Shown here piece after piece: positions 1 to 64,000 of a stretch of DNA of 64,000 bases. The DNA is from Candidatus Liptonbacteria bacterium (lineage in GTDB: Bacteria; Patescibacteriota; Minisyncoccia; UBA6257; 2-01-FULL-56-20), in contig JACPLI010000014.1 in NCBI GenBank assembly GCA_016186635.1, forward strand, positions 804-64,803, in the 5' to 3' direction. The notes under the pieces are model-generated. The model did not search any database and was not told the origin of the DNA. It saw only the letters and a list, made by a program, of their open reading frames with translations. How positions within the stretch are numbered: the stretch's first letter is position 1; the number at the start of each line of letters is the position of its first letter. The translations under genes and the position numbers were made by a program.

Positions 1-298
1 CGGCGACGATGGGAAATATACGCTCATCATCACCGCACTGTCGGAGCGCGAGGGGAAAACAGTCGGAGTTCCCAACGTGCCGCTCGACGTTGATTTCCAG
101 GGTCAGCTGATCCGGGAAATCCCGAATGGAGCAGGGACGATGGTAAGAATCTCGACGGGGATCGGGGGAAAAATTACGGTTCCCCTGCCGAACTTCAAGG
201 AGCGCGAGAAGTGGGTCACCGTCACCGTTGACAGCGTCATCGGCGCCGGCGTCTCCGCAACAATCAAACTCCTTGGTCCGTGGCAAACCGTAACATAA
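1..298 (+). CDS. hypothetical protein, C-terminal fragment (gene begins upstream of window)
   Basis: Frame open from nt 2 to TAA at 296-298 (ORF 77-298 is its in-frame tail); no domain recognised. Confidence 0.3.
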   Translation, partial: GDDGKYTLIITALSEREGKTVGVPNVPLDVDFQGQLIREIPNGAGTMVRISTGIGGKITVPLPNFKEREKWVTVTVDSVIGAGVSATIKLLGPWQTVT

Positions 299-320
299 CC
301 GAAAACTTCAAAGAAAGGAA

Positions 321-872
321 ATGAATATGAAATGGAATTGGAAAGAATGGCTTGATGCTATTGGCGCTACCGCGGGCATCGGCGCGCTCTGGATGCACTT
401 CAAGGAGTGGGCGAGGGAAACCGCCAAACATCCTGAGATTCAGGCGAAACTGGTAAAAAAGCTCACCGAAGACGAACGCGGCGAGAACATGAAAATTGTC
501 ATCGCCAAGATGCCGCACGACTGGCGGCATCAGCGCTTCATGCACCGGCTCGCGCAAGCGCAAAAACTCGGCCTTGAACACTCGTTCATGATTGGGTTGA
601 ACAAACTCAAGCTGGACGAGATGCAGGAAAATGAAGCAGTGGAAATCCTGCAGGAACTGGGGCAAATGGAGGACACGGAATTCTGGGCATACATGGACTC
701 GCTCCATGATGACCGGTACAGCCAGTTCTTCACTCGTCTCATCCTCGGGACTGCGGAGGTCGTCCGGCGCACCGCACCAATCGCAATCTCGGCAATCATA
801 CCCGTCATCCAGCAAGCGCGGGCGGAAGCCCACAGTCTTGCGGGATGGCTCCGCCAACAGAGAGGAAAATAG
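321..872 (+). CDS. hypothetical protein
   Basis: 183-aa ORF with purine-rich SD-like aaagaaaggaa immediately upstream; no recognisable motif. Confidence 0.45.
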   Translation: MNMKWNWKEWLDAIGATAGIGALWMHFKEWARETAKHPEIQAKLVKKLTEDERGENMKIVIAKMPHDWRHQRFMHRLAQAQKLGLEHSFMIGLNKLKLDEMQENEAVEILQELGQMEDTEFWAYMDSLHDDRYSQFFTRLILGTAEVVRRTAPIAISAIIPVIQQARAEAHSLAGWLRQQRGK

Positions 873-874
873 CC

Positions 875-1933
875 ATGAACATTGACCACATTATGGACGA
901 GGTAGAGCAGTCCGTAAACGCTCTTAAAACTGCCGCGCAGCAAACCTGGCCCGAAGTGAAGACATTCATAACGAACGAGGGCAAGGAATTGTTCGTCGAG
1001 GCCAACCTCTTCACCCGCTACATCCTCCAATGGGTGGGATGTATCGGGTTGCTCATACTCTTCACCATCCTCAACGTCGCCTTGATCTGGGAATCAAGGT
1101 TCTGGACCGCACTCGTGTCGGAGGTGCTCCTCGGAGGAGGATTCGCGGCATTCGTGATGACCTTCCGTTATCCCTTGCTCGTCCCGGTGATTCCCAAAAT
1201 CCCCGGAGGAGCGAAGGTAATGGAATGGCTTGAAGCCATCATCCTCGGACTCCTCGCCGTCGGACTGTTCTTCTCGCTCATACCCTTGGGGTACAAGCAG
1301 GAGTTCTGGACGAAGGTTGAGTACCTCCCCGTGCTCATGCTTGCGGCGACCACCGCAATCGCGACGCACGTGTTCGCGCGGACGCAGACATGGAGCAAAG
1401 GCCTCCGGATTGCGGCATGGGTTGCGGTCATCTGGGCAACTGCCATGCTCTTCTTCGGAGTGAGCGGCAACCCGGAAAACCAGGTAAAGGGCGTGTTCAT
1501 GGGAATCGCGGAAGCGGTGAACGGGAAACCGAAAACGCCACGATCGCCTCCGCCGCCTCCCCAGTACGCCATCTCCCCCGGAGACGGACACTGGGCACCC
1601 CCCATCGCGGGCCTCCACAGAGCTGAGTTCATCATTCAGCCAATGGGGCAGTTGAGTCACTGGATTCTGCCTCCGGAAGGAACGGATTCTGTCATCCTTC
1701 CCGAACGCCTCCCCAGCACGCTCCGCGTGCAATTGGCGTTCGCAAGCGGGATGGTGGGAAACGCATTTTGGGGAAACCCGATGCGGCAGTTCCAGACAAT
1801 GGCTCCCATCACAGGTGTGCGGTTCGAGGTCTCCCAACCGATGACGATACAGCTCGCGTTTGCACAAAAAGATGCGAGAAGTTCGTCGTCATCACAGGGG
1901 GGCTTTTACCTGCGGAACCCGCCGGGGTACTGA
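875..1933 (+). CDS. hypothetical polytopic membrane protein
   Basis: ORF 845-1933; internal ATG at 875 preceded by agagaggaaaa; several hydrophobic helices; Pro-rich segment PRSPPPPPQY. Confidence 0.5.
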   Translation: MNIDHIMDEVEQSVNALKTAAQQTWPEVKTFITNEGKELFVEANLFTRYILQWVGCIGLLILFTILNVALIWESRFWTALVSEVLLGGGFAAFVMTFRYPLLVPVIPKIPGGAKVMEWLEAIILGLLAVGLFFSLIPLGYKQEFWTKVEYLPVLMLAATTAIATHVFARTQTWSKGLRIAAWVAVIWATAMLFFGVSGNPENQVKGVFMGIAEAVNGKPKTPRSPPPPPQYAISPGDGHWAPPIAGLHRAEFIIQPMGQLSHWILPPEGTDSVILPERLPSTLRVQLAFASGMVGNAFWGNPMRQFQTMAPITGVRFEVSQPMTIQLAFAQKDARSSSSSQGGFYLRNPPGY

Positions 1934-1974
1934 CCCCCCGCGCTACGCTGAAATTCGGATGCGAAAGTAACAAT

Positions 1975-2014
1975 CGGCCCTGCAGGTCTCAAACTTGCAG
2001 GGTCGGCCTTTTTT
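1975..2014 (+). terminator. rho-independent terminator
   Basis: GC-rich stem ggccctgcagg/cttgcagggtcggcc followed by TTTTTT, just after stop of 875-1933. Confidence 0.5.
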
Positions 2015-2016
2015 AA

Positions 2017-2106
2017 GGAGTAGTCGCTAATAATGCGAATAAGGGCAAATAACGCAAATAGATTCGCATTATTGAATCCAAATTAGCGTTATTCGCGATT
2101 ACTCCC
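2017..2106. repeat. palindromic interspersed element, AATAAYGCRAAT family, copy 1
   Basis: ggagtagtcgc-taataatgcgaat...attcgcattatt...attcgcgattactcc; same architecture at 26319, 33326, 45557, 52988. Confidence 0.7.
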
Positions 2107-2131
2107 TTATTTTTCAATACTTTTGGCGTGA

Positions 2132-2160
2132 TTGACGAAACTACTTTTGTATGCTATAAT
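2132..2160 (+). promoter_or_regulatory. sigma70-like promoter (TTGACG-17-TATAAT)
   Basis: ttgacg at 2132-2137, 17-nt spacer, tataat at 2155-2160; downstream gene 2259 has SD taaagg 8 nt before ATG. Confidence 0.5.
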
Positions 2161-2258
2161 ATCGGCATCTTTTGGGATCTCGAGACCTCAAAAATCGAGG
2201 GGTCCTAGAAGGGATCCCTTGACAAATCAAAATCAACCTCAAAGTAAAGGATCATAAC

Positions 2259-3101
2259 ATGAGCGCGAGCGCAACAAGCGGAACAGGCACGGGCGGTGGA
2301 ACACCTCCAGCGGGCGGTGGAACACCTCCAGCGGGCGGTGGAACACCTCCAGCGGGCGGTGGAACACCTCCAGCGGGCGGTGGAACACCTCCAGTTCGGC
2401 GGCGTATCCTTATCGGACTCGCAATGGTAGTGGGTGCCGGACTCATCATCTTCGGCGCCTTCACGGCGGGTAAGAAATCAACGAGTGGTCCACCCTCAAA
2501 TCCTCCGGGGGTGGGCGGCGGGAGTACCAATGCGGTGCAACAAACCCAACCCAAGGGACAAAGCATGGCTAATCTCCCGCCTGGGTCGGGAGGGTCCACC
2601 GGCGGCACTGGCACCATCACTGCGGCTCCAGGGTCGGCCCTTGCCATCGGCAACCAACTCCATGTTCACATAGGGAAAGATGGGACGGTAACCACGGGGA
2701 CGAACACACCGTCAGGAGGACCACAAACTCCCGCGACAGGGCGATTCACTGCTGACGGACTCTTCGTGTTCTCATTGGAAGACGGCACAGGAGAAGTTGA
2801 GCCGTTTCCAAACGAACATGAATTCTGGGGGCTTCTCAACTACACCGGCACCAACACCACAAAGTGGGCGACAATTCCGGAGAGAGCACCGGATTTCGCC
2901 GTCACCCCGCAGAACATCGGGTTCTCCGTCCAATTCTCGCGGGGAGACGTGGAAGACCCCACGAACTGGACGCCGTGGTACAAGTTGTCGCCGACGGGGC
3001 CGGACGTTGATATCCCCGGAAAGCCGACGGCGTACCGCCTCCAACACACAAACAGTGTGGCGGCGGCGAGAATTCACCTTCTCTTCAAGAAAAGGTCCTA
3101 G
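2259..3101 (+). CDS. repeat-containing membrane-anchored/secreted protein
   Basis: N-terminus has 5 x GGGTPPA, one TM helix ILIGLAMVVGAGLIIFGAF, then Gly/Thr/Pro-rich ectodomain; no known domain. Confidence 0.6.
   Translation: MSASATSGTGTGGGTPPAGGGTPPAGGGTPPAGGGTPPAGGGTPPVRRRILIGLAMVVGAGLIIFGAFTAGKKSTSGPPSNPPGVGGGSTNAVQQTQPKGQSMANLPPGSGGSTGGTGTITAAPGSALAIGNQLHVHIGKDGTVTTGTNTPSGGPQTPATGRFTADGLFVFSLEDGTGEVEPFPNEHEFWGLLNYTGTNTTKWATIPERAPDFAVTPQNIGFSVQFSRGDVEDPTNWTPWYKLSPTGPDVDIPGKPTAYRLQHTNSVAAARIHLLFKKRS
2293..2398 (+). repeat. perfect tandem repeat 5 x 21 bp inside CDS
   Basis: unit ggcggtggaacacctccagcg repeated 5 times without mismatch, encoding (GGGTPPA)5. Confidence 0.85.
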
Positions 3102-3130
3102 TCCCCGCCGAACGGTGAAAGTTTAGTGCA

Positions 3131-3171
3131 ACAAGCCCTCGAGGGAAATTCTCTCGAGGGTCTTGCTTTTT
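3131..3171 (+). terminator. rho-independent terminator
   Basis: caagccctcgaggg-aaattct-ctcgagggtcttg hairpin followed by cttttt, 30 nt after stop of 2259-3101. Confidence 0.6.
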
Positions 3172-3227
3172 AAGAGGTCCAACTCCACGAGTCACATTCA
3201 CTACACTATCAGAGCGATCGCTCGCGT

Positions 3228-3275
3228 AGTGTAGCAGCCCCCGTTTTTCGACAGTGTAGCAACCCCCGTTTTTCG
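3228..3275 (+). repeat. tandem direct repeat 2 x ~24 bp
   Basis: agtgtagcagcccccgtttttcgac / agtgtagcaacccccgtttttcg, ~75 nt upstream of ORF 3350. Confidence 0.6.
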
Positions 3276-3349
3276 CTGGAAGCCGGATGTCCGGGTACAG
3301 TTGTGGTATCTTACAATCAGTTGTTTCAAACTTTTAACCTTTTGTATTT

Positions 3350-3892
3350 ATGGACGAACGAACCGAAAAGATTCTCACCACACTTGCCGGGCTCTTGAAC
3401 CGCGAGATAGACACCGCTGCCGAAGACACTGCGGCGACATTCTCCAAAGACAGCATTTTGCGCAACCCATTCGTCGCCCGCCTTGTAAGCGCCGGCGGCT
3501 CGTGGGTGGAGGCGCAAGGCAATATCCTACTGAAGATGCTCGGCAATTTCATCGAATTCATGGGGAATAAACTGCCGAAGACATCAAAGGCGGCAACCGC
3601 AGCATTCGGGAATTGGCGCACGCGCTTCTTTGAAGGAATCCCTGAACGGATGAGGACTGCCGCCGCGAATGGCACGCTCGCCGAAGAGAAAGCGCGCATC
3701 GAGACGGAAATCAACGCGATGCAGGAAATCGAAAATTTGCTCTACCCGCCGGGGGAAACACCGAAGTCATTCGATTGGAATGCGTGCTTCTCGAAAGCCA
3801 AGGATGCGGTGCATGCGACGCTCGCCGAGGCAACCCCTGCCGTCACAAGATTCGCCGACTGGGCGGAGACGCTCCCGGGCGCAAAACGCTAA
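3350..3892 (+). CDS. hypothetical protein
   Basis: 180-aa ORF, Ala-rich, predicted helical; no motif recognised. Confidence 0.45.
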   Translation: MDERTEKILTTLAGLLNREIDTAAEDTAATFSKDSILRNPFVARLVSAGGSWVEAQGNILLKMLGNFIEFMGNKLPKTSKAATAAFGNWRTRFFEGIPERMRTAAANGTLAEEKARIETEINAMQEIENLLYPPGETPKSFDWNACFSKAKDAVHATLAEATPAVTRFADWAETLPGAKR

Positions 3893-3966
3893 AACTCTTA
3901 CGGCCTCTTTCGGAAATTTCCAAAGGGGCCGTTCACGTTTCTCAAACATTACCCGCATCAATATTA

Positions 3967-4000
3967 GGAAGTCCGACTTCCTTACGGAAGTCGGACTTCT
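3967..4000. terminator. perfect hairpin between convergent genes (terminator-like, no T tract)
   Basis: ggaagtccgacttcc-ttac-ggaagtcggacttc, 15-bp perfect inverted repeat between 3892 and gyrA stop at 4037. Confidence 0.35.
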
Positions 4001-4036
4001 GCACTCTCACTCGCACCCCAACCACTCAACACTCTT

Positions 4037-6610
4037 CTAAATCACCACCACGCCAGCGACTCTATCGCCGGAGTTGAGGTTCATAATCCGCACGCCCTGC
4101 GCGGAGCGGCCCGTCTGGCGGACGCTTTTGAGCTCCGTGCGGATGACCTGCCCCTTTGCCGAGAGCGCGAGGAGTTCCGTCTCCTCGCCGAGGACGATGC
4201 CCGCAACCACCTTTCCCGTCTTCTCCGTCACCTTCGCCGTGCGAATCCCGGAGCCGCCGCGGTGCTGGGTTTTGTATTCCTTGAGCGGCGTCCGCTTGCC
4301 GAACCCCTTTTCCATCACCGCGAGGAGCTCCGCCGTGTCGCTCTTCTTCACCACGTCGAACCCCGCAACCGCGTCGCCGTGGCGAAGCCGGATGGCGCGC
4401 ACGCCCGCGGCGCCGCGCCCCATGGGCCTCGCCTGCGACTCCGCAAAGCGGATGGACTGGCCCTTCTCCGTCACGAGCACCACTTGGTCATCGCCCTTCG
4501 AGAGCCGGACCCACTTCAGCATGTCGCCTTTTTTTCCGCCGGAGGCGGATCCGGAGGTCCCTTTCCCGCCAGAGGCGGGTCCGCCTCGGGCGGAGGCGGA
4601 GAGCTTCATCCCGATAATCCCCGTGCGCCGGATATTTTCAAAGTCCTTCAAAGCGGTTTTCTTTATCATGCCGTTTTTGGTCACCATCACGAGATAGCGA
4701 TGAGCGATGAGTGATGAGTGATGAGTCTCCGATGCCTTGTTTCTTGCCCCTTGCTCGCCCCGTGGCGAAGCTGTACGGGGTTCCTTGTTACTCGATGGCA
4801 CATTGACGATCGCGCTTATGTTCTCGTCTGCGGGAATCTCAAGGAAATTGTGAATCGCTTTCCCCTTCGCGGTGCGGCTCGCGGCGGGAATCTCATACGC
4901 GCGCGTTTCGAATACTCTCCCGCGGCCGGTGAAGAAGAGTATCCGGTCGTGCGTGTTCGCGTGGAAGAAGTGCGAGAGGAAATCCTCCTCGGCGACATCA
5001 GACCCAATAAGCCCCTTGCCGCCACGCCGCTGGGCTTTGAAGGTGTCGGGCGGGAGGCGCTTCACATACCCCGACGCGGAGAAGGTAATAATTGCCTCTT
5101 CCTCGGGCACGAGGTCCTCGTCGGTCATCTCCTTCAAGGCATGCGCGACCACGTGCGTCCGGCGCGCCTCGCCATACTTCGCCTTGAGTTCCATGAGCTC
5201 CTTTTTCACCACCTCAAGCATCCGCGTGGGACTCTTCAAAATGAGCGTGAGTTCCTTGATGAGCGTGCGTTTTTCTTTAAGCTCGGCTTCGATTTTCTGC
5301 CGCTCCAATGCCGCGAGCGTCTGGAGCTTCATTTCCAAAATCGCGGCTGCCTGCGCCTCCGAGAGCGTGAAGTGCTTCATCAAGTTCGCCCTCGCGTCCT
5401 CGCGGTCCTTCGATTTCTTGATGGTGGCAATCACTTTGTCTATCGCATCAAGCGCCTTTGCGAGCCCCTCCAAAATATGCGCCCGCTCCTCCGCCCGCTT
5501 CAAGTCAAACTGCGTGCGGCGCTTCACCACCTCCCGCCGGTGCGCGACGTACGCGAGGAGCATCTCCTTCAAAGAGAAGAGTTCCGGCTGGATGCCGTCC
5601 CGCAAGGCAATCATGTTGAAATGGAAATCCTTCTGGAGGTCGGAGTGCTGGTAGAGCTGGTTTAAGATTTTCTGCGGCGCGGCATCGGACTTTAGTTCCA
5701 CCACGATGCGGAGCCCCTCGCGGTCGGACTCGTCGCGAAGGTCGCGGATGCCCTCGATTCTCTTCTCCTGCACAAGTTCCGCGATGTGCTTCACGAGCTC
5801 GGACTTGTTCACCTGGTAGGGAATCTCCGTAATCACGATGTCGAACCCCGCGCGCGTACTCTCTCCCTTCTTTCGCTCCACAATCTCCGCCTTCGCCCGG
5901 GTCGTGACCGCCCCCCGTCCCGTCGCGTATGCCGCCTTCACTGCCGCGCGGTCGTAAATCACGCCGCCCGTGGGAAAATCCGGCCCCTTCACATATTCGA
6001 GCAAATCCTCCGCCGCGGCGTTCGGCTTTTCGATAAGGAGCAGGGTTGCATCCACCACCTCCACCAAGTTGTGCGGCGGGATTGAGGTTGCCATCCCCAC
6101 CGCAATGCCCAAGGTGCCGTTCACGAGGAGGTTCGGAACCTTCGCAGGAAGCACCTTCGGCTCATCGCGGGTCGCATCGTAGTTCGGCTGCCAGTCCACC
6201 GTGTCTTTCTCGATATCAAACAGCATCTCCTCCGCGACTTTCGAGAGGCGCGCCTCCGTGTACCGCATCGCGGCGGGAGAATCCCCGTCCTGTGAACCAA
6301 AATTACCCTGGCCCCACACAAGGGGGTATCGCATGGAGAAGTCCTGCGCCATCCGCGCCAGCGTGTCGTAAATCGCCACGTCGCCGTGCGGGTGGTACTT
6401 CGCCATCGTCTCGCCCACCACGTTTGCCGACTTCCTGAATTTCGCGAGATGCGTGAGCCCTATGGACCACATGGTCCACAGCACCCTCCGGTGCACCGGC
6501 TTCAGCCCGTCGCGCACGTCCGGCAGGGCGCGCGCGACAATCACTGACATCGCGTAGTCGAGGTAGGATTCCTTTAACTCACTGGTGATTTCCCGTTTTT
6601 CGATATTCAT
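4037..6610 (-). CDS. gyrA: DNA gyrase subunit A
   Basis: 857 aa; N-terminal EITSELKESYLDYAMSVIVARALPDVRDGLKPVHRRVLW and catalytic-Tyr region AAMRYTEARL are GyrA hallmarks; C-terminal beta-pinwheel repeats. Confidence 0.95.
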   Translation of the reverse strand: MNIEKREITSELKESYLDYAMSVIVARALPDVRDGLKPVHRRVLWTMWSIGLTHLAKFRKSANVVGETMAKYHPHGDVAIYDTLARMAQDFSMRYPLVWGQGNFGSQDGDSPAAMRYTEARLSKVAEEMLFDIEKDTVDWQPNYDATRDEPKVLPAKVPNLLVNGTLGIAVGMATSIPPHNLVEVVDATLLLIEKPNAAAEDLLEYVKGPDFPTGGVIYDRAAVKAAYATGRGAVTTRAKAEIVERKKGESTRAGFDIVITEIPYQVNKSELVKHIAELVQEKRIEGIRDLRDESDREGLRIVVELKSDAAPQKILNQLYQHSDLQKDFHFNMIALRDGIQPELFSLKEMLLAYVAHRREVVKRRTQFDLKRAEERAHILEGLAKALDAIDKVIATIKKSKDREDARANLMKHFTLSEAQAAAILEMKLQTLAALERQKIEAELKEKRTLIKELTLILKSPTRMLEVVKKELMELKAKYGEARRTHVVAHALKEMTDEDLVPEEEAIITFSASGYVKRLPPDTFKAQRRGGKGLIGSDVAEEDFLSHFFHANTHDRILFFTGRGRVFETRAYEIPAASRTAKGKAIHNFLEIPADENISAIVNVPSSNKEPRTASPRGEQGARNKASETHHSSLIAHRYLVMVTKNGMIKKTALKDFENIRRTGIIGMKLSASARGGPASGGKGTSGSASGGKKGDMLKWVRLSKGDDQVVLVTEKGQSIRFAESQARPMGRGAAGVRAIRLRHGDAVAGFDVVKKSDTAELLAVMEKGFGKRTPLKEYKTQHRGGSGIRTAKVTEKTGKVVAGIVLGEETELLALSAKGQVIRTELKSVRQTGRSAQGVRIMNLNSGDRVAGVVVI
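4531..4600. repeat. GC-rich hairpin element inside gyrA (family CCGCCnnaGGCGGaTCC / TCCGCCTCGGGCGGA)
   Basis: ccgccggaggcggatcc ... cgccagaggcgggtccgcctcgggcggaggcgga; same motifs intergenic at 7629 and 33391; here translated as SASARGGPASGGKGTSGSASGGKKG. Confidence 0.55.
4697..4727. repeat. heptamer tandem array (GATGAGY)x4 in frame within gyrA
   Basis: gcgatgagcgatgagtgatgagtgatgagtc; minus-strand reading gives ETHHSSLIAHRY inside GyrA. Confidence 0.8.
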
Positions 6611-6644
6611 AGTGGATGAGTGATGAGTGATGAGTGATGAGTGA
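6611..6644. repeat. heptamer tandem array (TGATGAG)x4 abutting gyrA start codon
   Basis: agtggatgagtgatgagtgatgagtgatgagtga directly 5' of gyrA ATG (6610-6608, minus). Confidence 0.8.
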
Positions 6645-6684
6645 AATTTGCCCGCTCACCACTTGCCACTCCTCACTATTGTTA

Positions 6685-6993
6685 CTATTTCATCGGTTTC
6701 ACAATATATTCCCTGGACCCTTTCAGTAGTTCGCCAATTCGTCCGAAGGCGTCCGCCACATTATCGTAGAGCACGGCGCTCCCGCGCCGCATTGTCGCCC
6801 AAAACGACGCTCCCGTTTCCTCTCCGGCGCCCGCGGTGCGCGCGCCTCCCGCATCCGCAAGGAGGTTGTTGAAGTACACAAGCCACACGTAAAGCACCAC
6901 CACCATTGCCACCGCGGAACCCGCGATGAGCACGCGCCGCTTCGTGGTGGCGTCAGCTCCTTGGAGCCGTTTCAAAAAACCTTCGGTGTTCAT
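6685..6993 (-). CDS. hypothetical small membrane protein
   Basis: 102 aa, one TM helix VLIAGSAVAMVVVLYVWLVYF; same strand upstream of gyrA; preceded by (GGAACAA)n array at 6996-7025. Confidence 0.4.
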   Translation of the reverse strand: MNTEGFLKRLQGADATTKRRVLIAGSAVAMVVVLYVWLVYFNNLLADAGGARTAGAGEETGASFWATMRRGSAVLYDNVADAFGRIGELLKGSREYIVKPMK

Positions 6994-7020
6994 TGATTTT
7001 TGTTCCTTGTTCCTTGTCCC

Positions 7021-7593
7021 TCATGCGGACTTGAGCCCAATGGTTTTTGTCCCCTGCATCGCAACGAGGTCTTTCTTTCGGAAGACAAATTTCTCCTCGG
7101 CTCCGCCGCTTTCACCCATCTCCTTGAGGAATGACGCAGGAGATTTCTCATACGCGGGGATGACCACCTTCGGCTCGAGCTGGCGCACCACCTTCTCCGC
7201 GGCTTCGTCGCTTAAATATTTCGCGCCGAGCCGAAGGAACACCACGTCCGGCTCGTTCAGTTTCTCCAGCGCGTCCGCCTCAAGGCCTTTCGCGAGAGGA
7301 CCTAAAAACGCGAACTTCACATCCTCCCACCGCACGAGATACGCGGTGTGCGCCCGCCCGGCTCCCACCGGAAGCGCAATACCGCGCACTTCTATCCCCT
7401 TGGACTCGTATTCGCCGGGGAACGCGACCTCCGTCTGCGGACCCGGTTCCGCGTCGGGAGCAGGAATTTCTGCGTCGGTTTTCAAGACCACATCGCCCTT
7501 CAAGCGGTTTGATGGGGGGTCAACGAGCACCGAAACATCGCCGCTCTGGATGCGGAACGAACCCTCGCCGAGATAGGTGATAACCACGAGCAT
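7021..7593 (-). CDS. MBL-fold-like protein with degenerate metal-binding motif
   Basis: From internal ATG 7593: MLVVITYLGEGSFRIQSGDVSVLVDP resembles N-terminus of UPF0173/MBL hydrolases but the HxHxDH His ligands are replaced; ORF-track N-terminal 27 aa are translation of a hairpin repeat. Confidence 0.4.
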   Translation of the reverse strand: MLVVITYLGEGSFRIQSGDVSVLVDPPSNRLKGDVVLKTDAEIPAPDAEPGPQTEVAFPGEYESKGIEVRGIALPVGAGRAHTAYLVRWEDVKFAFLGPLAKGLEADALEKLNEPDVVFLRLGAKYLSDEAAEKVVRQLEPKVVIPAYEKSPASFLKEMGESGGAEEKFVFRKKDLVAMQGTKTIGLKSA

Positions 7594-7628
7594 AGTATAG
7601 CCGAAATCCAGGATAATTTCCAATGATT

Positions 7629-7657
7629 CCGCCAAAGGCGGATCCGCCTCGGGCGGA
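7629..7657. repeat. hairpin element ccgccaaaggcggatccgcctcgggcgga
   Basis: two adjacent short hairpins; near-identical copy at 33391-33420, related copy inside gyrA 4531-4600. Confidence 0.6.
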
Positions 7658-7766
7658 CAATTATCAATTTTCAAAAAATGCGTCGTAGAGAACCGATTGA
7701 AAATTGAACATTGATACTTGAAAATTCAGAAACGCGGGCTTGCGTTTCTGGGAAATCCCCGTATAA

Positions 7767-8873
7767 TTGCGAAACATGCCAGAAGCACAAAACAAGGCGG
7801 CGCAGGCAACCCTCCTTGAAACGCTCAAGGCGGCAATCCCCGCGGGCGAGTGGCCGAAGGAGGGAAGCGTCACTGAAGTGAAACTGCTCCGCAAGACGGA
7901 CCGCAAGGTGTTTTTCGACATGGGCAAATTCGGCACCGGCATCGTGTGGGGCGCGGAGCTGATGAACGCGCGGGAGATGGTGAAGAACCTAGAGTCAGGC
8001 GGCACGTGCCTTGCAAAAATCAAGTTGCTCGAATCAGACGACGGCTACATCGAACTTTCGCTCGCTGAAGCAGGCAGGGAACGGCTCTGGCAGCAGGCGA
8101 AGGAACTCCAAGAATCGGGCGAGCTTGCGAAGGTGAAGGTGGTGGGCGCGAATGCCGGGGGGCTCACCGCAATGCTCTTTGACCTCAAGGCGTTCCTGCC
8201 CGTCTCCCAGCTTTCGCAGGAACACTACCCGCGCGTCGAGGACGGCGACCGGCAAAAAATTTTTGACGAGCTCAAGAAATTTATCGGGCAGGAGCTCACG
8301 GTGAAGGTGATTGACGTGAACCCCCGCCACAACAAGTTCATTCTCTCGGAGCGCGAAGTGGTGAGCGGGAATGTGAAGGAGCTCCTGAAGAAATACAAAG
8401 CGGGCGACGATATCCAGGGGCTCGTGACGGGCATCGCTGACTTCGGCGCGTTTGTGCGCTTCGTGGACGAGCCGCAACTCGAGGGACTTATCCATATCTC
8501 CGAACTCTCGCACGCGCTCGTCGAGAACCCGAAAGACGTGCTCAAAGTGGACGAGACGGTGAAGGTGAAAATCATTGACATCCGCGAGGACGGGCGCGTG
8601 TTCCTCTCTTTGAAAGCGCTCCAGCCCGACCCGTGGAGCACACTCGGCGACCGGTTTAAGAAAGGAGGCGAGGTGGAGGGCAAGGGCTATAAGCTCAACC
8701 CCTTCGGCGCGATGGTGGACCTCGGCGGCGGGATTCAGGGCACCGTGCACATCGCGGAGTTCGAGTCTGCGGACGCGATGAAACAGTTGCTCACGCCCGG
8801 CAGCGCGCGCACGTTCGTCATCGAAGCGGTGAAGCCGGAGGAGAAGAGGATTGTGCTCAAGTTGAAGAAATAA
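7767..8873 (+). CDS. rpsA: 30S ribosomal protein S1 (four S1 domains)
   Basis: repeated S1 RNA-binding motifs e.g. GLVTGIADFGAFVRFVDEPQLEGLIHISELSHALVENPKDVLKVDETVKVKIIDI; TATAAT 10 nt before ATG. Confidence 0.8.
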   Translation: MRNMPEAQNKAAQATLLETLKAAIPAGEWPKEGSVTEVKLLRKTDRKVFFDMGKFGTGIVWGAELMNAREMVKNLESGGTCLAKIKLLESDDGYIELSLAEAGRERLWQQAKELQESGELAKVKVVGANAGGLTAMLFDLKAFLPVSQLSQEHYPRVEDGDRQKIFDELKKFIGQELTVKVIDVNPRHNKFILSEREVVSGNVKELLKKYKAGDDIQGLVTGIADFGAFVRFVDEPQLEGLIHISELSHALVENPKDVLKVDETVKVKIIDIREDGRVFLSLKALQPDPWSTLGDRFKKGGEVEGKGYKLNPFGAMVDLGGGIQGTVHIAEFESADAMKQLLTPGSARTFVIEAVKPEEKRIVLKLKK

Positions 8874-8922
8874 CCCCTCGATATCCAATAGGTTTCCAAA
8901 AGGTTCCCGATTGATTTCTACA

Positions 8923-8963
8923 ATTTAGCAAACTACACGCTATAGCGTGTAGTTTGCTAAATT
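8923..8963. repeat. perfect palindrome aatttagcaaactacacgc-tat-gcgtgtagtttgctaaatt
   Basis: 19-bp arms, 50 nt after rpsA stop; related copy at 11531-11572. Confidence 0.65.
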
Positions 8964-9080
8964 GCACAGTCATACAGTTGGTCATCCCAAGAACACCCGG
9001 GGCGGCTTTGGATTCACTCACGTATTGTCGTGTATTGAAGGATTGAAAGAAAACATGTAAGCTGGGTACTGCTAACGCAT

Positions 9081-9488
9081 GCCGCGGTAGCTCAGTGGTA
9101 GAGCATTCGCCTGAACTCTTCGGGCACCGGTTCAGTAATGAGCCGGAGAAAACTGGGTGAATTCGGGGGAACTTCTTTACTTTAAGAACAACCCCGAGCC
9201 AATCCTTCGCTAAAGCTATGGATTGCAAGCAAGCTACATGAGAAGGCTTGCCTGCTGTAGCCTTCGGCGAAGGCAGGTGTAGAGACTATCCCTTCGGGGA
9301 GTACTCTCCGACATGGGTCGGAGCGGAAGCGCCCAGCTCCATGCCAGATTTCAGACACCAGAAATCAGCTATCGGACAATGCATCCGATATCTGAAATCC
9401 GAGATCTAATTTCTGAACGTGGATGATGATATAGTCCAAACTCGCAAGGAAGAGCGATTGGTCGGGTGTTCGATTCACCCCCGCGGCA
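9081..9488 (+). tRNA. tRNA-Phe (anticodon GAA) interrupted by a group I intron; exons about 9081-9112 and 9449-9488
   Basis: exon1 GCCGCGG-TA-GCTC-AGTGGTA-GAGC-A-TTCGC-CT; exon2 GAAGA-GCGAT-TGGTC-GGGTG-TTCGATT-CACCC-CCGCGGC-A; joined gives a canonical cloverleaf with loop CTGAAGA; no CCA encoded. Confidence 0.75.
9113..9448 (+). other. group I intron in tRNA anticodon loop (after U33), ~336 nt, no ORF
   Basis: 5' exon ends in U and its GCCU can pair with intron GGGC (P1 with U.G); P7-like strands AGACTA (approx 9288) and TAGTC (9432-9436); last intron nt G. Confidence 0.65.
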
Positions 9489-9490
9489 CA

Positions 9491-9979
9491 TTATAACGAG
9501 GATAAAAACTCTTGCACGAATGCAGGACTGTTAATTATCAAAGCGCAGTTCTGTAAATTATACCCCTTATATCCCTCAAGCTGCTTGATAACACTGTAAA
9601 TCTGCCGTTTGCTATTTGGCCTGTTAGTGACAAATACCCCGGTGTTATTATCCATTCTTTTATAATCGTGAATCAGGACGCACCGTAAATGCTTGTACAG
9701 AACATTTAAAGAGGAGCCGCACTGTTGCGGACGCTTTTGGTGCAACTGAGAGCATTGAAGCCTACTAATCTGTTTTTTTCTGAGGACGTCATTTTCCTTT
9801 AACTGACGCAGGGTCGTGGGCATATTCTCTTTGATATACCGATCTACACACCCATTAGTAGATAAACTTTCCATAAAACAAAAGGCTATGAGAAGCGCTG
9901 GAACGGGAAGGTTGAGCTCTGAGTACTGGAGTCCCGAAAGAATTTTTCTCGCCTCTCTTTTCAATCTTGACACATCCAT
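9491..9979 (-). CDS. hypothetical protein in AT-rich islet
   Basis: 162-aa ORF inside low-GC segment 9490-10150 flanked by tRNA genes; no motif recognised; may be a fragment of acquired DNA. Confidence 0.3.
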   Translation of the reverse strand: MDVSRLKREARKILSGLQYSELNLPVPALLIAFCFMESLSTNGCVDRYIKENMPTTLRQLKENDVLRKKQISRLQCSQLHQKRPQQCGSSLNVLYKHLRCVLIHDYKRMDNNTGVFVTNRPNSKRQIYSVIKQLEGYKGYNLQNCALIINSPAFVQEFLSSL

Positions 9980-10197
9980 AAGCCAGTTCAGTACCTGTAA
10001 GGACCAGAACCTTGTTCGGGAAGATTATCGAGCCGGTCCCAGTCCTCTTGAGAAAAGTCGTTATAGTAGTCAAACCCAATCCAAAGAAAAAAGATCACGA
10101 ATGCGATGACTACTAACACGGTTATCGCGAGATCCTTGATTCTCCTCATCATTTCTTGATGTTAACACTTCGCCCACACAAAATTTGTAAGCATCTG

Positions 10198-10268
10198 TCG
10201 GGGAGCCGAGAATCGAACTCGGACTACATGCTCCCAAAGCATGCGTACTACCACTATACGACTCCCCG
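10198..10268 (-). tRNA. tRNA-Pro (anticodon TGG)
   Basis: minus-strand cloverleaf CGGGGAG-TC-GTAT-AGTGGTA-GTAC-G-CATGC-TTTGGGA-GCATG-TAGT-CCGAG-TTCGATT-CTCGG-CTCCCCG-A. Confidence 0.85.
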
Positions 10269-10369
10269 GTGTATTTCTAGCGGGGCAAGAAGGACTCGTG
10301 CTACCGTTACACTACAGTCCGAAGCGCCACTTCAAATTACGCCTTTTTTCGGCTAGAATCAAACCGCTT

Positions 10370-10445
10370 GTCCCCGTAGCTTAACGGATAAAGCGGCTCC
10401 CTTCTAAGGAGTAGACTGCAGGTTCAAGTCCTGCCGGGGACACCA
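10370..10445 (+). tRNA. tRNA-Arg (anticodon TCT), CCA encoded
   Basis: GTCCCCG-TA-GCTT-AACGGATA-AAGC-G-GCTCC-CTTCTAA-GGAGT-AGACT-GCAGG-TTCAAGT-CCTGC-CGGGGAC-A-CCA. Confidence 0.9.
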
Positions 10446-11218
10446 TGAAACTCATCTCACTAAACGCGTTCGGCGGCAAGGCGTATGCACCGCTCATGGA
10501 GTTCGTGAAGGAGCATGCTCCAACGACGGACATTTTCTGCCTTCAAGAGATATTTTCTTCGCCATCGCCCGTACACGAGAGCCACGGGGCGCGCATGAAC
10601 CTCTTTGAAGAACTGGGTGCCGCACTTCCTGATTTCCAAGGGCTCCTTGCGTCAGAGCAGGATGGGTGGGACTTCCAAGGACCCGTTGGCTTCCCCGTCT
10701 CCATGGGCAACGCCTTGTTTGTCCGGCGCACATTCCCCATTGCATCGTCGGGTAACTTTTTCGTGTACCTCGCAAAAAATAAAGTGATTGACAACCAACA
10801 CTTTCCGCAAAGCGTCATCTATACACGCCTTGAAATACGGGGTGCGCGGCTCACCGTTGCCAATTTCCACGGCATCCCCCAGCCCGGGCATAAACTCGAC
10901 ACGCCGGAGCGGCTCGCGCAGTCGCAGCGCATTTGCGAGTTTTTGGCGCGCGAACCCGGCGCGAAGATTCTCTGCGGCGATTTCAACCTTCTCCCCGGCA
11001 CGCAGTCCCTTGCGCTGGTTGAGAAAGATATGCGGAACCTCATCACGGAATTCAGCATCGAGCGCACCCGGAGCCGGCTTTCCCCGTTTTTCGGCAAGCC
11101 CGACTTTCAACCCTTCGCGGACTACATATTCACCTCTCCCCGCATACACGCAACGCGCCTTGAAGCGCCCGACGTCCAAATCTCCGACCACTTGCCGCTC
11201 GTGCTCGAGTTTTCGTAA
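10445..11218 (+). CDS. endonuclease/exonuclease/phosphatase (EEP) family protein
   Basis: 257 aa; N-terminal DIFCLQE and C-terminal ISDHLPLVLEF are typical EEP catalytic motifs; ATG overlaps CCA of tRNA-Arg. Confidence 0.75.
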   Translation: MKLISLNAFGGKAYAPLMEFVKEHAPTTDIFCLQEIFSSPSPVHESHGARMNLFEELGAALPDFQGLLASEQDGWDFQGPVGFPVSMGNALFVRRTFPIASSGNFFVYLAKNKVIDNQHFPQSVIYTRLEIRGARLTVANFHGIPQPGHKLDTPERLAQSQRICEFLAREPGAKILCGDFNLLPGTQSLALVEKDMRNLITEFSIERTRSRLSPFFGKPDFQPFADYIFTSPRIHATRLEAPDVQISDHLPLVLEFS

Positions 11219-11225
11219 GAATATG

Positions 11226-11242
11226 TGTGCGCGCTGAGGGGA
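11226..11242. repeat. 17-bp direct repeat of tRNA-Val 3' end (att-like)
   Basis: tgtgcgcgctgagggga matches 11412-11428 (complement of tRNA-Val acceptor/T-stem 3' end). Confidence 0.7.
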
Positions 11243-11413
11243 AATCAAACGTCGCTTCGCTCCCTCACAACCCTCCGCCTACGCTAAAGCTTCGGCGGAC
11301 AAGTCGGTTTCTCCTCCCGCCTGCCCGCCGTAGTTTCATACGGAGGCGGGACCCCTCCTTCGGTTCGATCCCCTCAGCGCACTCAACAAACAAGATGGAT
11401 ATTGCTAATTTTG

Positions 11414-11485
11414 TGCGCGCTGAGGGGATCGAACCCCCGACCTACTGTGTGTAAAACAGTCGCTCTACCACTGAGCTAAGCGCGC
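11414..11485 (-). tRNA. tRNA-Val (anticodon TAC)
   Basis: GCGCGCT-TA-GCTC-AGTGGTA-GAGC-G-ACTGT-TTTACAC-ACAGT-AGGTC-GGGGG-TTCGATC-CCCTC-AGCGCGC-A. Confidence 0.9.
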
Positions 11486-11530
11486 CCGCCCACAATACTT
11501 CCATACAAATCGCAGAAAATCCAGCGCCGC

Positions 11531-11572
11531 AATTTAGCAGATTACATGCGGTCGCGTGTAATTCGCTAAATT
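11531..11572. repeat. imperfect palindrome aatttagcagattacatgcg-gtc-gcgtgtaattcgctaaatt
   Basis: same outer arms AATTTAGCA...TGCTAAATT as 8923-8963. Confidence 0.55.
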
Positions 11573-11727
11573 GACTTCAGATGCCGAAATAATATACTTT
11601 CAACAATTCCCATGCTTCTCACCCGCCGCATCTCAACCTGGTCCAGTTTTGTGAGAATCCCCCTCTCTTTCTGACCCTGCCTTCCGGCAGGCAGGCGAGA
11701 GGCGTTGCACCGTATGCGTGTACGGTA

Positions 11728-11751
11728 CCCCGCCTCCAGGCGGGGTTTTTG
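11728..11751 (+). terminator. rho-independent terminator
   Basis: ccccgcctccaggcgggg followed by TTTTT; a second hairpin ccgtatgcgtgtacgg lies just upstream. Confidence 0.65.
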
Positions 11752-11961
11752 CTTCACAACAAAGCACATATGAAAAACGAAGAAGACGCAGCAAAAATAT
11801 TTGAGATCCAACCAGAAACTCAAAAAGCTCCTCAACAAAATCAAAACACAAACGGAGAAACGTGCGAGAGTCCTCCTCCAAAAAAACAAGACCCGTGTTT
11901 CGATCCGTACTAATTAAAAGAGGATACCTCGGCTATAACCGGGGCATCCTCGCTCACATCA

Positions 11962-12672
11962 ATGCTGGTTATACCCATAAAAACTCGCGTGTTCAGAGAA
12001 GGAGAAAAACTCTTCCCTTTCATAACGCGCTACATTAAAAAAGTTCCGGAGCGCTCGGTCCTTGTAATCACTTCAAAAATTCTCGCGCTTTCTGAAAAAA
12101 GAACTGCGCCTATAAAGAATTCTCGCACGAAAGCTGAACTCATCCGCAAAGAAAGCGAGGTGGCCATTCGCACCAAATACGTGTGGCTCACGATAAAAGA
12201 CGGGATGATGATGGCCTCGGCGGGGATTGATGAATCAAACGCGAACGGCAAACTGATACTCCTCCCCCATGACAGCTTCGCCGCCGCGCACGCACTCCGC
12301 AACGAATTGCGCCGACTCTACCGCATCAAACATCTTGGGGTGCTCATCACCGATAGCCGCACAATACCGCTTCGCCTAGGAGTAACGGGCGTAGCGGTGG
12401 GGTATGCGGGATTCCGGGGCGTGAGAGACTATCGCGGCGCTCCCGACATTTTCGGGAGAAAGTTCAAATTCGCCCGCACGAATGTCGCGGACAGTTTAGC
12501 AACCGCCGCCACGCTCCTTATGGGAGAAGGAAACGAGCAACAGCCGCTGGCACTTATTCAAAATGCGCCGATAGAATTTTGCGAAAAAGTGGCCCTCCGA
12601 GAAACGCACATAGACATTAACGAGGATATGTATAAACCGCTCTTCGTGCGTCTTCCGAAATCGCGCAGGTGA
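11962..12672 (+). CDS. CofE-like protein (F420-0:gamma-glutamyl ligase family fold)
   Basis: 236 aa; MMASAGIDESNANG and GVLITDSRTIPLRLGVTGVAVGYAGF match the conserved CofE/PF01996 core motifs. Confidence 0.7.
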   Translation: MLVIPIKTRVFREGEKLFPFITRYIKKVPERSVLVITSKILALSEKRTAPIKNSRTKAELIRKESEVAIRTKYVWLTIKDGMMMASAGIDESNANGKLILLPHDSFAAAHALRNELRRLYRIKHLGVLITDSRTIPLRLGVTGVAVGYAGFRGVRDYRGAPDIFGRKFKFARTNVADSLATAATLLMGEGNEQQPLALIQNAPIEFCEKVALRETHIDINEDMYKPLFVRLPKSRR

Positions 12673-12676
12673 TTAT

Positions 12677-13693
12677 TCACCGCGCCATGCTTTCCAACAC
12701 TTCAAGATAAAGTTTCTCAACTATTTTCTCCTGCGCACGCCCGGTCGCCACGTAGTGGTCGAGCCCCGGCGCGGCGTTCACTTCAAGCACCCAGTACTCG
12801 CCGGGCTTCTCGGTAATGCTTCCCTTCACCATAATATCCACCCCGCAAAGGCGGAGCCCCATGTCTTTCGTAAGACGCACCGCAATCCGCCGGAATGCCG
12901 GGTGCACATCCTTCGTCACATCCACGGAATCCCCTCCCGTCGAGAGGTTCGCGTTATCAAGCAAATAGATGCGCGCGCCCTCCGGAGGGACGGAGCGGAG
13001 CGTAAGTCCCTGGCGCCGGAGCTTCAGCGCAATGCGCGGGTCGCCGAACTTGAGGCGCGTGTCGCGGCTCGCGGCGACGAACCGGCGCTGTTTTTCTTTA
13101 AGAAGTTGCCGTATGGTGCGCCTCCCGTCCCCCACCACGTGGAGCGGGATGCGTTCGTAGGCGGAGATGACGCGCCCGTCGAGCACGACCACGCGGTAGT
13201 CGGTGCCTTTGACCGGGCGCTGCACGAGCGCCACGCGGTCGCCCGCGAAGCTCGCGCGCATGGCGCGGAAAAACTCCGCGCGCGTATGCGCGAACGCGAC
13301 ATTCGTTCCCTGACTCCCGCTGTTCGGCTTCACCACGACCGGGAACCCGAGTGTGCGCGCGTAGCGGTACGCCGCATCAATGCCGCGGCGCGAACCGATG
13401 GCTTTGCACCAATCATGGGAGAAAAACGCTTTTCCCGGAATCACGGGGTAGCCCATCCGCCGCATAAAAAAATTGGCGTAGTCTTTGTCTTTCGCGATGT
13501 CGGATGCGCCGAGCGGGTTCAGGTCGAGACTCGAATAGCGAAAATAGCGCTTCCTGCCGTTTTTGAAAAGAATCTGCCCGACGATATTCCACTCGGGCTC
13601 GAGCACCACCCGCGCGCCGATTTGCGGGGCGATTTTTTTGAGCACCTTCCCCAAAAGCGGGGCTCGGTAATTCGTTCGCATCTTACTTATCAA
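12677..13693 (-). CDS. ATP-grasp family ligase (RimK/cyanophycin-synthetase-like)
   Basis: 338 aa; FPVVVKPNSGSQGTNV ... RVALVQRPVKGTDYRVVVLDGRVISAYERI ... EVNAAPGL are ATP-grasp motifs. Confidence 0.7.
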   Translation of the reverse strand: MISKMRTNYRAPLLGKVLKKIAPQIGARVVLEPEWNIVGQILFKNGRKRYFRYSSLDLNPLGASDIAKDKDYANFFMRRMGYPVIPGKAFFSHDWCKAIGSRRGIDAAYRYARTLGFPVVVKPNSGSQGTNVAFAHTRAEFFRAMRASFAGDRVALVQRPVKGTDYRVVVLDGRVISAYERIPLHVVGDGRRTIRQLLKEKQRRFVAASRDTRLKFGDPRIALKLRRQGLTLRSVPPEGARIYLLDNANLSTGGDSVDVTKDVHPAFRRIAVRLTKDMGLRLCGVDIMVKGSITEKPGEYWVLEVNAAPGLDHYVATGRAQEKIVEKLYLEVLESMAR

Positions 13694-13717
13694 AGCTCGG
13701 TGAATAATTCGATTTCT

Positions 13718-13741
13718 GTCATTCCCGCGGAAGCGGGAATC
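13718..13741. repeat. hairpin gtcattcccgcggaagcgggaatc
   Basis: family also at 38551, 49086, 49903. Confidence 0.6.
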
Positions 13742-13769
13742 TATATCGTTATCGTTGAAGGGTTCTAGA

Positions 13770-14642
13770 TTATCGGGTCAAGCCCGATAATGACAATTGG
13801 GGGGTGTTATTCACCAAGCTCTTCTCATTCAACTTGTAGAAATTTTCGAAAAGCTTCGCGACAAGGATAGGTCCCGTGCCGCCAGGGGTGGGGGTGTAGG
13901 AAATAGTAGCGAGCGATGAGTGGCGAGTGGCGAGACTGCTGGAATCGAAGTCACCGAGAAGCTTGCCGCCCACGGAGTCGTACCCAAAATCAACCACAAG
14001 CGCGCCTTCTTTAAGCGTCTCTGCATTGAAAAGCCCTGCCTTGCCAGCGCCGGAGATTACCACATCACAGTTCTTGAGGATGGCAAAGTCCGCGCCGCGG
14101 CCCAACACATACAATTCACTCACCTTCCGCATGAGCCAGACCGCAATCGGCTTCCCGATGAGCATCCCCGCACCGATGACCGCCACTCGCTTACCCTTGA
14201 GGTCAACCTTCGCGCGCCGCAGGACCTCCTCCACGGTCGCGACCGCAGGGTGCAATACCTTCGCGCGGTTGTTGTAGTGGGCGCCCAGCGTCCGCTCGCT
14301 CAAGCAATCGGGGTCCTTCTCCGGCGGAATCGCATTCACGATGTAGGTGGCGTTCAGCGGCTCGGGGAGCGGCAGCTGCACAATCACGCCGCCGCAGGTT
14401 TTCCCCGCCGCGAGTTTTCCCACTTTCTCGCGGAGCGCATCATTCCCTAGGGCAGGAGCAAGTTTATAAATACGATAATCAATTCCCAGCCCTTTCGCGG
14501 TGTCCTGCTTTAGTTTTTGAAAACTTTCGGATGCGGGGTCATCGCCAATTAAAACTCCGGCGAAGAATTTCTTCGGCTTTGGCTTTTCTTTGAGGCGCCC
14601 GAGAAGCTCGGCGGCGATTTTTTTCCCGTCAATCATTGGCAT
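13770..14642 (-). CDS. folD: bifunctional methylenetetrahydrofolate dehydrogenase/cyclohydrolase
   Basis: MPMIDGKKIAAEL..., GVIVQLPLP, ...TPTPGGTGPIL FolD motifs; start placed at ATG 14642 (track start is a TTG within a heptamer array); C-terminal tail reads through hairpin repeats. Confidence 0.88.
   Translation of the reverse strand: MPMIDGKKIAAELLGRLKEKPKPKKFFAGVLIGDDPASESFQKLKQDTAKGLGIDYRIYKLAPALGNDALREKVGKLAAGKTCGGVIVQLPLPEPLNATYIVNAIPPEKDPDCLSERTLGAHYNNRAKVLHPAVATVEEVLRRAKVDLKGKRVAVIGAGMLIGKPIAVWLMRKVSELYVLGRGADFAILKNCDVVISGAGKAGLFNAETLKEGALVVDFGYDSVGGKLLGDFDSSSLATRHSSLATISYTPTPGGTGPILVAKLFENFYKLNEKSLVNNTPQLSLSGLTR
13917..13948. repeat. heptamer array (GAGTGGC/GATGAGT) in frame within folD
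   Basis: gtagcgagcgatgagtggcgagtggcgagactg encodes insert SSSLATRHSSLATIS just before the conserved TPxPGGxGP motif. Confidence 0.75.
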
Positions 14643-14644
14643 AG

Positions 14645-14770
14645 CAAGTGGCAAGTGGCAAGTAGTATGTAGCGAGTAGTATGGAGCAGGGAATAAGAAA
14701 AGTAAACGCGAATAAGCAAAAAAACCGCTTCGCTTCGCTATTCGCTACTTGCTACCCGCTACTTGCTCAC
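14645..14770. repeat. inverted pair of heptamer arrays (GCAAGTG)n ... (CTACTTGC)n forming a long hairpin
   Basis: gcaagtggcaagtggcaagtagtatgtagcgagtag ... ctacttgctacccgctacttgctcac; between glyA stop and folD start. Confidence 0.6.
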
Positions 14771-16086
14771 GCATCTATCCCCGGCACCGGGAACTTCGTC
14801 GCAAGCGCTTTCACGCGTTCGCGGATTTTCTTCACTGTTTCATGCCCCTCAAGCGTTTTCTCAAAATCTCTCACCGCCTGCGCGCGCTTCTCTTTCTCAT
14901 CCGGCAACGGAGTTGTCGCGAATGCCTTCACCACTTCCGCAATCCATGTGCCGATGACTACCATTTCCTTTTCCTTCATACCGCGCGTGGTGAGTGCTGG
15001 TGTTCCCAAGCGGATGCCCGAAGGATAAAACGGCACCGAAGGGTCGTTCGGCACCGTCGTGAAGTTCGTGTTGATTTCGGCGGCTTCAAGCGCCTTCGCG
15101 ACAAAGACCCCGCGCCCCGGCCCGAAGGGGCGTAGGTCAATGAGCATGAGGTGGGTTTCGGTCCCACCCGAGACAAGTTTCAACCCCTCTTTAATAAGTG
15201 TCGCGGCAAGAATCGAGGCATTTTTCACAATTTGCGCGGCATAGTCCTTAAATTCCGGCCGCAAGGCCTCCCCCAACGTCACGGCAATCCCCGCAATCGT
15301 GTGCTCGTGAGGCCCACCCTGCATGCCCGGGAACACCGCTTTGTCTATTTTCTCCCGCAGTTCTTCCTTGCAGAAAATCAGCGCCCCCCGCGGCCCGCGC
15401 AACGTCTTGTGCGTGGTAGTCGTCACCACATCCGTTGAGGGGAAAGGCGAGGGGTGTGCGCCGCCGATGACGAGCCCCGAGATATGCGAAATATCCGCCA
15501 TCGAAATTGCGCCGATGGAGCGCGCAATCAAAGCCATTTTTTCAAAATCCACCTTCCGCGGGTACGCGGTAAATCCGGAGAGGATGAGCTGCGGCTTCGT
15601 TTTCTCCGCGAGCTTTTGAATCGCGTCGTAGTCGAGCACTTCCTTCTCCGCATCGAGCGGATAAAACACGAAGTTGAAAAGCTTCCCCGAGGCGTTCACT
15701 GGCGAGCCGTGCGTGAGGTGCCCGCCCTGGTCGAGCCGCAAGGACATGATGGTGTCTCCGGGTTTCAATAACCCGAGGTACACCGCAAGGTTCGCGGGGC
15801 TCCCCGAATACGGCTGGACGTTTACATGATACCCTTCGGCATTGAACGCTTTCAAGGCGCGCGCCTGCGCAAGACGCTCCACCTCGTCAATGTGGACATT
15901 CCCGCTGTAGTAGCGGCGCCCCGGGTACCCCTCGGCATACTTGTCGTTCAAAATGCTCCCCGCCGCCTCAAGCGCGGCGGCAGAGGCGTAGTTCTCCGAA
16001 GGAATCATTTCGAGTCCCTCTTTCTGCCGTTTTTTCTCGCGCTCGATGATGGCGAAAACTTCGGGGTCTTGGGATGCGAGATTCAT
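14767..16086 (-). CDS. glyA: serine hydroxymethyltransferase
   Basis: LEMIPSENY, PLP-site THKTLRGPRG, GMQGGPHEHTIAG; start at ATG 16086 (MNLASQDPEV); upstream track extension is translation of AGTAATT repeats. Confidence 0.95.
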   Translation of the reverse strand: MNLASQDPEVFAIIEREKKRQKEGLEMIPSENYASAAALEAAGSILNDKYAEGYPGRRYYSGNVHIDEVERLAQARALKAFNAEGYHVNVQPYSGSPANLAVYLGLLKPGDTIMSLRLDQGGHLTHGSPVNASGKLFNFVFYPLDAEKEVLDYDAIQKLAEKTKPQLILSGFTAYPRKVDFEKMALIARSIGAISMADISHISGLVIGGAHPSPFPSTDVVTTTTHKTLRGPRGALIFCKEELREKIDKAVFPGMQGGPHEHTIAGIAVTLGEALRPEFKDYAAQIVKNASILAATLIKEGLKLVSGGTETHLMLIDLRPFGPGRGVFVAKALEAAEINTNFTTVPNDPSVPFYPSGIRLGTPALTTRGMKEKEMVVIGTWIAEVVKAFATTPLPDEKEKRAQAVRDFEKTLEGHETVKKIRERVKALATKFPVPGIDA

Positions 16087-16160
16087 AGTAATTGAGTAAT
16101 TAGTAATCAAGTAATTGGGGACGAATTACATATTTACCCAATTACATAATTACAGACGCG
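16087..16160. repeat. heptamer arrays (AGTAATT)x4 and (AATTACA)x3 abutting glyA start codon
   Basis: agtaattgagtaattagtaatcaagtaattgggg...gaattacatatttacccaattacataattacag. Confidence 0.75.
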
Positions 16161-16221
16161 CAAGTATCCGTAGCATATCACGATATTGTGCTATTTCCAG
16201 CCCCGCGATAGAATTGGTTCA

Positions 16222-16815
16222 ATGATTTTGTCCGACCGCGACATTAAGAAACATCTTGCGTCCGGGAAAATAACCATCGAGCCGCTTTTCCCTGATTCTC
16301 TCCAGCCGGCGTCCGTAGATTTGCATCTCGGACCCGACTTCCTCTTTTTCATCACCGACGAGCATGTCTGCATCGACCTTCGGGAGCCGATGGACCACAT
16401 GATGAAAAGCGTGACCATCGACGAAGCGCGCCAGTTTATTCTCCACCCTGGCCAGTTCGCGCTGGGGATGACCCATGAAGTAGTGGGCGTGGGAAACGAC
16501 ATGGTGGGGCGGCTCGAAGGCAAGTCCTCCCTCGGCCGCGTGGGGCTCATCATCCACGCCACCGCCGGATACATTGACCCGGGCAATAAGCTTAAAATCA
16601 CGCTTGAGCTCCACAACATTTCAAGTTTGCCGATAAAGCTCTTCTATAAAATGCCCATCGCGCAGATTTCCTTCTCTCCGCTCTCCTCCGCGGCAGACGT
16701 ACCCTACGGCAGCACGAAATTGGACAGCAAGTACTACGGCTCCATGAAGCCGCAGGCGAGCCAATACTGGAAGAATTTCAAGAACAAAAACTCGTGGATG
16801 AACTTCGGCGCATGA
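16222..16815 (+). CDS. dcd: dCTP deaminase
   Basis: MILSDRDIKKHLASGKITIEP ... QPASVDLHLG matches dCTP deaminase N-terminus; start at internal ATG 16222. Confidence 0.85.
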   Translation: MILSDRDIKKHLASGKITIEPLFPDSLQPASVDLHLGPDFLFFITDEHVCIDLREPMDHMMKSVTIDEARQFILHPGQFALGMTHEVVGVGNDMVGRLEGKSSLGRVGLIIHATAGYIDPGNKLKITLELHNISSLPIKLFYKMPIAQISFSPLSSAADVPYGSTKLDSKYYGSMKPQASQYWKNFKNKNSWMNFGA

Positions 16816-17237
16816 AGGTCAAGATTATTCGCATTGAGAAAGACCTGCCGCTCCCGGAGTACCACACCGAGGGCGCGGTGGCGTTCGACATGTACTCGCG
16901 CATTGACGCCGTGCTCGCGCCAAAAGAACTGAAAATTGTGCCGTCAAACCTCATCATTGAGGTGCCAAAGGGGTATTGCCTTCTCCTTGCGCCGCGGAGC
17001 AGCACGCCCCGGAAGAAAGGGCTTGTACTCCGCGGGAGCAATCTTATCGACCAGGACTACCACGGGCCGAATGACGAAATCGGCCTCGCGCTCTATAACT
17101 TCACCGATGCGCCCGCGGAGATAAAACGCGGGGAGCGCATCGCCCAAGGGCTCATTATTCCCATCGTTCGCGCCGAGTGGGAAGAAGTTGCACAAATAAA
17201 AGAATCCTCGCGAGGAGGGTTCGGGAGTACGGGGTAA
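16812..17237 (+). CDS. dut: dUTP diphosphatase
   Basis: MKVKIIRI..LP.YHTEGAVAFD ... LLAPRSS ... GSNLIDQDYHGPNDEIGLALYN ... RGGFGSTG (all five dUTPase motifs); overlaps dcd stop. Confidence 0.85.
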   Translation: MKVKIIRIEKDLPLPEYHTEGAVAFDMYSRIDAVLAPKELKIVPSNLIIEVPKGYCLLLAPRSSTPRKKGLVLRGSNLIDQDYHGPNDEIGLALYNFTDAPAEIKRGERIAQGLIIPIVRAEWEEVAQIKESSRGGFGSTG

Positions 17238-17342
17238 AGCACTCGCTTAGAGGTGAGGGCAACGAAGCCCGTATTGTCCCTCGGTGCCATACGATGTTTC
17301 TCTATGCCGATACGGGCATCGTCGCCGTAACCCTTCGACCAG

Positions 17343-17963
17343 TCAGCGATTTCTGCTTGTCCAAAGATTCGCCCACCACGCGGAGGGTTCCACTTCATAG
17401 ATTGCCCTGCCAAGTTCCTTTGAGGACTTGAGCTTTAGTTTCTTGAGCTGCGCGTTTGTGCGGAGCTTCCCTTTCCCTTCGTAGAGCCATTTCATCGCCT
17501 CGCGGTTCCCCTGCCACTCGTACTCGCGGAGCAGGAGAATCTCGTCGAGCAGGTCCGCGTCCTTCGCGATAATCGCTTCTTTTTTCTTCCGCGCCTCGTA
17601 CTCGCGCGCGAGCATGTGGAGGTCGCCGAAGGGCAATCCGCCGAGCTGCTCCGTGATAATCTCATCGTTGAACACTTTCATGTACCGCTTGTGCACCCAG
17701 TTGTGGTCATTGCTCCGCGCTTCGCCTAAATCGTGAAGCAATGCCATAAGCACTACTTTTCCCACGTCCGCGCGTTCTTTCCTCGCAAGCGCCCATGCAA
17801 TCAGCGCCACGCGGAAGGAGTGCGAAGCGATGTTGTCCGACATATCGTCAGTCAACAGCGTCTGCCGGTGCACGCGCAAAAGCTTCCGCATTGTCCCCGC
17901 CTCGAAGAGGAAGTTGGCAAGCTTCTCATCGCGGTTCCTGCGGGAATTGCGCCGTTTCGTCAT
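17343..17963 (-). CDS. HD-domain phosphohydrolase (YfbR-like 5'-deoxynucleotidase family)
   Basis: HSFRVALIAWALA ... VLMALLHDLGEARSNDHNW contains the H..HD metal motif; adjacent to dcd/dut. Confidence 0.7.
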   Translation of the reverse strand: MTKRRNSRRNRDEKLANFLFEAGTMRKLLRVHRQTLLTDDMSDNIASHSFRVALIAWALARKERADVGKVVLMALLHDLGEARSNDHNWVHKRYMKVFNDEIITEQLGGLPFGDLHMLAREYEARKKKEAIIAKDADLLDEILLLREYEWQGNREAMKWLYEGKGKLRTNAQLKKLKLKSSKELGRAIYEVEPSAWWANLWTSRNR

Positions 17964-18037
17964 GGGGTGCCCGACGGGGATTGAACCCGTGTCATCCCGG
18001 CCACAGCGGGAAGCTTTGCCACTAAGCTACGGGCACC
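17963..18037 (-). tRNA. tRNA-His (anticodon GTG) with G-1 and encoded CCA
   Basis: G-GTGCCCG-TA-GCTT-AGTGGCA-AAGC-T-TCCCG-CTGTGGC-CGGGA-TGAC-ACGGG-TTCAATC-CCCGT-CGGGCAC-C-CCA; CCA overlaps start codon of HD gene. Confidence 0.9.
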
Positions 18038-18152
18038 ATCTCGCAGGGGAAGTGTACTACAAAGGTTCAACCTTCGGCAATCTCCCCGAAAAGCTCCGCA
18101 CGGGGCAGGCAAGGTGGAACCTTGAATGATTCCGCTTTTTTTCGTATGCTCT

Positions 18153-18190
18153 AGTAGCTGTAGCTAATGGCTATTGGCTAATCGCTATCT
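18153..18190. repeat. 7-nt-periodic array (GCTAATG/GCTATTG/GCTAATC/GCTATCT) abutting ftsH start codon
   Basis: tagtagctgtagctaatggctattggctaatcgctatct directly 5' of ATG 18191. Confidence 0.6.
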
Positions 18191-20026
18191 ATGTCGAATC
18201 TCACTAAAAACATTTTCTGGGCAATCGCCACGCTGTTCGCCATCTCCTTCGTGTTTTCCATGTTCGCGGACACCGCAGGCGCGCCGGAGAAATTAAGTTT
18301 GAGCCAGCTCGCGCAGAAAATTGCGGCGGGGGAGGTGAAGGAAATTACCGTAAACGGCGACGACCTTGTCATCAAACTCCAGGACGGGAAGCCCGCGTCG
18401 GCAAAAAAGGAGAGTGAGGCGGGGCTCACAGAAACCTTCAAAAACCTCGGCGTGGAGCCGGCGATGCTCCAGCGCGTGAACGTGAGCGTACAGAGCCAGT
18501 CGGGGTGGCAGTTTTGGGCAGGAGTCCTTATTCCCACGCTCCTCCCCATCATTCTCATCGGCTTTTTCTTCTGGCTCATGTTCCGGCAGGCGCGCACGGG
18601 CGTAAACCAGGCGTTCAGCTTCGGGCGCTCGAATATCCGCCTCACCACCTTTGACAAGGAAAAAATCACGTTTAAGGACGTGGCAGGACTCAAGGAAGCA
18701 AAAGAAGAGCTTGTGGAAATCGTGGACTTTTTGAAAAATCCGAAAAAGTTCCTTGACCTCGGCGCGCGCATTCCCCGCGGCGTGCTCCTCATGGGTCCTC
18801 CGGGCACGGGGAAAACCTTAATTGCAAGGGCAACCGCGGGCGAGAGCAACGTCCCCTTCTTCCATATCTCGGCGTCGGAATTCGTGGAGATGTTCGTGGG
18901 AGTTGGGGCTTCGCGGACACGGGACGCCTTCACGGTCGCAAAGAAAGCCGCGCCCGCAATCCTTTTTATTGACGAGATTGACGCCGTCGGGCGCCAGCGC
19001 GGCGCGGGGCTCGGAGGCGGGAACGACGAACGCGAGCAAACCTTGAACCAGATTTTGGTGGAGCTTGACGGCTTCGACCGCGATACGAGGGTAATAATTT
19101 TGGCGGCTACGAACCGACCTGATATTTTGGACCCCGCACTCCTCCGCCCCGGACGATTCGACCGGCGCGTGGTCCTCGACCTTCCCGACTTGAACGACCG
19201 CGAGGCAATACTCAAAATCCACGCGAGGGAGAAAACGCTCGCGGGCGCGGTCGACCTCCGGAAAGTCGCCGTGCGCACGCCGGGATTCTCCGGCGCTGAC
19301 CTCGCTAACTTAATGAATGAAGGCGCCATCTTCGCCGCGCGGCAGAATAAGAAGCATATCTCGCAGGACGACCTCTTCAGCTCGGTTGAAAAAGTGCTCC
19401 TCGGCCCCGAGCGAAAAAGCCGCGCCATCAGCCCCCGCGAAAAAGAAATCACCGCCTACCACGAAGCAGGGCATGCCCTGACCGCCGCCTCCCTCAAAGA
19501 CGCGGACCCCGTGCACAAAATTTCCATCATCAGCCGCGGCATGGCGGGGGGATATACGATGAAGCTCCCTCTCGAAGACCAGCATCTCCGCACGCGCCAG
19601 CAGTTCCTCGCCGACCTCGCCATGATGCTCGGCGGCTACGTGTCGGAAAAACTTATGTTTGGAGATATCTCCACCGGCGCCTCGAGCGACCTCAAGGAAG
19701 CGACGCACCTCGCGCGGAAGCTCGTTACCCGCTACGGCATGAGCGAAAAACTGGGGCCGCAAACCTTCGGGAAAACCGAAGAGCTCGTCTTCCTCGGGCG
19801 CGAAATCGCCGTGGAGAAAGATTACTCCGAAAAAGTCGCGGCGGAGATAGACCATGAAGTGCGGTCATTTATCTCCCGCGCGCGCGCCACGGCGGAGAAA
19901 CTCCTCAAAACCCACAAAGCCGCGCTCAAAGCAATCGCCACAACGCTCGTCGAGAAAGAAACGCTTGAGCAGGAAGAATTCCTCGCGGTTTTAAAACCCT
20001 TCAAAATTAAGCCGGTTGCAGCATAG
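18191..20026 (+). CDS. ftsH: ATP-dependent zinc metalloprotease FtsH
   Basis: 611 aa; Walker [13 protein letters not shown] region, zinc motif HEAGHAL; two N-terminal TM helices. Confidence 0.95.
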
Positions 20027-20071
20027 ACGCGGTAAATAGAAAGTGGTGGATAATGGGAGTATACTAGGCGT

Positions 20072-21553
20072 ATGAAGATATCGCGCGGGAGTTGCCCAAC
20101 GACGCTCGTGCTCCTCGCAGCCACTGCGGGGGTAGTGGCAACTATCGCAACGTTTACAAATCCGGCCGCCGCAGCCACGCCCGACACACAGGTGAAGTAT
20201 GACCGGAAAATGCCGCTCCCGCCCGCGGAATTCGTGCCGCTTAGCACAGTGGAAATAAAAAGCATAACCGCGCCGCAGCTGTGCCATGACGCAACTTTCC
20301 AGAATCAATTTAGAGTTGACCCGGCGTTCCAAAAGAAGCACCTTGCCGATTGGAAAAAGCAGGCGCAGTGCGCACAAGGAATCGCGAAAGCGACTGCGCT
20401 TGGGCAAGAAATCTCGGGCATAGACACTGCGGCGTATAACTCTGTTCGAGCGCTTAAAGAATCGCTTGAGCAGACAAAACAAGCTCTTGCAAAAAGAACA
20501 ACAATTGACGGGCTTCTTCTTGTCGCAATTCCAATCGGCGGATTCGTACCGAACGGGTATCAAAGCGCAAAGAGTATCGAGGTGAAATGCGTAAGTGGTG
20601 TAGAAAAGGCCGTCGGTAGGGGCATCTTCACGGAAGGATTTGAGTTTAAACCCGTAACGCCGGAGCAGACTGCGAAAATAGCTGAACTGAAAAAAAATGC
20701 GGCAGAGATTCAAGCGAGATATAACGGACTTGCGACCGACTACGCAAAGAACGGCGGCAAGGGCAGTTTTTTGGAAGCAACCTGGGCGCGCGCGGCGGCT
20801 ATAGCGGCTGATTTCGGTAATTTGCTTAATTCTGCCAAAGCAGATTTTGTGTTGCTCACGCCAGAGGCAGTTGACCTCCGGCATTCGGACTTAAAGCTGG
20901 AGCAAAAGTTTTCTATTTCTTTCAGGATGACTCCTGGCAAGCAGGTAGAGGTACCGTCGCTCCCGAAAATCATACGAGACCACGGAGGCGTGCCTTCCGG
21001 CGCGGTATTCGAAACGGGAACCGTTAAGGTCGGCGACAAAACCTTTTTAGGGCTGCCAATACCGGCGACGCACACTTTGGACGGGTTTCGCAAAGGAGTT
21101 GATATGCTTCTCAAGAGTTTCACCACTGGCGAGTTCTTTGTGTTTGATGAAAAGACTAACGAGTTCGTACCGGATAAAAAAAAGGAAGGGGACATATTCG
21201 CTATCAGTGAAGCCGCATTGAAACTAAGACGCGATGCATTGCAAGCGAAACTAGATGCGCTCAAAACCGAGAATTATAACTGTACAACCTCCGCCACACC
21301 CCCCCCACCCACCAATCTCCAGTCTTCGCTCACTCCAAGCGTCCAGGGATTGAGAGAGTATGTTGAAGAACTTAAAAGAGAGCGCGACGGGCTAAAAGTG
21401 CAGATTGAGGGAATCAGGCGGCAACGGAATTATTCGCCCTCGCCATTGCTGGAGCAACAGTCAAATACCACCCCTTTGCGTCGGCAGCTCGGGGACATTG
21501 CGGAAGCGCTCGGAAATATTCTCAAGGCGCTCCAAGAAGCGAGTATGTTATAG
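20072..21553 (+). CDS. hypothetical secreted protein (paralog A) with conserved C-terminal module
   Basis: signal peptide MKISRGSCPTTLVLLAATAGVVA; C-terminus LKVQIEGIRRQRNYSPSPLLEQQSN shared with 21561-23030. Confidence 0.55.
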   Translation: MKISRGSCPTTLVLLAATAGVVATIATFTNPAAAATPDTQVKYDRKMPLPPAEFVPLSTVEIKSITAPQLCHDATFQNQFRVDPAFQKKHLADWKKQAQCAQGIAKATALGQEISGIDTAAYNSVRALKESLEQTKQALAKRTTIDGLLLVAIPIGGFVPNGYQSAKSIEVKCVSGVEKAVGRGIFTEGFEFKPVTPEQTAKIAELKKNAAEIQARYNGLATDYAKNGGKGSFLEATWARAAAIAADFGNLLNSAKADFVLLTPEAVDLRHSDLKLEQKFSISFRMTPGKQVEVPSLPKIIRDHGGVPSGAVFETGTVKVGDKTFLGLPIPATHTLDGFRKGVDMLLKSFTTGEFFVFDEKTNEFVPDKKKEGDIFAISEAALKLRRDALQAKLDALKTENYNCTTSATPPPPTNLQSSLTPSVQGLREYVEELKRERDGLKVQIEGIRRQRNYSPSPLLEQQSNTTPLRRQLGDIAEALGNILKALQEASML

Positions 21554-21560
21554 TGAAAGG

Positions 21561-23030
21561 ATGCAAAAACTAGCACGAACGGGACTCTTCTTCGCGGGCA
21601 TCGTAGGCATTTTTGTGCTTCTTTCCCTTTACACCCCACACGCACAGGCGCAAACCCCACAAGGAAACGAAGGAGCGGAAATCACGTACCCCTACTACAA
21701 AAAAACAGAGCGATGGGTCAATACCTGCTCCAGTGAAAGTCCGGTGTGTAACTCAAACCAGAGTAAGCGCATAGAGGAAAAAGTGGGGAAGTCCACGCGA
21801 TTTAGTTTCCTTAAAAAACTGGCTACGAATTTGATTCCGGGAAGCAGCCTGTTTACCTCGGCGAATCTCAAAAGTTCGGAGAAGGAAACGACGCTCTACC
21901 AGCCATGGTATGCCAAAAGTTATGGCATTACGAGTTGCAGGAGAGAACATACCTATACCACTTTTTGGGGGGCGCTTTCAATATTGAAGGGGAAAATCGG
22001 CACCTCCGAAGGAAAGACGAGGTCGTTCTGCACTGGAGAAAGAGGAAGGGACGAGGGGATAGAGCTTACCGACGTTCCCCCTGATATCGAAACGCGTTCT
22101 TACCGAGGCGCGCTGACTACCTCCATCCCCTCGCAGGGGATGACCACGGAACACGCGGTGAAAGAAGATTCTCGCGCACTACTCGCGCTCACGGTTCCCG
22201 AAGCGATGACGGTGGCGCCCACCACCATGAGAGAAGTGTGCAAGACATTCGCGAAAAACCTTCCAAAAACCTGCGCAAACACGGCAGTGTCGACTCTTGT
22301 GCCCGGCGGCATGCTCATCACCGCGAGCGGCATACTCGAGCCGATAACCGACGCGATACAACACCTCCTCTTCAAAGATAACCCGAGGTGGCAAGTACCG
22401 CTTTCGGTGCAAGCGTATTCGCTTGTTTCCACTCCGTCCGGAGCAGAAGAAAGGCTGGTTCCGTGCAACGCGGTGAGAGTTGCAGGAAAAACATTAGATG
22501 CGAACTGCGGCGTCACGGTATCGGTAAGTAAGAAGCAGTTGGTGCGAGACGTAACTCCAAGCACGAATGTTCCATACTATCGGTACGAACTCGCCGTTTC
22601 CGGGCCGGCCATAAAACAAGCATCGGCGCCGACTCGCCCGCTTCTCGGAGTTATTTCCCAGTCTCTCGGCATCACACAGGACGACGACGCCGAGGAAGAA
22701 GGAGCAGTTGTCTTCGACCAAGACGGATTCCTTGTGATTGAGGGATGGGACAATGAAGACTTGCCGATCGAGTCCCCTCTCGCGTCGCTCATTCAAGAAC
22801 TCCGCGAGCGCGTGAGAACGCTTGAAACAAGCCGCAATGCGCTCAAGGTGCAGATCGAGGGGATTAGGAAACAGCGGAATTATTCTCCTTCACCATTACT
22901 CGAACAGCAATCAAATGCCGCACCGCAACCACAGCCGTATGCCGCAACGCCGCAACAGCGCGCACAGCTTGGGAACATCATGGAGACACTCCAAAGCATT
23001 CTCGGGGCGATGGAGGAGGCGGTGCGGTAG
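21561..23030 (+). CDS. hypothetical secreted protein (paralog B) with conserved C-terminal module
   Basis: start at ATG 21561 (SD gaaagga); signal peptide LFFAGIVGIFVLLSLYTPHAQA; C-terminus LKVQIEGIRKQRNYSPSPLLEQQSN. Confidence 0.55.
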   Translation: MQKLARTGLFFAGIVGIFVLLSLYTPHAQAQTPQGNEGAEITYPYYKKTERWVNTCSSESPVCNSNQSKRIEEKVGKSTRFSFLKKLATNLIPGSSLFTSANLKSSEKETTLYQPWYAKSYGITSCRREHTYTTFWGALSILKGKIGTSEGKTRSFCTGERGRDEGIELTDVPPDIETRSYRGALTTSIPSQGMTTEHAVKEDSRALLALTVPEAMTVAPTTMREVCKTFAKNLPKTCANTAVSTLVPGGMLITASGILEPITDAIQHLLFKDNPRWQVPLSVQAYSLVSTPSGAEERLVPCNAVRVAGKTLDANCGVTVSVSKKQLVRDVTPSTNVPYYRYELAVSGPAIKQASAPTRPLLGVISQSLGITQDDDAEEEGAVVFDQDGFLVIEGWDNEDLPIESPLASLIQELRERVRTLETSRNALKVQIEGIRKQRNYSPSPLLEQQSNAAPQPQPYAATPQQRAQLGNIMETLQSILGAMEEAVR

Positions 23031-23145
23031 AACTCGTTGTACGTTTTCGGTTTCGCCGCCCGTATCGCTTCACGTTGACGTCTTACATATGCCCACACCG
23101 ATACGGGCTACGACACCGTCACCGCTCAACACCAAGTAAAATAAG

Positions 23146-23210
23146 TGGGCCAGGAAGGACTCGAACCTTCGATCCTCTTGGTATAAGCAAGATGCTTTAG
23201 CCGCTAAGTC
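23146..23210 (-). pseudogene. tRNA-like fragment (anticodon arm with loop CTTATAC, T-arm, acceptor 3' strand) lacking matching 5' half
   Basis: minus strand ...GCA-TCTTG-CTTATAC-CAAGA-GGATC-GAAGG-TTCGAGT-CCTTC-CTGGCCC-A; complementary GGGCCAG occurs only ~520 nt upstream (approx 23663-23669). Confidence 0.4.
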
Positions 23211-23256
23211 CCGACGCTCCGGTCGGGACCCCGACCCTGCAAGGCGTCGGGGCTAC
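23197..23256. repeat. double-hairpin element R copy 1 (CCCCGAC..GTCGGGG / TCCCGACC-GGAGC-GTCGGGA / CTTAGCGGCtAAAGCA)
   Basis: near-identical unit at 23591-23660; related hairpin at 28706-28740. Confidence 0.6.
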
Positions 23257-23258
23257 TG

Positions 23259-23329
23259 TGGGCGCACTAGGAATCGGACCTAGGTCGGGCGTGTATAAGA
23301 CGCCTGCTTTGCCATTAAGCTATGCGCCC
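23259..23329 (-). tRNA. tRNA-Ile with rare anticodon TAT (UAU)
   Basis: GGGCGCA-TA-GCTT-AATGGCA-AAGC-A-GGCGT-CTTATAC-ACGCC-CGAC-CTAGG-TCCGATT-CCTAG-TGCGCCC-A; unusual T-loop TCCGATT. Confidence 0.75.
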
Positions 23330-23583
23330 ATCCTTATCTTCCCATCTCTCACTATCTTCTCAAGATAATCCTTTCTTTTCAACCTTTTCAGTCGCCTTTC
23401 AATCTCGCGAGCTTTTGCAAGCGTTGGAAACTCTTGAGAAAAAACGAACGCGAGATTCCCAAGCCGCATCGTGGACGGCGTATGACCGCCGAAGTGGTGC
23501 GTTAATCTTGCACCAATGTCGGTGGTACTCCCCACGTAAAACCTCCCGTCCCGCCCATTCTGCAATATATACACCCAAGCCAT
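23320..23583 (-). CDS. GIY-YIG nuclease family protein (small YhbQ/UPF0213-like)
   Basis: from ATG 23583: MAWVYILQNGRDGRFYVGSTTDIGARLTHH = GIY-YIG core; stop codon TAG lies inside tRNA-Ile positions 8-10. Confidence 0.7.
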   Translation of the reverse strand: MAWVYILQNGRDGRFYVGSTTDIGARLTHHFGGHTPSTMRLGNLAFVFSQEFPTLAKAREIERRLKRLKRKDYLEKIVRDGKIRMGA

Positions 23584-23590
23584 AGTACCT

Positions 23591-23660
23591 GCTTTGCCGC
23601 TAAGTCCCGACGCTCCGAGGTCGGGAGGCCACACCCCCGACGTGCTAGTCGGGGCGTCGA
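23591..23660. repeat. double-hairpin element R copy 2
   Basis: gctttgccgctaagtcccgacgctccgaggtcggga...cccccgacgtgctagtcgggg. Confidence 0.6.
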
Positions 23661-23687
23661 CCCTACTGGCCCGCGCGCTCCCCACTC

Positions 23688-24275
23688 CTACTGCTTCACT
23701 ATCGCGTCAAACCGGTCCATTGCCTGCCCGGCTTGGCCGTTGAACGTGTTGATTGCCTGCACTTCCGCGTTAATCTGGTTCACGAGCACCGCTACCTGCT
23801 TCGCCGAGCCGGGGACTCCCTTGAAACGCCCCTCGAGCGCCTGCAGGAGCTCGCTCAAGTAGTTGCTGTAGCTGATAAGCTTGTTTAAAAGCGCCAAGCG
23901 GCTCGCGATGGACTCAAGCGCCGCCTGCCGCGCCTCGAAGGACTGAATGCCGGAGAGCGCCTTCGTCATCGCGCCGATTTCGTCTGCGAGCGCCACCGCC
24001 TGGTTGCGAATCGCCTCACTCTGCTTCGTGGCATCGAGTGTAATGGCAAGCGCCTCGGAGAACTTCCCCTTCTTGTCGAGCTCGCTGATTTTCTCGATGC
24101 TCGTTCGGGAATCGTTCGAAAGGTTCACAATGTTTTGGGAGATGAGCGCTCCCCGAAGGCGGGCGTCTTGGAACTCCGAAGGGATTCCTTGCGAGAAGGA
24201 AAAGAGCCGGCTCGCGCCGTAGCCGGCGGCCACAATTACCACAAACGCAAGGAATAATTTGGTGCGGCGGGACAT
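23688..24275 (-). CDS. hypothetical membrane-anchored coiled-coil protein
   Basis: start at internal ATG 24275 (MSRRTKLFLAFVVIVAAGYGAS = TM anchor); remainder Ala/Gln/Leu-rich helical; track N-terminal extension overlaps tRNA-Gly. Confidence 0.45.
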   Translation of the reverse strand: MSRRTKLFLAFVVIVAAGYGASRLFSFSQGIPSEFQDARLRGALISQNIVNLSNDSRTSIEKISELDKKGKFSEALAITLDATKQSEAIRNQAVALADEIGAMTKALSGIQSFEARQAALESIASRLALLNKLISYSNYLSELLQALEGRFKGVPGSAKQVAVLVNQINAEVQAINTFNGQAGQAMDRFDAIVKQ

Positions 24276-24369
24276 GCGTTCTTCTCCTTTGTAGCGCATC
24301 TTGGGGAAATAATCAACGGGTCTTGAGTAAGCGGTAGGGAGTAGGTAGTATGTGGTAGGGAAAACCGAA

Positions 24370-24443
24370 GCGGGCGTAGTATAGTGGCAGTACGGAATCC
24401 TTCCAAGATTCAGGTACGGGTCCGATTCCCGTCGCCCGCTCCA
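24370..24443 (+). tRNA. tRNA-Gly (anticodon TCC), CCA encoded
   Basis: GCGGGCG-TA-GTAT-AGTGGCA-GTAC-G-GAATC-CTTCCAA-GATTC-AGGT-ACGGG-TCCGATT-CCCGT-CGCCCGC-T-CCA; coordinates shifted +1 to agree with ORF track. Confidence 0.85.
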
Positions 24444-24448
24444 CACCA

Positions 24449-25660
24449 CTATTTCACCTTCGCCCGGAAAAAGTGGCGCTTGCCGACTCTGATTGTCTCG
24501 CCGCCGGAAAAAGAAGGCGCCATATGCGGGTCTTTGAGCGCCGCGCCCTCGACATGCACGCCTCCCTGCGCAATGAGCCGCCGCGCCTCGCTTTTACTTT
24601 TCACGACGCCGGTTTTCAGCACCACGTCAAGGAGAGGCAACTTCCCCACTTCCAGATAGGGAATATCCGCATTGTTCACGTCTCTCTCCGAAAAAATTTT
24701 TTTCCAGTCCTTTCGGGCTTTTTCTGCATTTTTCTCACTACAGTATGTCTTTACAACCTCAAAGGCCAAGGCAAGCTTTGCGTCTCGAGGATTATCAAAC
24801 TCTTTAAGCTTCCTAATCTCATCAAGTGGCATAGACGTTGACAATTCTGCAACTCCAGAAATCATCCCATCCGGCATAGCCATCACTCGCCCGAACATTT
24901 CACCCGGGCTATCGTCAAGATTCACTAAACTTGCCTCAGTTTTACTCAATTTTTTCCCAGTATTGGAATCCACGAGCAATTTCACCGCAACAAAGAAATT
25001 ATCCTTCCACACTTGGTCTCGAAAAGCGCGGCCGACATTCATATTAAATATCTGGTCACGACCACCAATTTCTACATTCACTCCAAGTTCTCTACCGTCC
25101 CATCCCTGCAAAAGGGGGTAAATAAATTCTCTTAGTTCTATAGATTTATGTTCTTCTAATCTCTTCTTAAAATCAGCTCGCTCTAACAAATTCTGAACAG
25201 AAAAAGCACCAAGTAGGGATTTGAAAAAATCTTCGAACTTCATCTTTCCAAACCACTCCGAGTTATATCTTACTTGTGCAGCATTCTCGCCTGAAAAATT
25301 CAGAATGCGAGATACCTGCTTCTTGAAAGTCTTCCAGTTCTCTTTAATCTGTTTTGGCGTGAGGGGTTGCCGCGGCGCCATCTTATCCGTCGGGTCTCCA
25401 ACCCGAGCAGTAAAATCTCCGATAAGCAGAATCGCTTTATGGCCAAGATCCTGAAATCTACGAAGGGTCCATAAGCCCGCCGCATGGCCAAGGTGAAGAT
25501 GCGAGCTAGTGGGATCGATACCGAAGTAGAAAGACAGCCGCCGACCGCTTAACAACTCTTTCTCAAACGCTTCAACGGATGGGTACACCATACTGAGCGA
25601 TCGCGTAAGAGCCTCTCTAACAAGCCTTTTGTCTTTCTTCGCCCCCATTTCTTTCTCCAT
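24449..25660 (-). CDS. tyrS: tyrosine--tRNA ligase
   Basis: GIDPTSSHLHLGH (HIGH region), KLSKT (KMSKS), C-terminal S4-like domain; start placed at ATG 25660. Confidence 0.9.
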   Translation of the reverse strand: MEKEMGAKKDKRLVREALTRSLSMVYPSVEAFEKELLSGRRLSFYFGIDPTSSHLHLGHAAGLWTLRRFQDLGHKAILLIGDFTARVGDPTDKMAPRQPLTPKQIKENWKTFKKQVSRILNFSGENAAQVRYNSEWFGKMKFEDFFKSLLGAFSVQNLLERADFKKRLEEHKSIELREFIYPLLQGWDGRELGVNVEIGGRDQIFNMNVGRAFRDQVWKDNFFVAVKLLVDSNTGKKLSKTEASLVNLDDSPGEMFGRVMAMPDGMISGVAELSTSMPLDEIRKLKEFDNPRDAKLALAFEVVKTYCSEKNAEKARKDWKKIFSERDVNNADIPYLEVGKLPLLDVVLKTGVVKSKSEARRLIAQGGVHVEGAALKDPHMAPSFSGGETIRVGKRHFFRAKVK

Positions 25661-25735
25661 ATCTAGGCTACATTCTACACAAAAAAGCCTCATCCCGTAA
25701 GAGCGGCTTTTTTTCTCACGCACTCACCTTCATAT

Positions 25736-26317
25736 TTACGAACTCTTCACAATCTGGTCGAGAAGCCCGTACTCCTTCGCTTCCGCGGCGGTCATATAGA
25801 AATCGCGGTCGGTGTCTTTTTCGATTTTTCCGATGGGCTGGCCCGTGTGCTTCGCTAGAATCTGGTTGATGTTGTCTTTTATTTTGATGATGTGCCGCGC
25901 CGTGATTTCCACCTCAATCGCCTGTCCCTCCACGCCGCCCATGACTTGGTGGAGAAGGATTTCGGAATTCGGCAGGGCAAAACGTTTCCCTTTCTTCCCT
26001 GCGGCGAGGAGCACCGCGCCCATCGAAGCCGCCATGCCGACGCACATCGTGGCGACATCCGGCTTCACATACTGCATCGTGTCGTAAATCGCCATGCCCG
26101 CGGTGACCGAGCCGCCGGGAGTGTTCAAATACAGCTTGATGTCTTTCTTCGGGTCCTCGTGCTCAAGGAAAAGAAGCTGTGCGATAATATTGTTCGCCAC
26201 CGCGTCCGTGACCGGACCGCCTAAGAAAATGATGCGTTCCTTAAGAAGCCGCGAGTAGATGTCGTAGGCGCGCTCGCCGTACTGCGATTTTTCGATGACG
26301 GTGGGAACAAGGTTCAT
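25736..26317 (-). CDS. clpP: ATP-dependent Clp protease proteolytic subunit
   Basis: 193 aa; active-site [14 protein letters not shown] region and conserved ClpP fold motifs. Confidence 0.95.
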
Positions 26318-26318
26318 A

Positions 26319-26472
26319 GGAGTAATCGCTAATAATGCGAATTATAATTTAATAACGCGAATTATTCAAACGTGGGAGGAGTATTCGCGAATAATGCAAA
26401 TATGGATTAAATAATGCGAATGGAATCTATTTGCATTATTTGCCGGAGATTCGCGATATTCGCGATTACTCC
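26319..26472. repeat. palindromic AATAAYGCRAAT-family element, copy 2 (longest, ~155 bp)
   Basis: ggagtaatcgctaataatgcgaat...attcgcgaataatgcaaat...aataatgcgaat...attcgcgatattcgcgattactcc between hppA 3' end and clpP 5' end. Confidence 0.7.
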
Positions 26473-26665
26473 TAGAGGAACGGCACCAGAAGTAAAGCAA
26501 TAATGTTGATTATCTTGATTACCGGATTGATTGCGGGTCCCGCCGTGTCCTTGTAGGGGTCGCCCACGTCGCTCGCTTCACTCACTCCCTCACAACCTCT
26601 CGGTTTTGAGTGATTTCCTACACGGTGAAACTCCCGTTTCCCCGACCCCCTTCCCGTGGGCGACC

Positions 26666-28690
26666 CTAGAGAAAAGGAACAAGCAACAGCGCAATTATAT
26701 TAATAATCTTTATCACAGGATTTATGGCTGGTCCAGCAGTATCTTTATACGGGTCGCCCACCGTGTCGCCCGTAACCGCCGCTTTATGCGCCACAGACCC
26801 CTTCCCGCCGAGATTCCCCTCTTCAATATATTTTTTCGCGTTATCCCACGCAGCGCCGCCGGAAGTCATTGCGAGCGCCACGAAAAGCCCCGTCACGATA
26901 GAACCCAAGAGAAGTCCTCCAAGCGCCGCCGCGCCGAGCGCCCATGCGACGAGTATGGGGATCACGACCGGCAAGAGCGCCGGCACCACCATTTCCCGAA
27001 TCGCCGCGCGCGTCACGATATCCACGCACTTCGCATAGTCCGGCAACGCTTTTCCCTCCATAATTCCAGGAATCTCCCTAAACTGCCGGCGCACTTCAAC
27101 CACTACGCTCCCCGCCGCCTTCCCCACCGCGCGCATCGAGATTGAAGCGAAGAGATAGGGGATGAGCCCGCCGATGAAGAGTCCTGCGATTACCTTCGGG
27201 TCGGTGAGGTCAAACGACTGCCCCGCATACTTCGCGCCGAGGTCGTGCACATACGAGGCGAAGAGCACCACCGCCGCAAGCCCTGCCGAGCCGATGGCAT
27301 ACCCCTTTGTTACCGCCTTTGTCGTGTTTCCCACGGAGTCAAGCGCATCCGTCACTTCGCGCACCGAGTCGGGAAGCCCCGCCATCTCCGCAATGCCGCC
27401 CGCATTGTCCGTAATCGGACCGAAGGCGTCAATCGCGACCACAATTCCTGTCATCGAGAGCATGCTCATCACCGCGAGCGCCACGCCGTAGAGTCCGGAG
27501 ACGGCATACGCACCAAGGATGCCCCCCACAATCACCAGCACGGGGAGTGCCGTCGCCTCCATTCCCACCGCGAGACCGGCGATGACGTTCGTGCCGTGGC
27601 CGGTTTCGGATGCCTGTGCAATCGCACGCACCGGACGGAACTTTTTCGACGTGTAGTACTCCGTAATAAGCACGATGAGCGCGGTCACTGCAATCCCGAG
27701 TACCATGGGGAGAAAAAGCTCCCATTGGCTCAGCGCGCCGCCTGCTCCCCCGGAGGACTGAAAGAGTCCCGCAACGCGGCCGCTCACGAACCAAAACCCG
27801 ATAAGCGCAAGCGCGCTTGCACCCGCAAGTCCCTTATACAGCGCCCCCATAATATACGCGCTCTTCGCGGAGCTCCCCGCAGGAAGGTGGACAAAGAAAA
27901 GCCCCAGCACCGACGCAATCGCGGCGACCCCCCCCATGAGAAGAGGGAGCGTTACCGCAACAGCGGTGCCGGGGAACGTAAGCGCCCCAAGAATCATTGC
28001 GGCAATCGCCGTCACTGCATACGTCTCAAAAAGGTCTGCCGCCATACCCGCGCAGTCTCCCACGTTGTCGCCGACATTGTCGGCAATCACCGCCGGGTTC
28101 CGCGGGTCGTCTTCAGGAATCCCCGCTTCCACTTTGCCTACAAGGTCCGCGCCCACATCGGCCCCCTTCGTAAAAATGCCGCCGCCCAAACGGGCGAAGA
28201 CAGATATCAAGCTTCCCCCGAAACCGAGTCCGATCAAGGCGCTCACGTTGTTCGTCGCCGCATAGAATCCCGCAACCGAGAGCAGCGCAAGCCCTACCAC
28301 GAGCAAACCCGTCACCGCGCCTCCTTCAAACGCCACCGCAAGCGCATCTTTAAATCCCCGCTTCGCCGCCTCCGCGGTTTTCACGTTCGCGCGGACGGAC
28401 ACGTGCATACCAACATACCCTGCCGCTCCCGACGCAACCGCCCCCACAATAAAACCGGCCATCGTTGTTGCATCCACGAGTACCCCAATGAGCGCCGCAA
28501 TGACGACTGCCACTCCCGCAATGGTCTTGTACTGCCGGTTCAAAAACGCCTTCGCGCCCGTGCGTATCGCACCCGCAATTTCTTCCATACGCGCATCGCC
28601 CCCGGGACGCTTCGCAATCCGCCCGCCAAGCCACGCGGCAACAAGAATGGAGAGCGCGCCCGCACCTACCGCAAATGATACTGGATTCAT
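26666..28690 (-). CDS. hppA: membrane-bound H+-translocating pyrophosphatase
   Basis: 674 aa, ~16 TM; [20 protein letters not shown] and [11 protein letters not shown] motifs. Confidence 0.95.
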
Positions 28691-28705
28691 ATTTTGGGTA
28701 ATAAC

Positions 28706-28800
28706 CCCGACGCTTCGGTCGGGGCTCCGACTCCCGCCGCAACGGGACGCCGGAGCTAATAACTTATGACTTATGACAAATGACCTTTCTCACTCTCACT
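28706..28800. repeat. hairpin ccccgacgcttcggtcgggg plus heptamer arrays (CTTATGA, CTCACTC, CTCTTAC)
   Basis: between hppA start and nusA stop; nusA C-terminal tail [14 protein letters not shown] is encoded by the arrays. Confidence 0.5.
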
Positions 28801-30012
28801 CTTACTCTTACTTTCATCCCCATGCTCATTTGTATTCTCGCTTTCGGTTTCGACAACGCCCGCCACTCCTCCTTCCTGAGATTCCTCGGGGCGCGTCTGC
28901 GAGCGCACGTCGAGTTTCCACCCGGTGAGCTTCGCCGCGAGCCGCACGTTCTGCCCGCCCTTGCCGATTGCCAAACTCAACTGGTCCTCGGGCACATAGA
29001 CGCGCGCCTCGCGCCGCGGCAAAACCTCAACCTTCTCCGCCTTCGCCGGAGAGAGCGCATTCCCCACAAACGTTCCCGAATCCTCCGACCACTCAATGAT
29101 GTCCACCTTCTCGGGACCAAGCTCGTTCGTCACCGCCATCACCCGCGTGCCGCGCTGACCCACAAGCGCCCCTACCGGGTCCACTCCCTCTGCCTTCGAC
29201 GCAACTGCAACCTTCGTGCGGTTCCCCGCCTCACGCGCAATCGCCTTTACCTCAACCACCCCTTCCGCGAGTTCGGGCACCTCGAGTTCAAAAAGCTTCG
29301 CAACAAATTTCGGGTGTGAGCGGGAGAGCACAATGCCGGGCAAGCGCGTGTCTTCCTGCACCGCGAGCACGAGGAACCGGAGCCGCTCCCCGGAGCGGTA
29401 GTGCTCTCCCGGAATGGACTCATTTGCGAACATCACTCCCACCGTCCGCCCCAAGTCCACATACACGTGCCCGCGCTCGAACCGCTGGACGATGCCGCTC
29501 ACAATCTGCCCTTCCTTATCCCGCCACTCGGAGAGGATGGAGTCACGCTCCGACTCCCGGAGTTTCTGCAAAATGATTTGCTTCGCGGTCTGCGCCGCGA
29601 TGCGGCTGAAGTCCTCGTGCGTCTCAAGCGGGAACAGCATTTCGTCGCCGAGTTTCGCGTTCGGCTTCACTTTTTTTGCTTCGTCTAAAAATACGTGGCG
29701 CTCGGGATTATAGCGCGGCAACACGGTTATCCCCTCTTCGCCCTGCGGCGCAGCCTCCGGCGGCGCCTCTTCCGTCCCCTCTTCCACAATGCGCACGGTG
29801 GATTCATCCACCACGGTTTTCACATGCCAAAAACGCAGCTCTCCTGATTTTGAATCGAGCTTCGCGCGCACCACATCACCCCGCGCCCCATACTCTTTTT
29901 TGTATGCGGCAGCAATGGAAGATTCGATTGCCTCAAGCACACGCTCGGGCTGAAGCCCTTTCTCCTCCGCAACTTGCTTGAGCGCGCGGGATATATCTTT
30001 GATATTCAGCAT
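28771..30012 (-). CDS. nusA: transcription termination/antitermination factor NusA
   Basis: N-terminal domain, S1 and KH domains (e.g. [32 protein letters not shown]). Confidence 0.9.
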
Positions 30013-30230
30013 CGAAATATTCTAATTAAAAATTCCGCATACGCGGAATTAAAATCCTTAACCTCATCTTACCCCCACAGAGAACGCCCGTCAAACGGCG
30101 CTTGTCCTATTTCCTGCGGGGACGCTGTCTGCGGCGGGCTGCCGCAACGCTCACTCTCGTGCCGCCGCACTGCGAGAAGCCCCGCAAGAAACAGGACTGC
30201 GCACTATTGGAAATATAACAAGGAACGTAA

Positions 30231-30593
30231 CTAGCACACATTCTCATAGTGGCGGATGTCCTCTCCCCCGTCATCCAGGAGCGTAATCGCCACGAGGTCA
30301 ATGCGCCAACCCCTTTTGTCGCGGAAAAGCTCGGCGTGCTCGTTCGCGAATAGTGAGCACGTTCTCCTCATCTTTGCAATCTTCGCCCGCGACATTTGGT
30401 CTTCCGGCTGGAGCCGCCCCTCCCGCATCGTCTTTACCTCCACAAACACAAGTGTCCCGTTGGGACTCTTTGCCACAATATCCAGTTCCCCCCATGGCTT
30501 GCGATAGTTTCTCTCCAAAACCCGATAGCCCTTTTTAGAAAGGGATTTGCAGGCGATTTCTTCGCCGAGTTTCCCGATTTCACTCTTTTCCAT
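30231..30593 (-). CDS. yraN: YraN/UPF0102 family endonuclease
   Basis: GKLGEEIACKSLSKKGYRVLERNYRKPWGELDIVAKSPNGTLVFVEVKTMREG matches UPF0102 motif. Confidence 0.75.
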   Translation of the reverse strand: MEKSEIGKLGEEIACKSLSKKGYRVLERNYRKPWGELDIVAKSPNGTLVFVEVKTMREGRLQPEDQMSRAKIAKMRRTCSLFANEHAELFRDKRGWRIDLVAITLLDDGGEDIRHYENVC

Positions 30594-30630
30594 TACATTG
30601 TGTGCACGCGTTAAACATTATATGATTTAT

Positions 30631-31071
30631 ATGAATCGTAAAGCGATAAACATGGAATTATCCTACGAATACATACGCGGTGTGGTTGAAGGAGAAGGAT
30701 GTTTTACATTCTCAAAGTCAAACGGGAGAAAAATTCCTGCTTTTGCAATAAGAATGCACATTCGAGACAAGAGCTTGATATGTGCAATACGAGATACTCT
30801 TGGATTAAGAAATAAGGTTTATGTCTATGATTATCAAGCAAAGGACAGGATAGAAAGAGCACCACAGGCAACGCTGATAGTAAGAGAATTTGGTCAACTC
30901 AAAAACATAATAGTTCCATTCTTTTACAAAAGGTTAAGGGGGAACAAACGAAATCAGTTTGAACTGTGGTTAGAGAAGATAGGTAACGATCCAAGCGTAC
31001 CAGAGAGTTTTAAATTCATATACAAGATTTACAAAGCAGGGTTCTATGATAAGAATCCAAAGTTTCCATAG
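30631..31071 (+). CDS. LAGLIDADG-family homing endonuclease (single-motif, free-standing)
   Basis: YIRGVVEGEGCFTF is a LAGLIDADG motif variant; ~147 aa; sits in AT-rich islet 30594-31290; start could also be ATG 30622 or 30652. Confidence 0.65.
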   Translation: MNRKAINMELSYEYIRGVVEGEGCFTFSKSNGRKIPAFAIRMHIRDKSLICAIRDTLGLRNKVYVYDYQAKDRIERAPQATLIVREFGQLKNIIVPFFYKRLRGNKRNQFELWLEKIGNDPSVPESFKFIYKIYKAGFYDKNPKFP

Positions 31072-31170
31072 GGTAGCATTGAAAGTTTGGACTAGTACAG
31101 ACGTTTGCCGCTTGACAAAGATATTCAATGAAAATTTATATAAAATTGAGAACCGCATTATTTTCCAATG

Positions 31171-31227
31171 GTTTGTCAGTGTTTTACAAGATTTTCCCAA
31201 TTTCTGACAAACAAAAAAGTTTGTCAG
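31171..31227. promoter_or_regulatory. three TTTGTCAG sites in inverted arrangement (putative operator)
   Basis: gtttgtcag (31171-31179), ctgacaaac (31204-31212), gtttgtcag (31219-31227) upstream of dksA-like gene. Confidence 0.35.
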
Positions 31228-31444
31228 GACTGTATGTGAGGAGAGAATTTTGAGCTAATTTTCCATATTTTTGCCGGATTAACTCGGCAAAGGATTGCCT
31301 ATTTTACCTGCCTCTTTCTTGCCGATTTATCCACCTACTCTTGCCGCATACAGGGGATTATCCACAGAATCGTGCACAGATGGGGGCGACCGGCCAATCA
31401 ACCGCCACTCAGCAACTTCATCGAGATTGTGGGTGGGGGAGCAT

Positions 31445-31798
31445 ATGCAGTGTGGTATGCTAGTCCCTATGGACACAAAAAATCTTGCACACTACAAAAC
31501 GCTCCTTGAGCGGCAGAAAGAAGAACTGCTTCGGGAAATCGCCTCCCACGCACAGAAGGAAGATTTCGGGAGCGATGTGGATTCCTCCGACGAGGCAACC
31601 GATGAAGCAGAAGAGGCGGGCAATCGGCTCGCAATCGTCGAGTCGCTCAAGGAAGATGTCGGTGAAATAGATTCCGCGCTCGAGAAAATCCGCCGAGGAA
31701 CCTACGGCGTCTGCGAGCGCTGCGGCGCATCAATTGAAGAAGAAGTGCTCACTACTGCGCCCGAATCTGCAGTATGCCGCTCGTGCAAGAAAAAATAG
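31445..31798 (+). CDS. DksA/TraR-family C4 zinc-finger protein
   Basis: C-terminal GTYGVCERCGASIEEEVLTTAPESAVCRSC four-Cys finger plus coiled-coil; start ATG uncertain (31445, 31457 or 31469). Confidence 0.65.
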   Translation: MQCGMLVPMDTKNLAHYKTLLERQKEELLREIASHAQKEDFGSDVDSSDEATDEAEEAGNRLAIVESLKEDVGEIDSALEKIRRGTYGVCERCGASIEEEVLTTAPESAVCRSCKKK

Positions 31799-31807
31799 GC
31801 ACGTCCG

Positions 31808-33331
31808 ATGCGCGACCACCTCGCCCGCGTGCACTCCGCAGAACTTGAGGGAATTAACGCGCGCCCCATCGAAGTTGAAGTTGACCTCAACGTCGGCCTC
31901 CATGCGTTCAACATTGTGGGACTCGCCGACAAGGCGCTGAACGAAGCGCGGGAGCGCGTGAACTCCTCGCTCAAAAATTCCGGCGTAAAGCCGCCGAACA
32001 GGGAAAACCGGAAGATTACGGTGAACCTCGCTCCCGCTGACGTAAAAAAAACGGGTTCGCAGTACGACCTTGCAATCGCGATAGGGTACCTCCTCGCCAC
32101 GCACCAGATAAAAGATTTTGACGCGAGCGACAAGCTTTTTATGGGAGAACTCGCGCTTGACGGCAGGCTCCGTCCGGTGCACGGAGCGCTCTGCATCAGC
32201 CACATGGCAGCGCAGTCCGGTTTCCGCTACCTCTTCCTCCCCGCGTCGAACGCCAACGAGGCCTCGGTAGTGCCCGACACGCACGTGGTTCCGGTTGAAA
32301 CACTGAATGATGCGATTGCATTCCTTGAGGGAAACCGCTCGCTCGCGCGTCACGCGTACCGCCCCGCCGAGCCGCCCACCGCGAATGTCCCCGACTTCGC
32401 CGACGTCAAAGGGCAGGAGAACGCGAAACGCGCGCTCATCATTGCGGCGGCGGGAGGGCACAATCTCCTCATGAGCGGGCCTCCCGGAGTAGGAAAGAGT
32501 CTCCTCGCGCACGCAATGGTGGGAATACTCCCCGCAATGGAGCCGGAGGAGTCCATTGAAGTTACAAAAATCTGGAGCGCCGCGGGGTTCCCTATGGCGG
32601 GGCTCCTTGCCGCACGGCCGTTCCGCGCGCCGCACCAAACCGCCACGCTTCCTGCAATCGTGGGAGGCGGCAGCGACCCCAAACCAGGCGAAATCAGCCT
32701 TTCGCACCGCGGCGTCCTTTTTCTCGATGAGTTTCCTGAATTTCAGCGTCACATTCTCGAAGCGCTCCGCGCGCCTCTCGAATCAGGCACCGTGCACGTC
32801 GCGCGCGCAAAGGGCGCGCTCACGTTCCCCGCGCGGTTTACGCTTATCGCCGCCATGAACCCCTGCCCGTGCGGATATCACGGCGACCCGGAAAAGGACT
32901 GCAAGTGTGCGCCGTACGAAGTGGTCCGTTACCAGAAGAAAATTTCCGGGCCGCTCACCGACCGCATTGACTTGCACGTCACCGTGCCGCGCGTGCCGAT
33001 TGAGCATCTCCGCGCGCCGCATGCCGCGGCGCTCACGAGCGCGGATGCGCGCGCCGTAATCGAGGCCGCGCGCGCCCGCCAGCGCGAACGGCTCAGCACA
33101 CTCCACATCACCACCAACGCCGACATGAGCTCCAAACACACCGAGTTGCTCGTGCGCATGGACCGGGGAGGGGAGGAGTTTGTGAGCACTCTCACACACA
33201 AAAAAATTTCTCCCCGCGCCTATTACCGCATTTTAAAAACCGCCCGCACGATTGCTGACATAGAAAATGCAGAATGCGTGTCTTCGGGGCACCTCGCGGA
33301 AGCGTGGAGTTACAGGGTGCGCGAGGAGTAA
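31808..33331 (+). CDS. comM: YifB/ComM-family Mg-chelatase-like AAA+ ATPase
   Basis: 507 aa; N-terminal Lon-like domain, Walker A GPPGVGKSL, sensor regions, C-terminal ChlI-like domain. Confidence 0.9.
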   Translation: MRDHLARVHSAELEGINARPIEVEVDLNVGLHAFNIVGLADKALNEARERVNSSLKNSGVKPPNRENRKITVNLAPADVKKTGSQYDLAIAIGYLLATHQIKDFDASDKLFMGELALDGRLRPVHGALCISHMAAQSGFRYLFLPASNANEASVVPDTHVVPVETLNDAIAFLEGNRSLARHAYRPAEPPTANVPDFADVKGQENAKRALIIAAAGGHNLLMSGPPGVGKSLLAHAMVGILPAMEPEESIEVTKIWSAAGFPMAGLLAARPFRAPHQTATLPAIVGGGSDPKPGEISLSHRGVLFLDEFPEFQRHILEALRAPLESGTVHVARAKGALTFPARFTLIAAMNPCPCGYHGDPEKDCKCAPYEVVRYQKKISGPLTDRIDLHVTVPRVPIEHLRAPHAAALTSADARAVIEAARARQRERLSTLHITTNADMSSKHTELLVRMDRGGEEFVSTLTHKKISPRAYYRILKTARTIADIENAECVSSGHLAEAWSYRVREE

Positions 33332-33453
33332 AAGTATCGCGAATATCGCAAATCGGCGGCAAATAATGCGAATGGATTCGCGTTATTTCCGCCAAAGGCG
33401 GATCCACCTCCGGCGGAGAATCAACCGTAATTCGCATTATTCGCGAATACTCC
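33326..33453. repeat. composite palindromic element (AATAAYGCRAAT family copy 3 fused with CCGCCAAAGGCGGATCC hairpin)
   Basis: ...tatcgcgaatatcgcaaat...aataatgcgaat...ccgccaaaggcggatccacctccggcgga...attcgcattattcgcgaatactcc between convergent comM and M23 peptidase. Confidence 0.7.
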
Positions 33454-34481
33454 TATTTGGCGAACGGGTTCACCGCTCCCAATACTTCAAAGTGCGCGTG
33501 GCACCCCGCCGCATCTCCCGTATCGCCCATCCTGCCGATTTCCTGCCCTTGTTTTACATACTCGCCCACATCCACCGACGCGGATTTAAGGTGCGCGTAG
33601 CGTGTCCGGACGTTGGCGCCCGCGGGGTGCTCGATCAGTACAAATGTCCCGTAGCCGCCGTTCCATCCGCCGCTCCCCTCGCCGTATTGCGCATCGGGCA
33701 CCGCAAGCCCCTCCGCCGCCGCGACGACTGGCGTGCCGCACACGCCCGCGATGTCCACTGCGTTCACCGGGTGGAGATTCCCGAGATTAAATCCGGACGC
33801 CGGCATCATAAAGTATCCCTTGAGCGCGGGAAGCGGCTTTCCATTTTCCCTCACGCGCGCGGCGAGCACGCCGGGGATAATGGGCCGGGCTCCCGGACCG
33901 AGCATCGCCACATTCACAGAGCGGTTTGCGTCCGCGATGTCCTTCGCCGCGACGCCGAACGCGTCCGCAACCGATTCAAGCGTTTCCCCTTCTTTGGTAA
34001 AGTAAACCGTCCCTGATACCGGGGGAATCTGAAGCGCCATCCCCACCGCAAGCCGGTTTGCCTTGACGTCCGGATTCGCCCGAAGCACGGTTTCGAGCGA
34101 TACCCCGAACTTTGCCGCAATCCCCGAAAACGTGTCGCCGCGTGCCACCTTATAGGTGGCAAATTCGGTGCGCGGCGAGAAACCCGGGGCGCTCCCGAAG
34201 GCACTAAGCGCGGCGAGGCGCACTCCCTGTGCCGCAGCGCGCTCGCCCGCCCGGTGCGCCGGAGACATGCCAAGCCGCGGGCGGCTCGCCATCGCCACGC
34301 TCACCGATTGAGCGCCCCGCGCGTGTAGCGCCGGCCCCCCCCACACCCCTTTCGCAAGAACCCGTGGGAGCTCTCCCGAAGAGTCAAGAATTCCCGCAGT
34401 GGCAAGTGCAACAAGCAACAAAACCGCGGCCACAAAAGGCGTGCGCTCCTCATGAAGCGATAGAATCATACTAATATTCAT
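33453..34481 (-). CDS. LysM-domain M23-family peptidase
   Basis: signal/TM, LysM YKVARGDTFSGIAAKFGVSLETVLRANP, M23 motifs GGYGTFVLIEHPAGANVRTRYAHL and HAHFEV. Confidence 0.8.
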   Translation of the reverse strand: MNISMILSLHEERTPFVAAVLLLVALATAGILDSSGELPRVLAKGVWGGPALHARGAQSVSVAMASRPRLGMSPAHRAGERAAAQGVRLAALSAFGSAPGFSPRTEFATYKVARGDTFSGIAAKFGVSLETVLRANPDVKANRLAVGMALQIPPVSGTVYFTKEGETLESVADAFGVAAKDIADANRSVNVAMLGPGARPIIPGVLAARVRENGKPLPALKGYFMMPASGFNLGNLHPVNAVDIAGVCGTPVVAAAEGLAVPDAQYGEGSGGWNGGYGTFVLIEHPAGANVRTRYAHLKSASVDVGEYVKQGQEIGRMGDTGDAAGCHAHFEVLGAVNPFAK

Positions 34482-34522
34482 AGTATACTCCCGAACGCGG
34501 AGTTTTCAACTCCTCTTGCATC

Positions 34523-36388
34523 ATGGACGCTCCTCTGAACCCGGAACAGCAGAAAGCCGCTTCCGCCCCGCACGGACCCCTCCTCATTGTTGCAGGGGCA
34601 GGCACCGGCAAGACGAAGACGCTCACGAGCCGGCTCCTCCGCCTCATAGAGGAAGGAGTTGTCCCGTCTTGCATCTGTGCGCTCACGTTTACGAACAAGG
34701 CGGCGAAGGAAATGGCGAACCGCGTCGCGACGATGACGAATGACCATAACGATGACGGCGGTCATAGTCATCGTCATAGTCATCGTATGAACGACCTGCC
34801 CTTCATCGGCACATTCCACTCGCTCGGGGCAAAAGTTCTCCGCGCTGAAGCGCGTGCAGTGGGGCGAACGCAGGGTTTCACCATCTTCGACGACGGCGAC
34901 TCGCTCTCCGCAATGAAGAAAGTTATGAAAGAACTTGACTTCCGCACGGGCAAACCCGCACAGGCGCTCCGCTACATTTCGTGGAAAAAAAGCGGGGCGG
35001 GAGAAGGCGTGGATGCCGGCACGCGTGACGACAAAAAGATATTTGAGCGTTACGAGGCATTCCTCGCCCGCGCAAACGCATTCGACTTCGATGACCTCAT
35101 CGCAAAGACAGTTGCGCTCTTCGAGCACAGCCCCGAGACGCTCGCGCGATATCAGAAGCGTTATACGCACATCCTCGTTGACGAATACCAAGACGTGAGC
35201 CCCGCGCAATACACGCTCGTGCGGCTCCTCGCGGGACGGCGCGCCCACGTGAGCGTCGTAGGAGACGACGCGCAGATGATTTACGGGTGGCGCTACGCAA
35301 ATCTCGACACGTTCCTTCACTTTGAGCGCGACTGGCCCGGCGCCCGCGTCGTGCTCCTCGAAGAAAACTACCGCTCTACCGCAATAATCGTCCGCGCCGC
35401 CTCTGCCGTCGCCGCGCAGAATGCGTTCGCCCGCAAAAAAGAACTCTGGACGCGGAATCCCGACGGAGAGCTCCTCACTATTGCCGAAACCGCGGACGAG
35501 GACGATGAAGCGGAGTGGGTGGGCGCGCAAATTGCGCGCACTATGACAGATGACGATCACCATGACGCCGGTTATCGTCATAGTCATGGTCATGGTCACG
35601 CCGGCAACTCCGTTGCCGTGCTCTACCGCACGAACGCCCAGTCGCGCGCGCTCGAGCAGGCGCTCCTCCGCCGCAACATTACGTACAAAATTTATGGAGG
35701 TCTGAAGTTCTACGAACGCCGCGAAATAAAAGACATCGTGGCGGGACTTCGTCTTGCGATAAACCCTCGAGACGAAATGAGCCGCGACCGCTTAGAAAAG
35801 GCCTTCCGGGTACGCGTGTTTGAAAACGTCGTGGCTACACTCACGAAGTGCGGTGGAACTTCCCCGCGCGCAGCAATCGAGAAGTTTCTTGCCGCTACGG
35901 ACTATTTTGAACATCTCGAGCGCGAAACCACGAACGCGGAAGAGCGCCGGGAAAACATCACCGAACTCCTCCGTTTTGCGGAGGGCTTCACCAACCTTGC
36001 TGATTTTCTCGAGCACGTTTCCCTTGTGCAGTCCACCGATGATGTGAACGCGAATTGCCAATTGCCAATTGCCAATTGCCAACCAGTGGTACATCTCTCC
36101 ACCATCCACCTCGCCAAGGGGCTTGAGTTCGACCGGGTGTTCCTCGCGGGATGTGCGGAAGGGCTCCTCCCGCACGCCCGCTCCATAGAAACGGAAGATG
36201 CAACAGAAGAAGAACGGCGGCTTATGTATGTGGGGATGACGCGCGCGCGGAAGAAGCTCTCGATTTCATTCTTCGGGATTCCCTCGAGGTTCCTTGGAGA
36301 AATCCCGGAAGATCTCATGGCGTACGAGAAAACCTCCGGCGCGGCCGATGATGAAAATAGTGAGGGGGCAGCGATTCAACTCAACTAG
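34523..36388 (+). CDS. UvrD/PcrA-family ATP-dependent DNA helicase
   Basis: Walker A GAGTGKT, motifs ILVDEYQD, VGDDAQMIYGWR, TIHLAKGLEFD, VGMTRAR; carries three in-frame heptamer-array inserts. Confidence 0.9.
   Translation: MDAPLNPEQQKAASAPHGPLLIVAGAGTGKTKTLTSRLLRLIEEGVVPSCICALTFTNKAAKEMANRVATMTNDHNDDGGHSHRHSHRMNDLPFIGTFHSLGAKVLRAEARAVGRTQGFTIFDDGDSLSAMKKVMKELDFRTGKPAQALRYISWKKSGAGEGVDAGTRDDKKIFERYEAFLARANAFDFDDLIAKTVALFEHSPETLARYQKRYTHILVDEYQDVSPAQYTLVRLLAGRRAHVSVVGDDAQMIYGWRYANLDTFLHFERDWPGARVVLLEENYRSTAIIVRAASAVAAQNAFARKKELWTRNPDGELLTIAETADEDDEAEWVGAQIARTMTDDDHHDAGYRHSHGHGHAGNSVAVLYRTNAQSRALEQALLRRNITYKIYGGLKFYERREIKDIVAGLRLAINPRDEMSRDRLEKAFRVRVFENVVATLTKCGGTSPRAAIEKFLAATDYFEHLERETTNAEERRENITELLRFAEGFTNLADFLEHVSLVQSTDDVNANCQLPIANCQPVVHLSTIHLAKGLEFDRVFLAGCAEGLLPHARSIETEDATEEERRLMYVGMTRARKKLSISFFGIPSRFLGEIPEDLMAYEKTSGAADDENSEGAAIQLN
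34761..34789. repeat. heptamer array (GTCATAG/TCATCGT)x4 in frame in helicase
   Basis: gtcatagtcatcgtcatagtcatcgtatg encodes GHSHRHSHRM; antisense gives spurious MTMTMT ORF. Confidence 0.8.
35571..35599. repeat. heptamer array in frame in helicase
   Basis: gttatcgtcatagtcatggtcatggtcac encodes YRHSHGHGH. Confidence 0.8.
36053..36075. repeat. heptamer array (AATTGCC)x3 in frame in helicase
   Basis: aattgccaattgccaattgccaa encodes NCQLPIANCQ immediately before conserved TIHLAKGLEFD. Confidence 0.8.
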
Positions 36389-36444
36389 GATCAACCCCCA
36401 TGCACCACTTTTTATCCCACGTGGGATAAAAAGTGGTGCATATT

Positions 36445-37638
36445 TTACTTGCTCGCGCCAGTCATAAAGATAGGAGCTCCTTCTTTCCAAACGCCCTCGC
36501 ACTCATCCGAGTAGTCAAGACAAGGAACCACACCAGGAGTATAGAGCCCCAGCCACCACACGCTCGCGCGCAGGGTCTTGAACGCAAAAAAGAGAGGAGA
36601 GGAGAGAAATGTCTTCGGCACAAAGAGCGCGCCGTTCGGCGGCGCCACCGGCCCGCTCACGGGCACCCAGTACGCGTTTTCACATTCGCAGGTCAAGGGC
36701 TGCCCCAACGTAACCCCAAACGGAGGGTTTGCGGCGAAGGCGGGGAGAGCGCCGAAGAGCCCGAGCACGCGCTCAAAGAAACCCCCGTGCTCCCGAAGCG
36801 CGGTGAGCTGGAACTGCCGTGAAAATTCTTTGTTCTCATGCTGCGCAGTCGCCATAAATTTCTCGAAGAAAGTTTTGAGCTCGGCGCTCTCCGCTGCGCC
36901 CCGCTCCGCCGCAAGCGCCTTCTCAATGAGCGCAAGCGTGAGCCGGTCAAACCCGAGCATTCTCTTCTGCACCGCCACCGCTTCTCCGTACACTTTTATT
37001 CCGCGCATGAACGCGAGCTTCGCAGTGATGAAATCCTTCCACGCAAGGAGCGAATCGCGGATTGCGGCAAATAAGCCGTCCCCGAGCGCCCGCGCCACAA
37101 GGTCCGCGGGGAGGAGCTCCACGCCGTCATCGTTCCGGAGTGCCGCCCGGAACCGCTTTGCATCAAAGCGCACCTCGCGCGAGTGCGAGACAAAATACTG
37201 CACATATGCCTCGGGTGTGCGTACGCCGGAAGCATCAATCGTAGTCTCCGCATCCGCAACTGCCGGCAGGGGGAGCATTTCCGCTTGCGGAGAGGGGAGG
37301 GGGAGCATCGCCGCGACTTCTTCCTTGACCTGCTTGAGCGTGGGAATTGAAACTGAATAGGGAGTTCCCTCCGAGCGAGCGCGGGGAGCGGCCCCCCCGT
37401 TATTCTCACGAGGCGCTGCGTGCCCCGTATCGCCTTGCTGCGGGGCAAGCCACCCTCCGCGGGAGCCCACAAACGCATTTCCCGGCGCCGCGGCGGCTCG
37501 CGGCGCTTCGCGCGGCGGCTCCACCACTTCGGCGCGGCGTGATGAGAAAAAACGGGGCACGAACACCACTATTGTCACTGCGATAACTGCTGCGGCACAG
37601 ATTATCATTACCCGCCACAGCTTCGGATTACCTGCCAT
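36445..37638 (-). CDS. hypothetical membrane-anchored protein
   Basis: 397 aa; N-terminal TM VMIICAAAVIAVTIVVFV; Ala/Pro-rich linker; no known domain. Confidence 0.45.
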   Translation of the reverse strand: MAGNPKLWRVMIICAAAVIAVTIVVFVPRFFSSRRAEVVEPPREAPRAAAAPGNAFVGSRGGWLAPQQGDTGHAAPRENNGGAAPRARSEGTPYSVSIPTLKQVKEEVAAMLPLPSPQAEMLPLPAVADAETTIDASGVRTPEAYVQYFVSHSREVRFDAKRFRAALRNDDGVELLPADLVARALGDGLFAAIRDSLLAWKDFITAKLAFMRGIKVYGEAVAVQKRMLGFDRLTLALIEKALAAERGAAESAELKTFFEKFMATAQHENKEFSRQFQLTALREHGGFFERVLGLFGALPAFAANPPFGVTLGQPLTCECENAYWVPVSGPVAPPNGALFVPKTFLSSPLFFAFKTLRASVWWLGLYTPGVVPCLDYSDECEGVWKEGAPIFMTGASK

Positions 37639-37662
37639 CCCTCTATTATATATAATGCACGC

Positions 37663-38502
37663 ATGCCAGGAGCAAGATTAGGCCAGCACTTCCTCCGTGA
37701 CCAAGGCGCCCTCCGCGCGGTTGCGGCGGCGCTCGAGCTCGCGCCGGGCGACACCATTATCGAAATCGGCGCGGGGCATGGGGAGCTCACGGAAGAGTTG
37801 ATGAGTGAAAAGTGGAAAGTGAAGAGTGGAGAAAAAATACAAGTTCTTGCCATAGAAAAAGATTCGCGGCTTGCAAGAACGCTTCGAGAAAAATACTCGC
37901 GAAGCAGGAACATTGAAATAGTCGAGGGCGATGTGCGAACCGTATTGCCCTCCTTACTCACCACTTCTCACTCATCACTCGCCACTCGCCACTCGCCACT
38001 CGTTTACAAGCTCTGCGGCAACATCCCCTACTACCTCACTGGGTTTCTCTTCCGCATCGTGAGCGAACTTGAGCCGCTCCCCGCGCGGGCGGTGTTCACC
38101 ATTCAGAAAGAAGTTGCGGAGCGAATTGATGCAAAACCGCCGCACATGAATCAGCTTGCGGCGAGCGTGCAGTTCTGGGCGGAGCCGAAAATAATCCGCG
38201 TGGTTCCTCGGAGCGCGTTCTCACCGGCGCCAAAAGTGGACTCGGCGATTCTATTACTCAACCCTGTCATAAAAAAGGGAGAAAGAGGAGAAAAGGGGGA
38301 AAGGGGGAAATACTATGCGGCGGTCCATGCGCTCTTCTCCCAACCCCGCAAGACCATTCTGAACAACGTGGCGGCGGCGCTCCACGTGCCGAAAGAAGAA
38401 GCCGCACACACGCTTCATGAAGCGGGGATAGCTCCTCTCGCCCGCGCGCAGAACCTTTCTGTTGCAGATATCAAAAAGATATCCTCGCTTTTCCCGCTTT
38501 GA
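37663..38502 (+). CDS. rsmA: 16S rRNA (adenine1518/1519-N6)-dimethyltransferase
   Basis: GQHFLRD, SAM motif IIEIGAGHGELT, GNIPYY; contains three low-complexity in-frame inserts (37797-37835, 37952-38002, 38275-38315). Confidence 0.85.
   Translation: MPGARLGQHFLRDQGALRAVAAALELAPGDTIIEIGAGHGELTEELMSEKWKVKSGEKIQVLAIEKDSRLARTLREKYSRSRNIEIVEGDVRTVLPSLLTTSHSSLATRHSPLVYKLCGNIPYYLTGFLFRIVSELEPLPARAVFTIQKEVAERIDAKPPHMNQLAASVQFWAEPKIIRVVPRSAFSPAPKVDSAILLLNPVIKKGERGEKGERGKYYAAVHALFSQPRKTILNNVAAALHVPKEEAAHTLHEAGIAPLARAQNLSVADIKKISSLFPL
37952..38002. repeat. heptamer array (CTCAYCA/CTCGCCA)x7 in frame within rsmA
   Basis: ccttactcaccacttctcactcatcactcgccactcgccactcgccactcg encodes SLLTTSHSSLATRHSPL between conserved EGDV and KLCGNIPYY. 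Confidence 0.8.
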
Positions 38503-38550
38503 AATAAGGAATGTGCCGCCCGCCATCCCCTCACGCCATACGGCACGATT

Positions 38551-38576
38551 GTCATCCCCGCATTCGCGGGGATGAC
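38551..38576. repeat. hairpin gtcatccccgcattcgcggggatgac
   Basis: variant of GTCATTCCCGCG...CGCGGGAATC family. Confidence 0.5.
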
Positions 38577-38706
38577 GGAGGGGATAAGATTGCGTATTCA
38601 GGGGAAAGATTGCGGGGGTGTGCACAAAAACCACGGGCTTGAGATTGTGCGCAAGGTATAATGAGTATGGCGTATTCTATCCACCGCCGCTCCACACCTT
38701 TTCCAC

Positions 38707-41463
38707 ATGGACATCAAGAGACTTATCGCAGGATTCCTCGTCTTCGCCGGGCTCGCCGCGGCGCTCGCGCTCGCCATCCCCTCCCTCTTCTCGCCGCCCG
38801 CCGTTCCCGCCACGCAGAAAACAAAATCAGCGGTAGCTCAAAACGCGTTCCTTTCACAATCAGGAGGCGGCGCGCAGGAAGCATACATTACATCTTCCCG
38901 CTCCGCCGCAAGAACGCCAGGCGCGTCCGCAAATCTCACTCAAAAGCTCGGCACCCTGCTTGCACAGGAGGTCATCCGCACCAACGAAGCGGCGGGGACT
39001 TTACAGGGCCCGCCCTCAGGGCTCATTATCCCCGCACGGAAAACGCTTGAAGCGGCGATAGAGGAGAATATTTCGAGCGCCGCGCAGGCCGCCTCATTCC
39101 TCCCGCGGTTTGACGAACCCGTGCCGGACCGCGAACTCCGCGTTCTTCGAACGCCGCGCGCGGAGGACTTCGCGGCATACATGAACGCCGCCGCGCACAC
39201 GCTCGGGGAAACCGTGGGGAGCAGCGCGTTCGAGAAACTCCTCGAAGGGACGCCGAATATGGAAGCGGCATACACCGCCGCCGCGGTCTACGGGAACGCC
39301 GCGCAGGGACTCGCGCGCACCCCCGTGCCGGAACCCTTTGTGCCGCTTCATAAGAGTATCCTCGCGGCAGTCAAGAACCGGAAGGCGCTTGTTGACCTCG
39401 CGCTCGGAGACCCGTCCGACCCGCTCAAATCCCTTGCGGCGCTCCGGAGCGTCGAAAACCGCGTTGGCGAAATCCTTGACCGCGACGCCGACGCCATCGA
39501 AAAGGAAGCGGGGCTGCTCCAGCGCATCTCGTTCTCTGTCCCAGAAGACGGGCGGGGCGCCTTCGCGCGCCTCCTCGGAATCGAGCGCGCATTTGCGCAA
39601 GGCGCGGTGGTGCCGGTGAACGACGCGAAGCTCAACGCGACCACCGCCACGCTCACGAAGCAAAAGGTGAAAGACGATACGAGGAGCTGGTTCCAGCGGC
39701 TCAAAGACCTGTCGCTCAAGATGTTTCTCCAACAGCTCAAGAACCAGCTCATCGCCATGCTCGAGCAGCAAATCGTAAACTGGATTAACGGAGGCGGTTC
39801 GCCACAGTTTATCACCGACTGGAAGGGGTTCCTCGGAAACGCATTCAACAATGCGGTGGGGGCGGAAATCGAAAGAGTGCTTCCGGAGCTCTGCCAGCCG
39901 ATGTCGCCGCTCCTCCGCGTTACCTTCACCCTGCCGAGCGTGAACATCCCCGTCTACAGCGGCTGTACGCTGAACCAAATCGTGGATAACGTGAAGAACT
40001 TCTACCGCGACTTTCGGAATGGCGGGTGGATTCAGTACGGCGTCACCTTCGAGCCCACGGGAAACTATTTCGGCGCGCTCATCGAGGGGCACGACCGCGC
40101 GACGCGCGAAGCGCTCGCCGCCCTCGGCGCCGAGCGGGACAAGGCGATTGCCGCAGCAGGATTTTTGAGTTCGTCGGTATGCCCCTCCACCGGAAAACCG
40201 CCGGATGAGAAAAAGGGATGCCCGGGCGGCGAATCGCCGCTCGTAAAGACCCCCGGGAAACTCCTGGGAGACGCCGTTTCAAAAGCGGTGGTTGACTCGC
40301 CCTTCGAGCTTATCGTGAATGCGGACGATATCGCAGGACTGGTGCAGACCGTCGCGAATGCCGCGCTGAACCGGCTCGTGATGCTCGGCATTGACGCCGC
40401 CTCCGGAAGGTCCACCGGCAAAGGACTTACCTCCATTACCCCTGCCACAGCGCCCCCCGCAAACACCGCCGATTCCCTCTGCTACGGCACCACTGGCGCC
40501 GCGCGGACGGAGTGCCTGCGCAAGGCCCAAAGTGCTTCAAGCACGCAGGGGCAATCGCCGCTCGCAGACCAGACCTCCTGCAGTTCCCTCGCCGACCCCG
40601 CGCTCCGCGCGAACTGCGAGGCCACCCAGCGCGAAGCGGCGGAGACCGCCGCGTCCATCGGAGAAGGCGGCACGCTTCCCGGCTTCGAGAGCCAGCCGGC
40701 ACGGGTGGACCTTAGCGGCGCAACCGCGTCCCAAAGCCGCTCGCGGCATCCTACCTACGACGCCTCCGCCGCAATCGACGGGTCTCCGCAGACATATTCC
40801 GACACGTGGCCCGGTTCTCCCTCATGGTGGGAACTCACGCTCGCCGCACCCGAGTATCTCGAATTCGCCCACATCGTAACGCATGGAACTGTCCCGCTTA
40901 GAGGATTCGCGCGGGCGAGAATCCCCGTAGAACCCTTCCTCACGCTCTTTGAGCCGGGCGGCGCGGCATGGACAGTTGATTTGCCAAGCGGGGTATCGGA
41001 CATGCAAATATATCTCAACACCGAGCAGGCGCGGAATACCGGCACAGGAACTATTCTCCCCGCGTCGAGCATCCGCGTGAACAAACTCCGCATCGATGCG
41101 GAGCGCCTTGCGCTTGCCACTGTGGAACTCTTCCGCCGCATGGCGCCGGTGCTCGACCTCTCGAAGGTGCTCGCCACGCTCACGAAAGCGGAGGCAGTGA
41201 GGTTCTTTCCGCTCCCGTGGGCGACGGCGACCTACTACCCCACCTACAACAGCCCGACGCCCGCGCCCGCCTCCGCGATTTCGCTCGTGATTGCCGAGAA
41301 CAGCGCGCGGGGAAGTACGTTCCCGCCGGTTGAGGAGAACCTTACCCGCCCCGAACTCACTCGCTACCAGCTTGACTTGCCAGGGCAGTACCGCTTCACC
41401 TACACCGTGGACATCGGCGGCGTGAGCGCCTCGCGCACGCGCATTGTCACCGTTACCGAGTAA
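38707..41463 (+). CDS. large secreted/membrane-anchored hypothetical protein, first gene of T4SS-like cluster
   Basis: 918 aa; N-terminal TM/signal LIAGFLVFAGLAAALALAIPSLF; Cys-containing extracellular region; no known domain. Confidence 0.5.
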   Translation: MDIKRLIAGFLVFAGLAAALALAIPSLFSPPAVPATQKTKSAVAQNAFLSQSGGGAQEAYITSSRSAARTPGASANLTQKLGTLLAQEVIRTNEAAGTLQGPPSGLIIPARKTLEAAIEENISSAAQAASFLPRFDEPVPDRELRVLRTPRAEDFAAYMNAAAHTLGETVGSSAFEKLLEGTPNMEAAYTAAAVYGNAAQGLARTPVPEPFVPLHKSILAAVKNRKALVDLALGDPSDPLKSLAALRSVENRVGEILDRDADAIEKEAGLLQRISFSVPEDGRGAFARLLGIERAFAQGAVVPVNDAKLNATTATLTKQKVKDDTRSWFQRLKDLSLKMFLQQLKNQLIAMLEQQIVNWINGGGSPQFITDWKGFLGNAFNNAVGAEIERVLPELCQPMSPLLRVTFTLPSVNIPVYSGCTLNQIVDNVKNFYRDFRNGGWIQYGVTFEPTGNYFGALIEGHDRATREALAALGAERDKAIAAAGFLSSSVCPSTGKPPDEKKGCPGGESPLVKTPGKLLGDAVSKAVVDSPFELIVNADDIAGLVQTVANAALNRLVMLGIDAASGRSTGKGLTSITPATAPPANTADSLCYGTTGAARTECLRKAQSASSTQGQSPLADQTSCSSLADPALRANCEATQREAAETAASIGEGGTLPGFESQPARVDLSGATASQSRSRHPTYDASAAIDGSPQTYSDTWPGSPSWWELTLAAPEYLEFAHIVTHGTVPLRGFARARIPVEPFLTLFEPGGAAWTVDLPSGVSDMQIYLNTEQARNTGTGTILPASSIRVNKLRIDAERLALATVELFRRMAPVLDLSKVLATLTKAEAVRFFPLPWATATYYPTYNSPTPAPASAISLVIAENSARGSTFPPVEENLTRPELTRYQLDLPGQYRFTYTVDIGGVSASRTRIVTVTE

Positions 41464-41468
41464 ACCCT

Positions 41469-44114
41469 ATGAAAAGCCCCTTCGCTATAGTCCATCACTT
41501 CATCCGCCGCATTGGGGGAATCTTCCGCTCTGCTTCCCGGCGCACGCGGCTCACCGCCGTGCTCTGTGCTGGTTTCTTCGTACTCGCCGCAGTGCTCCTT
41601 CCTTCGCCAGCGCACGCAGGCGTAGCCGACTTCCTCGGCAGCCTTACCAACACCTTCATCGGCGGCATACTGGGAGGAACCGTCGGGTTTGTCGGATTCG
41701 TCATCTCCTACATCGTGAGCGCCGTGGTCGGCTTCTTCACCGCGCTCGTCGTCTTCGGCATCGGGGTGGTGCTCCAGCTCAACACGAACATCATAAACTC
41801 CGTCGCCGTGCAGGAGGGATTCAAGGTGACACTCTCCATCGCGAACCTCGGCTTCGTCCTCGGCATCATCATTATTGCGATTGCCACCATTCTGCGGTAC
41901 GAGCACTACGGCATGAAGCGCCTCCTCATCAAGCTCATCGCGGCGGCGCTCCTCGTGAACTTCAGCTTGGTCATCGGCGGCGCCATCGTGAACTTCTCCG
42001 ACCGGATGTCCGGCGTGTTCCTCTCCGCCTTCCCGGGCGGCGGAGGCGGCGCCACCGCTTTCGCAGACGCATTCGCCGGAGCATTCGGTCCCCAGCGCCC
42101 CTTCCTCAACCAAACCATCAAGGATGCGGACACCATCTCAAGCGCCGAGGATTTGGAAAAAGTCGCGGGCGCCGGCTCCGCAGGACAAAGTTTGGGCACG
42201 CTCTTCGTGCCGCTCATCAACCTCATCTTCGTCGCCGCCATCCTTATTGTGATGTTCATCACAATAGCCACGTTCTTCTTCATGCTCCTTGTCCGCTATG
42301 TATATCTCGGCATGCTCCTCATCCTCATGCCTTTCGCGTGGCTCCTGTGGGTCTTCCCCTTGACCGAAGGCATCTGGAAGAAGTGGTGGGATAAATTCCT
42401 CAAGTGGACGTTCTTCGCGCCGATTTCGCTCTTCTTTATGTGGCTCGTGATTATCACGGGGCAGGTAATGTCCTCGGGGAATGCGGCGGACCCGTCCCAG
42501 GGGCTCCAAGGGCTCGCGTACATCGCGCCGCCCGACAGCTACGCGCGTGGCTTGAAGAGCTTCGTGGGGAGCGCCGCGAACCAGGTGATGGGCACCTTCC
42601 TCCAGGCGGCGGTTCTCGTGGGGCTTGCCATCGGCGGCCTCATCGCCGCGGAGAAATTCTCCATCACGGGGTCCCACGCGGCGATGGGCGCGGTAAAGGG
42701 CATCGGAAAAGCGGCACAGGGGTATGTGGGGAAACGCGCGAGACAGGCGGGCGGAGCGATTCTCCAAAAAGCGGGGGTGCAAAATGCCGCGACCGCACTC
42801 CAGCAAAAAGGAGCTGCTGCGCTTCGGCAAAGTAACATTAATCTCGGCGCAGGAAGCAAGAGCAGAATCCTTAGGGCCGTAGCAAAGCCGTTTAATTTTG
42901 CCGCGAACGCGGCGGCAAAAGCTCTCGGTTACACCGTCGGGTATGCTCCCGGGGCAGATTATGTCGCGGCGCGTACGGGTCGTGTGATTCAGGCAGGCGT
43001 CGCCGGAGGGCGGAGCGGCTTGATGGGCGGCGCGGAAGCGGATGTGAAAGATGCAACCAAAGGACTCACCGAAGAACAGCAGGCGAACCTCGCAAGCACC
43101 ATGACCGCGCCGCAACGGGTGGCGCTTGTTAAAAAGGCGACAAAGGAAGGATGGCTCGACAAAATTGACAGCAAGTACTACGGCCCCGAAGAAAAGGAGC
43201 GGACATTCAAAGCGCTCGGCCAGGAAAAGGCGTATGACGATGCATTTAAGGCGAGCCAAGGGGCAGGAGAAAAGAAACCATACGCGGAAGAACAAGATAA
43301 GGCGAGAGGAGTGGCAAAACAAGAAGCGGAAATGTGGGCAGAAAGACAGGGTCTCCCCCACAAGACCGATATTTCAGAAGCGGGGAGGATAGCGTATGAG
43401 ACCGCAAAAACACATGGGGATAGCGATAAAGACGCGGAGGAAAGGCGAAATAAAGCAATAGCAGTCGCAAGATACAGAAAGGGTCAGGTTGCGTATGAAG
43501 AAGCAAAAGCGCACGGAGATAGTGATGAAGATGCAGAAAAAGCTAGGGGAAAGGCGCTCGAAAAAGCCCAAGAGCCCTCCGAATACGAAAAGTTTGTAAA
43601 AGAAAAAGTAAAGAAAGCGGAAGAAGAAACAATGGCTGATGAAGTAGACCCGGAGACAGGGAAGAAAACCGGAAGAAAAGTAAACGCACAGGAGAAAATC
43701 AAAGAAATTACAGGCAAAGCTACGGAAGACTTAAAGAAAGGAGACAAAGTGCAGTATAAAGAAATCTTCGGCGACAAGGCGGCGTTTGGATTGAGCAAAG
43801 AAAGCATCAAAGCGATGGGCGAGGTATTTGCCCAAAAAGTGGCTTACTCGAACCAACAACTCATCCCGAATATCATCTCTAAGATGAGTGCGAAGCAATT
43901 TGATGGATTTAAGAAAATGTATACAAAAATCCTCAAAGACGGCATCGCCTCCACGAGCGGCGACCAAAAGAAGTATTTAGAAGAAGGTCTCGACAGATTC
44001 ACCAAGAAAATCCTTGCACACCACATGACAGGCGCCGCGCACGAAGGAGGAGGAGGTGAAGAAGAACACGCCGCGCCCGCGCCCCCTCCTCCTAGCGGCG
44101 GAGGCACAACTTAA
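41469..44114 (+). CDS. VirB6/TrbL-like polytopic membrane protein with long K/E-rich C-terminal extension
   Basis: 881 aa; N-terminal ~420 aa with >=6 TM helices in the arrangement typical of VirB6/TrbL, then hydrophilic charged tail; immediately upstream of PrgI-like and VirB4-like genes. Confidence 0.5.
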   Translation: MKSPFAIVHHFIRRIGGIFRSASRRTRLTAVLCAGFFVLAAVLLPSPAHAGVADFLGSLTNTFIGGILGGTVGFVGFVISYIVSAVVGFFTALVVFGIGVVLQLNTNIINSVAVQEGFKVTLSIANLGFVLGIIIIAIATILRYEHYGMKRLLIKLIAAALLVNFSLVIGGAIVNFSDRMSGVFLSAFPGGGGGATAFADAFAGAFGPQRPFLNQTIKDADTISSAEDLEKVAGAGSAGQSLGTLFVPLINLIFVAAILIVMFITIATFFFMLLVRYVYLGMLLILMPFAWLLWVFPLTEGIWKKWWDKFLKWTFFAPISLFFMWLVIITGQVMSSGNAADPSQGLQGLAYIAPPDSYARGLKSFVGSAANQVMGTFLQAAVLVGLAIGGLIAAEKFSITGSHAAMGAVKGIGKAAQGYVGKRARQAGGAILQKAGVQNAATALQQKGAAALRQSNINLGAGSKSRILRAVAKPFNFAANAAAKALGYTVGYAPGADYVAARTGRVIQAGVAGGRSGLMGGAEADVKDATKGLTEEQQANLASTMTAPQRVALVKKATKEGWLDKIDSKYYGPEEKERTFKALGQEKAYDDAFKASQGAGEKKPYAEEQDKARGVAKQEAEMWAERQGLPHKTDISEAGRIAYETAKTHGDSDKDAEERRNKAIAVARYRKGQVAYEEAKAHGDSDEDAEKARGKALEKAQEPSEYEKFVKEKVKKAEEETMADEVDPETGKKTGRKVNAQEKIKEITGKATEDLKKGDKVQYKEIFGDKAAFGLSKESIKAMGEVFAQKVAYSNQQLIPNIISKMSAKQFDGFKKMYTKILKDGIASTSGDQKKYLEEGLDRFTKKILAHHMTGAAHEGGGGEEEHAAPAPPPPSGGGTT

Positions 44115-44122
44115 ACACGCTC

Positions 44123-45544
44123 ATGAACAACCCAACCGTAATACCCGAAGAAAAAATCTTCCAGCGCTGGGATATGCTCCCCGAGGGACTCCGCGAGGCG
44201 CTTGTCTCTGAAAAATACGGCGATATTCTCTGGAAAACCTGCGCGGCGGAGCATCTCTCCGAGGAAAAAACGGGCGAGGTCGCCCGCATCGCTTCGTGGG
44301 TGTTTCTGGGATTCCTCCACCCCGAGGACATCGCGCGCGAGGTGCAGCTTTCGACCGGCATCCACGCCGAGGTTGCAAACGCGATTGCCGCGGCGCTCCA
44401 CGCGAAGATTTTCGCGCCGCTCCGCGAGACGCTCGAGTCCTCCTACGCCCCTCCGGGAACCACGCCCCGCTACGGCGAGGCGCCTGCGGGGCCCGTCATG
44501 CTTGAGGATATTCGCTCCATGGAAGACCGCGAGGGCGCGCCTGCTTCGCCGGAGCTCCCGCGAGGCGCGCAGGGCGCTTCTCTCTCTCACGGGATGGAAG
44601 CAACGCTCGAGAAGCTCCGCCCCTCCGCCGCAGAAGAGCCATTCTTCAAAGAAACGCCCGTAGCGCTTGAGGCGCTTAAGGAACAAGGAACAAGGAACAA
44701 GGAACAAGGAGAAGCCTTTGAAGTACCACCAGCATTCGAGATGCCGCCTCCCGAAAGAATGAGTGATGCGGGAAGAGTGATAAGTGATGAAGCGACCCGT
44801 CCCTCACCCCTCACCACTCAAAACTCATTCTCGCCACTCGCCACTCAACCCTCGCCACTTGAAACTTCCCCCTTCATCCTCCACGAAGAAGCCCCCGCGC
44901 CTTCGCTCCCGAACGTCGGCGACTTTTCGCTCGACATCAGGCCGGAAGAGTTCGGCCCCTCGGAGCAGGAACTGCAGAAAGCCCCGCAGGCGGACATCGA
45001 GATAGGGGGAGCAACAGAAGGAATAAGGAATAAGGAACAAGGAACAAGCGAGGAAGAAAAGGAATCGAGAATCGTTCACTACGGAGACTTGCGCACGCCG
45101 CTCGAAAGCGTGAGTGGCGAGGGAAAAGTGATGAGTGATGAGGCAACTCTCCTCTCACCCCTCACCCCTCAACACTCATCACTAGATGCAACTCCCGTTC
45201 CAAGCCCGACGTTTGCAGCGTTCAACCTCTCCGACCTTGCAGGGCTGGATGCTCCGCCTCCTCCACCTCCCGCCGCAACCGCGCCCGAGCCGGACGTGCC
45301 CCCGCCTCCGCCCGCCACTCAACCCTCGCCACTCGAAACTTCTCCAAAAAAGCAAGGGTTCTTTGCGCGGCTTTTCGGAAGAAGAGGAAGGGGGACTCTA
45401 GAACCTTCGGATGCCCAAGGTTCGACCTTGGAAGCAACCCCGGAACCCGACCTGCCTCCGCCTCCGCCCGATGAGCCACCCGTGCCGCCTCTACCCCCTG
45501 CTACCGGCGCCGACACGATAAACTTAGATTCTTTCAAGTCCTGA
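44123..45544 (+). CDS. hypothetical protein with folded N-domain and Pro-rich low-complexity tail
   Basis: 473 aa; tail contains AAGGAAC and GTGATGA-type heptamer arrays translated as EQGTRNKEQG, SDEATRPSPLTTQ etc. Confidence 0.45.
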   Translation: MNNPTVIPEEKIFQRWDMLPEGLREALVSEKYGDILWKTCAAEHLSEEKTGEVARIASWVFLGFLHPEDIAREVQLSTGIHAEVANAIAAALHAKIFAPLRETLESSYAPPGTTPRYGEAPAGPVMLEDIRSMEDREGAPASPELPRGAQGASLSHGMEATLEKLRPSAAEEPFFKETPVALEALKEQGTRNKEQGEAFEVPPAFEMPPPERMSDAGRVISDEATRPSPLTTQNSFSPLATQPSPLETSPFILHEEAPAPSLPNVGDFSLDIRPEEFGPSEQELQKAPQADIEIGGATEGIRNKEQGTSEEEKESRIVHYGDLRTPLESVSGEGKVMSDEATLLSPLTPQHSSLDATPVPSPTFAAFNLSDLAGLDAPPPPPPAATAPEPDVPPPPPATQPSPLETSPKKQGFFARLFGRRGRGTLEPSDAQGSTLEATPEPDLPPPPPDEPPVPPLPPATGADTINLDSFKS

Positions 45545-45556
45545 CTCGGAAAACCT

Positions 45557-45602
45557 TAATTCGCGTTATTTGCCCCAATTCGCATTATTCGCGATTACTC
45601 CT
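45557..45602. repeat. palindromic AATAAYGCRAAT-family element, copy 4
   Basis: taattcgcgttatttgccccaattcgcattattcgcgattactcc ending 1 nt before ATG 45603. Confidence 0.65.
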
Positions 45603-46109
45603 ATGCAATTCCAAGTTCCCCAATTTATCGAGACGGAAGACAAGATTGTGGGGCCTTTCACGCTCAAGCAGTTTATCGCGGTCGGCGCCGCAGTAGGCGT
45701 CTCGCTTGTCCTGTACCTCGTCGTCGTGCCGTGGCTCTGGCTCGTGCTCTCTATTCCCCTCGTCGGCGGCGGGATTGCCTTCGCCTTCGTGAGGGTAGGG
45801 GGGCGCGCGCTCCCTTCGGTCGCGCTCGCGGCGCTCCGCTATCTCTGGAAACCGCAAACGTACGTGTGGCAGCCGGAAGCGCAAGGAACAAGGGACAAGG
45901 AACAAGGAACGAAAACGGAAGAAAAGACGGGCGGGCTTTCGCTTGAGGAAGTGCTCTCGGGACTCTCCCTGCGGCGGACATGGCAGAAGCTCCAAACCGG
46001 CGCGGAGAAGCTCTCGCCGGGGCTCTTCCTCGCTCAGCGCGACCGCTACTCCATCTACCGGAAGCGGAGCGGGGAGAGGAGCGCCGCGAGGAGGATAGAT
46101 TACCGCTAG
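45603..46109 (+). CDS. PrgI/VirB3-like small membrane protein
   Basis: start at ATG 45603; two TM helices FIAVGAAVGVSLVLYLVVVPWLWLVLSIPLVGGGIAFAFV; position directly upstream of VirB4-like ATPase as in Gram-positive-type T4SS. Confidence 0.5.
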   Translation: MQFQVPQFIETEDKIVGPFTLKQFIAVGAAVGVSLVLYLVVVPWLWLVLSIPLVGGGIAFAFVRVGGRALPSVALAALRYLWKPQTYVWQPEAQGTRDKEQGTKTEEKTGGLSLEEVLSGLSLRRTWQKLQTGAEKLSPGLFLAQRDRYSIYRKRSGERSAARRIDYR

Positions 46110-46112
46110 AGG

Positions 46113-46168
46113 ACAAGTGGTGAGTGATGAGTGGTGAGTGGGGAGTGGTTAAGTGGCGAGTGATGAGG
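46113..46168. repeat. heptamer array (GTGGTGA/GTGATGA/GTGGGGA...)x8
   Basis: ggacaagtggtgagtgatgagtggtgagtggggagtggttaagtggcgagtgatgagg. Confidence 0.8.
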
Positions 46169-46582
46169 GAATACAATGCAATGCAAATCAAATCGTATAA
46201 AGAACTTACTGTTTGGAAAAAATCGGTTGTTCTTGTGGAAGAAGTTTACTGTTGCACCGCAAAACTTCCGAAGGAGGAGTTATATGGTCTCGTTATGCAA
46301 GCGCGCCGCGCAGTAGTTTCAATCCCGTCAAGCATCGCCGAAGGTTCGAGAAGGAAAAACGGCATGGAATATCTGCAGTACATAAGGATTGCGGATGGAT
46401 CATCGGCAGAACTTGAGACACAACTCATCATAATAAAACGCCTCTACCCTCACGTAAATGTCGCGAGAGCAGAACAGCTGCTTGATGAAGTGCAACGAAT
46501 GCTGCACGCAATGCGGCGGACTCTCGAATCTAAAATCAGGCTTACCCGAACACCTCCAAGCGAGTACAATGATAAAGAATAG
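46163..46582 (+). CDS. four-helix-bundle protein (23S rRNA intervening-sequence protein family)
   Basis: KSYKELTVWKKSVVLVEEVY...LPKEELYGLVMQARRAVVSIPSSIAEGSRR...ADGSSAELETQL matches PF05635-type proteins; lower-GC islet; start 46163 or 46181. Confidence 0.65.
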   Translation: MREYNAMQIKSYKELTVWKKSVVLVEEVYCCTAKLPKEELYGLVMQARRAVVSIPSSIAEGSRRKNGMEYLQYIRIADGSSAELETQLIIIKRLYPHVNVARAEQLLDEVQRMLHAMRRTLESKIRLTRTPPSEYNDKE

Positions 46583-46652
46583 CCACCACTTCCCTCACCC
46601 CTCACCACTTATCGCTCATCACTTATCACTCGCCACTTATCACTCAAAACTC
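46582..46652. repeat. heptamer array (CCTCACC/ACTTATC/ACTCGCC...)x10 abutting virB4-like start codon
   Basis: ccaccacttccctcacccctcaccacttatcgctcatcacttatcactcgccacttatcactcaaaactc then ATG 46653. Confidence 0.8.
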
Positions 46653-49079
46653 ATGCCCAAAGAATTCGCCAACGCCCAGGACCTCGTCGCGGTCAAGGAA
46701 ATCCGAGACGGGACGCTCATCTTGAAGGACGGCGGCCTCCGCCAGATACTTATGGTGAGCGGCGTGAACTTCGCGCTCCGCTCGGAGACGGAGCAAGGCA
46801 TCATCACCGCCAGCTACCAGAACTTTTTGAACACGCTCGATTTCCCCCTGCAGCTCATCATCCACTCCCGGAAAATCAACATTGATACATATCTCGAGAA
46901 GCTCGCCGCGTACGAGCAGAAAGAGCCCTCCCCCCTCCTCCGCAACCAAAACGCCGAGTACCGCGAGTTCATCAAGGGGTTCGTGGACAAAAACGCGATT
47001 ATGGAGAAAACATTCTTCGTGGTCGTGCCGTGGACGACCGTCTCACTCCCCACCACGAGGAGTCTTATGCGATTCATCCCGTTTCTCGGGAGAAGCAAGG
47101 GGGCGGAAGCGGCAGAGGCGAAAGAGAAGGAAGAGTCCTTCGAGGAGTCGCTGGAACAGCTCCAGCAGCGCGTCTCCCAGGTCGCCGAGGGGCTTGCCGC
47201 CGTGGGGCTTGAAGCGGTCCCTCTGGGCGACCGCGAGCTTGCGGAGATGCTCTACAACTTCTACAACCCCGAATCCGTCGAGCGCGAAAACCTTGCGCTT
47301 CCCGCCGACGAGAAAGGCGGGGCGAATGCAACGGCCCAAACCCAAGGCGCGGAGAAACCCGTGAAGAAGGGCGGAATTGGCGATGTCTCAAAAATCATTG
47401 CGCCGGCAGGCGCGGAGGTGACGCCGAATTTCGTCAAAATCGGCAGCAAGCTCGCAAAAACGTTTTTCGCGCTCTCCTACCCGAGGTACCTTGCAACCGG
47501 CTGGTTTGAGCCCATCGTGAACCTCCCCAGCCTTCTCGACGTCTCCATCTTCGTGAATCCCATGAACACGGGGGATGCCCTCAAAAACCTCCGCAAGAAA
47601 GCCGCCCAGCTCGAATCGCAAATCGCGGATACGGAAGAGAAAGGGCTCGTGCGCGACCCCCTGCTCGAAACCGCGCTCCGCGACGTGGAATCCCTTCGGG
47701 ACACGCTCCAGCAATCGGAGGAAAAGCTCTTCCACGCCGCCCTCTACATCACGATTTACGCGGACGCGCCGGACCAGCTTGCGCGGCTTGAGGGGCAAAT
47801 CACTTCGCTCATGGAAGCGAAGCTTGTTTACATCAAACCCGCCCTCTTCGAGCAGCTTGAGGGGCTCCTCTCGGTTTTTCCCTTCGGAGGCGACCGCCTC
47901 AATATCGGGACGCCGATGAACTCGAGCCCCATCTCCTCTTTTTTCCCATTCGTCTCCGAAGACCTCACCTCGAACGAGGGCATCATGTACGGCATCAACC
48001 GCCACAACAATAGCTTGGTCATATTCGACCGGTTTTCTCTCGAGAACGCAAATCAGGTCGTCTTTGCAAAATCCGGCTCCGGAAAATCCTACTCCACGAA
48101 ACTCGAAATCATCCGTTCGCTCATGGTGGGCGCCGAAGTCATCGTGATTGACCCCGAGAACGAATACCAGCGCCTCGCGGAGGCTTTGGGCGGGAGCTTC
48201 TTCAGCATTTCGCTCTCGTCCGAAGAGCACATCAACCCGTTCGACATCCCCATCATTCCGGAAGGGGAGTCTCCTTCGGACATCCTCCGGTCGCACGTCG
48301 TGAACCTCGCGAGCTTGGTGAAGCTCATGCTCGGGAAAATCACGCCCGAGGAAGACGCGCTCCTCGACCGCGCGATTACCGAAACCTACGCCTCGCGCGA
48401 AATCGTGGCGGGGGAAGATTTTTCCGGCAAGGAAGCCCCGCTCCTTGAGGACCTCGAAACCGTGCTCCGCAACCTTGAGGGCGGGCGCGCGATGGCGGAA
48501 CGGCTCTATAAGTACACGAAGGGGTCCTTCGCGGGATTCGTAAACCAGCACACGAATATCGACATCGGCAACCGCTTCATCGTCTTCTCCATCCGCGACC
48601 TTGAGGAGGAGCTCCGCCCGATTGCGATGTTCGTCATCCTGAACTTCATCTGGAACCTCATCCGCGCGAAGTTGAAACGCCGGATTCTCATGATTGACGA
48701 AGCATGGATTATGATGAAAAACGAAGACTCCGCCACGTTCCTCTTTGGGCTCGTGAAGCGCGCCCGGAAGTACTACCTTGGCGTTTCCACCATCACGCAG
48801 GACGTCGAGGACTTCCTGAGGTCTCCCTACGGCAGGCCCATCATCACGAATTCCTCGGTACAGCTCCTTTTGAAACAAGCGCCTGCGACGATTGATATCG
48901 TGGCAAAAGCGTTTGACCTCACGGAAGCCGAAAAATCGCTTCTCTTGGGCGCGGAGGTCGGCACGGGGCTCTTCTTCGCGGGGAAAAAGCACGTCGCCAT
49001 CCAGATTGTCGCCTCGTATTTCGAGGACCAGATTGTAACGACAAACCCCGCACAGCTCCTTGAGGAAAAATCCCGCTAG
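46653..49079 (+). CDS. VirB4/TrbE/PrgJ-family T4SS ATPase
   Basis: start at ATG 46653 (MPKEFANAQDLVAVKEIRDGTLILKDGG = typical Gram-positive-type VirB4 N-terminus); Walker A FAKSGSGKSYS; Walker B LMIDEAW; C-terminal VirB4 domain. Confidence 0.85.
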   Translation: MPKEFANAQDLVAVKEIRDGTLILKDGGLRQILMVSGVNFALRSETEQGIITASYQNFLNTLDFPLQLIIHSRKINIDTYLEKLAAYEQKEPSPLLRNQNAEYREFIKGFVDKNAIMEKTFFVVVPWTTVSLPTTRSLMRFIPFLGRSKGAEAAEAKEKEESFEESLEQLQQRVSQVAEGLAAVGLEAVPLGDRELAEMLYNFYNPESVERENLALPADEKGGANATAQTQGAEKPVKKGGIGDVSKIIAPAGAEVTPNFVKIGSKLAKTFFALSYPRYLATGWFEPIVNLPSLLDVSIFVNPMNTGDALKNLRKKAAQLESQIADTEEKGLVRDPLLETALRDVESLRDTLQQSEEKLFHAALYITIYADAPDQLARLEGQITSLMEAKLVYIKPALFEQLEGLLSVFPFGGDRLNIGTPMNSSPISSFFPFVSEDLTSNEGIMYGINRHNNSLVIFDRFSLENANQVVFAKSGSGKSYSTKLEIIRSLMVGAEVIVIDPENEYQRLAEALGGSFFSISLSSEEHINPFDIPIIPEGESPSDILRSHVVNLASLVKLMLGKITPEEDALLDRAITETYASREIVAGEDFSGKEAPLLEDLETVLRNLEGGRAMAERLYKYTKGSFAGFVNQHTNIDIGNRFIVFSIRDLEEELRPIAMFVILNFIWNLIRAKLKRRILMIDEAWIMMKNEDSATFLFGLVKRARKYYLGVSTITQDVEDFLRSPYGRPIITNSSVQLLLKQAPATIDIVAKAFDLTEAEKSLLLGAEVGTGLFFAGKKHVAIQIVASYFEDQIVTTNPAQLLEEKSR

Positions 49080-49085
49080 AGCCCT

Positions 49086-49153
49086 GTCATTCCCGCGTAT
49101 GCGGGAATCCAGGAAAGTGAGATAAGGTTCTGGGTTCCCGCTTCCGCGGGAAC
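49086..49153. repeat. ~70-bp double-hairpin element, left copy (GTCATTCCCGCGtatGCGGGAATC ... GGTTCCCGCTTCCGCGGGAAC)
   Basis: direct repeat of 49903-49968 (about 85% identical); the pair brackets gene 49189-49854. Confidence 0.7.
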
Positions 49154-49188
49154 AACAGAAAGAATACATTCGACCCCTGCACACTACC

Positions 49189-49854
49189 ATGGAACCCGAG
49201 CCAAAAATCTCCGTCGTTGAGGCGATATGGATAGGAACCGTATTCGCGCTCATAGACATTGCGGAAGTCGCCATTGTATTCTTCGGGCTCGACGATTTCT
49301 GGATTCTCGACGCGCTCGCGTCAACGATATTTGTGTATCTCGTCCTCAAGACAATCCCGCCGTTCCGCCAGCTCATCACATGGATTGGAGAACTCTTCCC
49401 GTATGTGGGCGCGCTCCCGCTCCTCACCGCAGGATGGCTCTGGACCACGTGGGCAGACTGGCATCCCGAGGGACTCGGCGCGAAGACGCTCGCCGTGGCG
49501 GAAACGGCGGCGTCCGCGGCAAAGGGAGGAGGGGGAGGAAAAGGCGCCGCGGAAGGCGGGGGAGGGGGCACAGCGGGCGCGCCCGCGCAGGCGCCGCAGG
49601 CACGCGCCGCCGAACAAGCCCCAGCCGGCGCGGGAACAACCGCAGAATCCGCTCCGGCATCCGCCGCGCCGGGCGGAGCGCCGGGAGCGCAACCGGTTCC
49701 CGATGAGGCGCTTGGGGTTCAAAAAGAGCCGATGGAAAAGGTACGGGAGCTCATGGAAAAACCGCTCCCGCCGGAAGAACCCGTCTCCTCAACCGAACCG
49801 CCAGCGCCCCCTCCTCCGAAACTTGAGGATGTGCGCCGGAGGGAAATGCTCTAG
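49189..49854 (+). CDS. hypothetical membrane protein with Gly/Ala/Pro-rich tail
   Basis: 221 aa; 3 TM helices; KGGGGGKGAAEGGGGGTAG low complexity; flanked by direct repeats. Confidence 0.45.
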   Translation: MEPEPKISVVEAIWIGTVFALIDIAEVAIVFFGLDDFWILDALASTIFVYLVLKTIPPFRQLITWIGELFPYVGALPLLTAGWLWTTWADWHPEGLGAKTLAVAETAASAAKGGGGGKGAAEGGGGGTAGAPAQAPQARAAEQAPAGAGTTAESAPASAAPGGAPGAQPVPDEALGVQKEPMEKVRELMEKPLPPEEPVSSTEPPAPPPPKLEDVRRREML

Positions 49855-49867
49855 AATGAAGGAGGAT

Positions 49868-50641
49868 ATGAATACCCGCGAATTACAACCTCCTCTTCCT
49901 TGTCATTCCCGCGAAAGCGGGAATCTAGGGGCACTAAGGGAGATCCTGGGTTCCCGCTTCTGCGGGAACGACAGAACGGCTCGCTTTATCGTCTCAGTTG
50001 CATTGCTTATTGTAATCGCAATGCTTCTGCCGCACGCGTACGCGCAAACCGAGCCGCAGGTCATCATCAGCTGGCAGGCGCACACCTATACCCCTCCCGG
50101 CTACGCCGGAAAGGCGCTCTCGACTGGCGGCTCAAAAGTGAGCGCGTCGCTTGATGTGCTCCACGGAGGGAAGCTTGCCGACCTCTCCGGAGAGACCTTC
50201 TACTGGTACCTCAACAACCGCCTCATTTCGCGCGGCAGGGGGCTCACGAGCGTTTCGCTCCGCGCGCCGGAGGAACTGCGCGGCTCATTTTCGCTCCGCG
50301 TCGAAGCCCTTTCTTACCGCGGCGGCGCCCTGCTCCGCGCCGTGAACATCCCCATCGTCCGCCCCGAGGCCGTGCTTGCGGCGCCTTTCCCCGACGCAAA
50401 AGTTTCCTCGCCGCTCTCCCTCCGCGGCATACCCTTTTTCTTCAACGTCACGGACCCCTTGGAGCTCGTCACGCGGTGGACGGTGAACGGCGCGCCCGCG
50501 TCGCAGACAGGCAACCCCACGGAACTCACTGCAACCATCCAAGGCGCCGCCGGCAGCGCGCTCTCCATAGCGCTCTCGTTCCTCAATCCCGCGTTTGATT
50601 TCGAGGCCGCGCAGGCGTCGGCAACATTCACGCTCAAATGA
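49868..50641 (+). CDS. hypothetical secreted protein
   Basis: ATG 49868 (or 49856) after aaggagga; N-terminal 40 aa are translated hairpin repeat, then signal-like FIVSVALLIVIAMLLPHAYA-QTEP; true start uncertain. Confidence 0.4.
   Translation: MNTRELQPPLPCHSRESGNLGALREILGSRFCGNDRTARFIVSVALLIVIAMLLPHAYAQTEPQVIISWQAHTYTPPGYAGKALSTGGSKVSASLDVLHGGKLADLSGETFYWYLNNRLISRGRGLTSVSLRAPEELRGSFSLRVEALSYRGGALLRAVNIPIVRPEAVLAAPFPDAKVSSPLSLRGIPFFFNVTDPLELVTRWTVNGAPASQTGNPTELTATIQGAAGSALSIALSFLNPAFDFEAAQASATFTLK
49903..49968. repeat. ~70-bp double-hairpin element, right copy
   Basis: gtcattcccgcgaaagcgggaatc...ggttcccgcttctgcgggaac. Confidence 0.7.
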
Positions 50642-51747
50642 AGTCCCCGCTCTCCGCACTCGCGCTCTTCCTCCTTGCCTCCGCCAGCTGGCGGACCGCC
50701 GCCTTTGCCTCGACCATCAACACGAACATCCCCGGCACCGCCCCCACCACAAGTCCCGCAGGGTTCGTCGCAAACTTCTACCAGTTCGCCTTGATGCTGG
50801 GCGGCATTCTCGCCTTCGGCGCCATCGTCTACGGCGCGATTCTCTACGCCGTCTCCGCGGCGAGCCCCGAACTGCGGAGCAGGGGGAAGGACCACATCAT
50901 ACAAGCGCTCATGGGGCTCGCGCTTCTCATGGGCGCGGTCCTCATCATCAACTACGTGAACCCCGACATCATCACGCATCCGCCGGGCACGGTAACGTTT
51001 ACGCTCAAAGATGTGAATTTGGAAGGTTTGAAGGCAAAAACCGGAACCCCGCCGGCGTACAACCCCTCGTCGATAGTGGACTACAATAAGCTGAATGAAG
51101 AAGCGAAAGAAGCAAGAAGGGAGGCCCAGAGGCTGGAAACGAGGGCGGCGGACCTCCGCAGAGAAGCATTACTCCTTGAGGAAGATGCGTTGTATGACCC
51201 GTCAGTTAAAACGAGGATAGACCAGCTGAATAAAGAGGCGGGTGACATAGAGCGCCAGCTCATCGGAAAAACGGCGCTGGCGTGGGCAAAGCGTCACGAC
51301 CTGGATTCCCGCGTCGCGCTCGAGAACAACGACCCTGCAGAAGCGGCGCGCCTCAGAGACGCGCGCGACAGGAGATTGGGAACTGCGGCGGTAAATCTGA
51401 ACGGCGCGGGAGACGCCGCAGGGGCTGCCGGCCTCCTCGTTGATAAGTTTAAGTACGGCGTCCAGTTCGACGCCGATGCCGCCGCGCGGGACGTCGCGGA
51501 ACGCATGAAGGTAACCGGCCAAGGAGCCGTAATCGCAAAGTCAACGGCGGAGTCCCAAGCAAAATCCGTGATGGAAAAAATAGTGACGAACGCAAAAACA
51601 AAGGCGGCCGAGGTGGAGAAAATCTCCCCGGGAAGCGGACAAAAAGTGCGTGATGAGGCAAAAATTGCGATAGATAAAATCAAAACTATCTGCGCGCAAA
51701 ACTCATTAAGAAGTTGCGCCGGCTTTACGTACGACCCTTCAAAATGA
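50638..51747 (+). CDS. pilin-like protein (VirB2/TrbC-like topology) with coiled-coil C-terminal extension
   Basis: signal peptide LALFLLASASWRTAAFA then two hydrophobic helices FYQFALMLGGILAFGAIVYGAILYAV / IIQALMGLALLMGAVLIINYV, typical of T4SS pilins; C-terminal ~220 aa charged/helical. Confidence 0.45.
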   Translation: MKSPLSALALFLLASASWRTAAFASTINTNIPGTAPTTSPAGFVANFYQFALMLGGILAFGAIVYGAILYAVSAASPELRSRGKDHIIQALMGLALLMGAVLIINYVNPDIITHPPGTVTFTLKDVNLEGLKAKTGTPPAYNPSSIVDYNKLNEEAKEARREAQRLETRAADLRREALLLEEDALYDPSVKTRIDQLNKEAGDIERQLIGKTALAWAKRHDLDSRVALENNDPAEAARLRDARDRRLGTAAVNLNGAGDAAGAAGLLVDKFKYGVQFDADAAARDVAERMKVTGQGAVIAKSTAESQAKSVMEKIVTNAKTKAAEVEKISPGSGQKVRDEAKIAIDKIKTICAQNSLRSCAGFTYDPSK

Positions 51748-52988
51748 AACGCCTCCTCTATCTCCTCATCATCCTCGCAGTCGCGGGCGCCGTCGTCCTC
51801 GCCGGGTTTTTCCTGCGCTACCGCAATGAGCCGGTTGCGCCTTCTCCGGCGGAAGAAATGGCGGGAGAAGAGCTCCCCGCGCCAGAGCTTGCCCCGACTG
51901 AAACGTCGGGGGGCGCCACCGCCGAGATGCCTCCCGCGCCCGCCTCTCCTTCCGAGCCCGTCCTCCTCGGCGACGGACTCCGCATCTTGTATCAAAACCC
52001 TGTTTTTGCACTTGCGCCCGCTCCAAACGGCGGCGTGCTGGTGATGGGCATCGACGGGGCGGTTGCCGCAGTGCGGGACACCGCCGCCACCTTGAGCCCC
52101 ACGCCGATTGCAGAGCTCCAAAAAGCGCTTTTTTCCGCGGGCGGCGTAAAGGCGCTTGCGCTCTTCGGCGACCGCACTGCGCCGCAAGCGGGCGTCTTCG
52201 ATGTCGCCTCGAAAACGTGGCAGCCGTTCCCATTCTCCATCATTGACGCGGCGTGGTCGCCGAACGACTCCCGCGCCGCATATCTCGCGCGGCAGAACAG
52301 CGGCGCTGTCGTGCTGGGAGTGCTCGATCTCGCGAACGCGAAGGCAAAACCCCAGGAACTTCTTCGCGCGCGCTTCGCGGACATCACGCTTGCATGGCCC
52401 TTGCCCGACCTTATCTTTCTCCAAGAGCGCCCCAGCGCGGCGGTTCCGGCGCGCGCGTGGATTTTTGACATGAAAAAGAAAATGCTTGCGCCGTTCGCGG
52501 AAGAACAGCGCGGACTCGCAGTGCGGTGGCCTGCCCCGGCCGGAGCGTCGGGGCCCCCGGGAGAATGGCTCGCCTTCGCCGCGGGAGATGCGGGACGGGG
52601 CGGGCGGCTGTACCTCGTCTCACCGCAGGGGACCATCCGCGAGGAGCTTACCTTCCTCACGCTTCCGCAAAAGTGCGCCTCCTTCGGCGGCGGCGCGGCG
52701 CCAAAGGCAGCCTCCGCGGCGCCCTCATCCGCTCCCGCCACTCTTATCTGCGCCGTCCCGCGCGACGCAGATACGCTCAATGTGAGCGCGCTCCCGGACG
52801 CGTACTGGAAACGGGCGCTTTTCACTGAAGATGTCTTCTTAATGATAAACCTTGCGACGGGCGCGACCCGAACTCTCTTTGACGATGCCGCTCGCCCGCT
52901 CGACGCCGACATGCTCGCCGTCTCGGGCGACACGCTCTATTTCATAAACCGCTACGACCAGAAACTGTACTCGCTCCAGATTAAATAG
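51744..52988 (+). CDS. hypothetical membrane-anchored/secreted protein, last gene of T4SS-like cluster
   Basis: start ATG 51744; TM LLYLLIILAVAGAVVLAGFFL; Ala/Pro-rich; no known domain. Confidence 0.45.
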   Translation: MKRLLYLLIILAVAGAVVLAGFFLRYRNEPVAPSPAEEMAGEELPAPELAPTETSGGATAEMPPAPASPSEPVLLGDGLRILYQNPVFALAPAPNGGVLVMGIDGAVAAVRDTAATLSPTPIAELQKALFSAGGVKALALFGDRTAPQAGVFDVASKTWQPFPFSIIDAAWSPNDSRAAYLARQNSGAVVLGVLDLANAKAKPQELLRARFADITLAWPLPDLIFLQERPSAAVPARAWIFDMKKKMLAPFAEEQRGLAVRWPAPAGASGPPGEWLAFAAGDAGRGGRLYLVSPQGTIREELTFLTLPQKCASFGGGAAPKAASAAPSSAPATLICAVPRDADTLNVSALPDAYWKRALFTEDVFLMINLATGATRTLFDDAARPLDADMLAVSGDTLYFINRYDQKLYSLQIK

Positions 52989-53038
52989 GGAGTAATCGCG
53001 AATAATGCGAATCTGGACTTCAATAACGCGAATTCATT
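52988..53038. repeat. palindromic AATAAYGCRAAT-family element, copy 5
   Basis: gggagtaatcgcgaataatgcgaatctggacttcaataacgcgaattcatt immediately after stop of 51744-52988. Confidence 0.65.
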
Positions 53039-53195
53039 CCCAACCCACCCGAGGATAGGCGCCCGCCACACGGTTCCGAGGGAACAGCGGAGATAACGGG
53101 ATTGCGCCAACTGTTCCCGCTCGCGCACTCACTCGCGGACAGTTGCGGGACTGGAGGCGAGCGACCCGTCCCCCGGAACCGCGTGCGGGCGCTCC

Positions 53196-53624
53196 CTATC
53201 CGACCGGCTTCACCACCACGTAACGCTCCTTCCCTTCTCCCACGCTCTCCGTCGTCACCTCGGGGTGCACCGCAAGGGCGGTGTGGACAATTCTGCGCTC
53301 ATAGGAGTTCATCACTGGCAGCGGAACCTCGGCTCTCGTCATGTGCACTTTTTTCGCCGCCGCCTTGGCGAGTTCAACGATTAAATTTTCCCGCTCCTGC
53401 CGGTAGTTGTTTACGTCAAAAATCACCGGGGGGATGCCGTGCTTCCGCCCGACGAGCTGCACCACGTGGTTCAAACTGGCAACCAGCGCAGGGAGCGCTT
53501 CCTTCACCAGCGCTTGATTGTCGTAAATGAAAACGGTGCCGCGCCGCTCCTCGCGCACTTCAACATGAAAGTCACGGAATCCCATCCGCTCAAAAAGCTC
53601 TTGTACGAAATTTCGAAAGTCCAT
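53196..53624 (-). CDS. jag: Jag/SpoIIIJ-associated KH + R3H RNA-binding protein
   Basis: start ATG 53624; R3H motif YERRIVHTAL; conserved position downstream of yidC. Confidence 0.75.
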   Translation of the reverse strand: MDFRNFVQELFERMGFRDFHVEVREERRGTVFIYDNQALVKEALPALVASLNHVVQLVGRKHGIPPVIFDVNNYRQERENLIVELAKAAAKKVHMTRAEVPLPVMNSYERRIVHTALAVHPEVTTESVGEGKERYVVVKPVG

Positions 53625-53649
53625 ATTCTCATTATGTGCTCGATTCGCG

Positions 53650-54387
53650 CTATTCGCGCCTGCCCGCCTCTGGCGGGATTCCTCCTTGGGCAAGCTGCCG
53701 ATTCACGATGAGCTGCTGTACCACCGAAAACGCCGAGGAAACCGCCCAGTACAAGCTCACTGCCGCCGGGAACTGCCAGAACACCACGAGCGTAATGAGC
53801 GGCGCAATGTACACCATGTTCCGCCCCATCCGCTCGGCGTCGGTGGGAGAGTGCCCACCTCCCCGCAGCGCAGGAAGCGCCATGCGCCCCTGAATATACT
53901 GCGCAAGTGCCGCCAAACCCACCATGAAGATACTCTGCTCACTTAAATTAAGCAAGCCGAAAAAGCTCGGCGTGAGCGTTTCCGGCGCATGCACGAAACT
54001 ATAGACTTCCTTCGCAACCACCTGCGGGTCGAGTATGCCGGAGAATACCTGATAGAGCGCGATGAGCACGGGGAGCTGCACGAGAAGAAGGAGAAATCCG
54101 GAGAAGGGGTTGATGCGGTGCGCGCGGTAAAGCTCGAGCATCGCTTTCGCCTGCCGCTCGCGGTCTTTCGCATGCTGCTCCTGGATTTTTTTGAGCTCCG
54201 GCTGCAGGCGCTGCATCACCACCTGATGGCGGACGCTTTTGTGAAACAGCGGGAAAAGAATGAGGCGGATGGCGATAGTAAGGAATATGATGGCAAGCCC
54301 CAGGTCCTGAAACGCAAGGGAATTGTAAAGCGCGACGAGCGCGTTTAAGAGCGGCTGGTAGAAAAAGGTGTCGTAGAGATAGACCAT
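53650..54387 (-). CDS. yidC: membrane protein insertase YidC (short form)
   Basis: 245 aa, 5 TM; conserved YidC/Oxa1 core (FLTIAIRLILFPL..., ...LVQLPVLIALYQVF). Confidence 0.9.
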   Translation of the reverse strand: MVYLYDTFFYQPLLNALVALYNSLAFQDLGLAIIFLTIAIRLILFPLFHKSVRHQVVMQRLQPELKKIQEQHAKDRERQAKAMLELYRAHRINPFSGFLLLLVQLPVLIALYQVFSGILDPQVVAKEVYSFVHAPETLTPSFFGLLNLSEQSIFMVGLAALAQYIQGRMALPALRGGGHSPTDAERMGRNMVYIAPLITLVVFWQFPAAVSLYWAVSSAFSVVQQLIVNRQLAQGGIPPEAGRRE

Positions 54388-54416
54388 TGGGATATTATAG
54401 TGGGGAGTGATAAGTG

Positions 54417-54755
54417 TTACGTGATACGGGATGCCTGCACTGCCGCATCGCGAGCGCGGTCAAGTTCCGCACGCAACTCTCCCGAAGAAAGGCGCGCCGC
54501 GGGGCGTGCGAGGATAACCACAAAGTCCGAGGAAAGGGAAGAGGGCCATGCGCGCATCGCCGCACACACCACGCGCTTCAGCCGATGGCGCACCACGGAA
54601 CGCGCATCTACCGCGGCGCCTGCCACTACCCCGAATCTGTTATGCCCCGCCTTGTTCGCCTGTGCTTTGAGAGTAACGGCGGGAGAAACATAGAGCGCGC
54701 GCACGCGCACCCTCAAGAGTTCGGCTACAGGCGCCCGAAACCGCCGAGCAAGCAT
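54417..54755 (-). CDS. rnpA: ribonuclease P protein component
   Basis: 112 aa basic protein with RNR-like motif region HRLKR...; located between rpmH and yidC as in most bacteria. Confidence 0.8.
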   Translation of the reverse strand: MLARRFRAPVAELLRVRVRALYVSPAVTLKAQANKAGHNRFGVVAGAAVDARSVVRHRLKRVVCAAMRAWPSSLSSDFVVILARPAARLSSGELRAELDRARDAAVQASRIT

Positions 54756-54764
54756 AGCACTTCC

Positions 54765-54899
54765 TTACACAGTGAGGGAGTGCCGCTTTTTAAGGCGCCT
54801 CCGGCGCAGCACCGCGCGCCCGCCCGGGCGGCGCTGGCGGGAAAGAAATCCGTGTGTGCGGGCTCGTTTCTTCTTCTTTGGCTGATAGGTGCGAGACAT
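54765..54899 (-). CDS. rpmH: 50S ribosomal protein L34
   Basis: 44 aa [44 protein letters not shown] (compare MKRTFQPS..KRNRSHGFRARM...GR.VLA.RR.KGRKRLTV); below ORF-track size cutoff. Confidence 0.85.
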
Positions 54900-55242
54900 G
54901 CATTCATGGTATCACGATTACTCCTCCATGCCAACCCCTAGGGCTCAAAAAATGCGTTGTGCACAGAAAATCCCCAAACTCGCGCGCAAGAGACTTTTGA
55001 CGGCTTCCAAATTCCACCTACAATGAATCCATCGGCGATGGAAGTTTCGCCCCCGCAGAATGAAGCCCGTGAGGGGCTCGCGCCGCCCGCACCGCATGAA
55101 GCTGCGCGTTTCATGGAATGAATCCTGTGAGAAGCAACAAAACTATGCACTATACATCTCGCCGCGCACCGCACCGGAAAAGCGTCGCAGGGGGTAAATA
55201 TAACTTGCTGCGGTTGTCCGAGGACAACCTGCTTCTAACGGG

Positions 55243-56604
55243 ATGAACCTCGAAGAACTGTGGCAATCAACACTCGCTGAGATGGAGGTGCAGCTCTCGC
55301 GGGCAAACTTCTCCACATGGCTGAAGAGCAGCCGGCTTGTCGACAAACAAGACGGCACGCTCTATATCGCGCTTCCCAACAACTTCGCCAAGGAGTGGGT
55401 GGAAAACAAGTATCACAAGAATCTTTTGGGGATTATCCGCAATTTCGATGCATCGGCGCGCAAATTAGAGTTTGTAGTGGCGCCCCATCACCTCGAAGCA
55501 ACTGCTCCCGGCGCCGCCCTCTCGCATCATCCCCAGCGGATGGAAACGAACGTGGGGGGGCTTGACCTTGCAGTTGACCCTGAATCAAACTTAAATCCCC
55601 GCTACTCGCTTTCCTCGTTCGTCGTTGGCCCCTCGAACGAGCTTGCGTTCGCGGCGGCATCGGCGATCGTGAACGATGTCGGGCGAAAATACAACCCGTT
55701 TTTCGTCTACGGCGGCGTGGGATTGGGGAAAACCCACCTCATCCAGGCAATCGGAAACGAGGTGAAGCTTAAGTATAAGAACAGCATCCGCCCCAAGTAC
55801 GTCCCCTCGGAGCGCTTCACGAGCGACGTGGTATGGGCAATCCGCAACAAACGGATGGAAGATATAAAAAAGAAATACCGGGACGTGGACCTTCTTATTA
55901 TTGACGACATTCAGTTTATCGGCGGGAAGGAAAAGACCGAGGAGGAGTTTTTCCACACCTTCAACGCGCTCTACGAAGGCAACAAGCAAATCATCATCTC
56001 GTCGGACCGCCCTCCCCAGTCAATTCCCACGCTTGAGGAAAGGCTGCGGTCGCGGTTTGAGGGAGGGCTTATCGCGGACATCAGCTACCCGGAATATGAA
56101 ATGCGGGTGGCAATCATCAGAAGCAAGCTTCAGGAGGTAAACCAAACCCTTCCCGACGGGGTGGTGGAGCTCGTCGCGAAGCGCGTCAAGAAGAATATCC
56201 GCGAACTCGAGGGAATTTTGAACAAGATTCTCTTCTATCAGGAACGGAAGCAGGCGCAGATTGCGGAGTCGGTTGCGGAAGAGATTATTGAGAAGTCGGC
56301 ACAAAGCCTTTCGCGCCGCGTGACGGATGCCCAAATCCTCAAAGCGGTTGCGGAGTTTTTCAACATCAGCGCGGACGACCTCATCACCCACAACCGCCGG
56401 AAGGAAGTGGTGGAGCCGCGGCAGATTGCGATGTACCTGCTTCGGGATATGCTGGAGTTATCCTATCCGTCGATTGGGGAAAGGCTGGGGAGGGACCACA
56501 CCACGGCGATACACGCCTATGAAAAAATCAACCGTGATGTGAATAAGTATGCACTGCTGAACCAAAAAATTCTCATGATAAAAGACCTTATTCATAAGGG
56601 GTAA
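55243..56604 (+). CDS. dnaA: chromosomal replication initiator protein DnaA
   Basis: 453 aa; Walker A GGVGLGKTHL, Walker B LLIIDDIQF, sensor motifs, C-terminal DNA-binding domain HTTAIHAYEKI. Confidence 0.95.
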   Translation: MNLEELWQSTLAEMEVQLSRANFSTWLKSSRLVDKQDGTLYIALPNNFAKEWVENKYHKNLLGIIRNFDASARKLEFVVAPHHLEATAPGAALSHHPQRMETNVGGLDLAVDPESNLNPRYSLSSFVVGPSNELAFAAASAIVNDVGRKYNPFFVYGGVGLGKTHLIQAIGNEVKLKYKNSIRPKYVPSERFTSDVVWAIRNKRMEDIKKKYRDVDLLIIDDIQFIGGKEKTEEEFFHTFNALYEGNKQIIISSDRPPQSIPTLEERLRSRFEGGLIADISYPEYEMRVAIIRSKLQEVNQTLPDGVVELVAKRVKKNIRELEGILNKILFYQERKQAQIAESVAEEIIEKSAQSLSRRVTDAQILKAVAEFFNISADDLITHNRRKEVVEPRQIAMYLLRDMLELSYPSIGERLGRDHTTAIHAYEKINRDVNKYALLNQKILMIKDLIHKG

Positions 56605-56739
56605 CCCACACACCATCCCCACCCCTCTTGCCATTTCCTCTTTGCGCTATATGCATGCCGCCGCTCCATCCCCATATCCACACACCTAACAGTAACAGCA
56701 GTAACAATAATCTATTTATCCTTTATACTACTTATTACT
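56605..56739. promoter_or_regulatory. dnaA-dnaN intergenic region, candidate oriC segment
   Basis: DnaA-box-like tatccaca at 56675-56682, ttatcc at ~56716; AT-rich; heptamer array (AGTAACA)x3 ... TTATTAC abutting dnaN ATG. Confidence 0.4.
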
Positions 56740-57849
56740 ATGAAAGCGGTTGTATTGCGGGCAGGAGTTGTGGAAGCGGTTTCCGCGGCGGGGCGTGCCG
56801 CAGGAGGAGATACGCTTCCGGCGCTGAAGCATATTCTTATCGAAGCGCACGGCAATAAGCTGGTATTTACCGGTACGAATCTTGAACTGGCGGTGCAATA
56901 CAGCGTGTCGGGGAAAGTGATTGAAGCGGGAAGGGTCACCGTACCCGCCCGCCCGTTTACGGAGGTTCTTGCGACACTTCGGAGTGAGCGGATTAATCTT
57001 GAACAGAAAGGCGCAAACCTTTCGCTTGCCTCCGACAACTACCGCGCCACATTCCAAGGGCTTCCCGCCGAGGAATTCCCTTTAATCCCCAAACTGCAAA
57101 GCACGAGGGCATGCATTGAGTGCAAAGCGCCCGCATTGCGGGATGCGCTTAGTGCGGTGCTCATTGCCACGGAGTTTTCCGACCTCCGCCCCGAACTCAA
57201 CAGCGTATTGCTCCATGTTGCACCCGAGCGGATGGCGTGTGCGGCAACCGACAGTTTCCGGCTTGCCGAACAGCAGATCCCTCCCTCGCAATTCTCCGCG
57301 GGAGAAACGCGCGAGTTTCGCGCCCTCATTCCTTTAAAAACAAGCCGCGAGCTTCTCCGCGTGCTTGGGGATGAGGGCAATGCGAAGGTCTGCGTGGACG
57401 AGAATCAAATCCTCGTTTCCGCCGGAGCGGCGGAGTGCATTTCCCGGCTTGTTGACGGGGCGTTTCCCGAGTACTCCGCGATCGTTCCCACATCGTTTAA
57501 AAGCGAACTCACGGTGGGCCGCGAGAACCTTCTCGAAGCCATCAAGCTCGCAAGCGTGTTCAACGACCGAAACAGCGAAGTTCGGTTTGCGTATTCCCGG
57601 GAGCGGAAGGTGCTTGAGGTGAGCGCTGCCGCACAGGGCGCGGGAGAGAACGTATATGCGCTCCCCGCAGCCGTTCGGGGAGAAGACGGGGATGTTCTCT
57701 TCAACGGGCGATACATTAATGACATGCTGCGCGTGGCGCGCGGGAGCGAGGTGTCCATCGGGCTGAACGACGAAGCCTCCCCCGCGCTTTTCCGCTCCCA
57801 AGGGGACGCATCGTATTTTTATATCGTGAAGCCGATTCTCAAAACCTAG
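56740..57849 (+). CDS. dnaN: DNA polymerase III subunit beta
   Basis: 369 aa three-domain sliding clamp; conserved N-terminal LEAHGNKLVFTGTNLELAV and C-terminal motifs. Confidence 0.9.
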   Translation: MKAVVLRAGVVEAVSAAGRAAGGDTLPALKHILIEAHGNKLVFTGTNLELAVQYSVSGKVIEAGRVTVPARPFTEVLATLRSERINLEQKGANLSLASDNYRATFQGLPAEEFPLIPKLQSTRACIECKAPALRDALSAVLIATEFSDLRPELNSVLLHVAPERMACAATDSFRLAEQQIPPSQFSAGETREFRALIPLKTSRELLRVLGDEGNAKVCVDENQILVSAGAAECISRLVDGAFPEYSAIVPTSFKSELTVGRENLLEAIKLASVFNDRNSEVRFAYSRERKVLEVSAAAQGAGENVYALPAAVRGEDGDVLFNGRYINDMLRVARGSEVSIGLNDEASPALFRSQGDASYFYIVKPILKT

Positions 57850-60341
57850 CGATAGAAAATTACCTGGGTTTTCGCGAGCACCTCATTCCCGTCGGCGGCC
57901 TCCACCTCGAGAAGGTTTTGTTGCCGCGCCTCTCTGAGCGGGATGCTGCGGGTGAGCGTGCTCCCCGTCGGGAAAGGCCCTTGGACATTTTCGAGGAGCG
58001 CCCCGTTGAGTCGGATGCGCATCTCCTGCGCGGCGCGGGGGCCTAAGAAGCGCGCGAGGAGAGGAATCGAGCTGCCCTGCGCGACAAAACCATTCTCCGG
58101 GGTTTCAATGATGAGCTGCGCAATTCCTATTGTGGAGGAGGCATTGTAGTTGCCGAAGTCGGGCATAAAGCGCGCCGCCCAGCTCAAGACACCCGTTTCC
58201 CAATTTTCGAACTGCGGGTCTTGCGCGGGGTCGGCGGGCGGGGGACCGGTGGGGTCATCCTTGTCCACGGAGTAGAGGATGGTGTGAATCTCGCGGTTTG
58301 CGCGGTAGTCCCCCGCGAGGATTGGCTTTGAGGGGGCTACGGGGTCGGGGCGGGGGAATGCTTCTGCGGGGAAATTTTGGGAGGCGTGAGCAGCTTGGAA
58401 AAACGCGCTCCAAATCGGCACGGCCGCGAATATGCTCGAGCCGCTTTTGTGCATGGGAGTGTTCTCGTTGCTGCCCGCCCATACTCCCGCGACGAGCGTC
58501 GGGGTATACCCAATCGCCCACGCGTCGCGGTAATCGTTTGATGTGCCGGTTTTCATGGCGACGTCGCGGTCGGCGAGCGTGGTGTACGAGGTGCTGTTGC
58601 CGAAAAGCCCCCGGCGCGCCTCCACGTCGGTCAAGATATCATTCACCAAGCGGACGGATTGCGCGTCGGCAACGCGTACGGGCGCGTCTTGATATGACTC
58701 GATAATCTCCCCATTGCTCGCATACACTTGGAGGATGTAGCTCTGCGCGTGCCGCACGCCGTCGTTGGCGAGCGCGGCGTAGGCGCCTACAAGTTCTGAG
58801 AGGTGCACGGCGCCGCCGCCTAAGACGAGAGAAAGCCCGTAGGCGCCGGGGTCGGTGAGTGTGGCAATGCCGAAGCGCTTGGTGTTCTCGAGGACGTCGC
58901 GGAGGCCGGCGAGGTAAAGCATCTTGACCGCAGGGAGGTTGCGCGAGCGCGCGAGCGCTTCTCGGATGGACATCGGTCCGCGGAACGAGCCGTCGAAGTT
59001 GTGCGGGTGGAAACAGGTGGAAGGCCCTGTGCTCGAAGCAGCAGCTTCCTCATATGCGGGGATTGAGGGGCAGTCCGGGTCCCGCGCCGCAAACTCTGTG
59101 GGGACGTCAAAGAGCACGGTGTCCGGCGCATACCCTTTCTCGAATGCGGTGAGGTATACGAAGGGCTTTAGGGCTGACCCGGGTTGGCGCAGCCCTTGGG
59201 TTGCCACATTAAAATTGCCGTCATGCTCGACATCGAAGTAATCGCGCGACCCGGCAAGCGCAAGAATTTGCCCTGTTGCAGGGTCCTCCGCCACAAGCGC
59301 CGCATTATTCCCCCCGTAGAGCGCCTCGTTTCGGTCCGCTCCTTCCCGCACCGCGGTTTCGGCAAGTTGCTGGAGTCCCCAGTTCAGTGTCGTGAGCACG
59401 CGGAGCCCTCCCTTCTGGACGAGGTCCTCGCCGTACTTCTGTGTGAGATAATCTTGCACGAGCATCACGAAATGGGGCGCTTTAATAGATTGCCCCTGCG
59501 GAGCGAACGTAATCTGCTCTTGTTCAGCCGTTTCGTGCTCTTGCACCCCGATTTTTCCGGCACCCCGCATTTTTTTCAGGATGAATTTCGCCCGCGCGAG
59601 AAGTTCGTTCCGGTGGGTGCCCCACGGCGAGTAGTAGGTGGGCGCTTTCGGGAGCGCGGCAAGCACCGCCGCCTCTCCCAGCGTGAGCGCACTCGCATTT
59701 TTCCCGAAAAACGTTTGGCTCGCCGCCTCCACGCCATAGGCGGTGGGACCATAGGGGATTTCGTTCAGGTACAGCTCCAGAATTTGATCCTTTGAGTATT
59801 GGCGGTTGATGTTGGTTGCAAGAATAAGCTCTTTGAGTTTCCGTGTGATAGTTTGCTCCGGCGAAAGGAAGGCGTTTTTTGCAAGCTGTTGTGTGATGGT
59901 GGACCCCCCTTGGACGATTCTCCCGCGCTCCACGTTTGCGAGGAGGGAGCGGAGGATTGCCTTCCAGTCAAACGCCGGCTCGTTATAAAAGTTTTCATCT
60001 TCCACCGTAATGGTTGCACTCTTCAGATAGGAGGGGATATCCGCGAGCGGAACGACAGTTCGCCGTTCGCCGCCGCTTACCTCATAGAGCAGTACCTTCC
60101 CGCTCCGGTCGTAAATTTTTGTTGACTGGGCGACCTTGCGGTGGCGTATTTCTTCGATTGACGGGAGGTCTTTTGCGAGGATGGAATAAGCGAGTGTGCC
60201 CGCGACGGCGGCGAGTGCGATGCCGCAGAGGAGCGCCGCGATGGCGCGTATAGTCCACGTGCGCAGTGCGGACGGGCGGCGGCGTGCATGGCGAAGATGT
60301 GCCATGGTTCGTATTGTAGCCCGCGGGGAAGAGAGTTTCAA
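57846..60341 (-). CDS. class A penicillin-binding protein (transglycosylase + transpeptidase)
   Basis: GT51 motifs EDENFYNEP, GGSTITQQLAKN; transpeptidase SxxK/SxN/KTG region (KTGTSND); N-terminal TM anchor. Confidence 0.9.
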   Translation of the reverse strand: MKLSSPRATIRTMAHLRHARRRPSALRTWTIRAIAALLCGIALAAVAGTLAYSILAKDLPSIEEIRHRKVAQSTKIYDRSGKVLLYEVSGGERRTVVPLADIPSYLKSATITVEDENFYNEPAFDWKAILRSLLANVERGRIVQGGSTITQQLAKNAFLSPEQTITRKLKELILATNINRQYSKDQILELYLNEIPYGPTAYGVEAASQTFFGKNASALTLGEAAVLAALPKAPTYYSPWGTHRNELLARAKFILKKMRGAGKIGVQEHETAEQEQITFAPQGQSIKAPHFVMLVQDYLTQKYGEDLVQKGGLRVLTTLNWGLQQLAETAVREGADRNEALYGGNNAALVAEDPATGQILALAGSRDYFDVEHDGNFNVATQGLRQPGSALKPFVYLTAFEKGYAPDTVLFDVPTEFAARDPDCPSIPAYEEAAASSTGPSTCFHPHNFDGSFRGPMSIREALARSRNLPAVKMLYLAGLRDVLENTKRFGIATLTDPGAYGLSLVLGGGAVHLSELVGAYAALANDGVRHAQSYILQVYASNGEIIESYQDAPVRVADAQSVRLVNDILTDVEARRGLFGNSTSYTTLADRDVAMKTGTSNDYRDAWAIGYTPTLVAGVWAGSNENTPMHKSGSSIFAAVPIWSAFFQAAHASQNFPAEAFPRPDPVAPSKPILAGDYRANREIHTILYSVDKDDPTGPPPADPAQDPQFENWETGVLSWAARFMPDFGNYNASSTIGIAQLIIETPENGFVAQGSSIPLLARFLGPRAAQEMRIRLNGALLENVQGPFPTGSTLTRSIPLREARQQNLLEVEAADGNEVLAKTQVIFYR

Positions 60342-60385
60342 AAATAAAACCCCGCCTGTCCATGGACAGGCGGGGGCAATAGCGG

Positions 60386-60568
60386 CTAGTCGTTCAACCC
60401 GAACCGGTCTTCGCGCCGCTCACCCTCCTCTTCCTGTTCCTCGCTTTCGAGAGGGGGGGTTGTTTCCTCTAACTCGTCATCAAATGTCGTGAGACCGTCA
60501 TTCTCGTCGTCCTCGTCGCTCAAGCCGCGCGACAGCTCTATGAGATGGACCCGTTCCATAAGTAGCAC
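60386..60568 (-). CDS. small acidic hypothetical protein
   Basis: 60 aa, Asp/Glu-rich; weak support. Confidence 0.2.
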   Translation of the reverse strand: MLLMERVHLIELSRGLSDEDDENDGLTTFDDELEETTPPLESEEQEEEGERREDRFGLND

Positions 60569-60661
60569 GTTATTCTCGACCTTTCATCAGCACCATCACT
60601 TTGTTATAGAGGAGTCCATTTTGTTGTCAACCCCTCACTGCAACGAGGAGGAAGTGAGGGG

Positions 60662-61141
60662 TCAATCCCGACCGAATGCTTTTATAAAGTGCGCGGCGAG
60701 CGCAGCTGCAAGCGCGTCGCTTACATCGTCAATCACGGAGAGCGAGGGGCATTTCAGGATGATGCGCACCATTTTTGCGACAGAGGATTTGTCCGCGGCG
60801 CCGTATCCGGTAAGGTGAGATTTTATTTCGCCGGGACCGAATTCAGCAATCGGGAGATTGTGCTCCGCGGCGGCGAGGAGGATTACCCCCCGGGCTTGCG
60901 CCACGGCAATGCCCGTTTTCTGGTTCCTCGTGACGAAGAGTTTCTCGACGGCGATGCCCGCGGGGCGGAATGCCCCAATCACCGTATCCATCCCGCGCTT
61001 GATATCTCTGAGGCGCAGATGCGCTTCTTCGTGGCGCGCAGGGAGGAGCCCCGCGCCGACATAGCGGCACTCGTTCCGGGAACTTTCGATAACGCCGTAT
61101 CCGGCGCGATGCGTGCCGGGGTCGATGCCGAGAATTACCAT
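60662..61141 (-). CDS. ruvC: crossover junction endodeoxyribonuclease RuvC
   Basis: MVILGIDPGTHRAGYGVIE... catalytic Asp/Glu motifs of RuvC fold. Confidence 0.9.
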   Translation of the reverse strand: MVILGIDPGTHRAGYGVIESSRNECRYVGAGLLPARHEEAHLRLRDIKRGMDTVIGAFRPAGIAVEKLFVTRNQKTGIAVAQARGVILLAAAEHNLPIAEFGPGEIKSHLTGYGAADKSSVAKMVRIILKCPSLSVIDDVSDALAAALAAHFIKAFGRD

Positions 61142-61213
61142 GACGATGACTGATGACTATGACGTAAGGATGGATTGTGGGCAGTCATTGTCATGTGTCA
61201 TAGTCATCGTACG
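61142..61213. repeat. inverted heptamer arrays (GACGATG/ACTGATG ... GTCATTG/TCATAGT) abutting ruvC start codon
   Basis: gacgatgactgatgactatgacg...cagtcattgtcatgtgtcatagtcatcgtacg between yebC stop and ruvC ATG. Confidence 0.75.
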
Positions 61214-61734
61214 TTGGTATACACTTTCTGCACATCCTGGTGCTCATGGAGTGCGGCGACGAGCGCGGCGAGCTTCCGTGCATCATCCGGCGCGAGTTCG
61301 ACGGGAAACTTTGCGCTCCATGCGCCCGCGCCTTTGTCCTCAAATGCCCACCGGACGCTCCCCGGCTCTGCCCACTTGCCCCCCGATTCATGCAAAATAT
61401 TTTTTACTTCCGCAACCGCACGGTTCTTGTTATCACTCGTTACTTCAATGAGAAGCGCGGCGCCCCCCGGCCCATATGCCTCAAAGAGCAGTTCCTCCAT
61501 GGTTGAGCCATCCTCGTGCGCCCGCCCGATGGCGCGCGTGATGTTCGCGGCAGGGACGTTTTCCGCGCGCGCTTTCTCGACCGCCGTGCGGAGGCGGGGG
61601 TTGAAGTCCGGATTCGGGTCCTTTTGTGCGGCGGCGGTAATCGCCGAGAGGAGCTTTGAGAATGCCGCCCCGCGTTTCTTATCCGCAATTTCCTTTTTAT
61701 GCTTGATTCCCGCCCAGTGCGAGTGGCCAGCCAT
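61204..61734 (-). CDS. YebC/PmpR-family transcriptional regulator (short form)
   Basis: MAGHSHWAGIKHKK N-terminus diagnostic of YebC family; 176 aa. Confidence 0.85.
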   Translation of the reverse strand: MAGHSHWAGIKHKKEIADKKRGAAFSKLLSAITAAAQKDPNPDFNPRLRTAVEKARAENVPAANITRAIGRAHEDGSTMEELLFEAYGPGGAALLIEVTSDNKNRAVAEVKNILHESGGKWAEPGSVRWAFEDKGAGAWSAKFPVELAPDDARKLAALVAALHEHQDVQKVYTNVR

Positions 61735-61885
61735 AGTGCTAGCATATAATTTTCAATTATCAATTTCCAATTTTCAAAATACTGAACTATTGGAGTCTCT
61801 CTGGGAAGTTGTAGTTGCTTTGAAAATTGATAATTGAACCTTGAAAATTTGCCGTGCAAGCAGCAAGAAGTATAGAATAGAGCAT

Positions 61886-63580
61886 ATGTCTCAAGTTGCT
61901 GCCCCTACTCCCTTAAACGAAGAACTGATAAAGCTCCGGCGGGAGGGCGAAGAGCGCGCCGCGAAGCGGCTGGGGGGAGAATTGGGGTACCCCTACGTGG
62001 ATATCGGCAAGACCCCCGCGTCGTTTGAAGCGGTTACCGCCATTCCTGAGCCGCAGGCGCGAGAAGCCCTTGCGGTGGGGCTTGAGCGCGGAGACCGCAC
62101 GCTTGCCGTGGCGGTGGCGGACCCCCGCCTTCCGCCGACACTCCGGCTCCTTGTCGAGTTAAGAAAGCAATTCCCCGCGCTCAAAGTGGTGATTGCGTCG
62201 AGGTCGGGAATCGCCCAGTTGTGGCATATGTACTCGTTTTCCGTAAAGGAGGCGAAAGGCATCACGGGAAAGGTGGAATTTGAGGCGCGGCTTGCCGAGC
62301 TCATGCGCAAACTCCCCAACTTCCGCGCGGTGAAGGAAGCGTTTGGAGCGCTTGATTTTGCCAAGGAGAGCACCACGGACTTTCTCGAAATGCTTCTTGC
62401 GGGAGCCCTTGCGAACGAAGCGTCCGACGTGCACTGCGAAGCCGAGGAAGAGCAGGCGAAATTCAGGTTTCGCATCGACGGGCGCCTCCACGACGTAGCG
62501 ACCAATATCCCTCTCAAAAACTACGAAGCACTCCTCGCACGCTTCAAACTTCTTGCAGGGTTAAAGATTAATGTCCGGGACGAGGCGCAAGACGGGCGTT
62601 TTACCGTGCGCGCGGCGAGCGATAAGGAGATAGAAATCCGCGTTTCCATTGTCCCGTCCGAGTTCGGGGAGACGGTGGTGATGCGGATTCTTGACCCGAA
62701 GGAAATCATCCTCACCTTTGCAGACCTTGGCCTCCGCGAGGACGACCTTGTGATTGTGAACGCCGAACTCGCGAAGCCGAACGGGCTTATCTTAAACACC
62801 GGTCCTACCGGCTCGGGAAAAACCACCACACTCTACGCCTTCTTACGGAAGCTGAACGACCCCGAGGTGAAGATTATTACGGTTGAGGACCCGATTGAGT
62901 ACCGCGTGGAGGGCATCGAGCAGACGCAGGTGGACGCGGAAGCGGGATACACCTTCGCGAGCGGGCTCCGGGCAATCGTGCGGCAGGACCCCGACGTGGT
63001 TCTCGTGGGGGAAATCCGCGACACGGAGACCGCGGACATCGCGCTCCAAGCGGCTTTGACTGGGCACCTCGTGCTTTCGACGTTGCACACGAACGATGCG
63101 GTAGGGGCAGTGCCGCGGCTCACCAATTTAGGCGTCAAGCCCGCGACCATCGGGGCAGCGGTTTCTCTCGTAATTGCCCAGCGCCTTGTACGGAAGCTGT
63201 GCGAGAAGTGCAAAAAAGAAGTGCCGCTCACTCCGGAAACAGAGGCGCATATCGCTTCGTTCCTGAAGCGGATTCCCTCTCGGGTTGACCGGGCGCCCTA
63301 CGCGCACCCTACGCTCTTTGAGCCGGCGGGGTGCGGCGCGTGCAACCACTTTGGGTACAAAGGCCGCATCGGGATTTTCGAGTTTTTCCGCGGCGGTCTC
63401 GAGCTCGAAGAAGTAATCCTTCAAGAGGTGGCGGAGACGGTGCTGGTACAGCTTGCCGTGAAACAGGGCATGGTGCGGATGCAGGAAGACGGAGTCCTTA
63501 AGGCTCTTCGCGGACTCACTAGTTTGAAGGAAGTGGAGGAAGTGACGGGCCCTTTGGAGTGGCAGTCGACTGGGATCTGA
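61886..63580 (+). CDS. GspE/PilB-family secretion/pilus assembly ATPase
   Basis: start ATG 61886; Walker A GPTGSGKTTT, Asp box, Walker B VLVGEIRD, His box LVLSTLHTNDA, C-terminal CxxC...CxxC zinc finger. Confidence 0.85.
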   Translation: MSQVAAPTPLNEELIKLRREGEERAAKRLGGELGYPYVDIGKTPASFEAVTAIPEPQAREALAVGLERGDRTLAVAVADPRLPPTLRLLVELRKQFPALKVVIASRSGIAQLWHMYSFSVKEAKGITGKVEFEARLAELMRKLPNFRAVKEAFGALDFAKESTTDFLEMLLAGALANEASDVHCEAEEEQAKFRFRIDGRLHDVATNIPLKNYEALLARFKLLAGLKINVRDEAQDGRFTVRAASDKEIEIRVSIVPSEFGETVVMRILDPKEIILTFADLGLREDDLVIVNAELAKPNGLILNTGPTGSGKTTTLYAFLRKLNDPEVKIITVEDPIEYRVEGIEQTQVDAEAGYTFASGLRAIVRQDPDVVLVGEIRDTETADIALQAALTGHLVLSTLHTNDAVGAVPRLTNLGVKPATIGAAVSLVIAQRLVRKLCEKCKKEVPLTPETEAHIASFLKRIPSRVDRAPYAHPTLFEPAGCGACNHFGYKGRIGIFEFFRGGLELEEVILQEVAETVLVQLAVKQGMVRMQEDGVLKALRGLTSLKEVEEVTGPLEWQSTGI

Positions 63581-63773
63581 GGGCATATCCGGCTTGCGCC
63601 GGATGATGGGTCTGTCCGATTAATACCGGGCAGGATAGAATTACTTCGAGGATGGGCTTCGCCGAAGCCAAGCCGTCCTGAATAATATTAGAAATAATTC
63701 CAGCCCTCAGATCTCAGGCGGGTGCGCCATTGCGGTGCGGAGATAGTAGCATAAAAAATATTTATTGTCAAGC

Positions 63774-64000
63774 ATGCCCAATATATCCTCCAGAAAGCTT
63801 AAAAATGATGACGGCACCGCTGATCAGGCACTTCGTCCTGCTACATGGGAGGCGTATGTGGGGCAGGAGCGGGTAAAGGACAATTTGAAAATCCTCATCG
63901 AAGCCGCGAAGAAACGGGGAGAGGCGGCGGATCACCTTCTCTTCTCCGGACCCGCGGGTTTGGGGAAGACGACGCTCGCGCACCTCGTCGCGCGGGAGCT
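63774..64000 (+). CDS. ruvB: Holliday junction DNA helicase RuvB (5' part; continues beyond window)
   Basis: [69 protein letters not shown] matches RuvB N-terminus and Walker A. Confidence 0.85.

Follow-up and report, generated by a model that had tools for sequence, protein, structure and literature searches.

Heptanucleotide tandem arrays at start and stop codons of Candidatus Liptonbacteria, a lineage with little use of Shine-Dalgarno sites

A tandem array of heptamers stands directly before the start codon of gyrA in a Candidatus Liptonbacteria bacterium, a member of the Candidate Phyla Radiation (CPR). The locus raises the question of whether such arrays replace the Shine-Dalgarno (SD) site, as was proposed in a sequence-only reading of the same DNA, or whether they are found at start codons for another reason. 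The window analyzed in this work is the whole stretch of 64,000 nt from contig JACPLI010000014.1 (assembly GCA_016186635.1). At a score of at least 10, 26 period-7 tandem arrays were found in the window with our own detector, compared with 1.0 expected by chance from dinucleotide shuffles, and 11 arrays reached a score of at least 12, compared with 0 in the shuffles. The neighbouring periods were not enriched at the score of at least 10 (2 vs. 0.2 for period 5, and 3 vs. 0.4 for period 8). The arrays of the window are confirmed as genuine, strongly over-represented and specific to period 7. Their 7-nt units run head to tail in at least three copies according to both TRF and our own detector (e.g., 6615–6644, with 4.3 copies and 100% matches). 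More than 10 unrelated heptamers occur within the window, which is not a fixed set of units of the STRR1–3 kind, and a few unit families recur in it, namely CACTCAT/GATGAGT, AAGGAAC, and TTGAAAA. The features discussed below are collected in Table 1.

Table 1. Positions of heptamer arrays and associated features in the window (numbering of the window).
Feature	Position	Strand	Description
In-frame CACTCAT array	4696–4726	-	Inside gyrA; part of a 20–25-aa loop insertion in the C-terminal domain
CACTCAT x4.3 array (sense)	6611–6644	-	3' arm of the hairpin between hyp5 and gyrA, 0–4 nt before the gyrA ATG; from TRF, sequence, and fold
Degenerate complementary arm GTGAGGA GTGGCAA GTGGTGA	6650–6687	-	Starts at the UAG codon that ends the 102-aa ORF 6685–6993
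AAGGAAC x3 array	6994–7020	-	Occupies the entire 27-nt gap from the MBL-fold gene stop to the hyp5 ATG
Inverted TTGAAAA/AATTTTC arrays	7658–7731	.	Divergent MBL/S1-protein intergenic region
Inverted arrays, glyA stop to folD start spacer	14643–14766	-	5' GCAAGTA-type, 3' CACTTGC-type; hairpin z = -4.04
Inverted AATTACT/AATTACA arrays, period 7–8	16087–16154	.	Between divergent glyA (ATG 16086, -) and dcd (ATG 16222, +)
ftsH promoter-like region and array	18122–18190	+	TTGAAT 18122–18127, 17-nt spacer, TATGCT 18145–18150, GCTAATG array 18153–18190
TACCTAC-type array	24327–24359	-	Upstream of the hypothetical gene 23688–24275
GTCATAA-type array	28756–28784	-	Overlaps the nusA stop codon
In-frame perfect AATTGCC x4.3 array	36050–36082	+	Inside the UvrD/PcrA-like helicase gene; splits the Pfam UvrD_C match
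Inverted array pair AGTGAAA ... CACTCGC	37799–38002	+	Inside the ksgA coding region
Seven in-frame arrays (AAGGAAC; GATGAGT/CCCTCAC pairs)	44678–45183	+	Low-complexity half of ORF 44123–45544
AAGGAAC array	45882–45910		prgI-like gene
AGTGGTG x7 array	46116–46167	+	prgI-like stop to IVP-like gene (46181–46582); TRF
CCCTCAC/CACTTAT array	46583–46652	+	5' leader of the virB4-like gene (ATG 46653); TACAAT box 46565–46570
CACTTAT-type array	54388–54432	-	Over the rnpA stop; then TATAAT (54394–54399), 6 nt, yidC ATG (54387)
Putative oriC unwinding element upstream of dnaN	56674–56739	+	DnaA-box-like ATATCCACA, 4-nt spacer, 8 NAN trinucleotides (TAACAGTAACAGCAGTAACAATAA), AT-rich tract
Inverted ATGAC/GTCAT arrays, period 6–7	61142–61207	-	yebC stop to ruvC start spacer; hairpin z = -3.59
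Inverted TTGAAAA-type arrays	61748–61849	.	Divergent yebC/pilB region

The placement of the arrays was evaluated over seven loci (178 kb), with a random position inside the same intergenic region as the null. The arrays are mostly intergenic, with a density of 2.2 per kb in intergenic regions compared with 0.20 per kb in coding sequences (CDSs), and 32 of the 77 arrays are CDS-internal. Eleven of the 36 intergenic arrays lie within 4 nt of a start codon, compared with 6.8 expected (p = 0.023); in the first four loci alone, the numbers were 5 and 2.7 (p ~ 0.10). The enrichment near starts relative to random intergenic positions is thus present in a modest form. Within 4 nt of a stop codon, 11 arrays were found and 5.5 expected (p = 0.0005), and within 4 nt of either a start or a stop, 19 and 9.3 (p < 1e-4), so the hugging of stop codons is no weaker than that of start codons. 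The earlier picture of arrays at starts only has to be widened accordingly to stops, CDS interiors, and an architecture of inverted pairs. None of the 36 intergenic arrays of the seven loci occupies a convergent (stop-stop) region, where 4.4 were expected (P ~ 0.012), which suggests a link between the arrays and the 5' sides of genes or transcribed spacers. A metagenome scan for further relatives yielded three loci only. Across 68 diverse loci, array density was compared with low SD use by means of a crude proxy and with loci that are not independent of each other (Spearman -0.23, p = 0.046; Mann-Whitney p = 0.29).

Six of the arrays named in the sequence-only reading do end next to the start of gyrA, glyA, ftsH, the virB4-like gene, ruvC, or folD, at a distance of 0–4 nt where 0–3 nt had been stated. 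The starts of the array-abutted genes are supported by Pfam domain onsets, independent gene calls, and the N-termini of orthologues; they are located at 16084–16086 (-) for glyA, 18191 for ftsH, 46653 for the virB4-like gene, and 61139–61141 (-) for ruvC. At folD the array was said to overlap the start at 14645; it adjoins the start, but the ATG is at 14640–14642 (-) and the array begins at 14644. The glyA and ruvC arrays are of mixed period 6–8 and not of pure period 7, and it is the glyA-proximal arm of the inverted pair between glyA and dcd that adjoins the glyA ATG. It was also correctly noticed that some N-termini in the list of open reading frames are translated arrays, as is the case for the longest ORFs of glyA, folD, and virB4. 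The block before dnaN (56686–56739), which had been listed as a seventh heptamer array, is not one: it consists of a DnaA box and a run of NAN trinucleotides and is conserved in five genomes. The DnaA-box-like ATATCCACA at 56674–56682 is followed by a 4-nt spacer and eight NAN trios, candidate counterparts of the published 3'-GAT-5' consensus. This block matches the search pattern of a DnaA box with at most two mismatches within 16 bp of at least three NAN trinucleotides (PMC8287927). The sequence of the element is conserved in the genomes L086, L088, and L089, and three tandem DnaA boxes are found in L090. The minimum of the cumulative GC skew lies at about 54–56 kb, in the dnaA-dnaN region. 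The dnaN block appears to be a conserved oriC element and not a leader array.

Whether the arrays stand in for SD sites was evaluated from the use of SD sites in general. SD 5-mers at gaps of 6–11 form a weak peak (21 vs. 5.6 expected over 171 starts), and about one gene in 10 has an SD site; the hypothetical gene 23688–24275, which has an array upstream, is among these few with its SD-like AAAGGAG. On the other hand, a TANNNT box ending 6–7 nt before the start was found in 34 of the 171 genes, compared with about 4.5 expected, and this sharp peak has the placement expected for leaderless mRNAs. Examples are ksgA, yidC, dcd, pilB, and yebC. The motifs at yidC (TATAAT, 6 nt, ATG) point to an arrangement of the leaderless type. 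In both directions of the yebC/pilB region, a -10 box conserved in four genomes is located between array and ATG (TATGCT and 6 nt; TAGAAT and 7 nt), and therefore these arrays lie upstream of the -10 boxes of the promoters. At the array-abutted gyrA, glyA, folD, ftsH, virB4, and ruvC, neither a leaderless-type -10 box 6–7 nt upstream nor a canonical SD site was found. The absence of an SD site from these genes had been read correctly, but it is genome-wide and not specific to arrays. The proposed replacement of the SD site finds no support, as about 9 in 10 genes are without an SD site whether they have an array or not, at least 20% have a leaderless-type -10 box, and the versions of the same genes in relatives have leaders free of both arrays and SD sites.

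The role of 5' leader or intercistronic spacer fits several arrays, and at ftsH and virB4 the -10 or promoter motifs are found upstream of the array. It is solely from promoter motifs that we infer the transcription of the arrays. The ftsH promoter (TTGnnn-N17-TATGCT), directly upstream of the array, was missed by the consensus scan (8/12 matches), and its conservation in four genomes was used instead. According to this promoter motif, the 5' UTR of ftsH would be made up of the GCTAATG array. The ftsH leader is an array UTR in two genomes and a non-repetitive leader of 125 nt or 20 nt in two others, none of them with an SD site. At virB4, a TACAAT or TATAAT box precedes the array in four genomes. 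The suggestion that such leaders are purine-poor elements finds no support at the level of the clade, in which there is neither a G-poor bias nor a depletion of AUG. In the array-bearing upstream regions of the clade, no signature specific to translation was seen: G% equals C%, ATG occurs 13 times and CAT 18 times, and no difference in local folding or in the openness of the start was observed. All seven same-strand pairs of the window have the purine-rich arm on the 5' side in the direction of transcription and the pyrimidine-rich one on the 3' side. A rule of G-poor, pyrimidine-rich sense strands was rejected, since it fits the CACTCAT family and these seven window pairs and fails across the clade (G% = C%); the corresponding rule of sense-strand polarity is reversed in the AATTAGA-type hairpins of the clade.

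The flagged gyrA array was also proposed to be an unstructured standby site, whereas in the predicted RNA fold it forms the 3' arm of a strong hairpin. The perfect GATGAGT x4.3 run at 6615–6644 lies next to the gyrA ATG (6608–6610, -), and the hyp5-gyrA hairpin has a folding energy of -30.8 kcal/mol (z = -6.48). In this fold, base pairs join the UAG stop of the ORF 6685–6993 to the gyrA start region at C(-2), U(-1), and A(+1). Inverted pairs, in which an array is accompanied by its own reverse complement and the units are specific to the locus, were found at no fewer than 10 loci, and about half of the arrays form such pairs that fold into hairpins. In four cases the base of the hairpin joins the upstream stop with the downstream start: hyp5-gyrA, glyA-folD (UGA stop with AUG start), yebC-ruvC (UGA stop with the ruvC start region at A(+1), C(-1), and U(-2)), and folD of L093. 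No such bridge from stop to start is formed by the hairpins of L086 ruvC and L094 gyrA. Over 66 tandem intergenic regions, stop-start pairing was counted 14 times, compared with a shuffled expectation of 7.3. The arrays at 46116–46167 and 46583–46652 are complementary to each other. The idea of unstructured leaders applies to the virB4 and yidC arrays, which fold at -0.3 and -2.2 kcal/mol, respectively, and would be essentially structure-free RNA, but not to the gyrA array; the virB4 leader owes its low structure entirely to its composition (z = +0.55). Selection at the RNA level through G-U pairs was rejected, as the antisense folds are equal to the sense folds in stability or more stable. 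Intrinsic terminators were rejected as well: the array hairpins have no U-tracts, scans gave none at the arrays, and canonical terminators exist elsewhere (e.g., 60342–60385). Among known RNA families, the Rfam search at the gathering threshold returned only tRNAs.

The comparison with relatives shows that the arrays persist in place and not in sequence. They recur at the same junctions across genomes with 66–83% protein identity, and at orthologous junctions relatives carry arrays of unrelated units or none at all. Upstream of gyrA, the units in four genomes are CACTCAT, CGAAATC, AGAGATT, or ATAGCGA. The junction between the MBL-fold gene and hyp5 is a 4-nt ATGA overlap in L093 and an array of 27–42 nt in three other genomes, with ATGA or stop/start at both ends. 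The units at the folD and ruvC junctions turn over in the same way, and in L089 ruvC overlaps yebC. The 20–25-aa loop insertion of gyrA, of which an in-frame array is a part, is missing from homologues. Between near-identical sequences, the arrays were constant: five Logan assemblies (L001–L005) match the window without indels, and a comparison of L090 with L091, which come from different samples, gave 3 SNPs and 0 indels across 7.2 kb that take in arrays, in a small sample of consensus assemblies.

Several known repeat systems share some of these properties. REP/BIME elements of enterobacteria have one consensus, are spread by the RAYT transposase, and favour 3' ends and convergent regions. 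The arrays resemble them as imperfect palindromes in short operon intergenic regions, where REP/BIME are transcribed and form stable mRNA hairpins, but here each palindrome is made of its own heptamer unit and convergent regions are avoided. No gene for RAYT (Y1 transposase) was found among the 50 window ORFs scanned against Pfam. In translational coupling by unmasking or termination-reinitiation, the downstream start is paired with a sequence that is melted by the ribosome finishing the upstream ORF. Here, too, stop and start are spatially adjacent, although known coupling uses short conserved structures or overlaps of 1–4 nt, while putative coupling in the present case would be served by repeat hairpins of 60–125 nt. 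Mazel et al. are reported to have described heptanucleotide repeats (STRR) of cyanobacteria in 1990. The STRR and Nostoc repeats are likewise abundant intergenic 7-nt tandem arrays in an SD-poor phylum, but the cyanobacterial STRRs are few fixed sequences in many copies, the host here belongs to the CPR, and for STRR/Nostoc there is no evidence of stop-start bridging hairpins or rapid unit replacement. In Nostoc, heptamers lie within 100 nt of starts or -10 boxes and sometimes overlap the ATG, and the deletion of a heptamer repeat altered the activity of a recO reporter in both Nostoc and E. coli (bioRxiv 10.1101/2022.06.06.494920). The GGGAATC/GGGGAYT heptamers of Xanthomonas and Nostoc are G-rich and can form quadruplexes (PMC4692102), and the excess of heptamer SSRs was ascribed to polymerase slippage (Mrazek et al., 2007, as cited in PMC4692102). 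As in the present arrays, these repeats are intergenic, only period 7 is over-represented, some are inverted pairs, slippage is proposed as the origin, and length and sequence vary widely between close species at the same intergenic sites (PMC4692102); the present arrays differ in being mostly not G-rich and in having many units. The TAACTGA direct repeats of marine Beggiatoaceae occur in an SD-poor genome with 25% SD (MacGregor, 2015, PMC4679880). They share with the arrays the tandem heptamer, the mostly intergenic location, the ending within a few nt of the start, and the occupation of the expected position of the ribosome-binding site in an SD-poor genome, the array regions here being without SD sites; some overlap the ends of upstream ORFs or sit inside ORFs, and the downstream genes include essential ones. 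However, a single heptamer is used there genome-wide and dozens of units here, differing between orthologous sites; inverted repeats are nearly absent there (1/170) and make up about half of the arrays here; and the Beggiatoaceae repeats are oriented toward the start, whereas the present arrays abut stops as often as starts. The TAACTGA unit is in no array of the window.

We hypothesize, with about even confidence, that the arrays are slippage-born heptamers that would form part of transcripts, as 5' UTRs or as spacers between cistrons, and would be tolerated at starts as no SD site is needed there, some of the hairpins perhaps having been co-opted for coupling. The block at 6611–6644, as one hairpin arm, would belong to a family of heptanucleotide arrays spread over the whole genome in Candidatus Liptonbacteria. 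Such arrays would originate where 7 nt are duplicated locally or slippage occurs, typically between a stop and the next start, and the sequence of the unit would turn over fast. They would be located in 5' UTRs and intercistronic spacers or, in divergent regions, just upstream of -10 boxes. If initiation does not rely on SD pairing, the 20 nt before the ATG would be unconstrained and arrays could grow until they reach the CDS on either side. It would mean that the arrays abut starts and stops, and persist in frame in protein loops, because the region before the ATG is free of SD constraint, and that they are at start codons because the SD requirement is absent and not as substitutes for it. 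The form with a stop-start hairpin may be preferentially kept as it would hold stop and start together and so preserve translational coupling after the insertion. Some observations run counter to this permissive model, namely the lack of convergent arrays, the persistence at junctions, the purine/pyrimidine polarity of the arms, and the stop-start pairing at about twice the expectation. Moreover, simple slippage gives direct repeats, and inverted pairs need an extra mechanism or selection for pairing. The lack of convergent arrays, the persistence at junctions, and the stop-start pairing favour the reading, possible if on the doubtful side, that the arrays are functional elements for SD-independent initiation of operon-internal genes: G-poor single arrays would provide a structure-free landing (e.g., for ribosomal protein S1, whose gene is present in the window), and stop-start hairpins would mask the start until the terminating ribosome unmasks it, in strict coupling. 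The three bridging hairpins of the window (z = -6.5, -4.0, and -3.6), that of L093 folD, and the nearly structure-free virB4 and yidC leaders would fit such a role. However, the arrays are dispensable, since the same genes in relatives have overlaps or array-free leaders; the same arrays occur in CDSs; the clade has no depletion of G or AUG and no difference in openness; two hairpins fail to bridge; and sense RNA is no more stable than antisense, with the low structure at virB4 being compositional. It is unlikely, in our view, that polycistronic transcripts are punctuated by the stop-start array hairpins together with tRNAs that overlap the following gene's ATG through their encoded CCA, both acting as processing sites or as devices of ribosome hand-over that place the start at a 5' end or close to one, or pass it to the terminating ribosome.

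We consider it rather unlikely that the arrays are multivalent sites for a sequence-tolerant binder (a cold-shock-domain, S1, CsrA-like, or DNA-binding regulator) with a global transcriptional or post-transcriptional regulon. A binder has been proposed for both the Beggiatoaceae and the Nostoc repeats, the recO reporter responded to deletion, and a small number of unit families is reused across the window. The period of 7 nt fits the footprint of OB-fold single-strand binders. However, units that are diverse within one genome and replaced by unrelated ones at orthologous sites are hard to square with a specific binder, and the downstream genes have no common function. That a subset of arrays acts as promoter elements, with TTGAAAA-type units as -35-like hexamers or as an A/T-rich UP element upstream of divergent -10 boxes, is quite improbable. 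The yebC and pilB arrays do hold TTGAAA/TTGGAA 16–18 nt upstream of the -10 box, which in four genomes lies between array and ATG, and a scan of the MBL/S1 region gave TTGGAA-18-TATACT and TTGAAA-17-GAAAAT, but only 3–4 loci fit, and most arrays (CACTCAT, AAGGAAC, GTCAT) have no likeness to a -35 hexamer and are found after promoters or between genes of the same direction. Phase-variable switching, also raised in the sequence-only reading, would require that slippage by 7 nt in either direction alters promoter or UTR spacing or the frame and so toggles expression. A gain or loss of 7-nt copies within a CDS would shift the frame, as 7 cannot be divided by 3, and a few arrays are perfect (gyrA and uvrD with 4.3 copies, ORF 44123 with 4.7). 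Nevertheless, this is very improbable because gyrA, ftsH, glyA, folD, and ruvC have essential housekeeping roles, imperfect copies prevail among the arrays (73–95% matches in TRF), and the near-identical assemblies have no length polymorphism. The array-associated gyrA, ftsH, glyA, folD, ruvC, and yidC are not surface, virulence, or restriction-modification genes.

These arrays add the CPR to the cyanobacteria and Beggiatoaceae as groups in which heptamers stand at start codons, a little-studied phenomenon, and the permissive reading offers a unifying, testable reason for it, in that lineages independent of SD pairing would leave the region before the start open to repeat expansion. In practice, the arrays lengthen ORFs and mislead start calling in CPR genomes, which results in spurious N-termini, and they add repeat-encoded peptides to essential proteins such as GyrA. 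The stop-start hairpins and the abutments of tRNAs on ATG codons are concrete targets for work on operon-internal translation without SD sites. Punctuation of the kind described above, if true, would be comparable to the tRNA punctuation of mitochondria or to ribosome shunting, in a bacterial version built from fast-evolving repeats.

The heptamer arrays are a genuine feature of the window (GC content ~57%). NCBI assigns proteins identical to its DnaN, GyrA, and FtsH, encoded on a 69-kb contig, to Candidatus Liptonbacteria (Patescibacteria/CPR). With our own detector and TRF, period-7 arrays numbered 11 at a score ≥12, where dinucleotide shuffles gave 0, and 26 at a score ≥10, where 1.0 was expected; with the same detector scoring, tandem arrays of periods 5 and 8 were at background level. 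The gyrA ATG is preceded, on the gyrA strand, by four CACTCAT units and CCACT, and the arrays of glyA, ftsH, virB4, ruvC, and folD end 0–4 nt from ATGs that are backed by Pfam domain onsets and orthologue N-termini. This agrees with the sequence-only reading, as does the extension of longest-ORF calls into the arrays, by which ORF N-termini become translated arrays. Pfam also agreed with its gene identities (gyrA, folD, glyA (SHMT), ftsH, VirB4/TraG-like ATPase, and dnaA), and those of DnaN, RuvC, and YebC were backed by precomputed Pfam matches on independent Logan assembly gene calls. The folD start, previously placed at 14645, is at 14642, and the glyA and ruvC arrays are of mixed period 6–8.

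In 178 kb (the window and six syntenic relative loci with 66–89% identity for DnaN, GyrA, or FtsH), 77 arrays were counted, 36 of them intergenic (2.2 per kb) and 32 wholly within CDSs (0.20 per kb). Each of the 36 is in a region with a start on at least one flank; the 17 convergent regions have none, where 4.4 were expected. Compared with arrays placed at random inside their own intergenic regions, 11 intergenic arrays lie ≤4 nt from a start (6.8 expected, p=0.023; a start-only test with four loci gave p~0.10), 11 lie ≤4 nt from a stop (5.5 expected, p=0.0005), and 19 lie ≤4 nt from either (9.3 expected, p<1e-4). The suggested association with starts is retained because arrays are somewhat enriched there over random intergenic placement, but the filling of junctions from stop to start is the stronger pattern.

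The missing Shine-Dalgarno (SD) site is a property of the lineage and not of the arrays, and therefore the arrays do not replace an SD, as had been proposed. Among 171 starts (53 curated in the window plus database gene calls from the six relative loci), SD-like 5-mers at gaps of 6–11 nt occur at 21 against 5.6 expected, or about 1 gene in 10. The start consensus at –3 to –1 is A-C-T/C, and TANNNT ends 6–7 nt before the start in 34 genes against ~4.5 expected (about 20% of genes). A –10 box at this distance is the signature of leaderless mRNAs. Such boxes are kept across orthologues of pilB (TATAAT, TATAGT, or TAGAAT plus 7 nt), yebC (TATGCT plus 6 nt), and pbp (TACAAT). As far as we know, CPR have not been described as rich in leaderless genes, and literature searches found no such description. 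Two tRNA genes of the window share the A of their encoded CCA with a downstream ATG, and similar abutments occur in relatives (tRNA-Arg and the EEP-family gene 7 nt apart in L093; tRNA-His and a 137-aa ORF 1 nt apart in L097), which suggests that leaderless mRNAs may arise there via tRNA processing.

Roughly half the arrays come as inverted pairs (array, short loop, reverse complement), each with its own unit. At gyrA, the array makes up the 3' arm of one such pair: a fold of –30.8 kcal/mol (z=–6.48) is predicted for the 74-nt spacer between gyrA and the upstream 102-aa ORF (hyp5), and in this fold C(–2), U(–1), and A(+1) at the gyrA start are base-paired to the UAG stop of hyp5, so an unstructured standby site is not what is predicted here. 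Stop-start bridging was also predicted for the glyA–folD (z=–4.0) and yebC–ruvC (z=–3.6) junctions and, in L093, for folD; in 66 tandem intergenic regions it occurs 14 times against 7.3 expected, and the hairpins at L086 ruvC and L094 gyrA have no such bridge. Single arrays such as the virB4 and yidC leaders are nearly structure-free (–0.3 and –2.2 kcal/mol), which is purely compositional (z>0). A purine-5'/pyrimidine-3' polarity was found in 7/7 window pairs; AATTAGA-type hairpins in relatives have the opposite polarity. The clade-wide comparison showed neither a G-poor bias nor AUG depletion, and start-site openness did not differ. A PF05635-like gene, similar to members of the 23S-rRNA intervening-sequence protein family, has the prgI-like and virB4-like genes as neighbours and a heptamer array on either side, the two arrays being complementary to each other; the gene keeps this position in L086 and L089. 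Such a layout is reminiscent of the rRNA intervening sequences that RNase III excises.

A role as 5' leader fits some arrays. The ftsH promoter TTGnnn-N17-TATGCT is kept in four genomes, and the ~40-nt UTR after it is the array in the window and L097; the leader is non-repetitive in L096 (125 nt) and L098 (20 nt), and none of the four has an SD. In four genomes the virB4 array has a TACAAT or TATAAT box upstream. The arrays of yebC, pilB, and yidC are separated from the ATG by the –10 box and are therefore upstream of the promoter core. Their TTGAAAA units resemble –35 hexamers; as a general explanation of the arrays, promoter elements are quite improbable. The arrays upstream of gyrA in four genomes are CACTCAT, CGAAATC, AGAGATT/AATTTCT, and ATAGCGA, and folD is preceded by CACTTGC, TACCTAC, CGCTTAT, or no array. 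The junction of hyp5 with the upstream MBL-fold gene is an ATGA overlap in L093 and a 27–42-nt array with a stop on one side and ATG on the other in the window, L094, and L095; yebC–ruvC is an overlap in L089 and a hairpin in others. Arrays recur at these junctions without conservation of their sequence, and a junction can do without one; that the arrays mark protein-binding regulons is improbable. Phase-variable switches, also proposed, are unlikely and receive hardly any weight, as five Logan assemblies matching the window have no indels in arrays, L090 and L091, which come from separate JGI samples, show 3 SNPs and 0 indels between them in 7.2 kb including arrays, most arrays are imperfect, and the genes bearing them are essential.

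The best-supported account, to which we give about an even chance, is that of slippage-born heptamers tolerated in junctions. The repeats would be born by local duplication or slippage, the origin proposed for general heptamer excess (Mrazek 2007, as cited in PMC4692102), and would expand in junctions until coding sequence halts them; they may touch the ATG because the lineage needs no SD. That arrays are functional translation elements (coupling or processing) is less probable, though a reading with some life: tolerated slippage does not explain why there are inverted pairs whose matched arms are specific to a locus, why convergent regions are avoided, or why stops and starts are bridged. Heptamer arrays at start codons are already known, and the closest systems, the TAACTGA repeats of Beggiatoaceae (PMC4679880) and the heptamer repeats of Nostoc (10.1101/2022.06.06.494920), are also in SD-poor lineages, in keeping with tolerated slippage. 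Literature searches on heptamer arrays found nothing on CPR. To our knowledge, there is no earlier description of such arrays in CPR, nor of many units in one genome, of units quickly replaced at junctions that stay fixed, of inverted pairs as a frequent form, or of arrays inserted in-frame in essential proteins. Similar arrays at similar density, inverted pairs included, surround gyrA in loci L007 and L008 (bins labelled Gammaproteobacteria, possibly mislabelled; GyrA 55–56% identical to that of the window), L014 (a Peribacteria MAG), L059 (a Hydrogenedentes MAG, TTAGGCT x13 plus complement), and L060 (an Anaerolineae MAG). The phenomenon is therefore scattered widely.

Within genes, a CACTCAT array lies in-frame in the GyrA C-terminal domain as part of a 20–25-residue loop insertion; other CPR GyrAs lack this insertion, and close relatives have different ones in its place. 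GyrA of this clade (that of the window, P0122, and P0123) carries several lineage-specific loop insertions (857 aa vs ~806–815 in other CPR), including a Gly/Ser-rich one of 22 aa at residues ~690–712, and the N-terminal domain of P0123 holds one of 30 aa. Further in-frame arrays occur in the UvrD-like helicase, KsgA, and the prgI-like gene.

Features of the window and their coordinates
Feature	Coordinates	Description
gyrA array	6615-6644	perfect GATGAGT x4.3, plus strand
gyrA	4037-6610	
GyrA in-frame array	4696-4726	CACTCAT
ORF with in-frame arrays	44123-45544	seven arrays
21-nt tandem repeat	2290-2394	perfect CGGGCGGTGGAACACCTCCAG x5 (three heptamer lengths), in-frame in hypothetical ORF 2259-3101
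PF05635-like gene	46181-46582	arrays and gene span 46116-46652
tRNA-Arg(TCT) with start codon of the next gene	10370-10447	EEP-family gene ATG 10445, +
tRNA-His(GTG) with start codon of the next gene	17961-18036	HD-domain gene ATG 17963, -
MBL-fold gene start	7587-7623	probably GTG 7587 rather than ATG 7593; TTGGAA-18-TATACT ends at 7594, 6 nt before GTG; Pfam domain two codons later
dnaN block	56674-56739	DnaA box ATATCCACA (1 mismatch), 4-nt spacer, 8 NAN trinucleotides, AT-rich tract
DnaA-box matches	31327-31366	second pair, one perfect
ATTCGCGATTACTCCT	2091, 26315(-), 26458, 33439, 45587	dispersed 16-19-nt repeat; two copies directly abut ATGs of clpP (26317, -) and prgI-like gene (45603, +)
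TTCCCGCTTCCGCGGGAA	13722, 49090, 49135, 49906, 49951	perfect palindrome and close variants

The dnaN block, earlier listed among the heptamer arrays, is of another kind. Its eight consecutive trinucleotides (TAA CAG TAA CAG CAG TAA CAA TAA) follow a DnaA box, and four relatives keep its sequence, which holds for none of the true arrays. The block matches the pattern published for searches of oriC basal unwinding systems (PMC8287927). It lies directly upstream of dnaN, where the cumulative GC-skew minimum of the window falls (dnaA/dnaN), and is a probable oriC unwinding element; L090 has three tandem DnaA boxes at the equivalent position (~1640–1730).

Two other dispersed repeats were observed, each with 5 copies against 0.01 expected. 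Copies of ATTCGCGATTACTCCT are flanked by related 9-mer tandem copies ATTCGCGAT. Near 49.1 and 49.9 kb, the TTCCCGCTTCCGCGGGAA palindromes form pairs with a distance of ~45 nt; translation of the palindromes gives spurious 'SRESGN...FCGND' peptides.

Follow-up and report, generated by a model that had tools for sequence, protein, structure and literature searches.

A tRNA-Phe(GAA) gene of Candidatus Liptonbacteria that is very probably split by an IA-like, protein-less group I intron

The classical set of bacterial tRNA group I introns comprises those of cyanobacterial and plastid tRNA-Leu(UAA) at position 34/35, cyanobacterial tRNA-fMet at 33/34, Azoarcus tRNA-Ile at 36/37 and Agrobacterium tRNA-Arg at 36/37. 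They are of subgroup IC3, whose tRNA members have a P9 hairpin and no P7.1/P7.2 insert, as seen in the Azoarcus and Anabaena structures. The original prediction for the locus described here had named Leu, fMet, Arg and Ile as the known cases, which is correct for the classical IC3 set. The list has since been widened, and Williams 2020 (bioRxiv 10.1101/2020.01.27.920355) gives a rise in known tRNA/intron-site types from 4 to 21.

The closest described system is found in Nakagawa et al. 2026 (mSystems, PMC13011429), whose survey covered 95 complete genomes of Patescibacteria along with 4,934 complete bacterial genomes. One tRNA-Phe(GAA) intron at position 33/34 is given there (Table 1 and a supplementary table); it is 211 nt long and belongs to Doudnabacteria GCA_016699995.1. 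This intron appears in the tables only, with no structure, splicing assay or distribution given. As every tool counts one tRNA-Phe in this complete genome (PMC13011429), the split gene is the only one there. In vitro self-splicing was demonstrated only for the Asn and Asp 35/36 introns (PMC13011429). Beyond Nakagawa 2026, no report of a tRNA-Phe group I intron was found in the literature searched, which included the text of Williams 2020 but not its type table.

The window analyzed here is a 64,000-nt stretch of DNA from Candidatus Liptonbacteria. With high confidence, it contains an orthologous chromosomal tRNA-Phe(GAA) gene that is split between U33 and G34 by a 336-nt, IA-like, protein-less group I intron. 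The gene covers positions 9081-9488 and consists of two tRNA halves with 336 nt between them:

9081..9112, + strand: tRNA-Phe exon 1, GCCGCGGTAGCTCAGTGGTAGAGCATTCGCCT, with the acceptor 5' strand, D arm, anticodon-stem 5' strand, C32 and U33
9113..9448, + strand: group I intron, 336 nt, IA-like, preceded by U33 (9112) and ending in a terminal G (9448)
9449..9488, + strand: tRNA-Phe exon 2, GAAGAGCGATTGGTCGGGTGTTCGATTCACCCCCGCGGCA, with G34, A35, A36, G37, A38 and onward to A73

Exon 2 also holds the anticodon-stem 3' strand, the variable loop, the T arm and the acceptor 3' strand. Its last nucleotide is the discriminator A73, and CCA is not encoded. All elements of the originally proposed tRNA-Phe(GAA) with a 336-nt ORF-less group I intron were found at these coordinates. 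The joined exons form the canonical cloverleaf that had been expected, with the anticodon loop CUGAAGA and G37, and ARAGORN agrees when introns are allowed: it reports tRNA-Phe(gaa) with a 336-nt intron and places the junction one base rightward. The tRNA has a U27-U43 mismatch, which is also present in the intron-less allele of a relative (L009).

Applied to the whole window, ARAGORN with default settings and Rfam at the gathering threshold detect neither the intron nor the tRNA-Phe, and they find the seven other tRNA genes. A covariance search with Rfam Intron_gpI (RF00028), which had been suggested as a check for a group I core, matched 9103-9458 over the full model (1-253) and thus the full core with 49.9 bits. 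The E-value of this match is 1.3e-11 in a search of 801 nt and 1e-9 in one of the whole window. The gathering score of this model is 50, and a default Rfam scan misses the intron because its score is 0.1 bit lower; it was found with E-value thresholds. It is the single group I match across the whole window. At E-values of up to 0.01, Rfam matches in the window beyond the intron were limited to the seven tRNA genes and one weak match below the threshold, which lies on the opposite strand of the tRNA-Arg gene. In the region 8850-9600, a promoter scan found nothing, and two terminator-like matches are no more than expected by chance. Three short ORFs within the intron (40-58 AA) have no Pfam match at E-values of up to 1. 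A homing endonuclease gene, as found in mobile group I introns, was thus not detected within the 336 nt, and therefore the intron would be unable to home on its own.

Since the intron and exon 2 both open with GAA, the junction can be slid by 0-3 nt on the basis of the sequence alone. The boundaries between 9112 and 9113 and between 9448 and 9449 were fixed because of the U.G wobble pair in P1, the terminal G9448 and P10. The elements of the intron are, from 5' to 3':

9109..9125, + strand: P1, formed by exon GCCU and intron GAA (9109-9115), loop CUC and guide UUCGGGC (9119-9125)
9116..9121, + strand: P10 guide CUCUUC, 6 bp with exon 2 GAAGAG (9449-9454), overlapping the P1 3' strand
9127..9146, + strand: P2 hairpin, 8 bp with a GUAA (GNRA) loop; 8/8 pairs covary
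9153..9159, + strand: P3 5' strand CUGGGUG, pairing with CGCCCAG; 99.7% of cells paired
9163-9168 / 9192-9197, + strand: P4, enclosing P5; 99.6% paired, nearly invariant
9173-9177 / 9184-9188, + strand: P5; 5/5 pairs covary
9199..9277, + strand: P6 with a long extension, 71 nt between the closing pairs; a single extended hairpin in the fold
9284..9288, + strand: P7 5' strand GACUA (G-binding helix), pairing with UAGUC at 9432-9436
9289-9300, + strand: P7.1 hairpin UCCC-UUCG-GGGA, between P7 and P3'
9304-9325, + strand: P7.2 hairpin, between P7 and P3'
9330..9336, + strand: P3 3' strand CGCCCAG, pairing with 9153-9159
9338..9423, + strand: P8 with an expansion of ~86 nt that is unique to the window copy
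9424..9436, + strand: J8/7 UGAUGAUA and P7 3' strand UAGUC; invariant or nearly invariant columns
9437..9448, + strand: 3' tail CAAACUCGCAAG, 12 nt with the terminal G9448 and no P9 hairpin

The expected insertion after U33 and a P1 containing a U.G pair were both recovered: GCCU/GAA, with the slash marking the splice site, pairs with UUCGGGC, and the wobble pair of U33 (9112) with G9122 marks the 5' splice site. This wobble is present in 44/45 aligned sequences. The exon and guide strands of P1 covary within the family (CCCU/GGGG, GCCU/GGGC and GACU/GGUC), with CG in 24 and GC in 19 of the 45 aligned sequences at one pair and CG in 38 and AU in 7 at another. Among the matches listed, 93/102 genes have a P10 of 5-6 bp, which covaries with exon positions 37-39 (GAAGAG with the guide (N)UCUUY, GAAAAU with AUUUUC). 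Because of this covariation of P1 and P10 with the exon, the splice sites are placed independently of the covariance model. The predicted terminal G is G9448; in the homologues, this base was required by the search pattern and is therefore not independent evidence.

Comparative support was obtained from a structure-blind MAFFT alignment of 45 members including the window copy, with helices P1-P8 and P6a derived from the window sequence. It contains 57 invariant and 30 nearly invariant columns, which are concentrated in J3/4-P4, P6, J6/7-P7 and J8/7-P7'. A standard pair is formed by 92.9% of the cells, compared to 75.5% for shuffled columns and 33-52% when the partners were slid by 1-3 columns. 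Changes on both sides occur in 452 cells, compared to 142 for shuffled columns, with 0/500 shuffles reaching 452, and 62-140 for slid partners. Beyond the helices rated above, covariation is seen in 7/7 pairs of P6a and 3/6 pairs of P8, outer pairs of P3 (3/7) changed on both sides, and P7.1 and P7.2 show compensatory changes within their subtype, e.g. CCC/GGG, CUC/GAG and CCU/AGG. In the P2 loop, the G and the final A are invariant. The P7 strands GACUA/UAGUC, noted earlier as P7-like, are invariant in 45/45 aligned sequences, and P7 therefore provides no covariation evidence. The minimum free energy (MFE) fold of 9105-9458 has a z-score of -4.68 relative to 100 shuffled sequences and contains P1-P6, P7.2 and P8; P7 is absent from it because it is pseudoknotted and beyond what MFE folding can give. 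The extra length of P6 and P8 folds as continuous terminal hairpins. According to the covariance model match and the covariation, the catalytic core is present in canonical order, P3-P4-P5-P6 followed by P7-P3'-P8.

Judged by its sequence features, above all the 37-nt P7.1/P7.2 insert (9289-9325), the intron is classified as IA-like. It does not fit subgroup IC3, as this insert is present and the 12 nt after P7 form no hairpin. This is in line with the literature, according to which the tRNA introns of Patescibacteria are of type IA and never IC.

By analogy with the established group I mechanism, splicing at this locus would proceed as follows and would be independent of proteins. The gene would be transcribed into a 408-nt precursor, in which the intron would fold into the P3-P8 catalytic core. 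The guide UUCGGGC would pair with exon GCCU and the first three intron nucleotides to form P1, placing U33 in the U.G wobble, and an external guanosine bound by P7 would attack after U33. Subsequently, CUCUUC would pair with GAAGAG of exon 2 (P10), and the terminal G9448 would take the G site. The 3'-OH of U33 would then attack after G9448, joining U33 to G34. The expected product is a 72-nt tRNA-Phe to which CCA would be added.

The locus is flanked by housekeeping genes:

4037-6610: gyrA
7776-8873: S1-domain protein gene
14767-16110: SHMT
18191-20026: FtsH

The S1 protein of the window has a counterpart with 100% identity in a Candidatus Liptonbacteria MAG, and its close homologues are all named Liptonbacteria, Paceibacterota or Patescibacteria. 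The locus is part of a CPR chromosome, neither phage nor plasmid. The order of gyrA, a small ORF, a metallo-beta-lactamase-fold gene, S1 and tRNA-Phe is kept in relatives, with tRNA-Pro/Arg(/Val) nearby, and in seven related genomes the orthologous tRNA-Phe site lies in synteny with the locus. The orthologous loci compared by the identity of their S1 protein to that of the window are:

L002: S1 88% identical; tRNA-Phe split by an intron of 228 nt; Intron_gpI 61.1 bits
L006: S1 85% identical; tRNA-Phe split by an intron of 195 nt; Intron_gpI 50.9 bits
L009: S1 80% identical; tRNA-Phe intron-less
L129: S1 64% identical; tRNA-Phe intron-less
L130 and L131: S1 61% identical; tRNA-Phe intron-less

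Both split orthologues, L002 (61.1 bits) and L006 (50.9 bits), exceed the Rfam gathering score. In L006, the tRNA-Phe/Arg/Pro block is inverted. The relatives also supplied the intron-less allele that the original prediction had proposed to look for. The tRNA-Phe of L009, located at the same position 3' of S1, equals the ligated exons of the window over 72/72 nt, with exon 1 (9081-9112) identical to its nucleotides 1-32, and the identity extends to G37 and the U27-U43 mismatch; L129, L130 and L131 are intron-less as well. The identity to L009 therefore confirms the exon boundaries and shows that the spliced product would be the normal tRNA of this lineage. Since intron-less relatives also have G37, this base is evidently a trait of the tRNA-Phe of the lineage and unconnected with the intron. 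The presence and absence of the intron among relatives implies gain or loss within this lineage. The intron appears to be vertically inherited within the clade, with a presence/absence polymorphism among relatives.

To survey the distribution of such introns, species-representative genomes were scanned once with the pattern ATAGTCC N6-20 G GAARA N14 GTTCRANT, which combines the P7 3' strand, the last G of the intron, the anticodon GAA and the T loop. At least 119 stretches matched, and at least 102 of these are split tRNA-Phe(GAA) genes with a matching 5' half 195-336 nt upstream. They contain at least 99 unique introns of 195-336 nt with a median of ~216 nt. All of these at least 102 introns follow U33 and end in G, both of which were demanded by the pattern and the exon-finding script. 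Among the matches listed, all 102 genes come from MAGs labelled Patescibacteria or just 'bacterium', and the named groups among them include Saccharibacteria, Paceibacterota, Andersenbacteria, Minisyncoccia, Doudna-, Yanofsky-, Wolfe-, Harrison-, Berkel-, Kerfeld-, Lipton-, Taylor-, Giovannoni-, Wildermuth- and Jorgensenbacteria. Another ~17 matches listed, from non-Patescibacteria such as Prevotella, Arcobacter, Methanothrix and Larkinella, have no surrounding tRNA and were rejected as chance matches. Their number is of the order predicted by a rough calculation of the pattern specificity.

The view that an intron at position 33/34 of tRNA-Phe would be unusual has thus not stood up, as such an intron is published (PMC13011429) and at least 102 species-level genomes carry one. 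The family is far more common than the one published case suggests. It is old and diverse, with at least 84 clusters at under 85% identity. The window intron aligns over the whole core with 44 other members; its identity is 78-82% within the small clade to which it belongs and 54-68% with other members. With 336 nt, it is the joint longest among the matches listed.

Among the introns listed, no P9 is present, and only 8-17 nt follow P7. In many members, this tail pairs with exon positions 37-44, e.g. UCAGCUUC with GAGGCUGG, which puts the 3' splice site in a G-G-A-A loop. This pairing follows the sequence of the exon: the mean longest helix between tail and exon is 5.97 bp for the own exon, compared to 3.95 bp for exons of differing sequence. 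In the window, UCGC of the tail (9442-9445) can pair with GCGA of exon 2 (9454-9457) over 4 bp, which is compatible with P10. The type of P6 extension found in the window is conserved in ~11/99 introns listed, including the window intron, and its carriers have differing exon types and both P7.1 types. The nearest relatives L002, L006 and L033 have short P6 hairpins unrelated to the window P6, and they are 85-97% identical to the window intron in P1-P5 and 74-97% in P7.1/7.2. Compared with distant copies, the P6 extension is 72-79% identical and the core 62-75%, a difference too small to support a recent horizontal transfer of the extension. Repeated loss or older recombination are possible reasons for this pattern. 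The P8 of the homologues spans ~15-50 nt compared to ~86 nt in the window, the longest P8 among the family members listed. An origin of this expansion as a repeat or MITE was rejected, as BLAST finds no second copy in the window or the 130 fetched loci.

Tentatively, with somewhat less than even confidence, the Phe family may represent group I introns of a separate architecture that lacks P9, forms a helix between the tail and the anticodon stem and has a mosaic, exchangeable periphery. If so, a tail helix of up to 8 bp would close the G-G-A-A loop, and P10 would be able to stack on it. The mosaic occurrence of a conserved P6 extension of 70-80 nt across distant members would then imply repeated loss or recombination between CPR lineages, and the window copy would be the most expanded known member, with both the P6 extension and the unique 86-nt P8 insertion. 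In addition, tRNA-Phe would be among the most common split tRNAs in Patescibacteria and would be greatly under-counted by the complete-genome survey.

Several alternatives to a functional, self-sufficient intron have to be weighed. The most plausible of these, though still improbable, is that the ribozyme is intact but not autonomous in the cell, requiring a protein or chaperone or regulating the supply of tRNA-Phe. The absence of P9, with 8-17 nt after P7 among the introns listed, would fit this explanation, as would the pairing of the tail with the anticodon-stem 3' strand, which partly competes with P10 in many members and could make the second step condition-dependent. A regulatory role of Patescibacteria introns is also speculated on by Nakagawa et al. 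(PMC13011429). However, no candidate cofactor gene adjoins the locus, which is surrounded by housekeeping genes and genes lacking a Pfam match, no sign of a sensor element was found, and the related Asn/Asp introns self-splice without protein (PMC13011429).

It is far less probable that the locus is dead, i.e. a tRNA-Phe pseudogene with a non-splicing intron, while an intact second tRNA-Phe is located elsewhere in the genome. The inspection covers 64 kb of the genome, the Rfam score is just under the gathering threshold, and the P6 and P8 expansions of the window copy are unusually large, either of which could slow folding. These expansions, however, are located at the terminal parts of P6 and P8 and form continuous hairpins, and every column that is invariant across the 45 homologues is intact in the window copy. 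Moreover, the exons are identical to the functional-looking intron-less allele (L009), the site is syntenic and orthologous for tRNA-Phe in seven related genomes, and no other tRNA-Phe occurs within the 64-kb window. In the rows compared from the published table, each complete Patescibacteria genome holds one tRNA-Phe. There is next to no chance that a different element, such as an archaeal-type bulge-helix-bulge (BHB) intron, a group II intron or a transposon or MITE, interrupts the anticodon loop. Although G37 of the tRNA-Phe is shared with archaea and inverted repeats occur in the P8 expansion, the covariance model for group I introns matches over its full length, P1 to P8 are comparatively supported, and the position 33/34 with U-1 and a terminal G obeys group I rules and not those of BHB introns. 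Furthermore, Rfam yields no other match with E up to 0.01 than the seven tRNA genes and the weak one opposite tRNA-Arg, and the P8 expansion is single-copy in the window and the fetched loci. The reading as a tRNA-Phe gene interrupted by a group I intron is therefore preferred.

This has consequences for genome annotation. Since default tRNA finders and the Rfam gathering threshold miss the gene, the MAG would be scored as having no tRNA-Phe. Such errors bias estimates of completeness and encourage claims that CPR bacteria lack essential genes. Should there be no other tRNA-Phe than the split gene, which is the case in the complete genome from Doudnabacteria, the translation of every phenylalanine codon would need the ribozyme activity. 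It was recently found that Patescibacteria have kept group I introns although their genomes are reduced, and the locus adds a well-resolved case to this. The alignment of at least 99 family sequences of 195-336 nt can also be useful for studies of ribozyme structure, as it combines a minimal core lacking P9 with optional P6 and P8 modules.

Compared to the described systems, the window intron is closest to the Doudnabacteria GCA_016699995.1 intron, with which it shares the tRNA-Phe host, the site after U33, the phylum and the lack of an ORF. Motifs matched by eye between the two are GCCU/GAA(C)UCUUCGGGC, again with the slash at the splice site, GGGUGAAYUCGGGG, CCCGAGCCAAGCC, GGUGUAGAGACUA, GAUGAUAUAGUCCAAA and, in exon 2, GAAGAGCG. 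Near-identical Doudnabacteria homologues (L128 and L036) are among the family members listed. The Doudnabacteria intron has 211 nt, a single-hairpin P7.1 with the loop UGAGCCCAACAAUAAU, and a short P6 and P8, whereas the window intron is 125 nt longer and has the two-hairpin P7.1/P7.2, the long P6 extension and the unique P8 expansion.

The Asn/Asp 35/36 introns of Patescibacteria resemble the window intron in phylum, IA-like core and P7.1 insert, and they have the core motifs GGGUGAAUUG..GGGAA, CCAAGCC and GAGACUA in common with it (supplement of PMC13011429). Their P7.1 loop GUGAGCCYAACAAUAAUC is also found in most Phe introns listed. Unlike the Phe family, they reside in other tRNAs, at position 35/36 instead of 33/34, and have a P9 hairpin after P7. 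They are mostly without a homing endonuclease, with HNH endonuclease genes in some Asn introns. The classical bacterial tRNA introns are likewise small anticodon-loop group I ribozymes with a U.G splice site, a terminal G and a P1 made with the anticodon-stem 5' strand, and the tRNA-fMet intron shares the 33/34 site of the window tRNA-Phe. In contrast to the IA-like window intron, they belong to IC3, as is also stated in the literature. The kind of intron described here is thus already published, and the window locus is an additional member, for which the comparison with an orthologous intron-less gene is new.

No P9 hairpin was found in the tRNA-Phe intron family (window 9437-9457; family loci L010-L128), and the intron sequence 3' of P7 comprises only 8-17 nt among the matches listed. 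In many family members, this 3' tail forms up to 8 bp with exon positions 37-44, on the 3' side of the anticodon stem, and the 3' splice site sits in the G-G-A-A loop left by this tail-exon helix. The pairing tracks the exon sequence, with 5.97 bp for the intron's own exon versus 3.95 bp for other exons. For the window intron, the helix consists of 4 bp.

Two peripheral helices of the window intron are enlarged:

Window 9203-9273: extension of P6, also present in the family loci L051, L063, L040, L125, L015, L119, L112, L086, L108 and L110
Window 9338-9423: hairpin of about 86 nt that expands the P8 stem and contains inverted repeats

The P6 extension is a conserved element of about 70-80 nt (GCUAYGGAUUGCAAGC ... 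GGCUUGCCUGCYGUAGC), which is carried by a minority of the tRNA-Phe introns among the matches listed and for which no matching family was found in Rfam. Its carriers differ both in exon type and in the type of P7.1, part of the IA-type insert. Because this distribution is mosaic and the extension is missing from the closest relatives of the window intron, repeated loss or recombination is implied. For the P8 expansion, no counterpart was found in any of the 98 other introns among the matches listed, nor was there a second copy within the window.

A palindrome of 44 nt, composed of two 22-nt arms without a spacer (CAATTTAGCAAACTACACGCTA / TAGCGTGTAGTTTGCTAAATTG), is located at window 8921-8964, 3' of the S1 gene stop and 5' of the tRNA-Phe gene. 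The only matches it drew were to miRNA models, which are spurious; a terminator-like hairpin and a site for protein binding are two possible roles. The split tRNA-Phe is directly preceded by approximately 25 nt, GTAAGCTGGGTACTGCTAACGCA, that are kept in the intron-bearing close relatives L002 and L006; this conservation was not found in the intron-less relative L009. It may reflect mere relatedness, or a promoter or leader element. The conserved stretch lies within the following positions:

Window 9050-9080
L002 5840-5877
L006 5430-5470, minus strand

L006 carries the block of intron-containing tRNA-Phe, tRNA-Arg and tRNA-Pro in reversed orientation with respect to the S1 gene (L006 5189-5704 versus window 9081-10445). 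CCA is encoded 3' of tRNA-Phe in L002, L009 and the intron-less L130, and is not encoded in the window or L006.

Further observations concern other genes. The gene at window 11962-12672, which strongly matches the Pfam family F420-0:gamma-glutamyl ligase (PF01996, E = 1.6e-39), adjoins an ATP-grasp (RimK-like) gene at 12677-13693. This pair, which also occurs in L006, is unexpected in a reduced CPR genome. Two adjoining tRNA genes on the minus strand (window 23145-23329) were each called as tRNA-Ile with the anticodon UAU, an uncommon one among bacteria. Their scores are 65.6 bits for the first and only 38.1 bits for the second, whose acceptor stem is imperfect. In the relative L131 (positions 1-989; ENA ERZ27254752), gyrA encodes 1252 aa with Pfam matches to intein and LAGLIDADG. 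This CPR bacterium, whose tRNA-Phe is intron-less, has a gyrA that contains an intein.

G37 (loop CUGAAGA) is found in the tRNA-Phe of the window (9449-9453) and of all four intron-less relatives (L009, L129, L130 and L131); in this lineage it is independent of intron presence. Among the matches listed, 92 of the 102 family members share G37, and the other 10, which include Berkelbacteria- and Kerfeldbacteria-named MAGs, carry A37 and are all of the ..GACU exon type. A37 is the usual bacterial state in tRNA-Phe; the G37 sequence suggests an m1G37-type modification rather than an i6A37-type one.

Follow-up and report, generated by a model that had tools for sequence, protein, structure and literature searches.

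A small non-coding element in a tRNA-Val gene probably belongs to a recurrent family of structured, gene-end-restoring insertions in Patescibacteria

Islands, ICEs and IMEs that rely on tyrosine integrases, together with CIMEs, insert at the 3' end of genes and carry a substitute end that keeps the gene intact, leaving an attL/attR direct repeat and a displaced native end that decays. In tRNA genes the crossover lies in the T-loop and, in fact, a direct repeat of the tRNA 3' end from the T-loop onward is the classical pattern of tRNA-targeting tyrosine integrases; rpmG is a reported target of gene-3'-end tyrosine-integrase elements in streptococci. In other systems the recombination site is a folded single strand. 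CTXphi-type IMEX reportedly integrate through a folded single-stranded attP, in which hybrid site, cargo, inverted site copy, about 90 nt and a further hybrid site follow one another and two inverted target-like copies fold into a stem mimicking the duplex target; in integrons the attC site is set by the folding of one specific strand, and the cassettes have no recombinase of their own. MITEs, Correia, RPE and REPIN sequences are small, non-coding, hairpin-forming and non-autonomous, whereas in IS110 bridge RNA, IS200/IS605, TnpB omega-RNA and group II EBS/IBS systems a target-complementary segment stands beside a structured scaffold. Here, we describe an element that resembles each of these systems in part: it works like a gene-end-restoring integrative element, and it fails the defining tests of integrase island, MITE, tmRNA, group I intron, IMEX and known guided insertion sequences.

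The whole stretch of DNA that was analysed, of 64 kb and hereafter called the window, comes from a genome of Candidatus Liptonbacteria (Patescibacteria/CPR), the name that one source attaches to an identical Exo_endo_phos protein, and contains on its minus strand a tRNA-Val(UAC) gene at 11414-11485 (ARAGORN; Rfam tRNA, 72.9 bits). As a first-pass annotation of this DNA had pointed out, the 17-mer TGTGCGCGCTGAGGGGA is present exactly at 11226-11242 and again, as the 3' end of this gene, at 11412-11428, where it comprises the last 15 bases of tRNA-Val (T-loop positions 59-60, the 3' strands of T-stem and acceptor, and the discriminator A) and 2 trailer bases. With up to 3 mismatches allowed, this word has 3 matches in the window against 0.27 expected, a number reached in 0 of 100 shuffles. 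The inverted copy of the T-arm and acceptor, also reported in that annotation, is real and longer than had been thought, since 11362-11386 is complementary to 11411-11435 at 92% over 25 nt, and the GC hairpin seen between the repeats was located at 11275-11349. The duplication is not an assembly artefact, because three independent Logan assemblies (SRR12113424, -422 and -420) are identical base for base to the window from 10220, 10223 or 10233 to 11441.

On the minus strand, the interval 11226-11428 represents a non-coding insertion of 186 bp, placed in the tRNA-Val T-loop, which supplies the gene with a new 3' end (X1) and leaves it intact, the original end (X2) being displaced downstream. 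Read on the tRNA strand, the order is X1 at the gene end, a spacer, an inverted arm (X'), a structured core and the displaced native end X2, all of them on the minus strand. The gene takes its last bases from X1 (11412-11428), a 17-nt identity block, TCCCCTCAGCGCGCACA, which in the repeat comparison runs from the end of the T-loop to the discriminator plus CA; as the gene-contiguous copy, it acts like the core of an attL. Between the end of tRNA-Val and X' lies the 24-nt spacer (11387-11410), a position that in several other family members is occupied by a terminator-like hairpin. X' (11362-11386, TTGAGTGCGCTGAGGGGATCGAACC) is the reverse complement of tRNA-Val from G53 and the T-loop to the 3' end, and this target-complementary arm stands immediately 5' of the core. 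The core, 111 nt long (11251-11361), is supported by a 23/24-nt match to another locus, L033, by the covariance model R1 and by its fold; it is made of a 12-nt 5' conserved block, GAAGGAGGGGTC (11350-11361), a 75-nt GC-rich hairpin (11275-11349) in place of the family helices P2 and P3, and a 24-nt 3' conserved block, AGGGTTGTGAGGGAGCGAAGCGAC (11251-11274), where the 3' block of the family is kept as GGTTGTGAGGGAGCGAAGCGAC. The core closes with GCGAC at 11251-11255, after which X2 (11226-11250, GTTTGATTTCCCCTCAGCGCGCACA) begins with G53, on the strand of tRNA-Val. The T-loop of X2 has degenerated and reads GTTTGATTT, its last 17 nt equal X1 and, as a displaced original tRNA end in decay, X2 acts like the core of an attR. 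The att-like pattern proposed earlier is found in this form, with X1 within an intact tRNA and X2 as the displaced end, and no ORF lies between the direct repeats.

The tRNA-Val element is probably a member of a family that recurs in Patescibacteria and has no entry in Rfam. When the interval was compared by short-word BLAST with 80 related loci, obtained through a neighbouring gene, the 3' block of the core (ACGTCGCTTCGCTCCCTCACAACC on the plus strand) matched L033 at 23/24 nt, and L033 has the layout of the tRNA-Val copy but beside a different tRNA: tRNA end, terminator-like hairpin, partial inverted copy, core and a direct 15-nt copy of the tRNA end. A metagenome scan with TGTGAGNGAGCGAAGCGACG found further members after tRNA-Leu(UAA) in L090 (L092 and L094 are identical to it), after a tRNA-fMet-like sequence in L096 and after the ribosomal protein L33 gene in L097 (Pfam L33, E 6e-20), whereas a second motif search returned another copy in L033, after tRNA-Val. 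The covariance model R1, built from 5 of these sequences with the window left out, hit the tRNA-Val interval (32.6 bits, E about 4e-7) and, more strongly, a second copy in the window (26546-26669, minus strand; 65.2 bits, E about 5e-17), and since the window had no part in the model we count both hits in favour of family membership. The model also found copies after tRNA-Thr and tRNA-Trp in L097, one in L053 and one in L011, the last of which stands outside the resolved set. In total, 11 distinct copies were seen. The ten resolved ones come from 6 different sequences, that is the window and 5 distinct loci (three further loci are copies of one of these), and lie at tRNA-Val and an H+/Na+-pyrophosphatase gene in the window, at an unidentified tRNA and tRNA-Val in L033, at tRNA-Leu in L090, at the tRNA-fMet-like sequence in L096, at tRNA-Thr, L33 and tRNA-Trp in L097, and at tRNA-Arg in L053. 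In L053, the matching X1 is found 0.77 kb upstream in tRNA-Arg(CCU), and an orphan ORF of 131 aa occupies the interval; X1 and X' are here separated by 0.65 kb of cargo, and the family unit can therefore carry cargo. This ORF gave no match in Pfam or PADLOC and no homologue was found for it. The cores at L33 and tRNA-Leu are 94% identical despite their different targets and copies within one genome are more diverged, which implies that a change of target does occur. A limited literature search, which included a paper on tRNA introns in Patescibacteria (PMC13011429), found no description of such elements, and the family of small structured elements is apparently undescribed.

All ten resolved copies are oriented in the sense of their target gene and are located near its 3' end, at sites that are strongly conserved in the cases examined (the universal tRNA T-loop and an invariant pyrophosphatase motif). 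Each duplicates the stretch from X to the gene end, with an identical block of 11-39 nt; at L33, for example, the two copies are identical over 39 nt, after which their codons differ synonymously. X' matches, as a reverse complement, the first 10-25 nt of X and lies directly against the core on its 5' side, and in 10/10 copies the core ends in GCGAC, the next base being the G with which X2 opens; in tRNA targets this G is G53, so that the junction falls at the start of the T-loop. The start-to-start spacing is 138-201 bp in 9/10 copies, the exception being the cargo-bearing one in L053. A terminator-like hairpin stands between the gene end and X' in 5/10 copies; in older copies the better pairing partner of X' is X1, not the core-adjacent X2, and displaced tRNA ends decay.

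The family consensus comprises a closing stem, P1, formed by X' and X, the variable hairpin P2, an invariant 13-nt joiner, the hairpin P3 and a conserved 3' joiner; in terms of sequence, the core blocks are GAnnGAGGGGTC at the 5' side, P2, J2/3 GUGUAGGAAAUUA, P3 CUCAAAACC/GGUUGUGAG and GGAGCGAAGCGAC at the 3' side, with compensatory variants of P3 reading UUCAAAACC/GGUUUUGAA and UUCAGAACC/GGUUCUGAA. In the alignment fitted to the model, and hence biased towards structure, 94% of cells are paired, whereas shuffles give 77% and controls with slid partners 40-57%, both sides have changed in 16 pairs, and G-U cells number 24 against 4 A-C cells; part of the P1 signal in the model is T-arm sequence common to tRNA targets. 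From the excess of G-U over A-C, it is the gene-sense strand that folds, either as RNA or as single-stranded DNA. The tRNA-Val interval folds at -83.9 kcal/mol on the minus strand (z -5.8) and at -64.6 kcal/mol on the plus strand (z -4.3), and an RNA of the plus strand was rejected on this weaker fold together with the orientation of the family and its G-U bias. The stem of X' and X2 is present in the minimum-free-energy fold of the tRNA-Val copy, and the pyrophosphatase copy folds with z -3.0 and a 12-bp P1. The tRNA-Val copy is without J2/3 and without the 5' strand of P3, so that at 32.6 bits its membership rests on the two conserved blocks and on its architecture. Its 75-nt GC hairpin is built of short motifs dispersed across many Patescibacteria loci and, because this hairpin has replaced P2 and P3, the copy is probably an old, degenerate and immobile fossil.

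The second copy in the window carries all the conserved core features of the family and shows what was inserted. Its host is the H+/Na+-pyrophosphatase gene (26666-28690, minus strand), which has a normal gene end. On this strand, X1 (GTGGGCGACCC, 26751-26761) lies inside the gene and is followed by tail R1 (26666-26750), an element-borne substitute for the last 28 codons and the stop; X' (GGTCGCCCAC, 26656-26665), fully complementary to the first 10 nt of X, comes directly after the stop codon; then come an 88-nt core (26568-26655) in which P2, P3 and the conserved joining regions are well preserved and, at 26472-26567, X2 with tail R2, the displaced native end of 31 codons and a stop, starting with GTGGGCGACC. 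X1 with R1 and X2 with R2 encode the same 31 residues with 25 synonymous differences. Selection on both tails was considered as an explanation for the zero non-synonymous differences and is unneeded, the C-terminal 31 residues being identical in 89/120 homologues. GC3 is 0.35 in tail R1, 0.68 in tail R2 and 0.69 +/- 0.07 in the rest of the gene, and the two nearest relatives match R2 at 81 and 80 of 96 positions and R1 at 75 and 70. On this sequence evidence the gene-contiguous tail R1 is foreign and the displaced tail R2 native. Furthermore, the gap from the stop codon to clpP is 348 nt here and 42-135 nt in four relatives with 80-87% protein identity and the same NusA-PPase-ClpP synteny, whose short gaps are empty sites; a within-species empty site, looked up through the ClpP protein, is not on record. 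A foreign tail, a native tail and empty relatives together indicate that a 194-bp foreign unit, X1-R1-X'-core, was inserted exactly 5' of GTGGGCGACC, its left boundary falling within the 11-nt identity block and its right boundary at the end of the core. An independent Logan contig confirms the left junction and the first 29 nt of this core.

Taken jointly, these observations make it probable, and clearly more so than any other explanation, that 11226-11428 is a family insertion in tRNA-Val belonging to a unit that is mobile as a whole, guided by X' and served by an enzyme acting in trans. Any mechanism has to accommodate foreign DNA that extends only from X1 to the core end at the pyrophosphatase gene, a right junction that is invariant and a left junction inside an identity block, a target-complementary arm beside a conserved scaffold folded as a single strand, and an element without coding capacity. 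We suggest that the unit X-(gene end)-X'-core would move whole between genomes and enter by conservative exchange inside the short identity block X, with X' selecting the site by pairing with X on the gene-sense strand in single-stranded form. In the route that we favour, the X':X stem would be closed by the core, by analogy with CTXphi and integron attC, whose attachment sites are folded single strands, and the unit would recombine with the chromosomal X at the foot of this stem; the enzyme would be supplied in trans rather than encoded by the element. If the element is mobile, we would, as a rough weighting, put a folded single-stranded DNA site first, though well short of a majority, then some route outside those named here, and, somewhat behind and level with each other, an RNA intermediate (ribozyme or reverse transcription) and a double-stranded mini-attP used by an ordinary integrase. 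The RNA route, alternatively pictured as guide-directed cleavage and ligation with reverse transcription, has against it, in its simple co-transcriptional form, the terminator-like hairpins found before X' in half of the copies. Simple versions of the mechanism have to face the fact that X' and the carried gene end must be renewed together for each new target. The preference of X' for X1 in older copies also weighs against our reading, and neither an enzyme nor a circular, excised or transcribed form of the element was seen.

Several known processes were considered for the duplicated ends and rejected. Plain homologous recombination or SDSA does not explain why the foreign DNA is confined exactly to X1 through the core end, and would require one target X to do duty for the two arms; a fixed-length target-site duplication or an in-situ duplication is at variance with a tail R1 that is foreign by GC3; and the template and variable repeats of a DGR are excluded by differences between R1 and R2 that are not adenine-specific. 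The family also departs from MITEs and the related repeats, since its inverted repeats are copies of each target rather than constant element ends: from one copy to the next the inverted arms are entirely different, each matching its own local target, target-site duplications of fixed length are absent, the identity blocks vary from 11 to 39 nt, and the duplicated part, 11 to about 100 nt long, is an orthologous gene end that has diverged. The integrated layout of the family is the one left by CTXphi, the separation between X' and X2, about 90 nt in that phage, being the 111-nt core at tRNA-Val and the 88-nt core at the pyrophosphatase gene. However, CTXphi is reported to insert always at dif by means of the host XerCD whereas the family targets tRNA T-loops and coding sequences, the family stem varies in sequence with the gene while its loop is conserved, and neither a genome of a single-stranded DNA phage nor any involvement of Xer or dif was seen. 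Integrons show the reverse arrangement, with conserved attC stem ends (R and L boxes) and a variable loop; their cassettes insert at attI and not in genes, and no IntI is present here.

A more specific version, which we regard as tentative, is that of a programmable, nucleic-acid-guided insertion, in which the scaffold would recruit a trans-acting (or ribozyme) activity that cuts and joins exactly 5' of the guide-paired sequence. Equally tentatively, the cassette of such a guided system would be protein-less and about 190 nt long, with X' as a guide of 10-25 nt between a substitute gene end and a conserved scaffold of about 90 nt. One scaffold would in this way be able to colonise both T-loops of tRNAs and conserved sites in protein-coding genes while sparing the host gene. 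The succession of X', core and gene-end copy resembles the guide, ribozyme and 3' exon of a trans-splicing group I ribozyme. In contrast to known guided elements, which are not known to carry or duplicate the end of their target gene, the family has no protein gene, and its core of about 90 nt has no Rfam match to those RNAs; comparison of the cores with Rfam was negative for the window copy with E allowed up to 10, and for the copies in L090, L096 and L097 with E up to 1. The hammerhead, hairpin, HDV and twister ribozymes were rejected in the absence of any Rfam match and of their core motifs on inspection by eye, and TnpA/TnpB and DEDD recombinase domains are absent from the window by Pfam.

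If the joint reading of a mobile, X'-guided unit is correct, the tiny genomes of Patescibacteria carry selfish DNA that spares its host by bringing a spare gene end, and its site appears to be chosen by a short complementary arm beside a folded scaffold and not by a site-specific protein of its own. Gene-end restoration, folded single-strand attachment sites and guide-directed targeting would then be linked in one minimal, protein-less unit, and the family would point to a trans-acting activity. On the practical side, these units confuse annotation by creating partial tRNA copies, duplicated gene tails and broken short-read contigs, and they may be a cause of unusually uniform gene termini in Patescibacteria.

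The first-pass annotation had read the locus as an integrase-mediated insertion followed by deletion of the element, or else as a miniature tRNA-derived element, and each proposal holds in part. Insertion into the T-loop with restoration of the gene is what we find, and the element is indeed miniature. What does not hold is the tRNA-derived origin, since the tRNA-like pieces are copies of the target and change with it, the targets include two protein genes, and the conserved part has no similarity to tRNA. The other proposal, that an integrase-bearing island or prophage in the 3' end of tRNA-Val lost its interior and left attL and attR as a CIME-like remnant, is unlikely in our judgement, even though the direct repeat of the tRNA 3' end fits the tyrosine-integrase pattern and longer forms exist, as in L053. 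A small element with a conserved structured core recurs across targets, the 186-bp unit being one of its diverged copies, and independent deletions would not converge on the same core and the same narrow size in nine of ten copies. Neither integrase nor remnant accompanies the attL/attR-like repeats of tRNA-Val, none is near any resolved copy, and by Pfam the window contains no integrase, transposase or reverse transcriptase, nor any recombinase among 50 of its ORFs (6 neighbours, 40 further ORFs, a GIY-YIG ORF and 3 more covered by the same searches). Compared with such islands, the family element is small (140-200 bp), serves many targets with one core, has a target-complementary arm about 90 nt from the target that changes with it, and shows in its core an RNA-like, single-strand covariation with G-U asymmetry rather than the conservation of a double-stranded protein site. 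Finally, IMG/VR contains no exact match to the core motifs and BLAST of the core against phage and plasmid collections was negative, which speaks against an island or prophage and led us to reject a phage or plasmid origin.

Slightly less likely still is that the core is a structured RNA, either beneficial to the host (in 3'-end processing or stability) or autonomous, such as a self-cleaving ribozyme, in a unit that is not mobile DNA; its closing stem would then happen to use the upstream copy of the gene end, and the duplications would be by-products. Conserved sequence, covarying helices, G-U pairs on the sense strand, a strong predicted fold and a sense orientation downstream of expressed genes throughout are all what such an RNA would show. 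It does not account for a substitute end that is foreign at the pyrophosphatase gene or for relatives that are without the whole unit; moreover, divergence is seen between copies within a genome, whereas other contigs have near-identical cores at different genes, the terminator-like hairpins precede X' in half of the copies, and the displaced tRNA ends decay.

It is very improbable that the locus reflects only a local rearrangement, in which the tRNA-Val end was partly duplicated and inverted without any element being involved. This locus is rearrangement-prone in L011, L034, L056 and L058, and tRNA-Val lies here on the minus strand but on the plus strand in relatives with the same tRNA-Pro/tRNA-Arg/Exo_endo_phos synteny, i.e. 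it is inverted with respect to them, and these relatives offer no empty tRNA-Val site of matching orientation. However, the interior blocks are common to unrelated loci, as the 23/24-nt match and the covariance-model hit demonstrate, the same layout recurs at nine other resolved genes, and the 13-mer GAGCGAAGCGACG is not a ubiquitous dispersed repeat, since among 87 loci it occurs only in L033 and in the window's own Logan contigs L001-L007.

Least credible of all, to the point of being negligible, is a tmRNA, a tRNA-like RNA or an intron-bearing tRNA gene: an acceptor/T-arm-like helix of 13 bp is possible between X' and X2, but D and anticodon arms are lacking, the helix is not tRNA-like at protein-gene targets, ARAGORN predicts no tmRNA, as the first-pass annotation had already concluded, no known Rfam family covers 11226-11412 (the best being tmRNA_permuted at 15 bits against a gathering score of 47), and Intron_gpI (RF00028) has no match in the window, where tRNA-Val is uninterrupted. 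[quoted passage not shown] A broken plus-strand tRNA-Val with introns was also considered, since relatives have a plus-strand tRNA-Val with upstream 5' fragments, and was dropped because the interior blocks match elements at other genes.

In the window, as in the related locus L033, the tRNA-Val gene lies on the minus strand (11414-11485), while it is found on the plus strand in L008, L010, L011, L012, L022, L034, L056 and L058, relatives sharing the tRNA-Pro/tRNA-Arg/Exo_endo_phos synteny of the window. Since the flanks, namely the Exo_endo_phos gene and a small ORF, are both unchanged in orientation, the inversion is limited to the tRNA segment. This small ORF consists of 20 codons (MLLTRRISTWSSFVRIPLSF*, 11612-11674, plus strand) and belongs to a compact unit (11571-11750, plus strand) preceding a CofE-like gene, in which a strong sigma-70-like promoter (TTGACT-16-TATACT, 11571-11598, plus strand) is located upstream of the ORF and an intrinsic terminator (11727-11746, plus strand) downstream of it. 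The ORF is kept, with synonymous changes, immediately 3' of the tRNA-Val of L010, and the region may correspond to a leader peptide/attenuator or to a small RNA.

In four of these relatives the tRNA-Val site is nested, intact genes being enclosed by fragments of other tRNA-Val copies (L011 4790-5170, L034 4800-5210, L056 1060-1330 and L058 1790-2030). The fragments break off after TTTA, which corresponds to position 35/36, the reported site of group I introns in Patescibacteria (PMC13011429); the Rfam group I models gave no match at these nested sites. L011 also harbors, at 5188-5290 on the minus strand, a core of the element family of small structured insertions (38.5 bits) that is devoid of a clear target-complementary arm (X') or gene-contiguous end (X1) and is oriented head-to-head to the outer tRNA-Val. 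In L010, Rfam identified a group I intron (61 bits) at 2825-3068, where relatives have tRNA-Phe(GAA), and this segment is probably an intron-bearing tRNA overlooked by ARAGORN.

A nested mosaic is also present in the window at the tRNA-Ile(UAU) locus (23145-23690, minus strand). It begins with a 5' fragment (GGGCCAGTA), after which come a structured insert of some 60 nt (GGGTCGACG...CGTCGGGACT) and a small ORF of the GIY-YIG type (Pfam E 2e-13) that overlaps, in its final codons, an intact tRNA-Ile (23258-23329). Beyond this tRNA, the insert occurs a second time, fused to the body of another, low-scoring tRNA-Ile (23145-23217), the 3' acceptor of which shows a match to the fragment far upstream, all of these parts being on the minus strand. 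The arrangement looks like a homing-endonuclease cassette carrying its own replacement tRNA, and the same motif and ORF type occur at the tRNA-Val of L008 and L011. A free-standing LAGLIDADG endonuclease ORF is encoded at 30547-31071 (plus strand; Pfam E 4e-8), near which neither rRNA nor a group I intron was detected.

Short GC-rich motifs (GGCGGGCAGGC, CCTGCC..GGCAGG and CTACGCTAAAGCTTCGG) are scattered across many Patescibacteria loci, including the window (11319-11329, 11676-11696 and 53658-53668). They are contained in the variable P2 hairpins of the element family and are also found in-frame within coding regions, for example in the Exo_endo_phos ORF of L029 (4500-4560).

Across the 120 Patescibacteria homologues of the H+-pyrophosphatase compared (P0121-P0240), whose overall identity is only 73-87%, the 31 residues of the C-terminus are the same in 89 proteins. 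Could the horizontal spread of element-borne gene tails contribute to this uniform C-terminus? Genes resembling type IV secretion/conjugation components, encoding a PrgI-family protein, a VirB4/TraG-like ATPase and a T4SS pilin, are located at 45570-51747 of the window; they belong to the core chromosome, fairly close to dnaA/dnaN (55243-57849), and might provide a route for the passage of single-stranded DNA.
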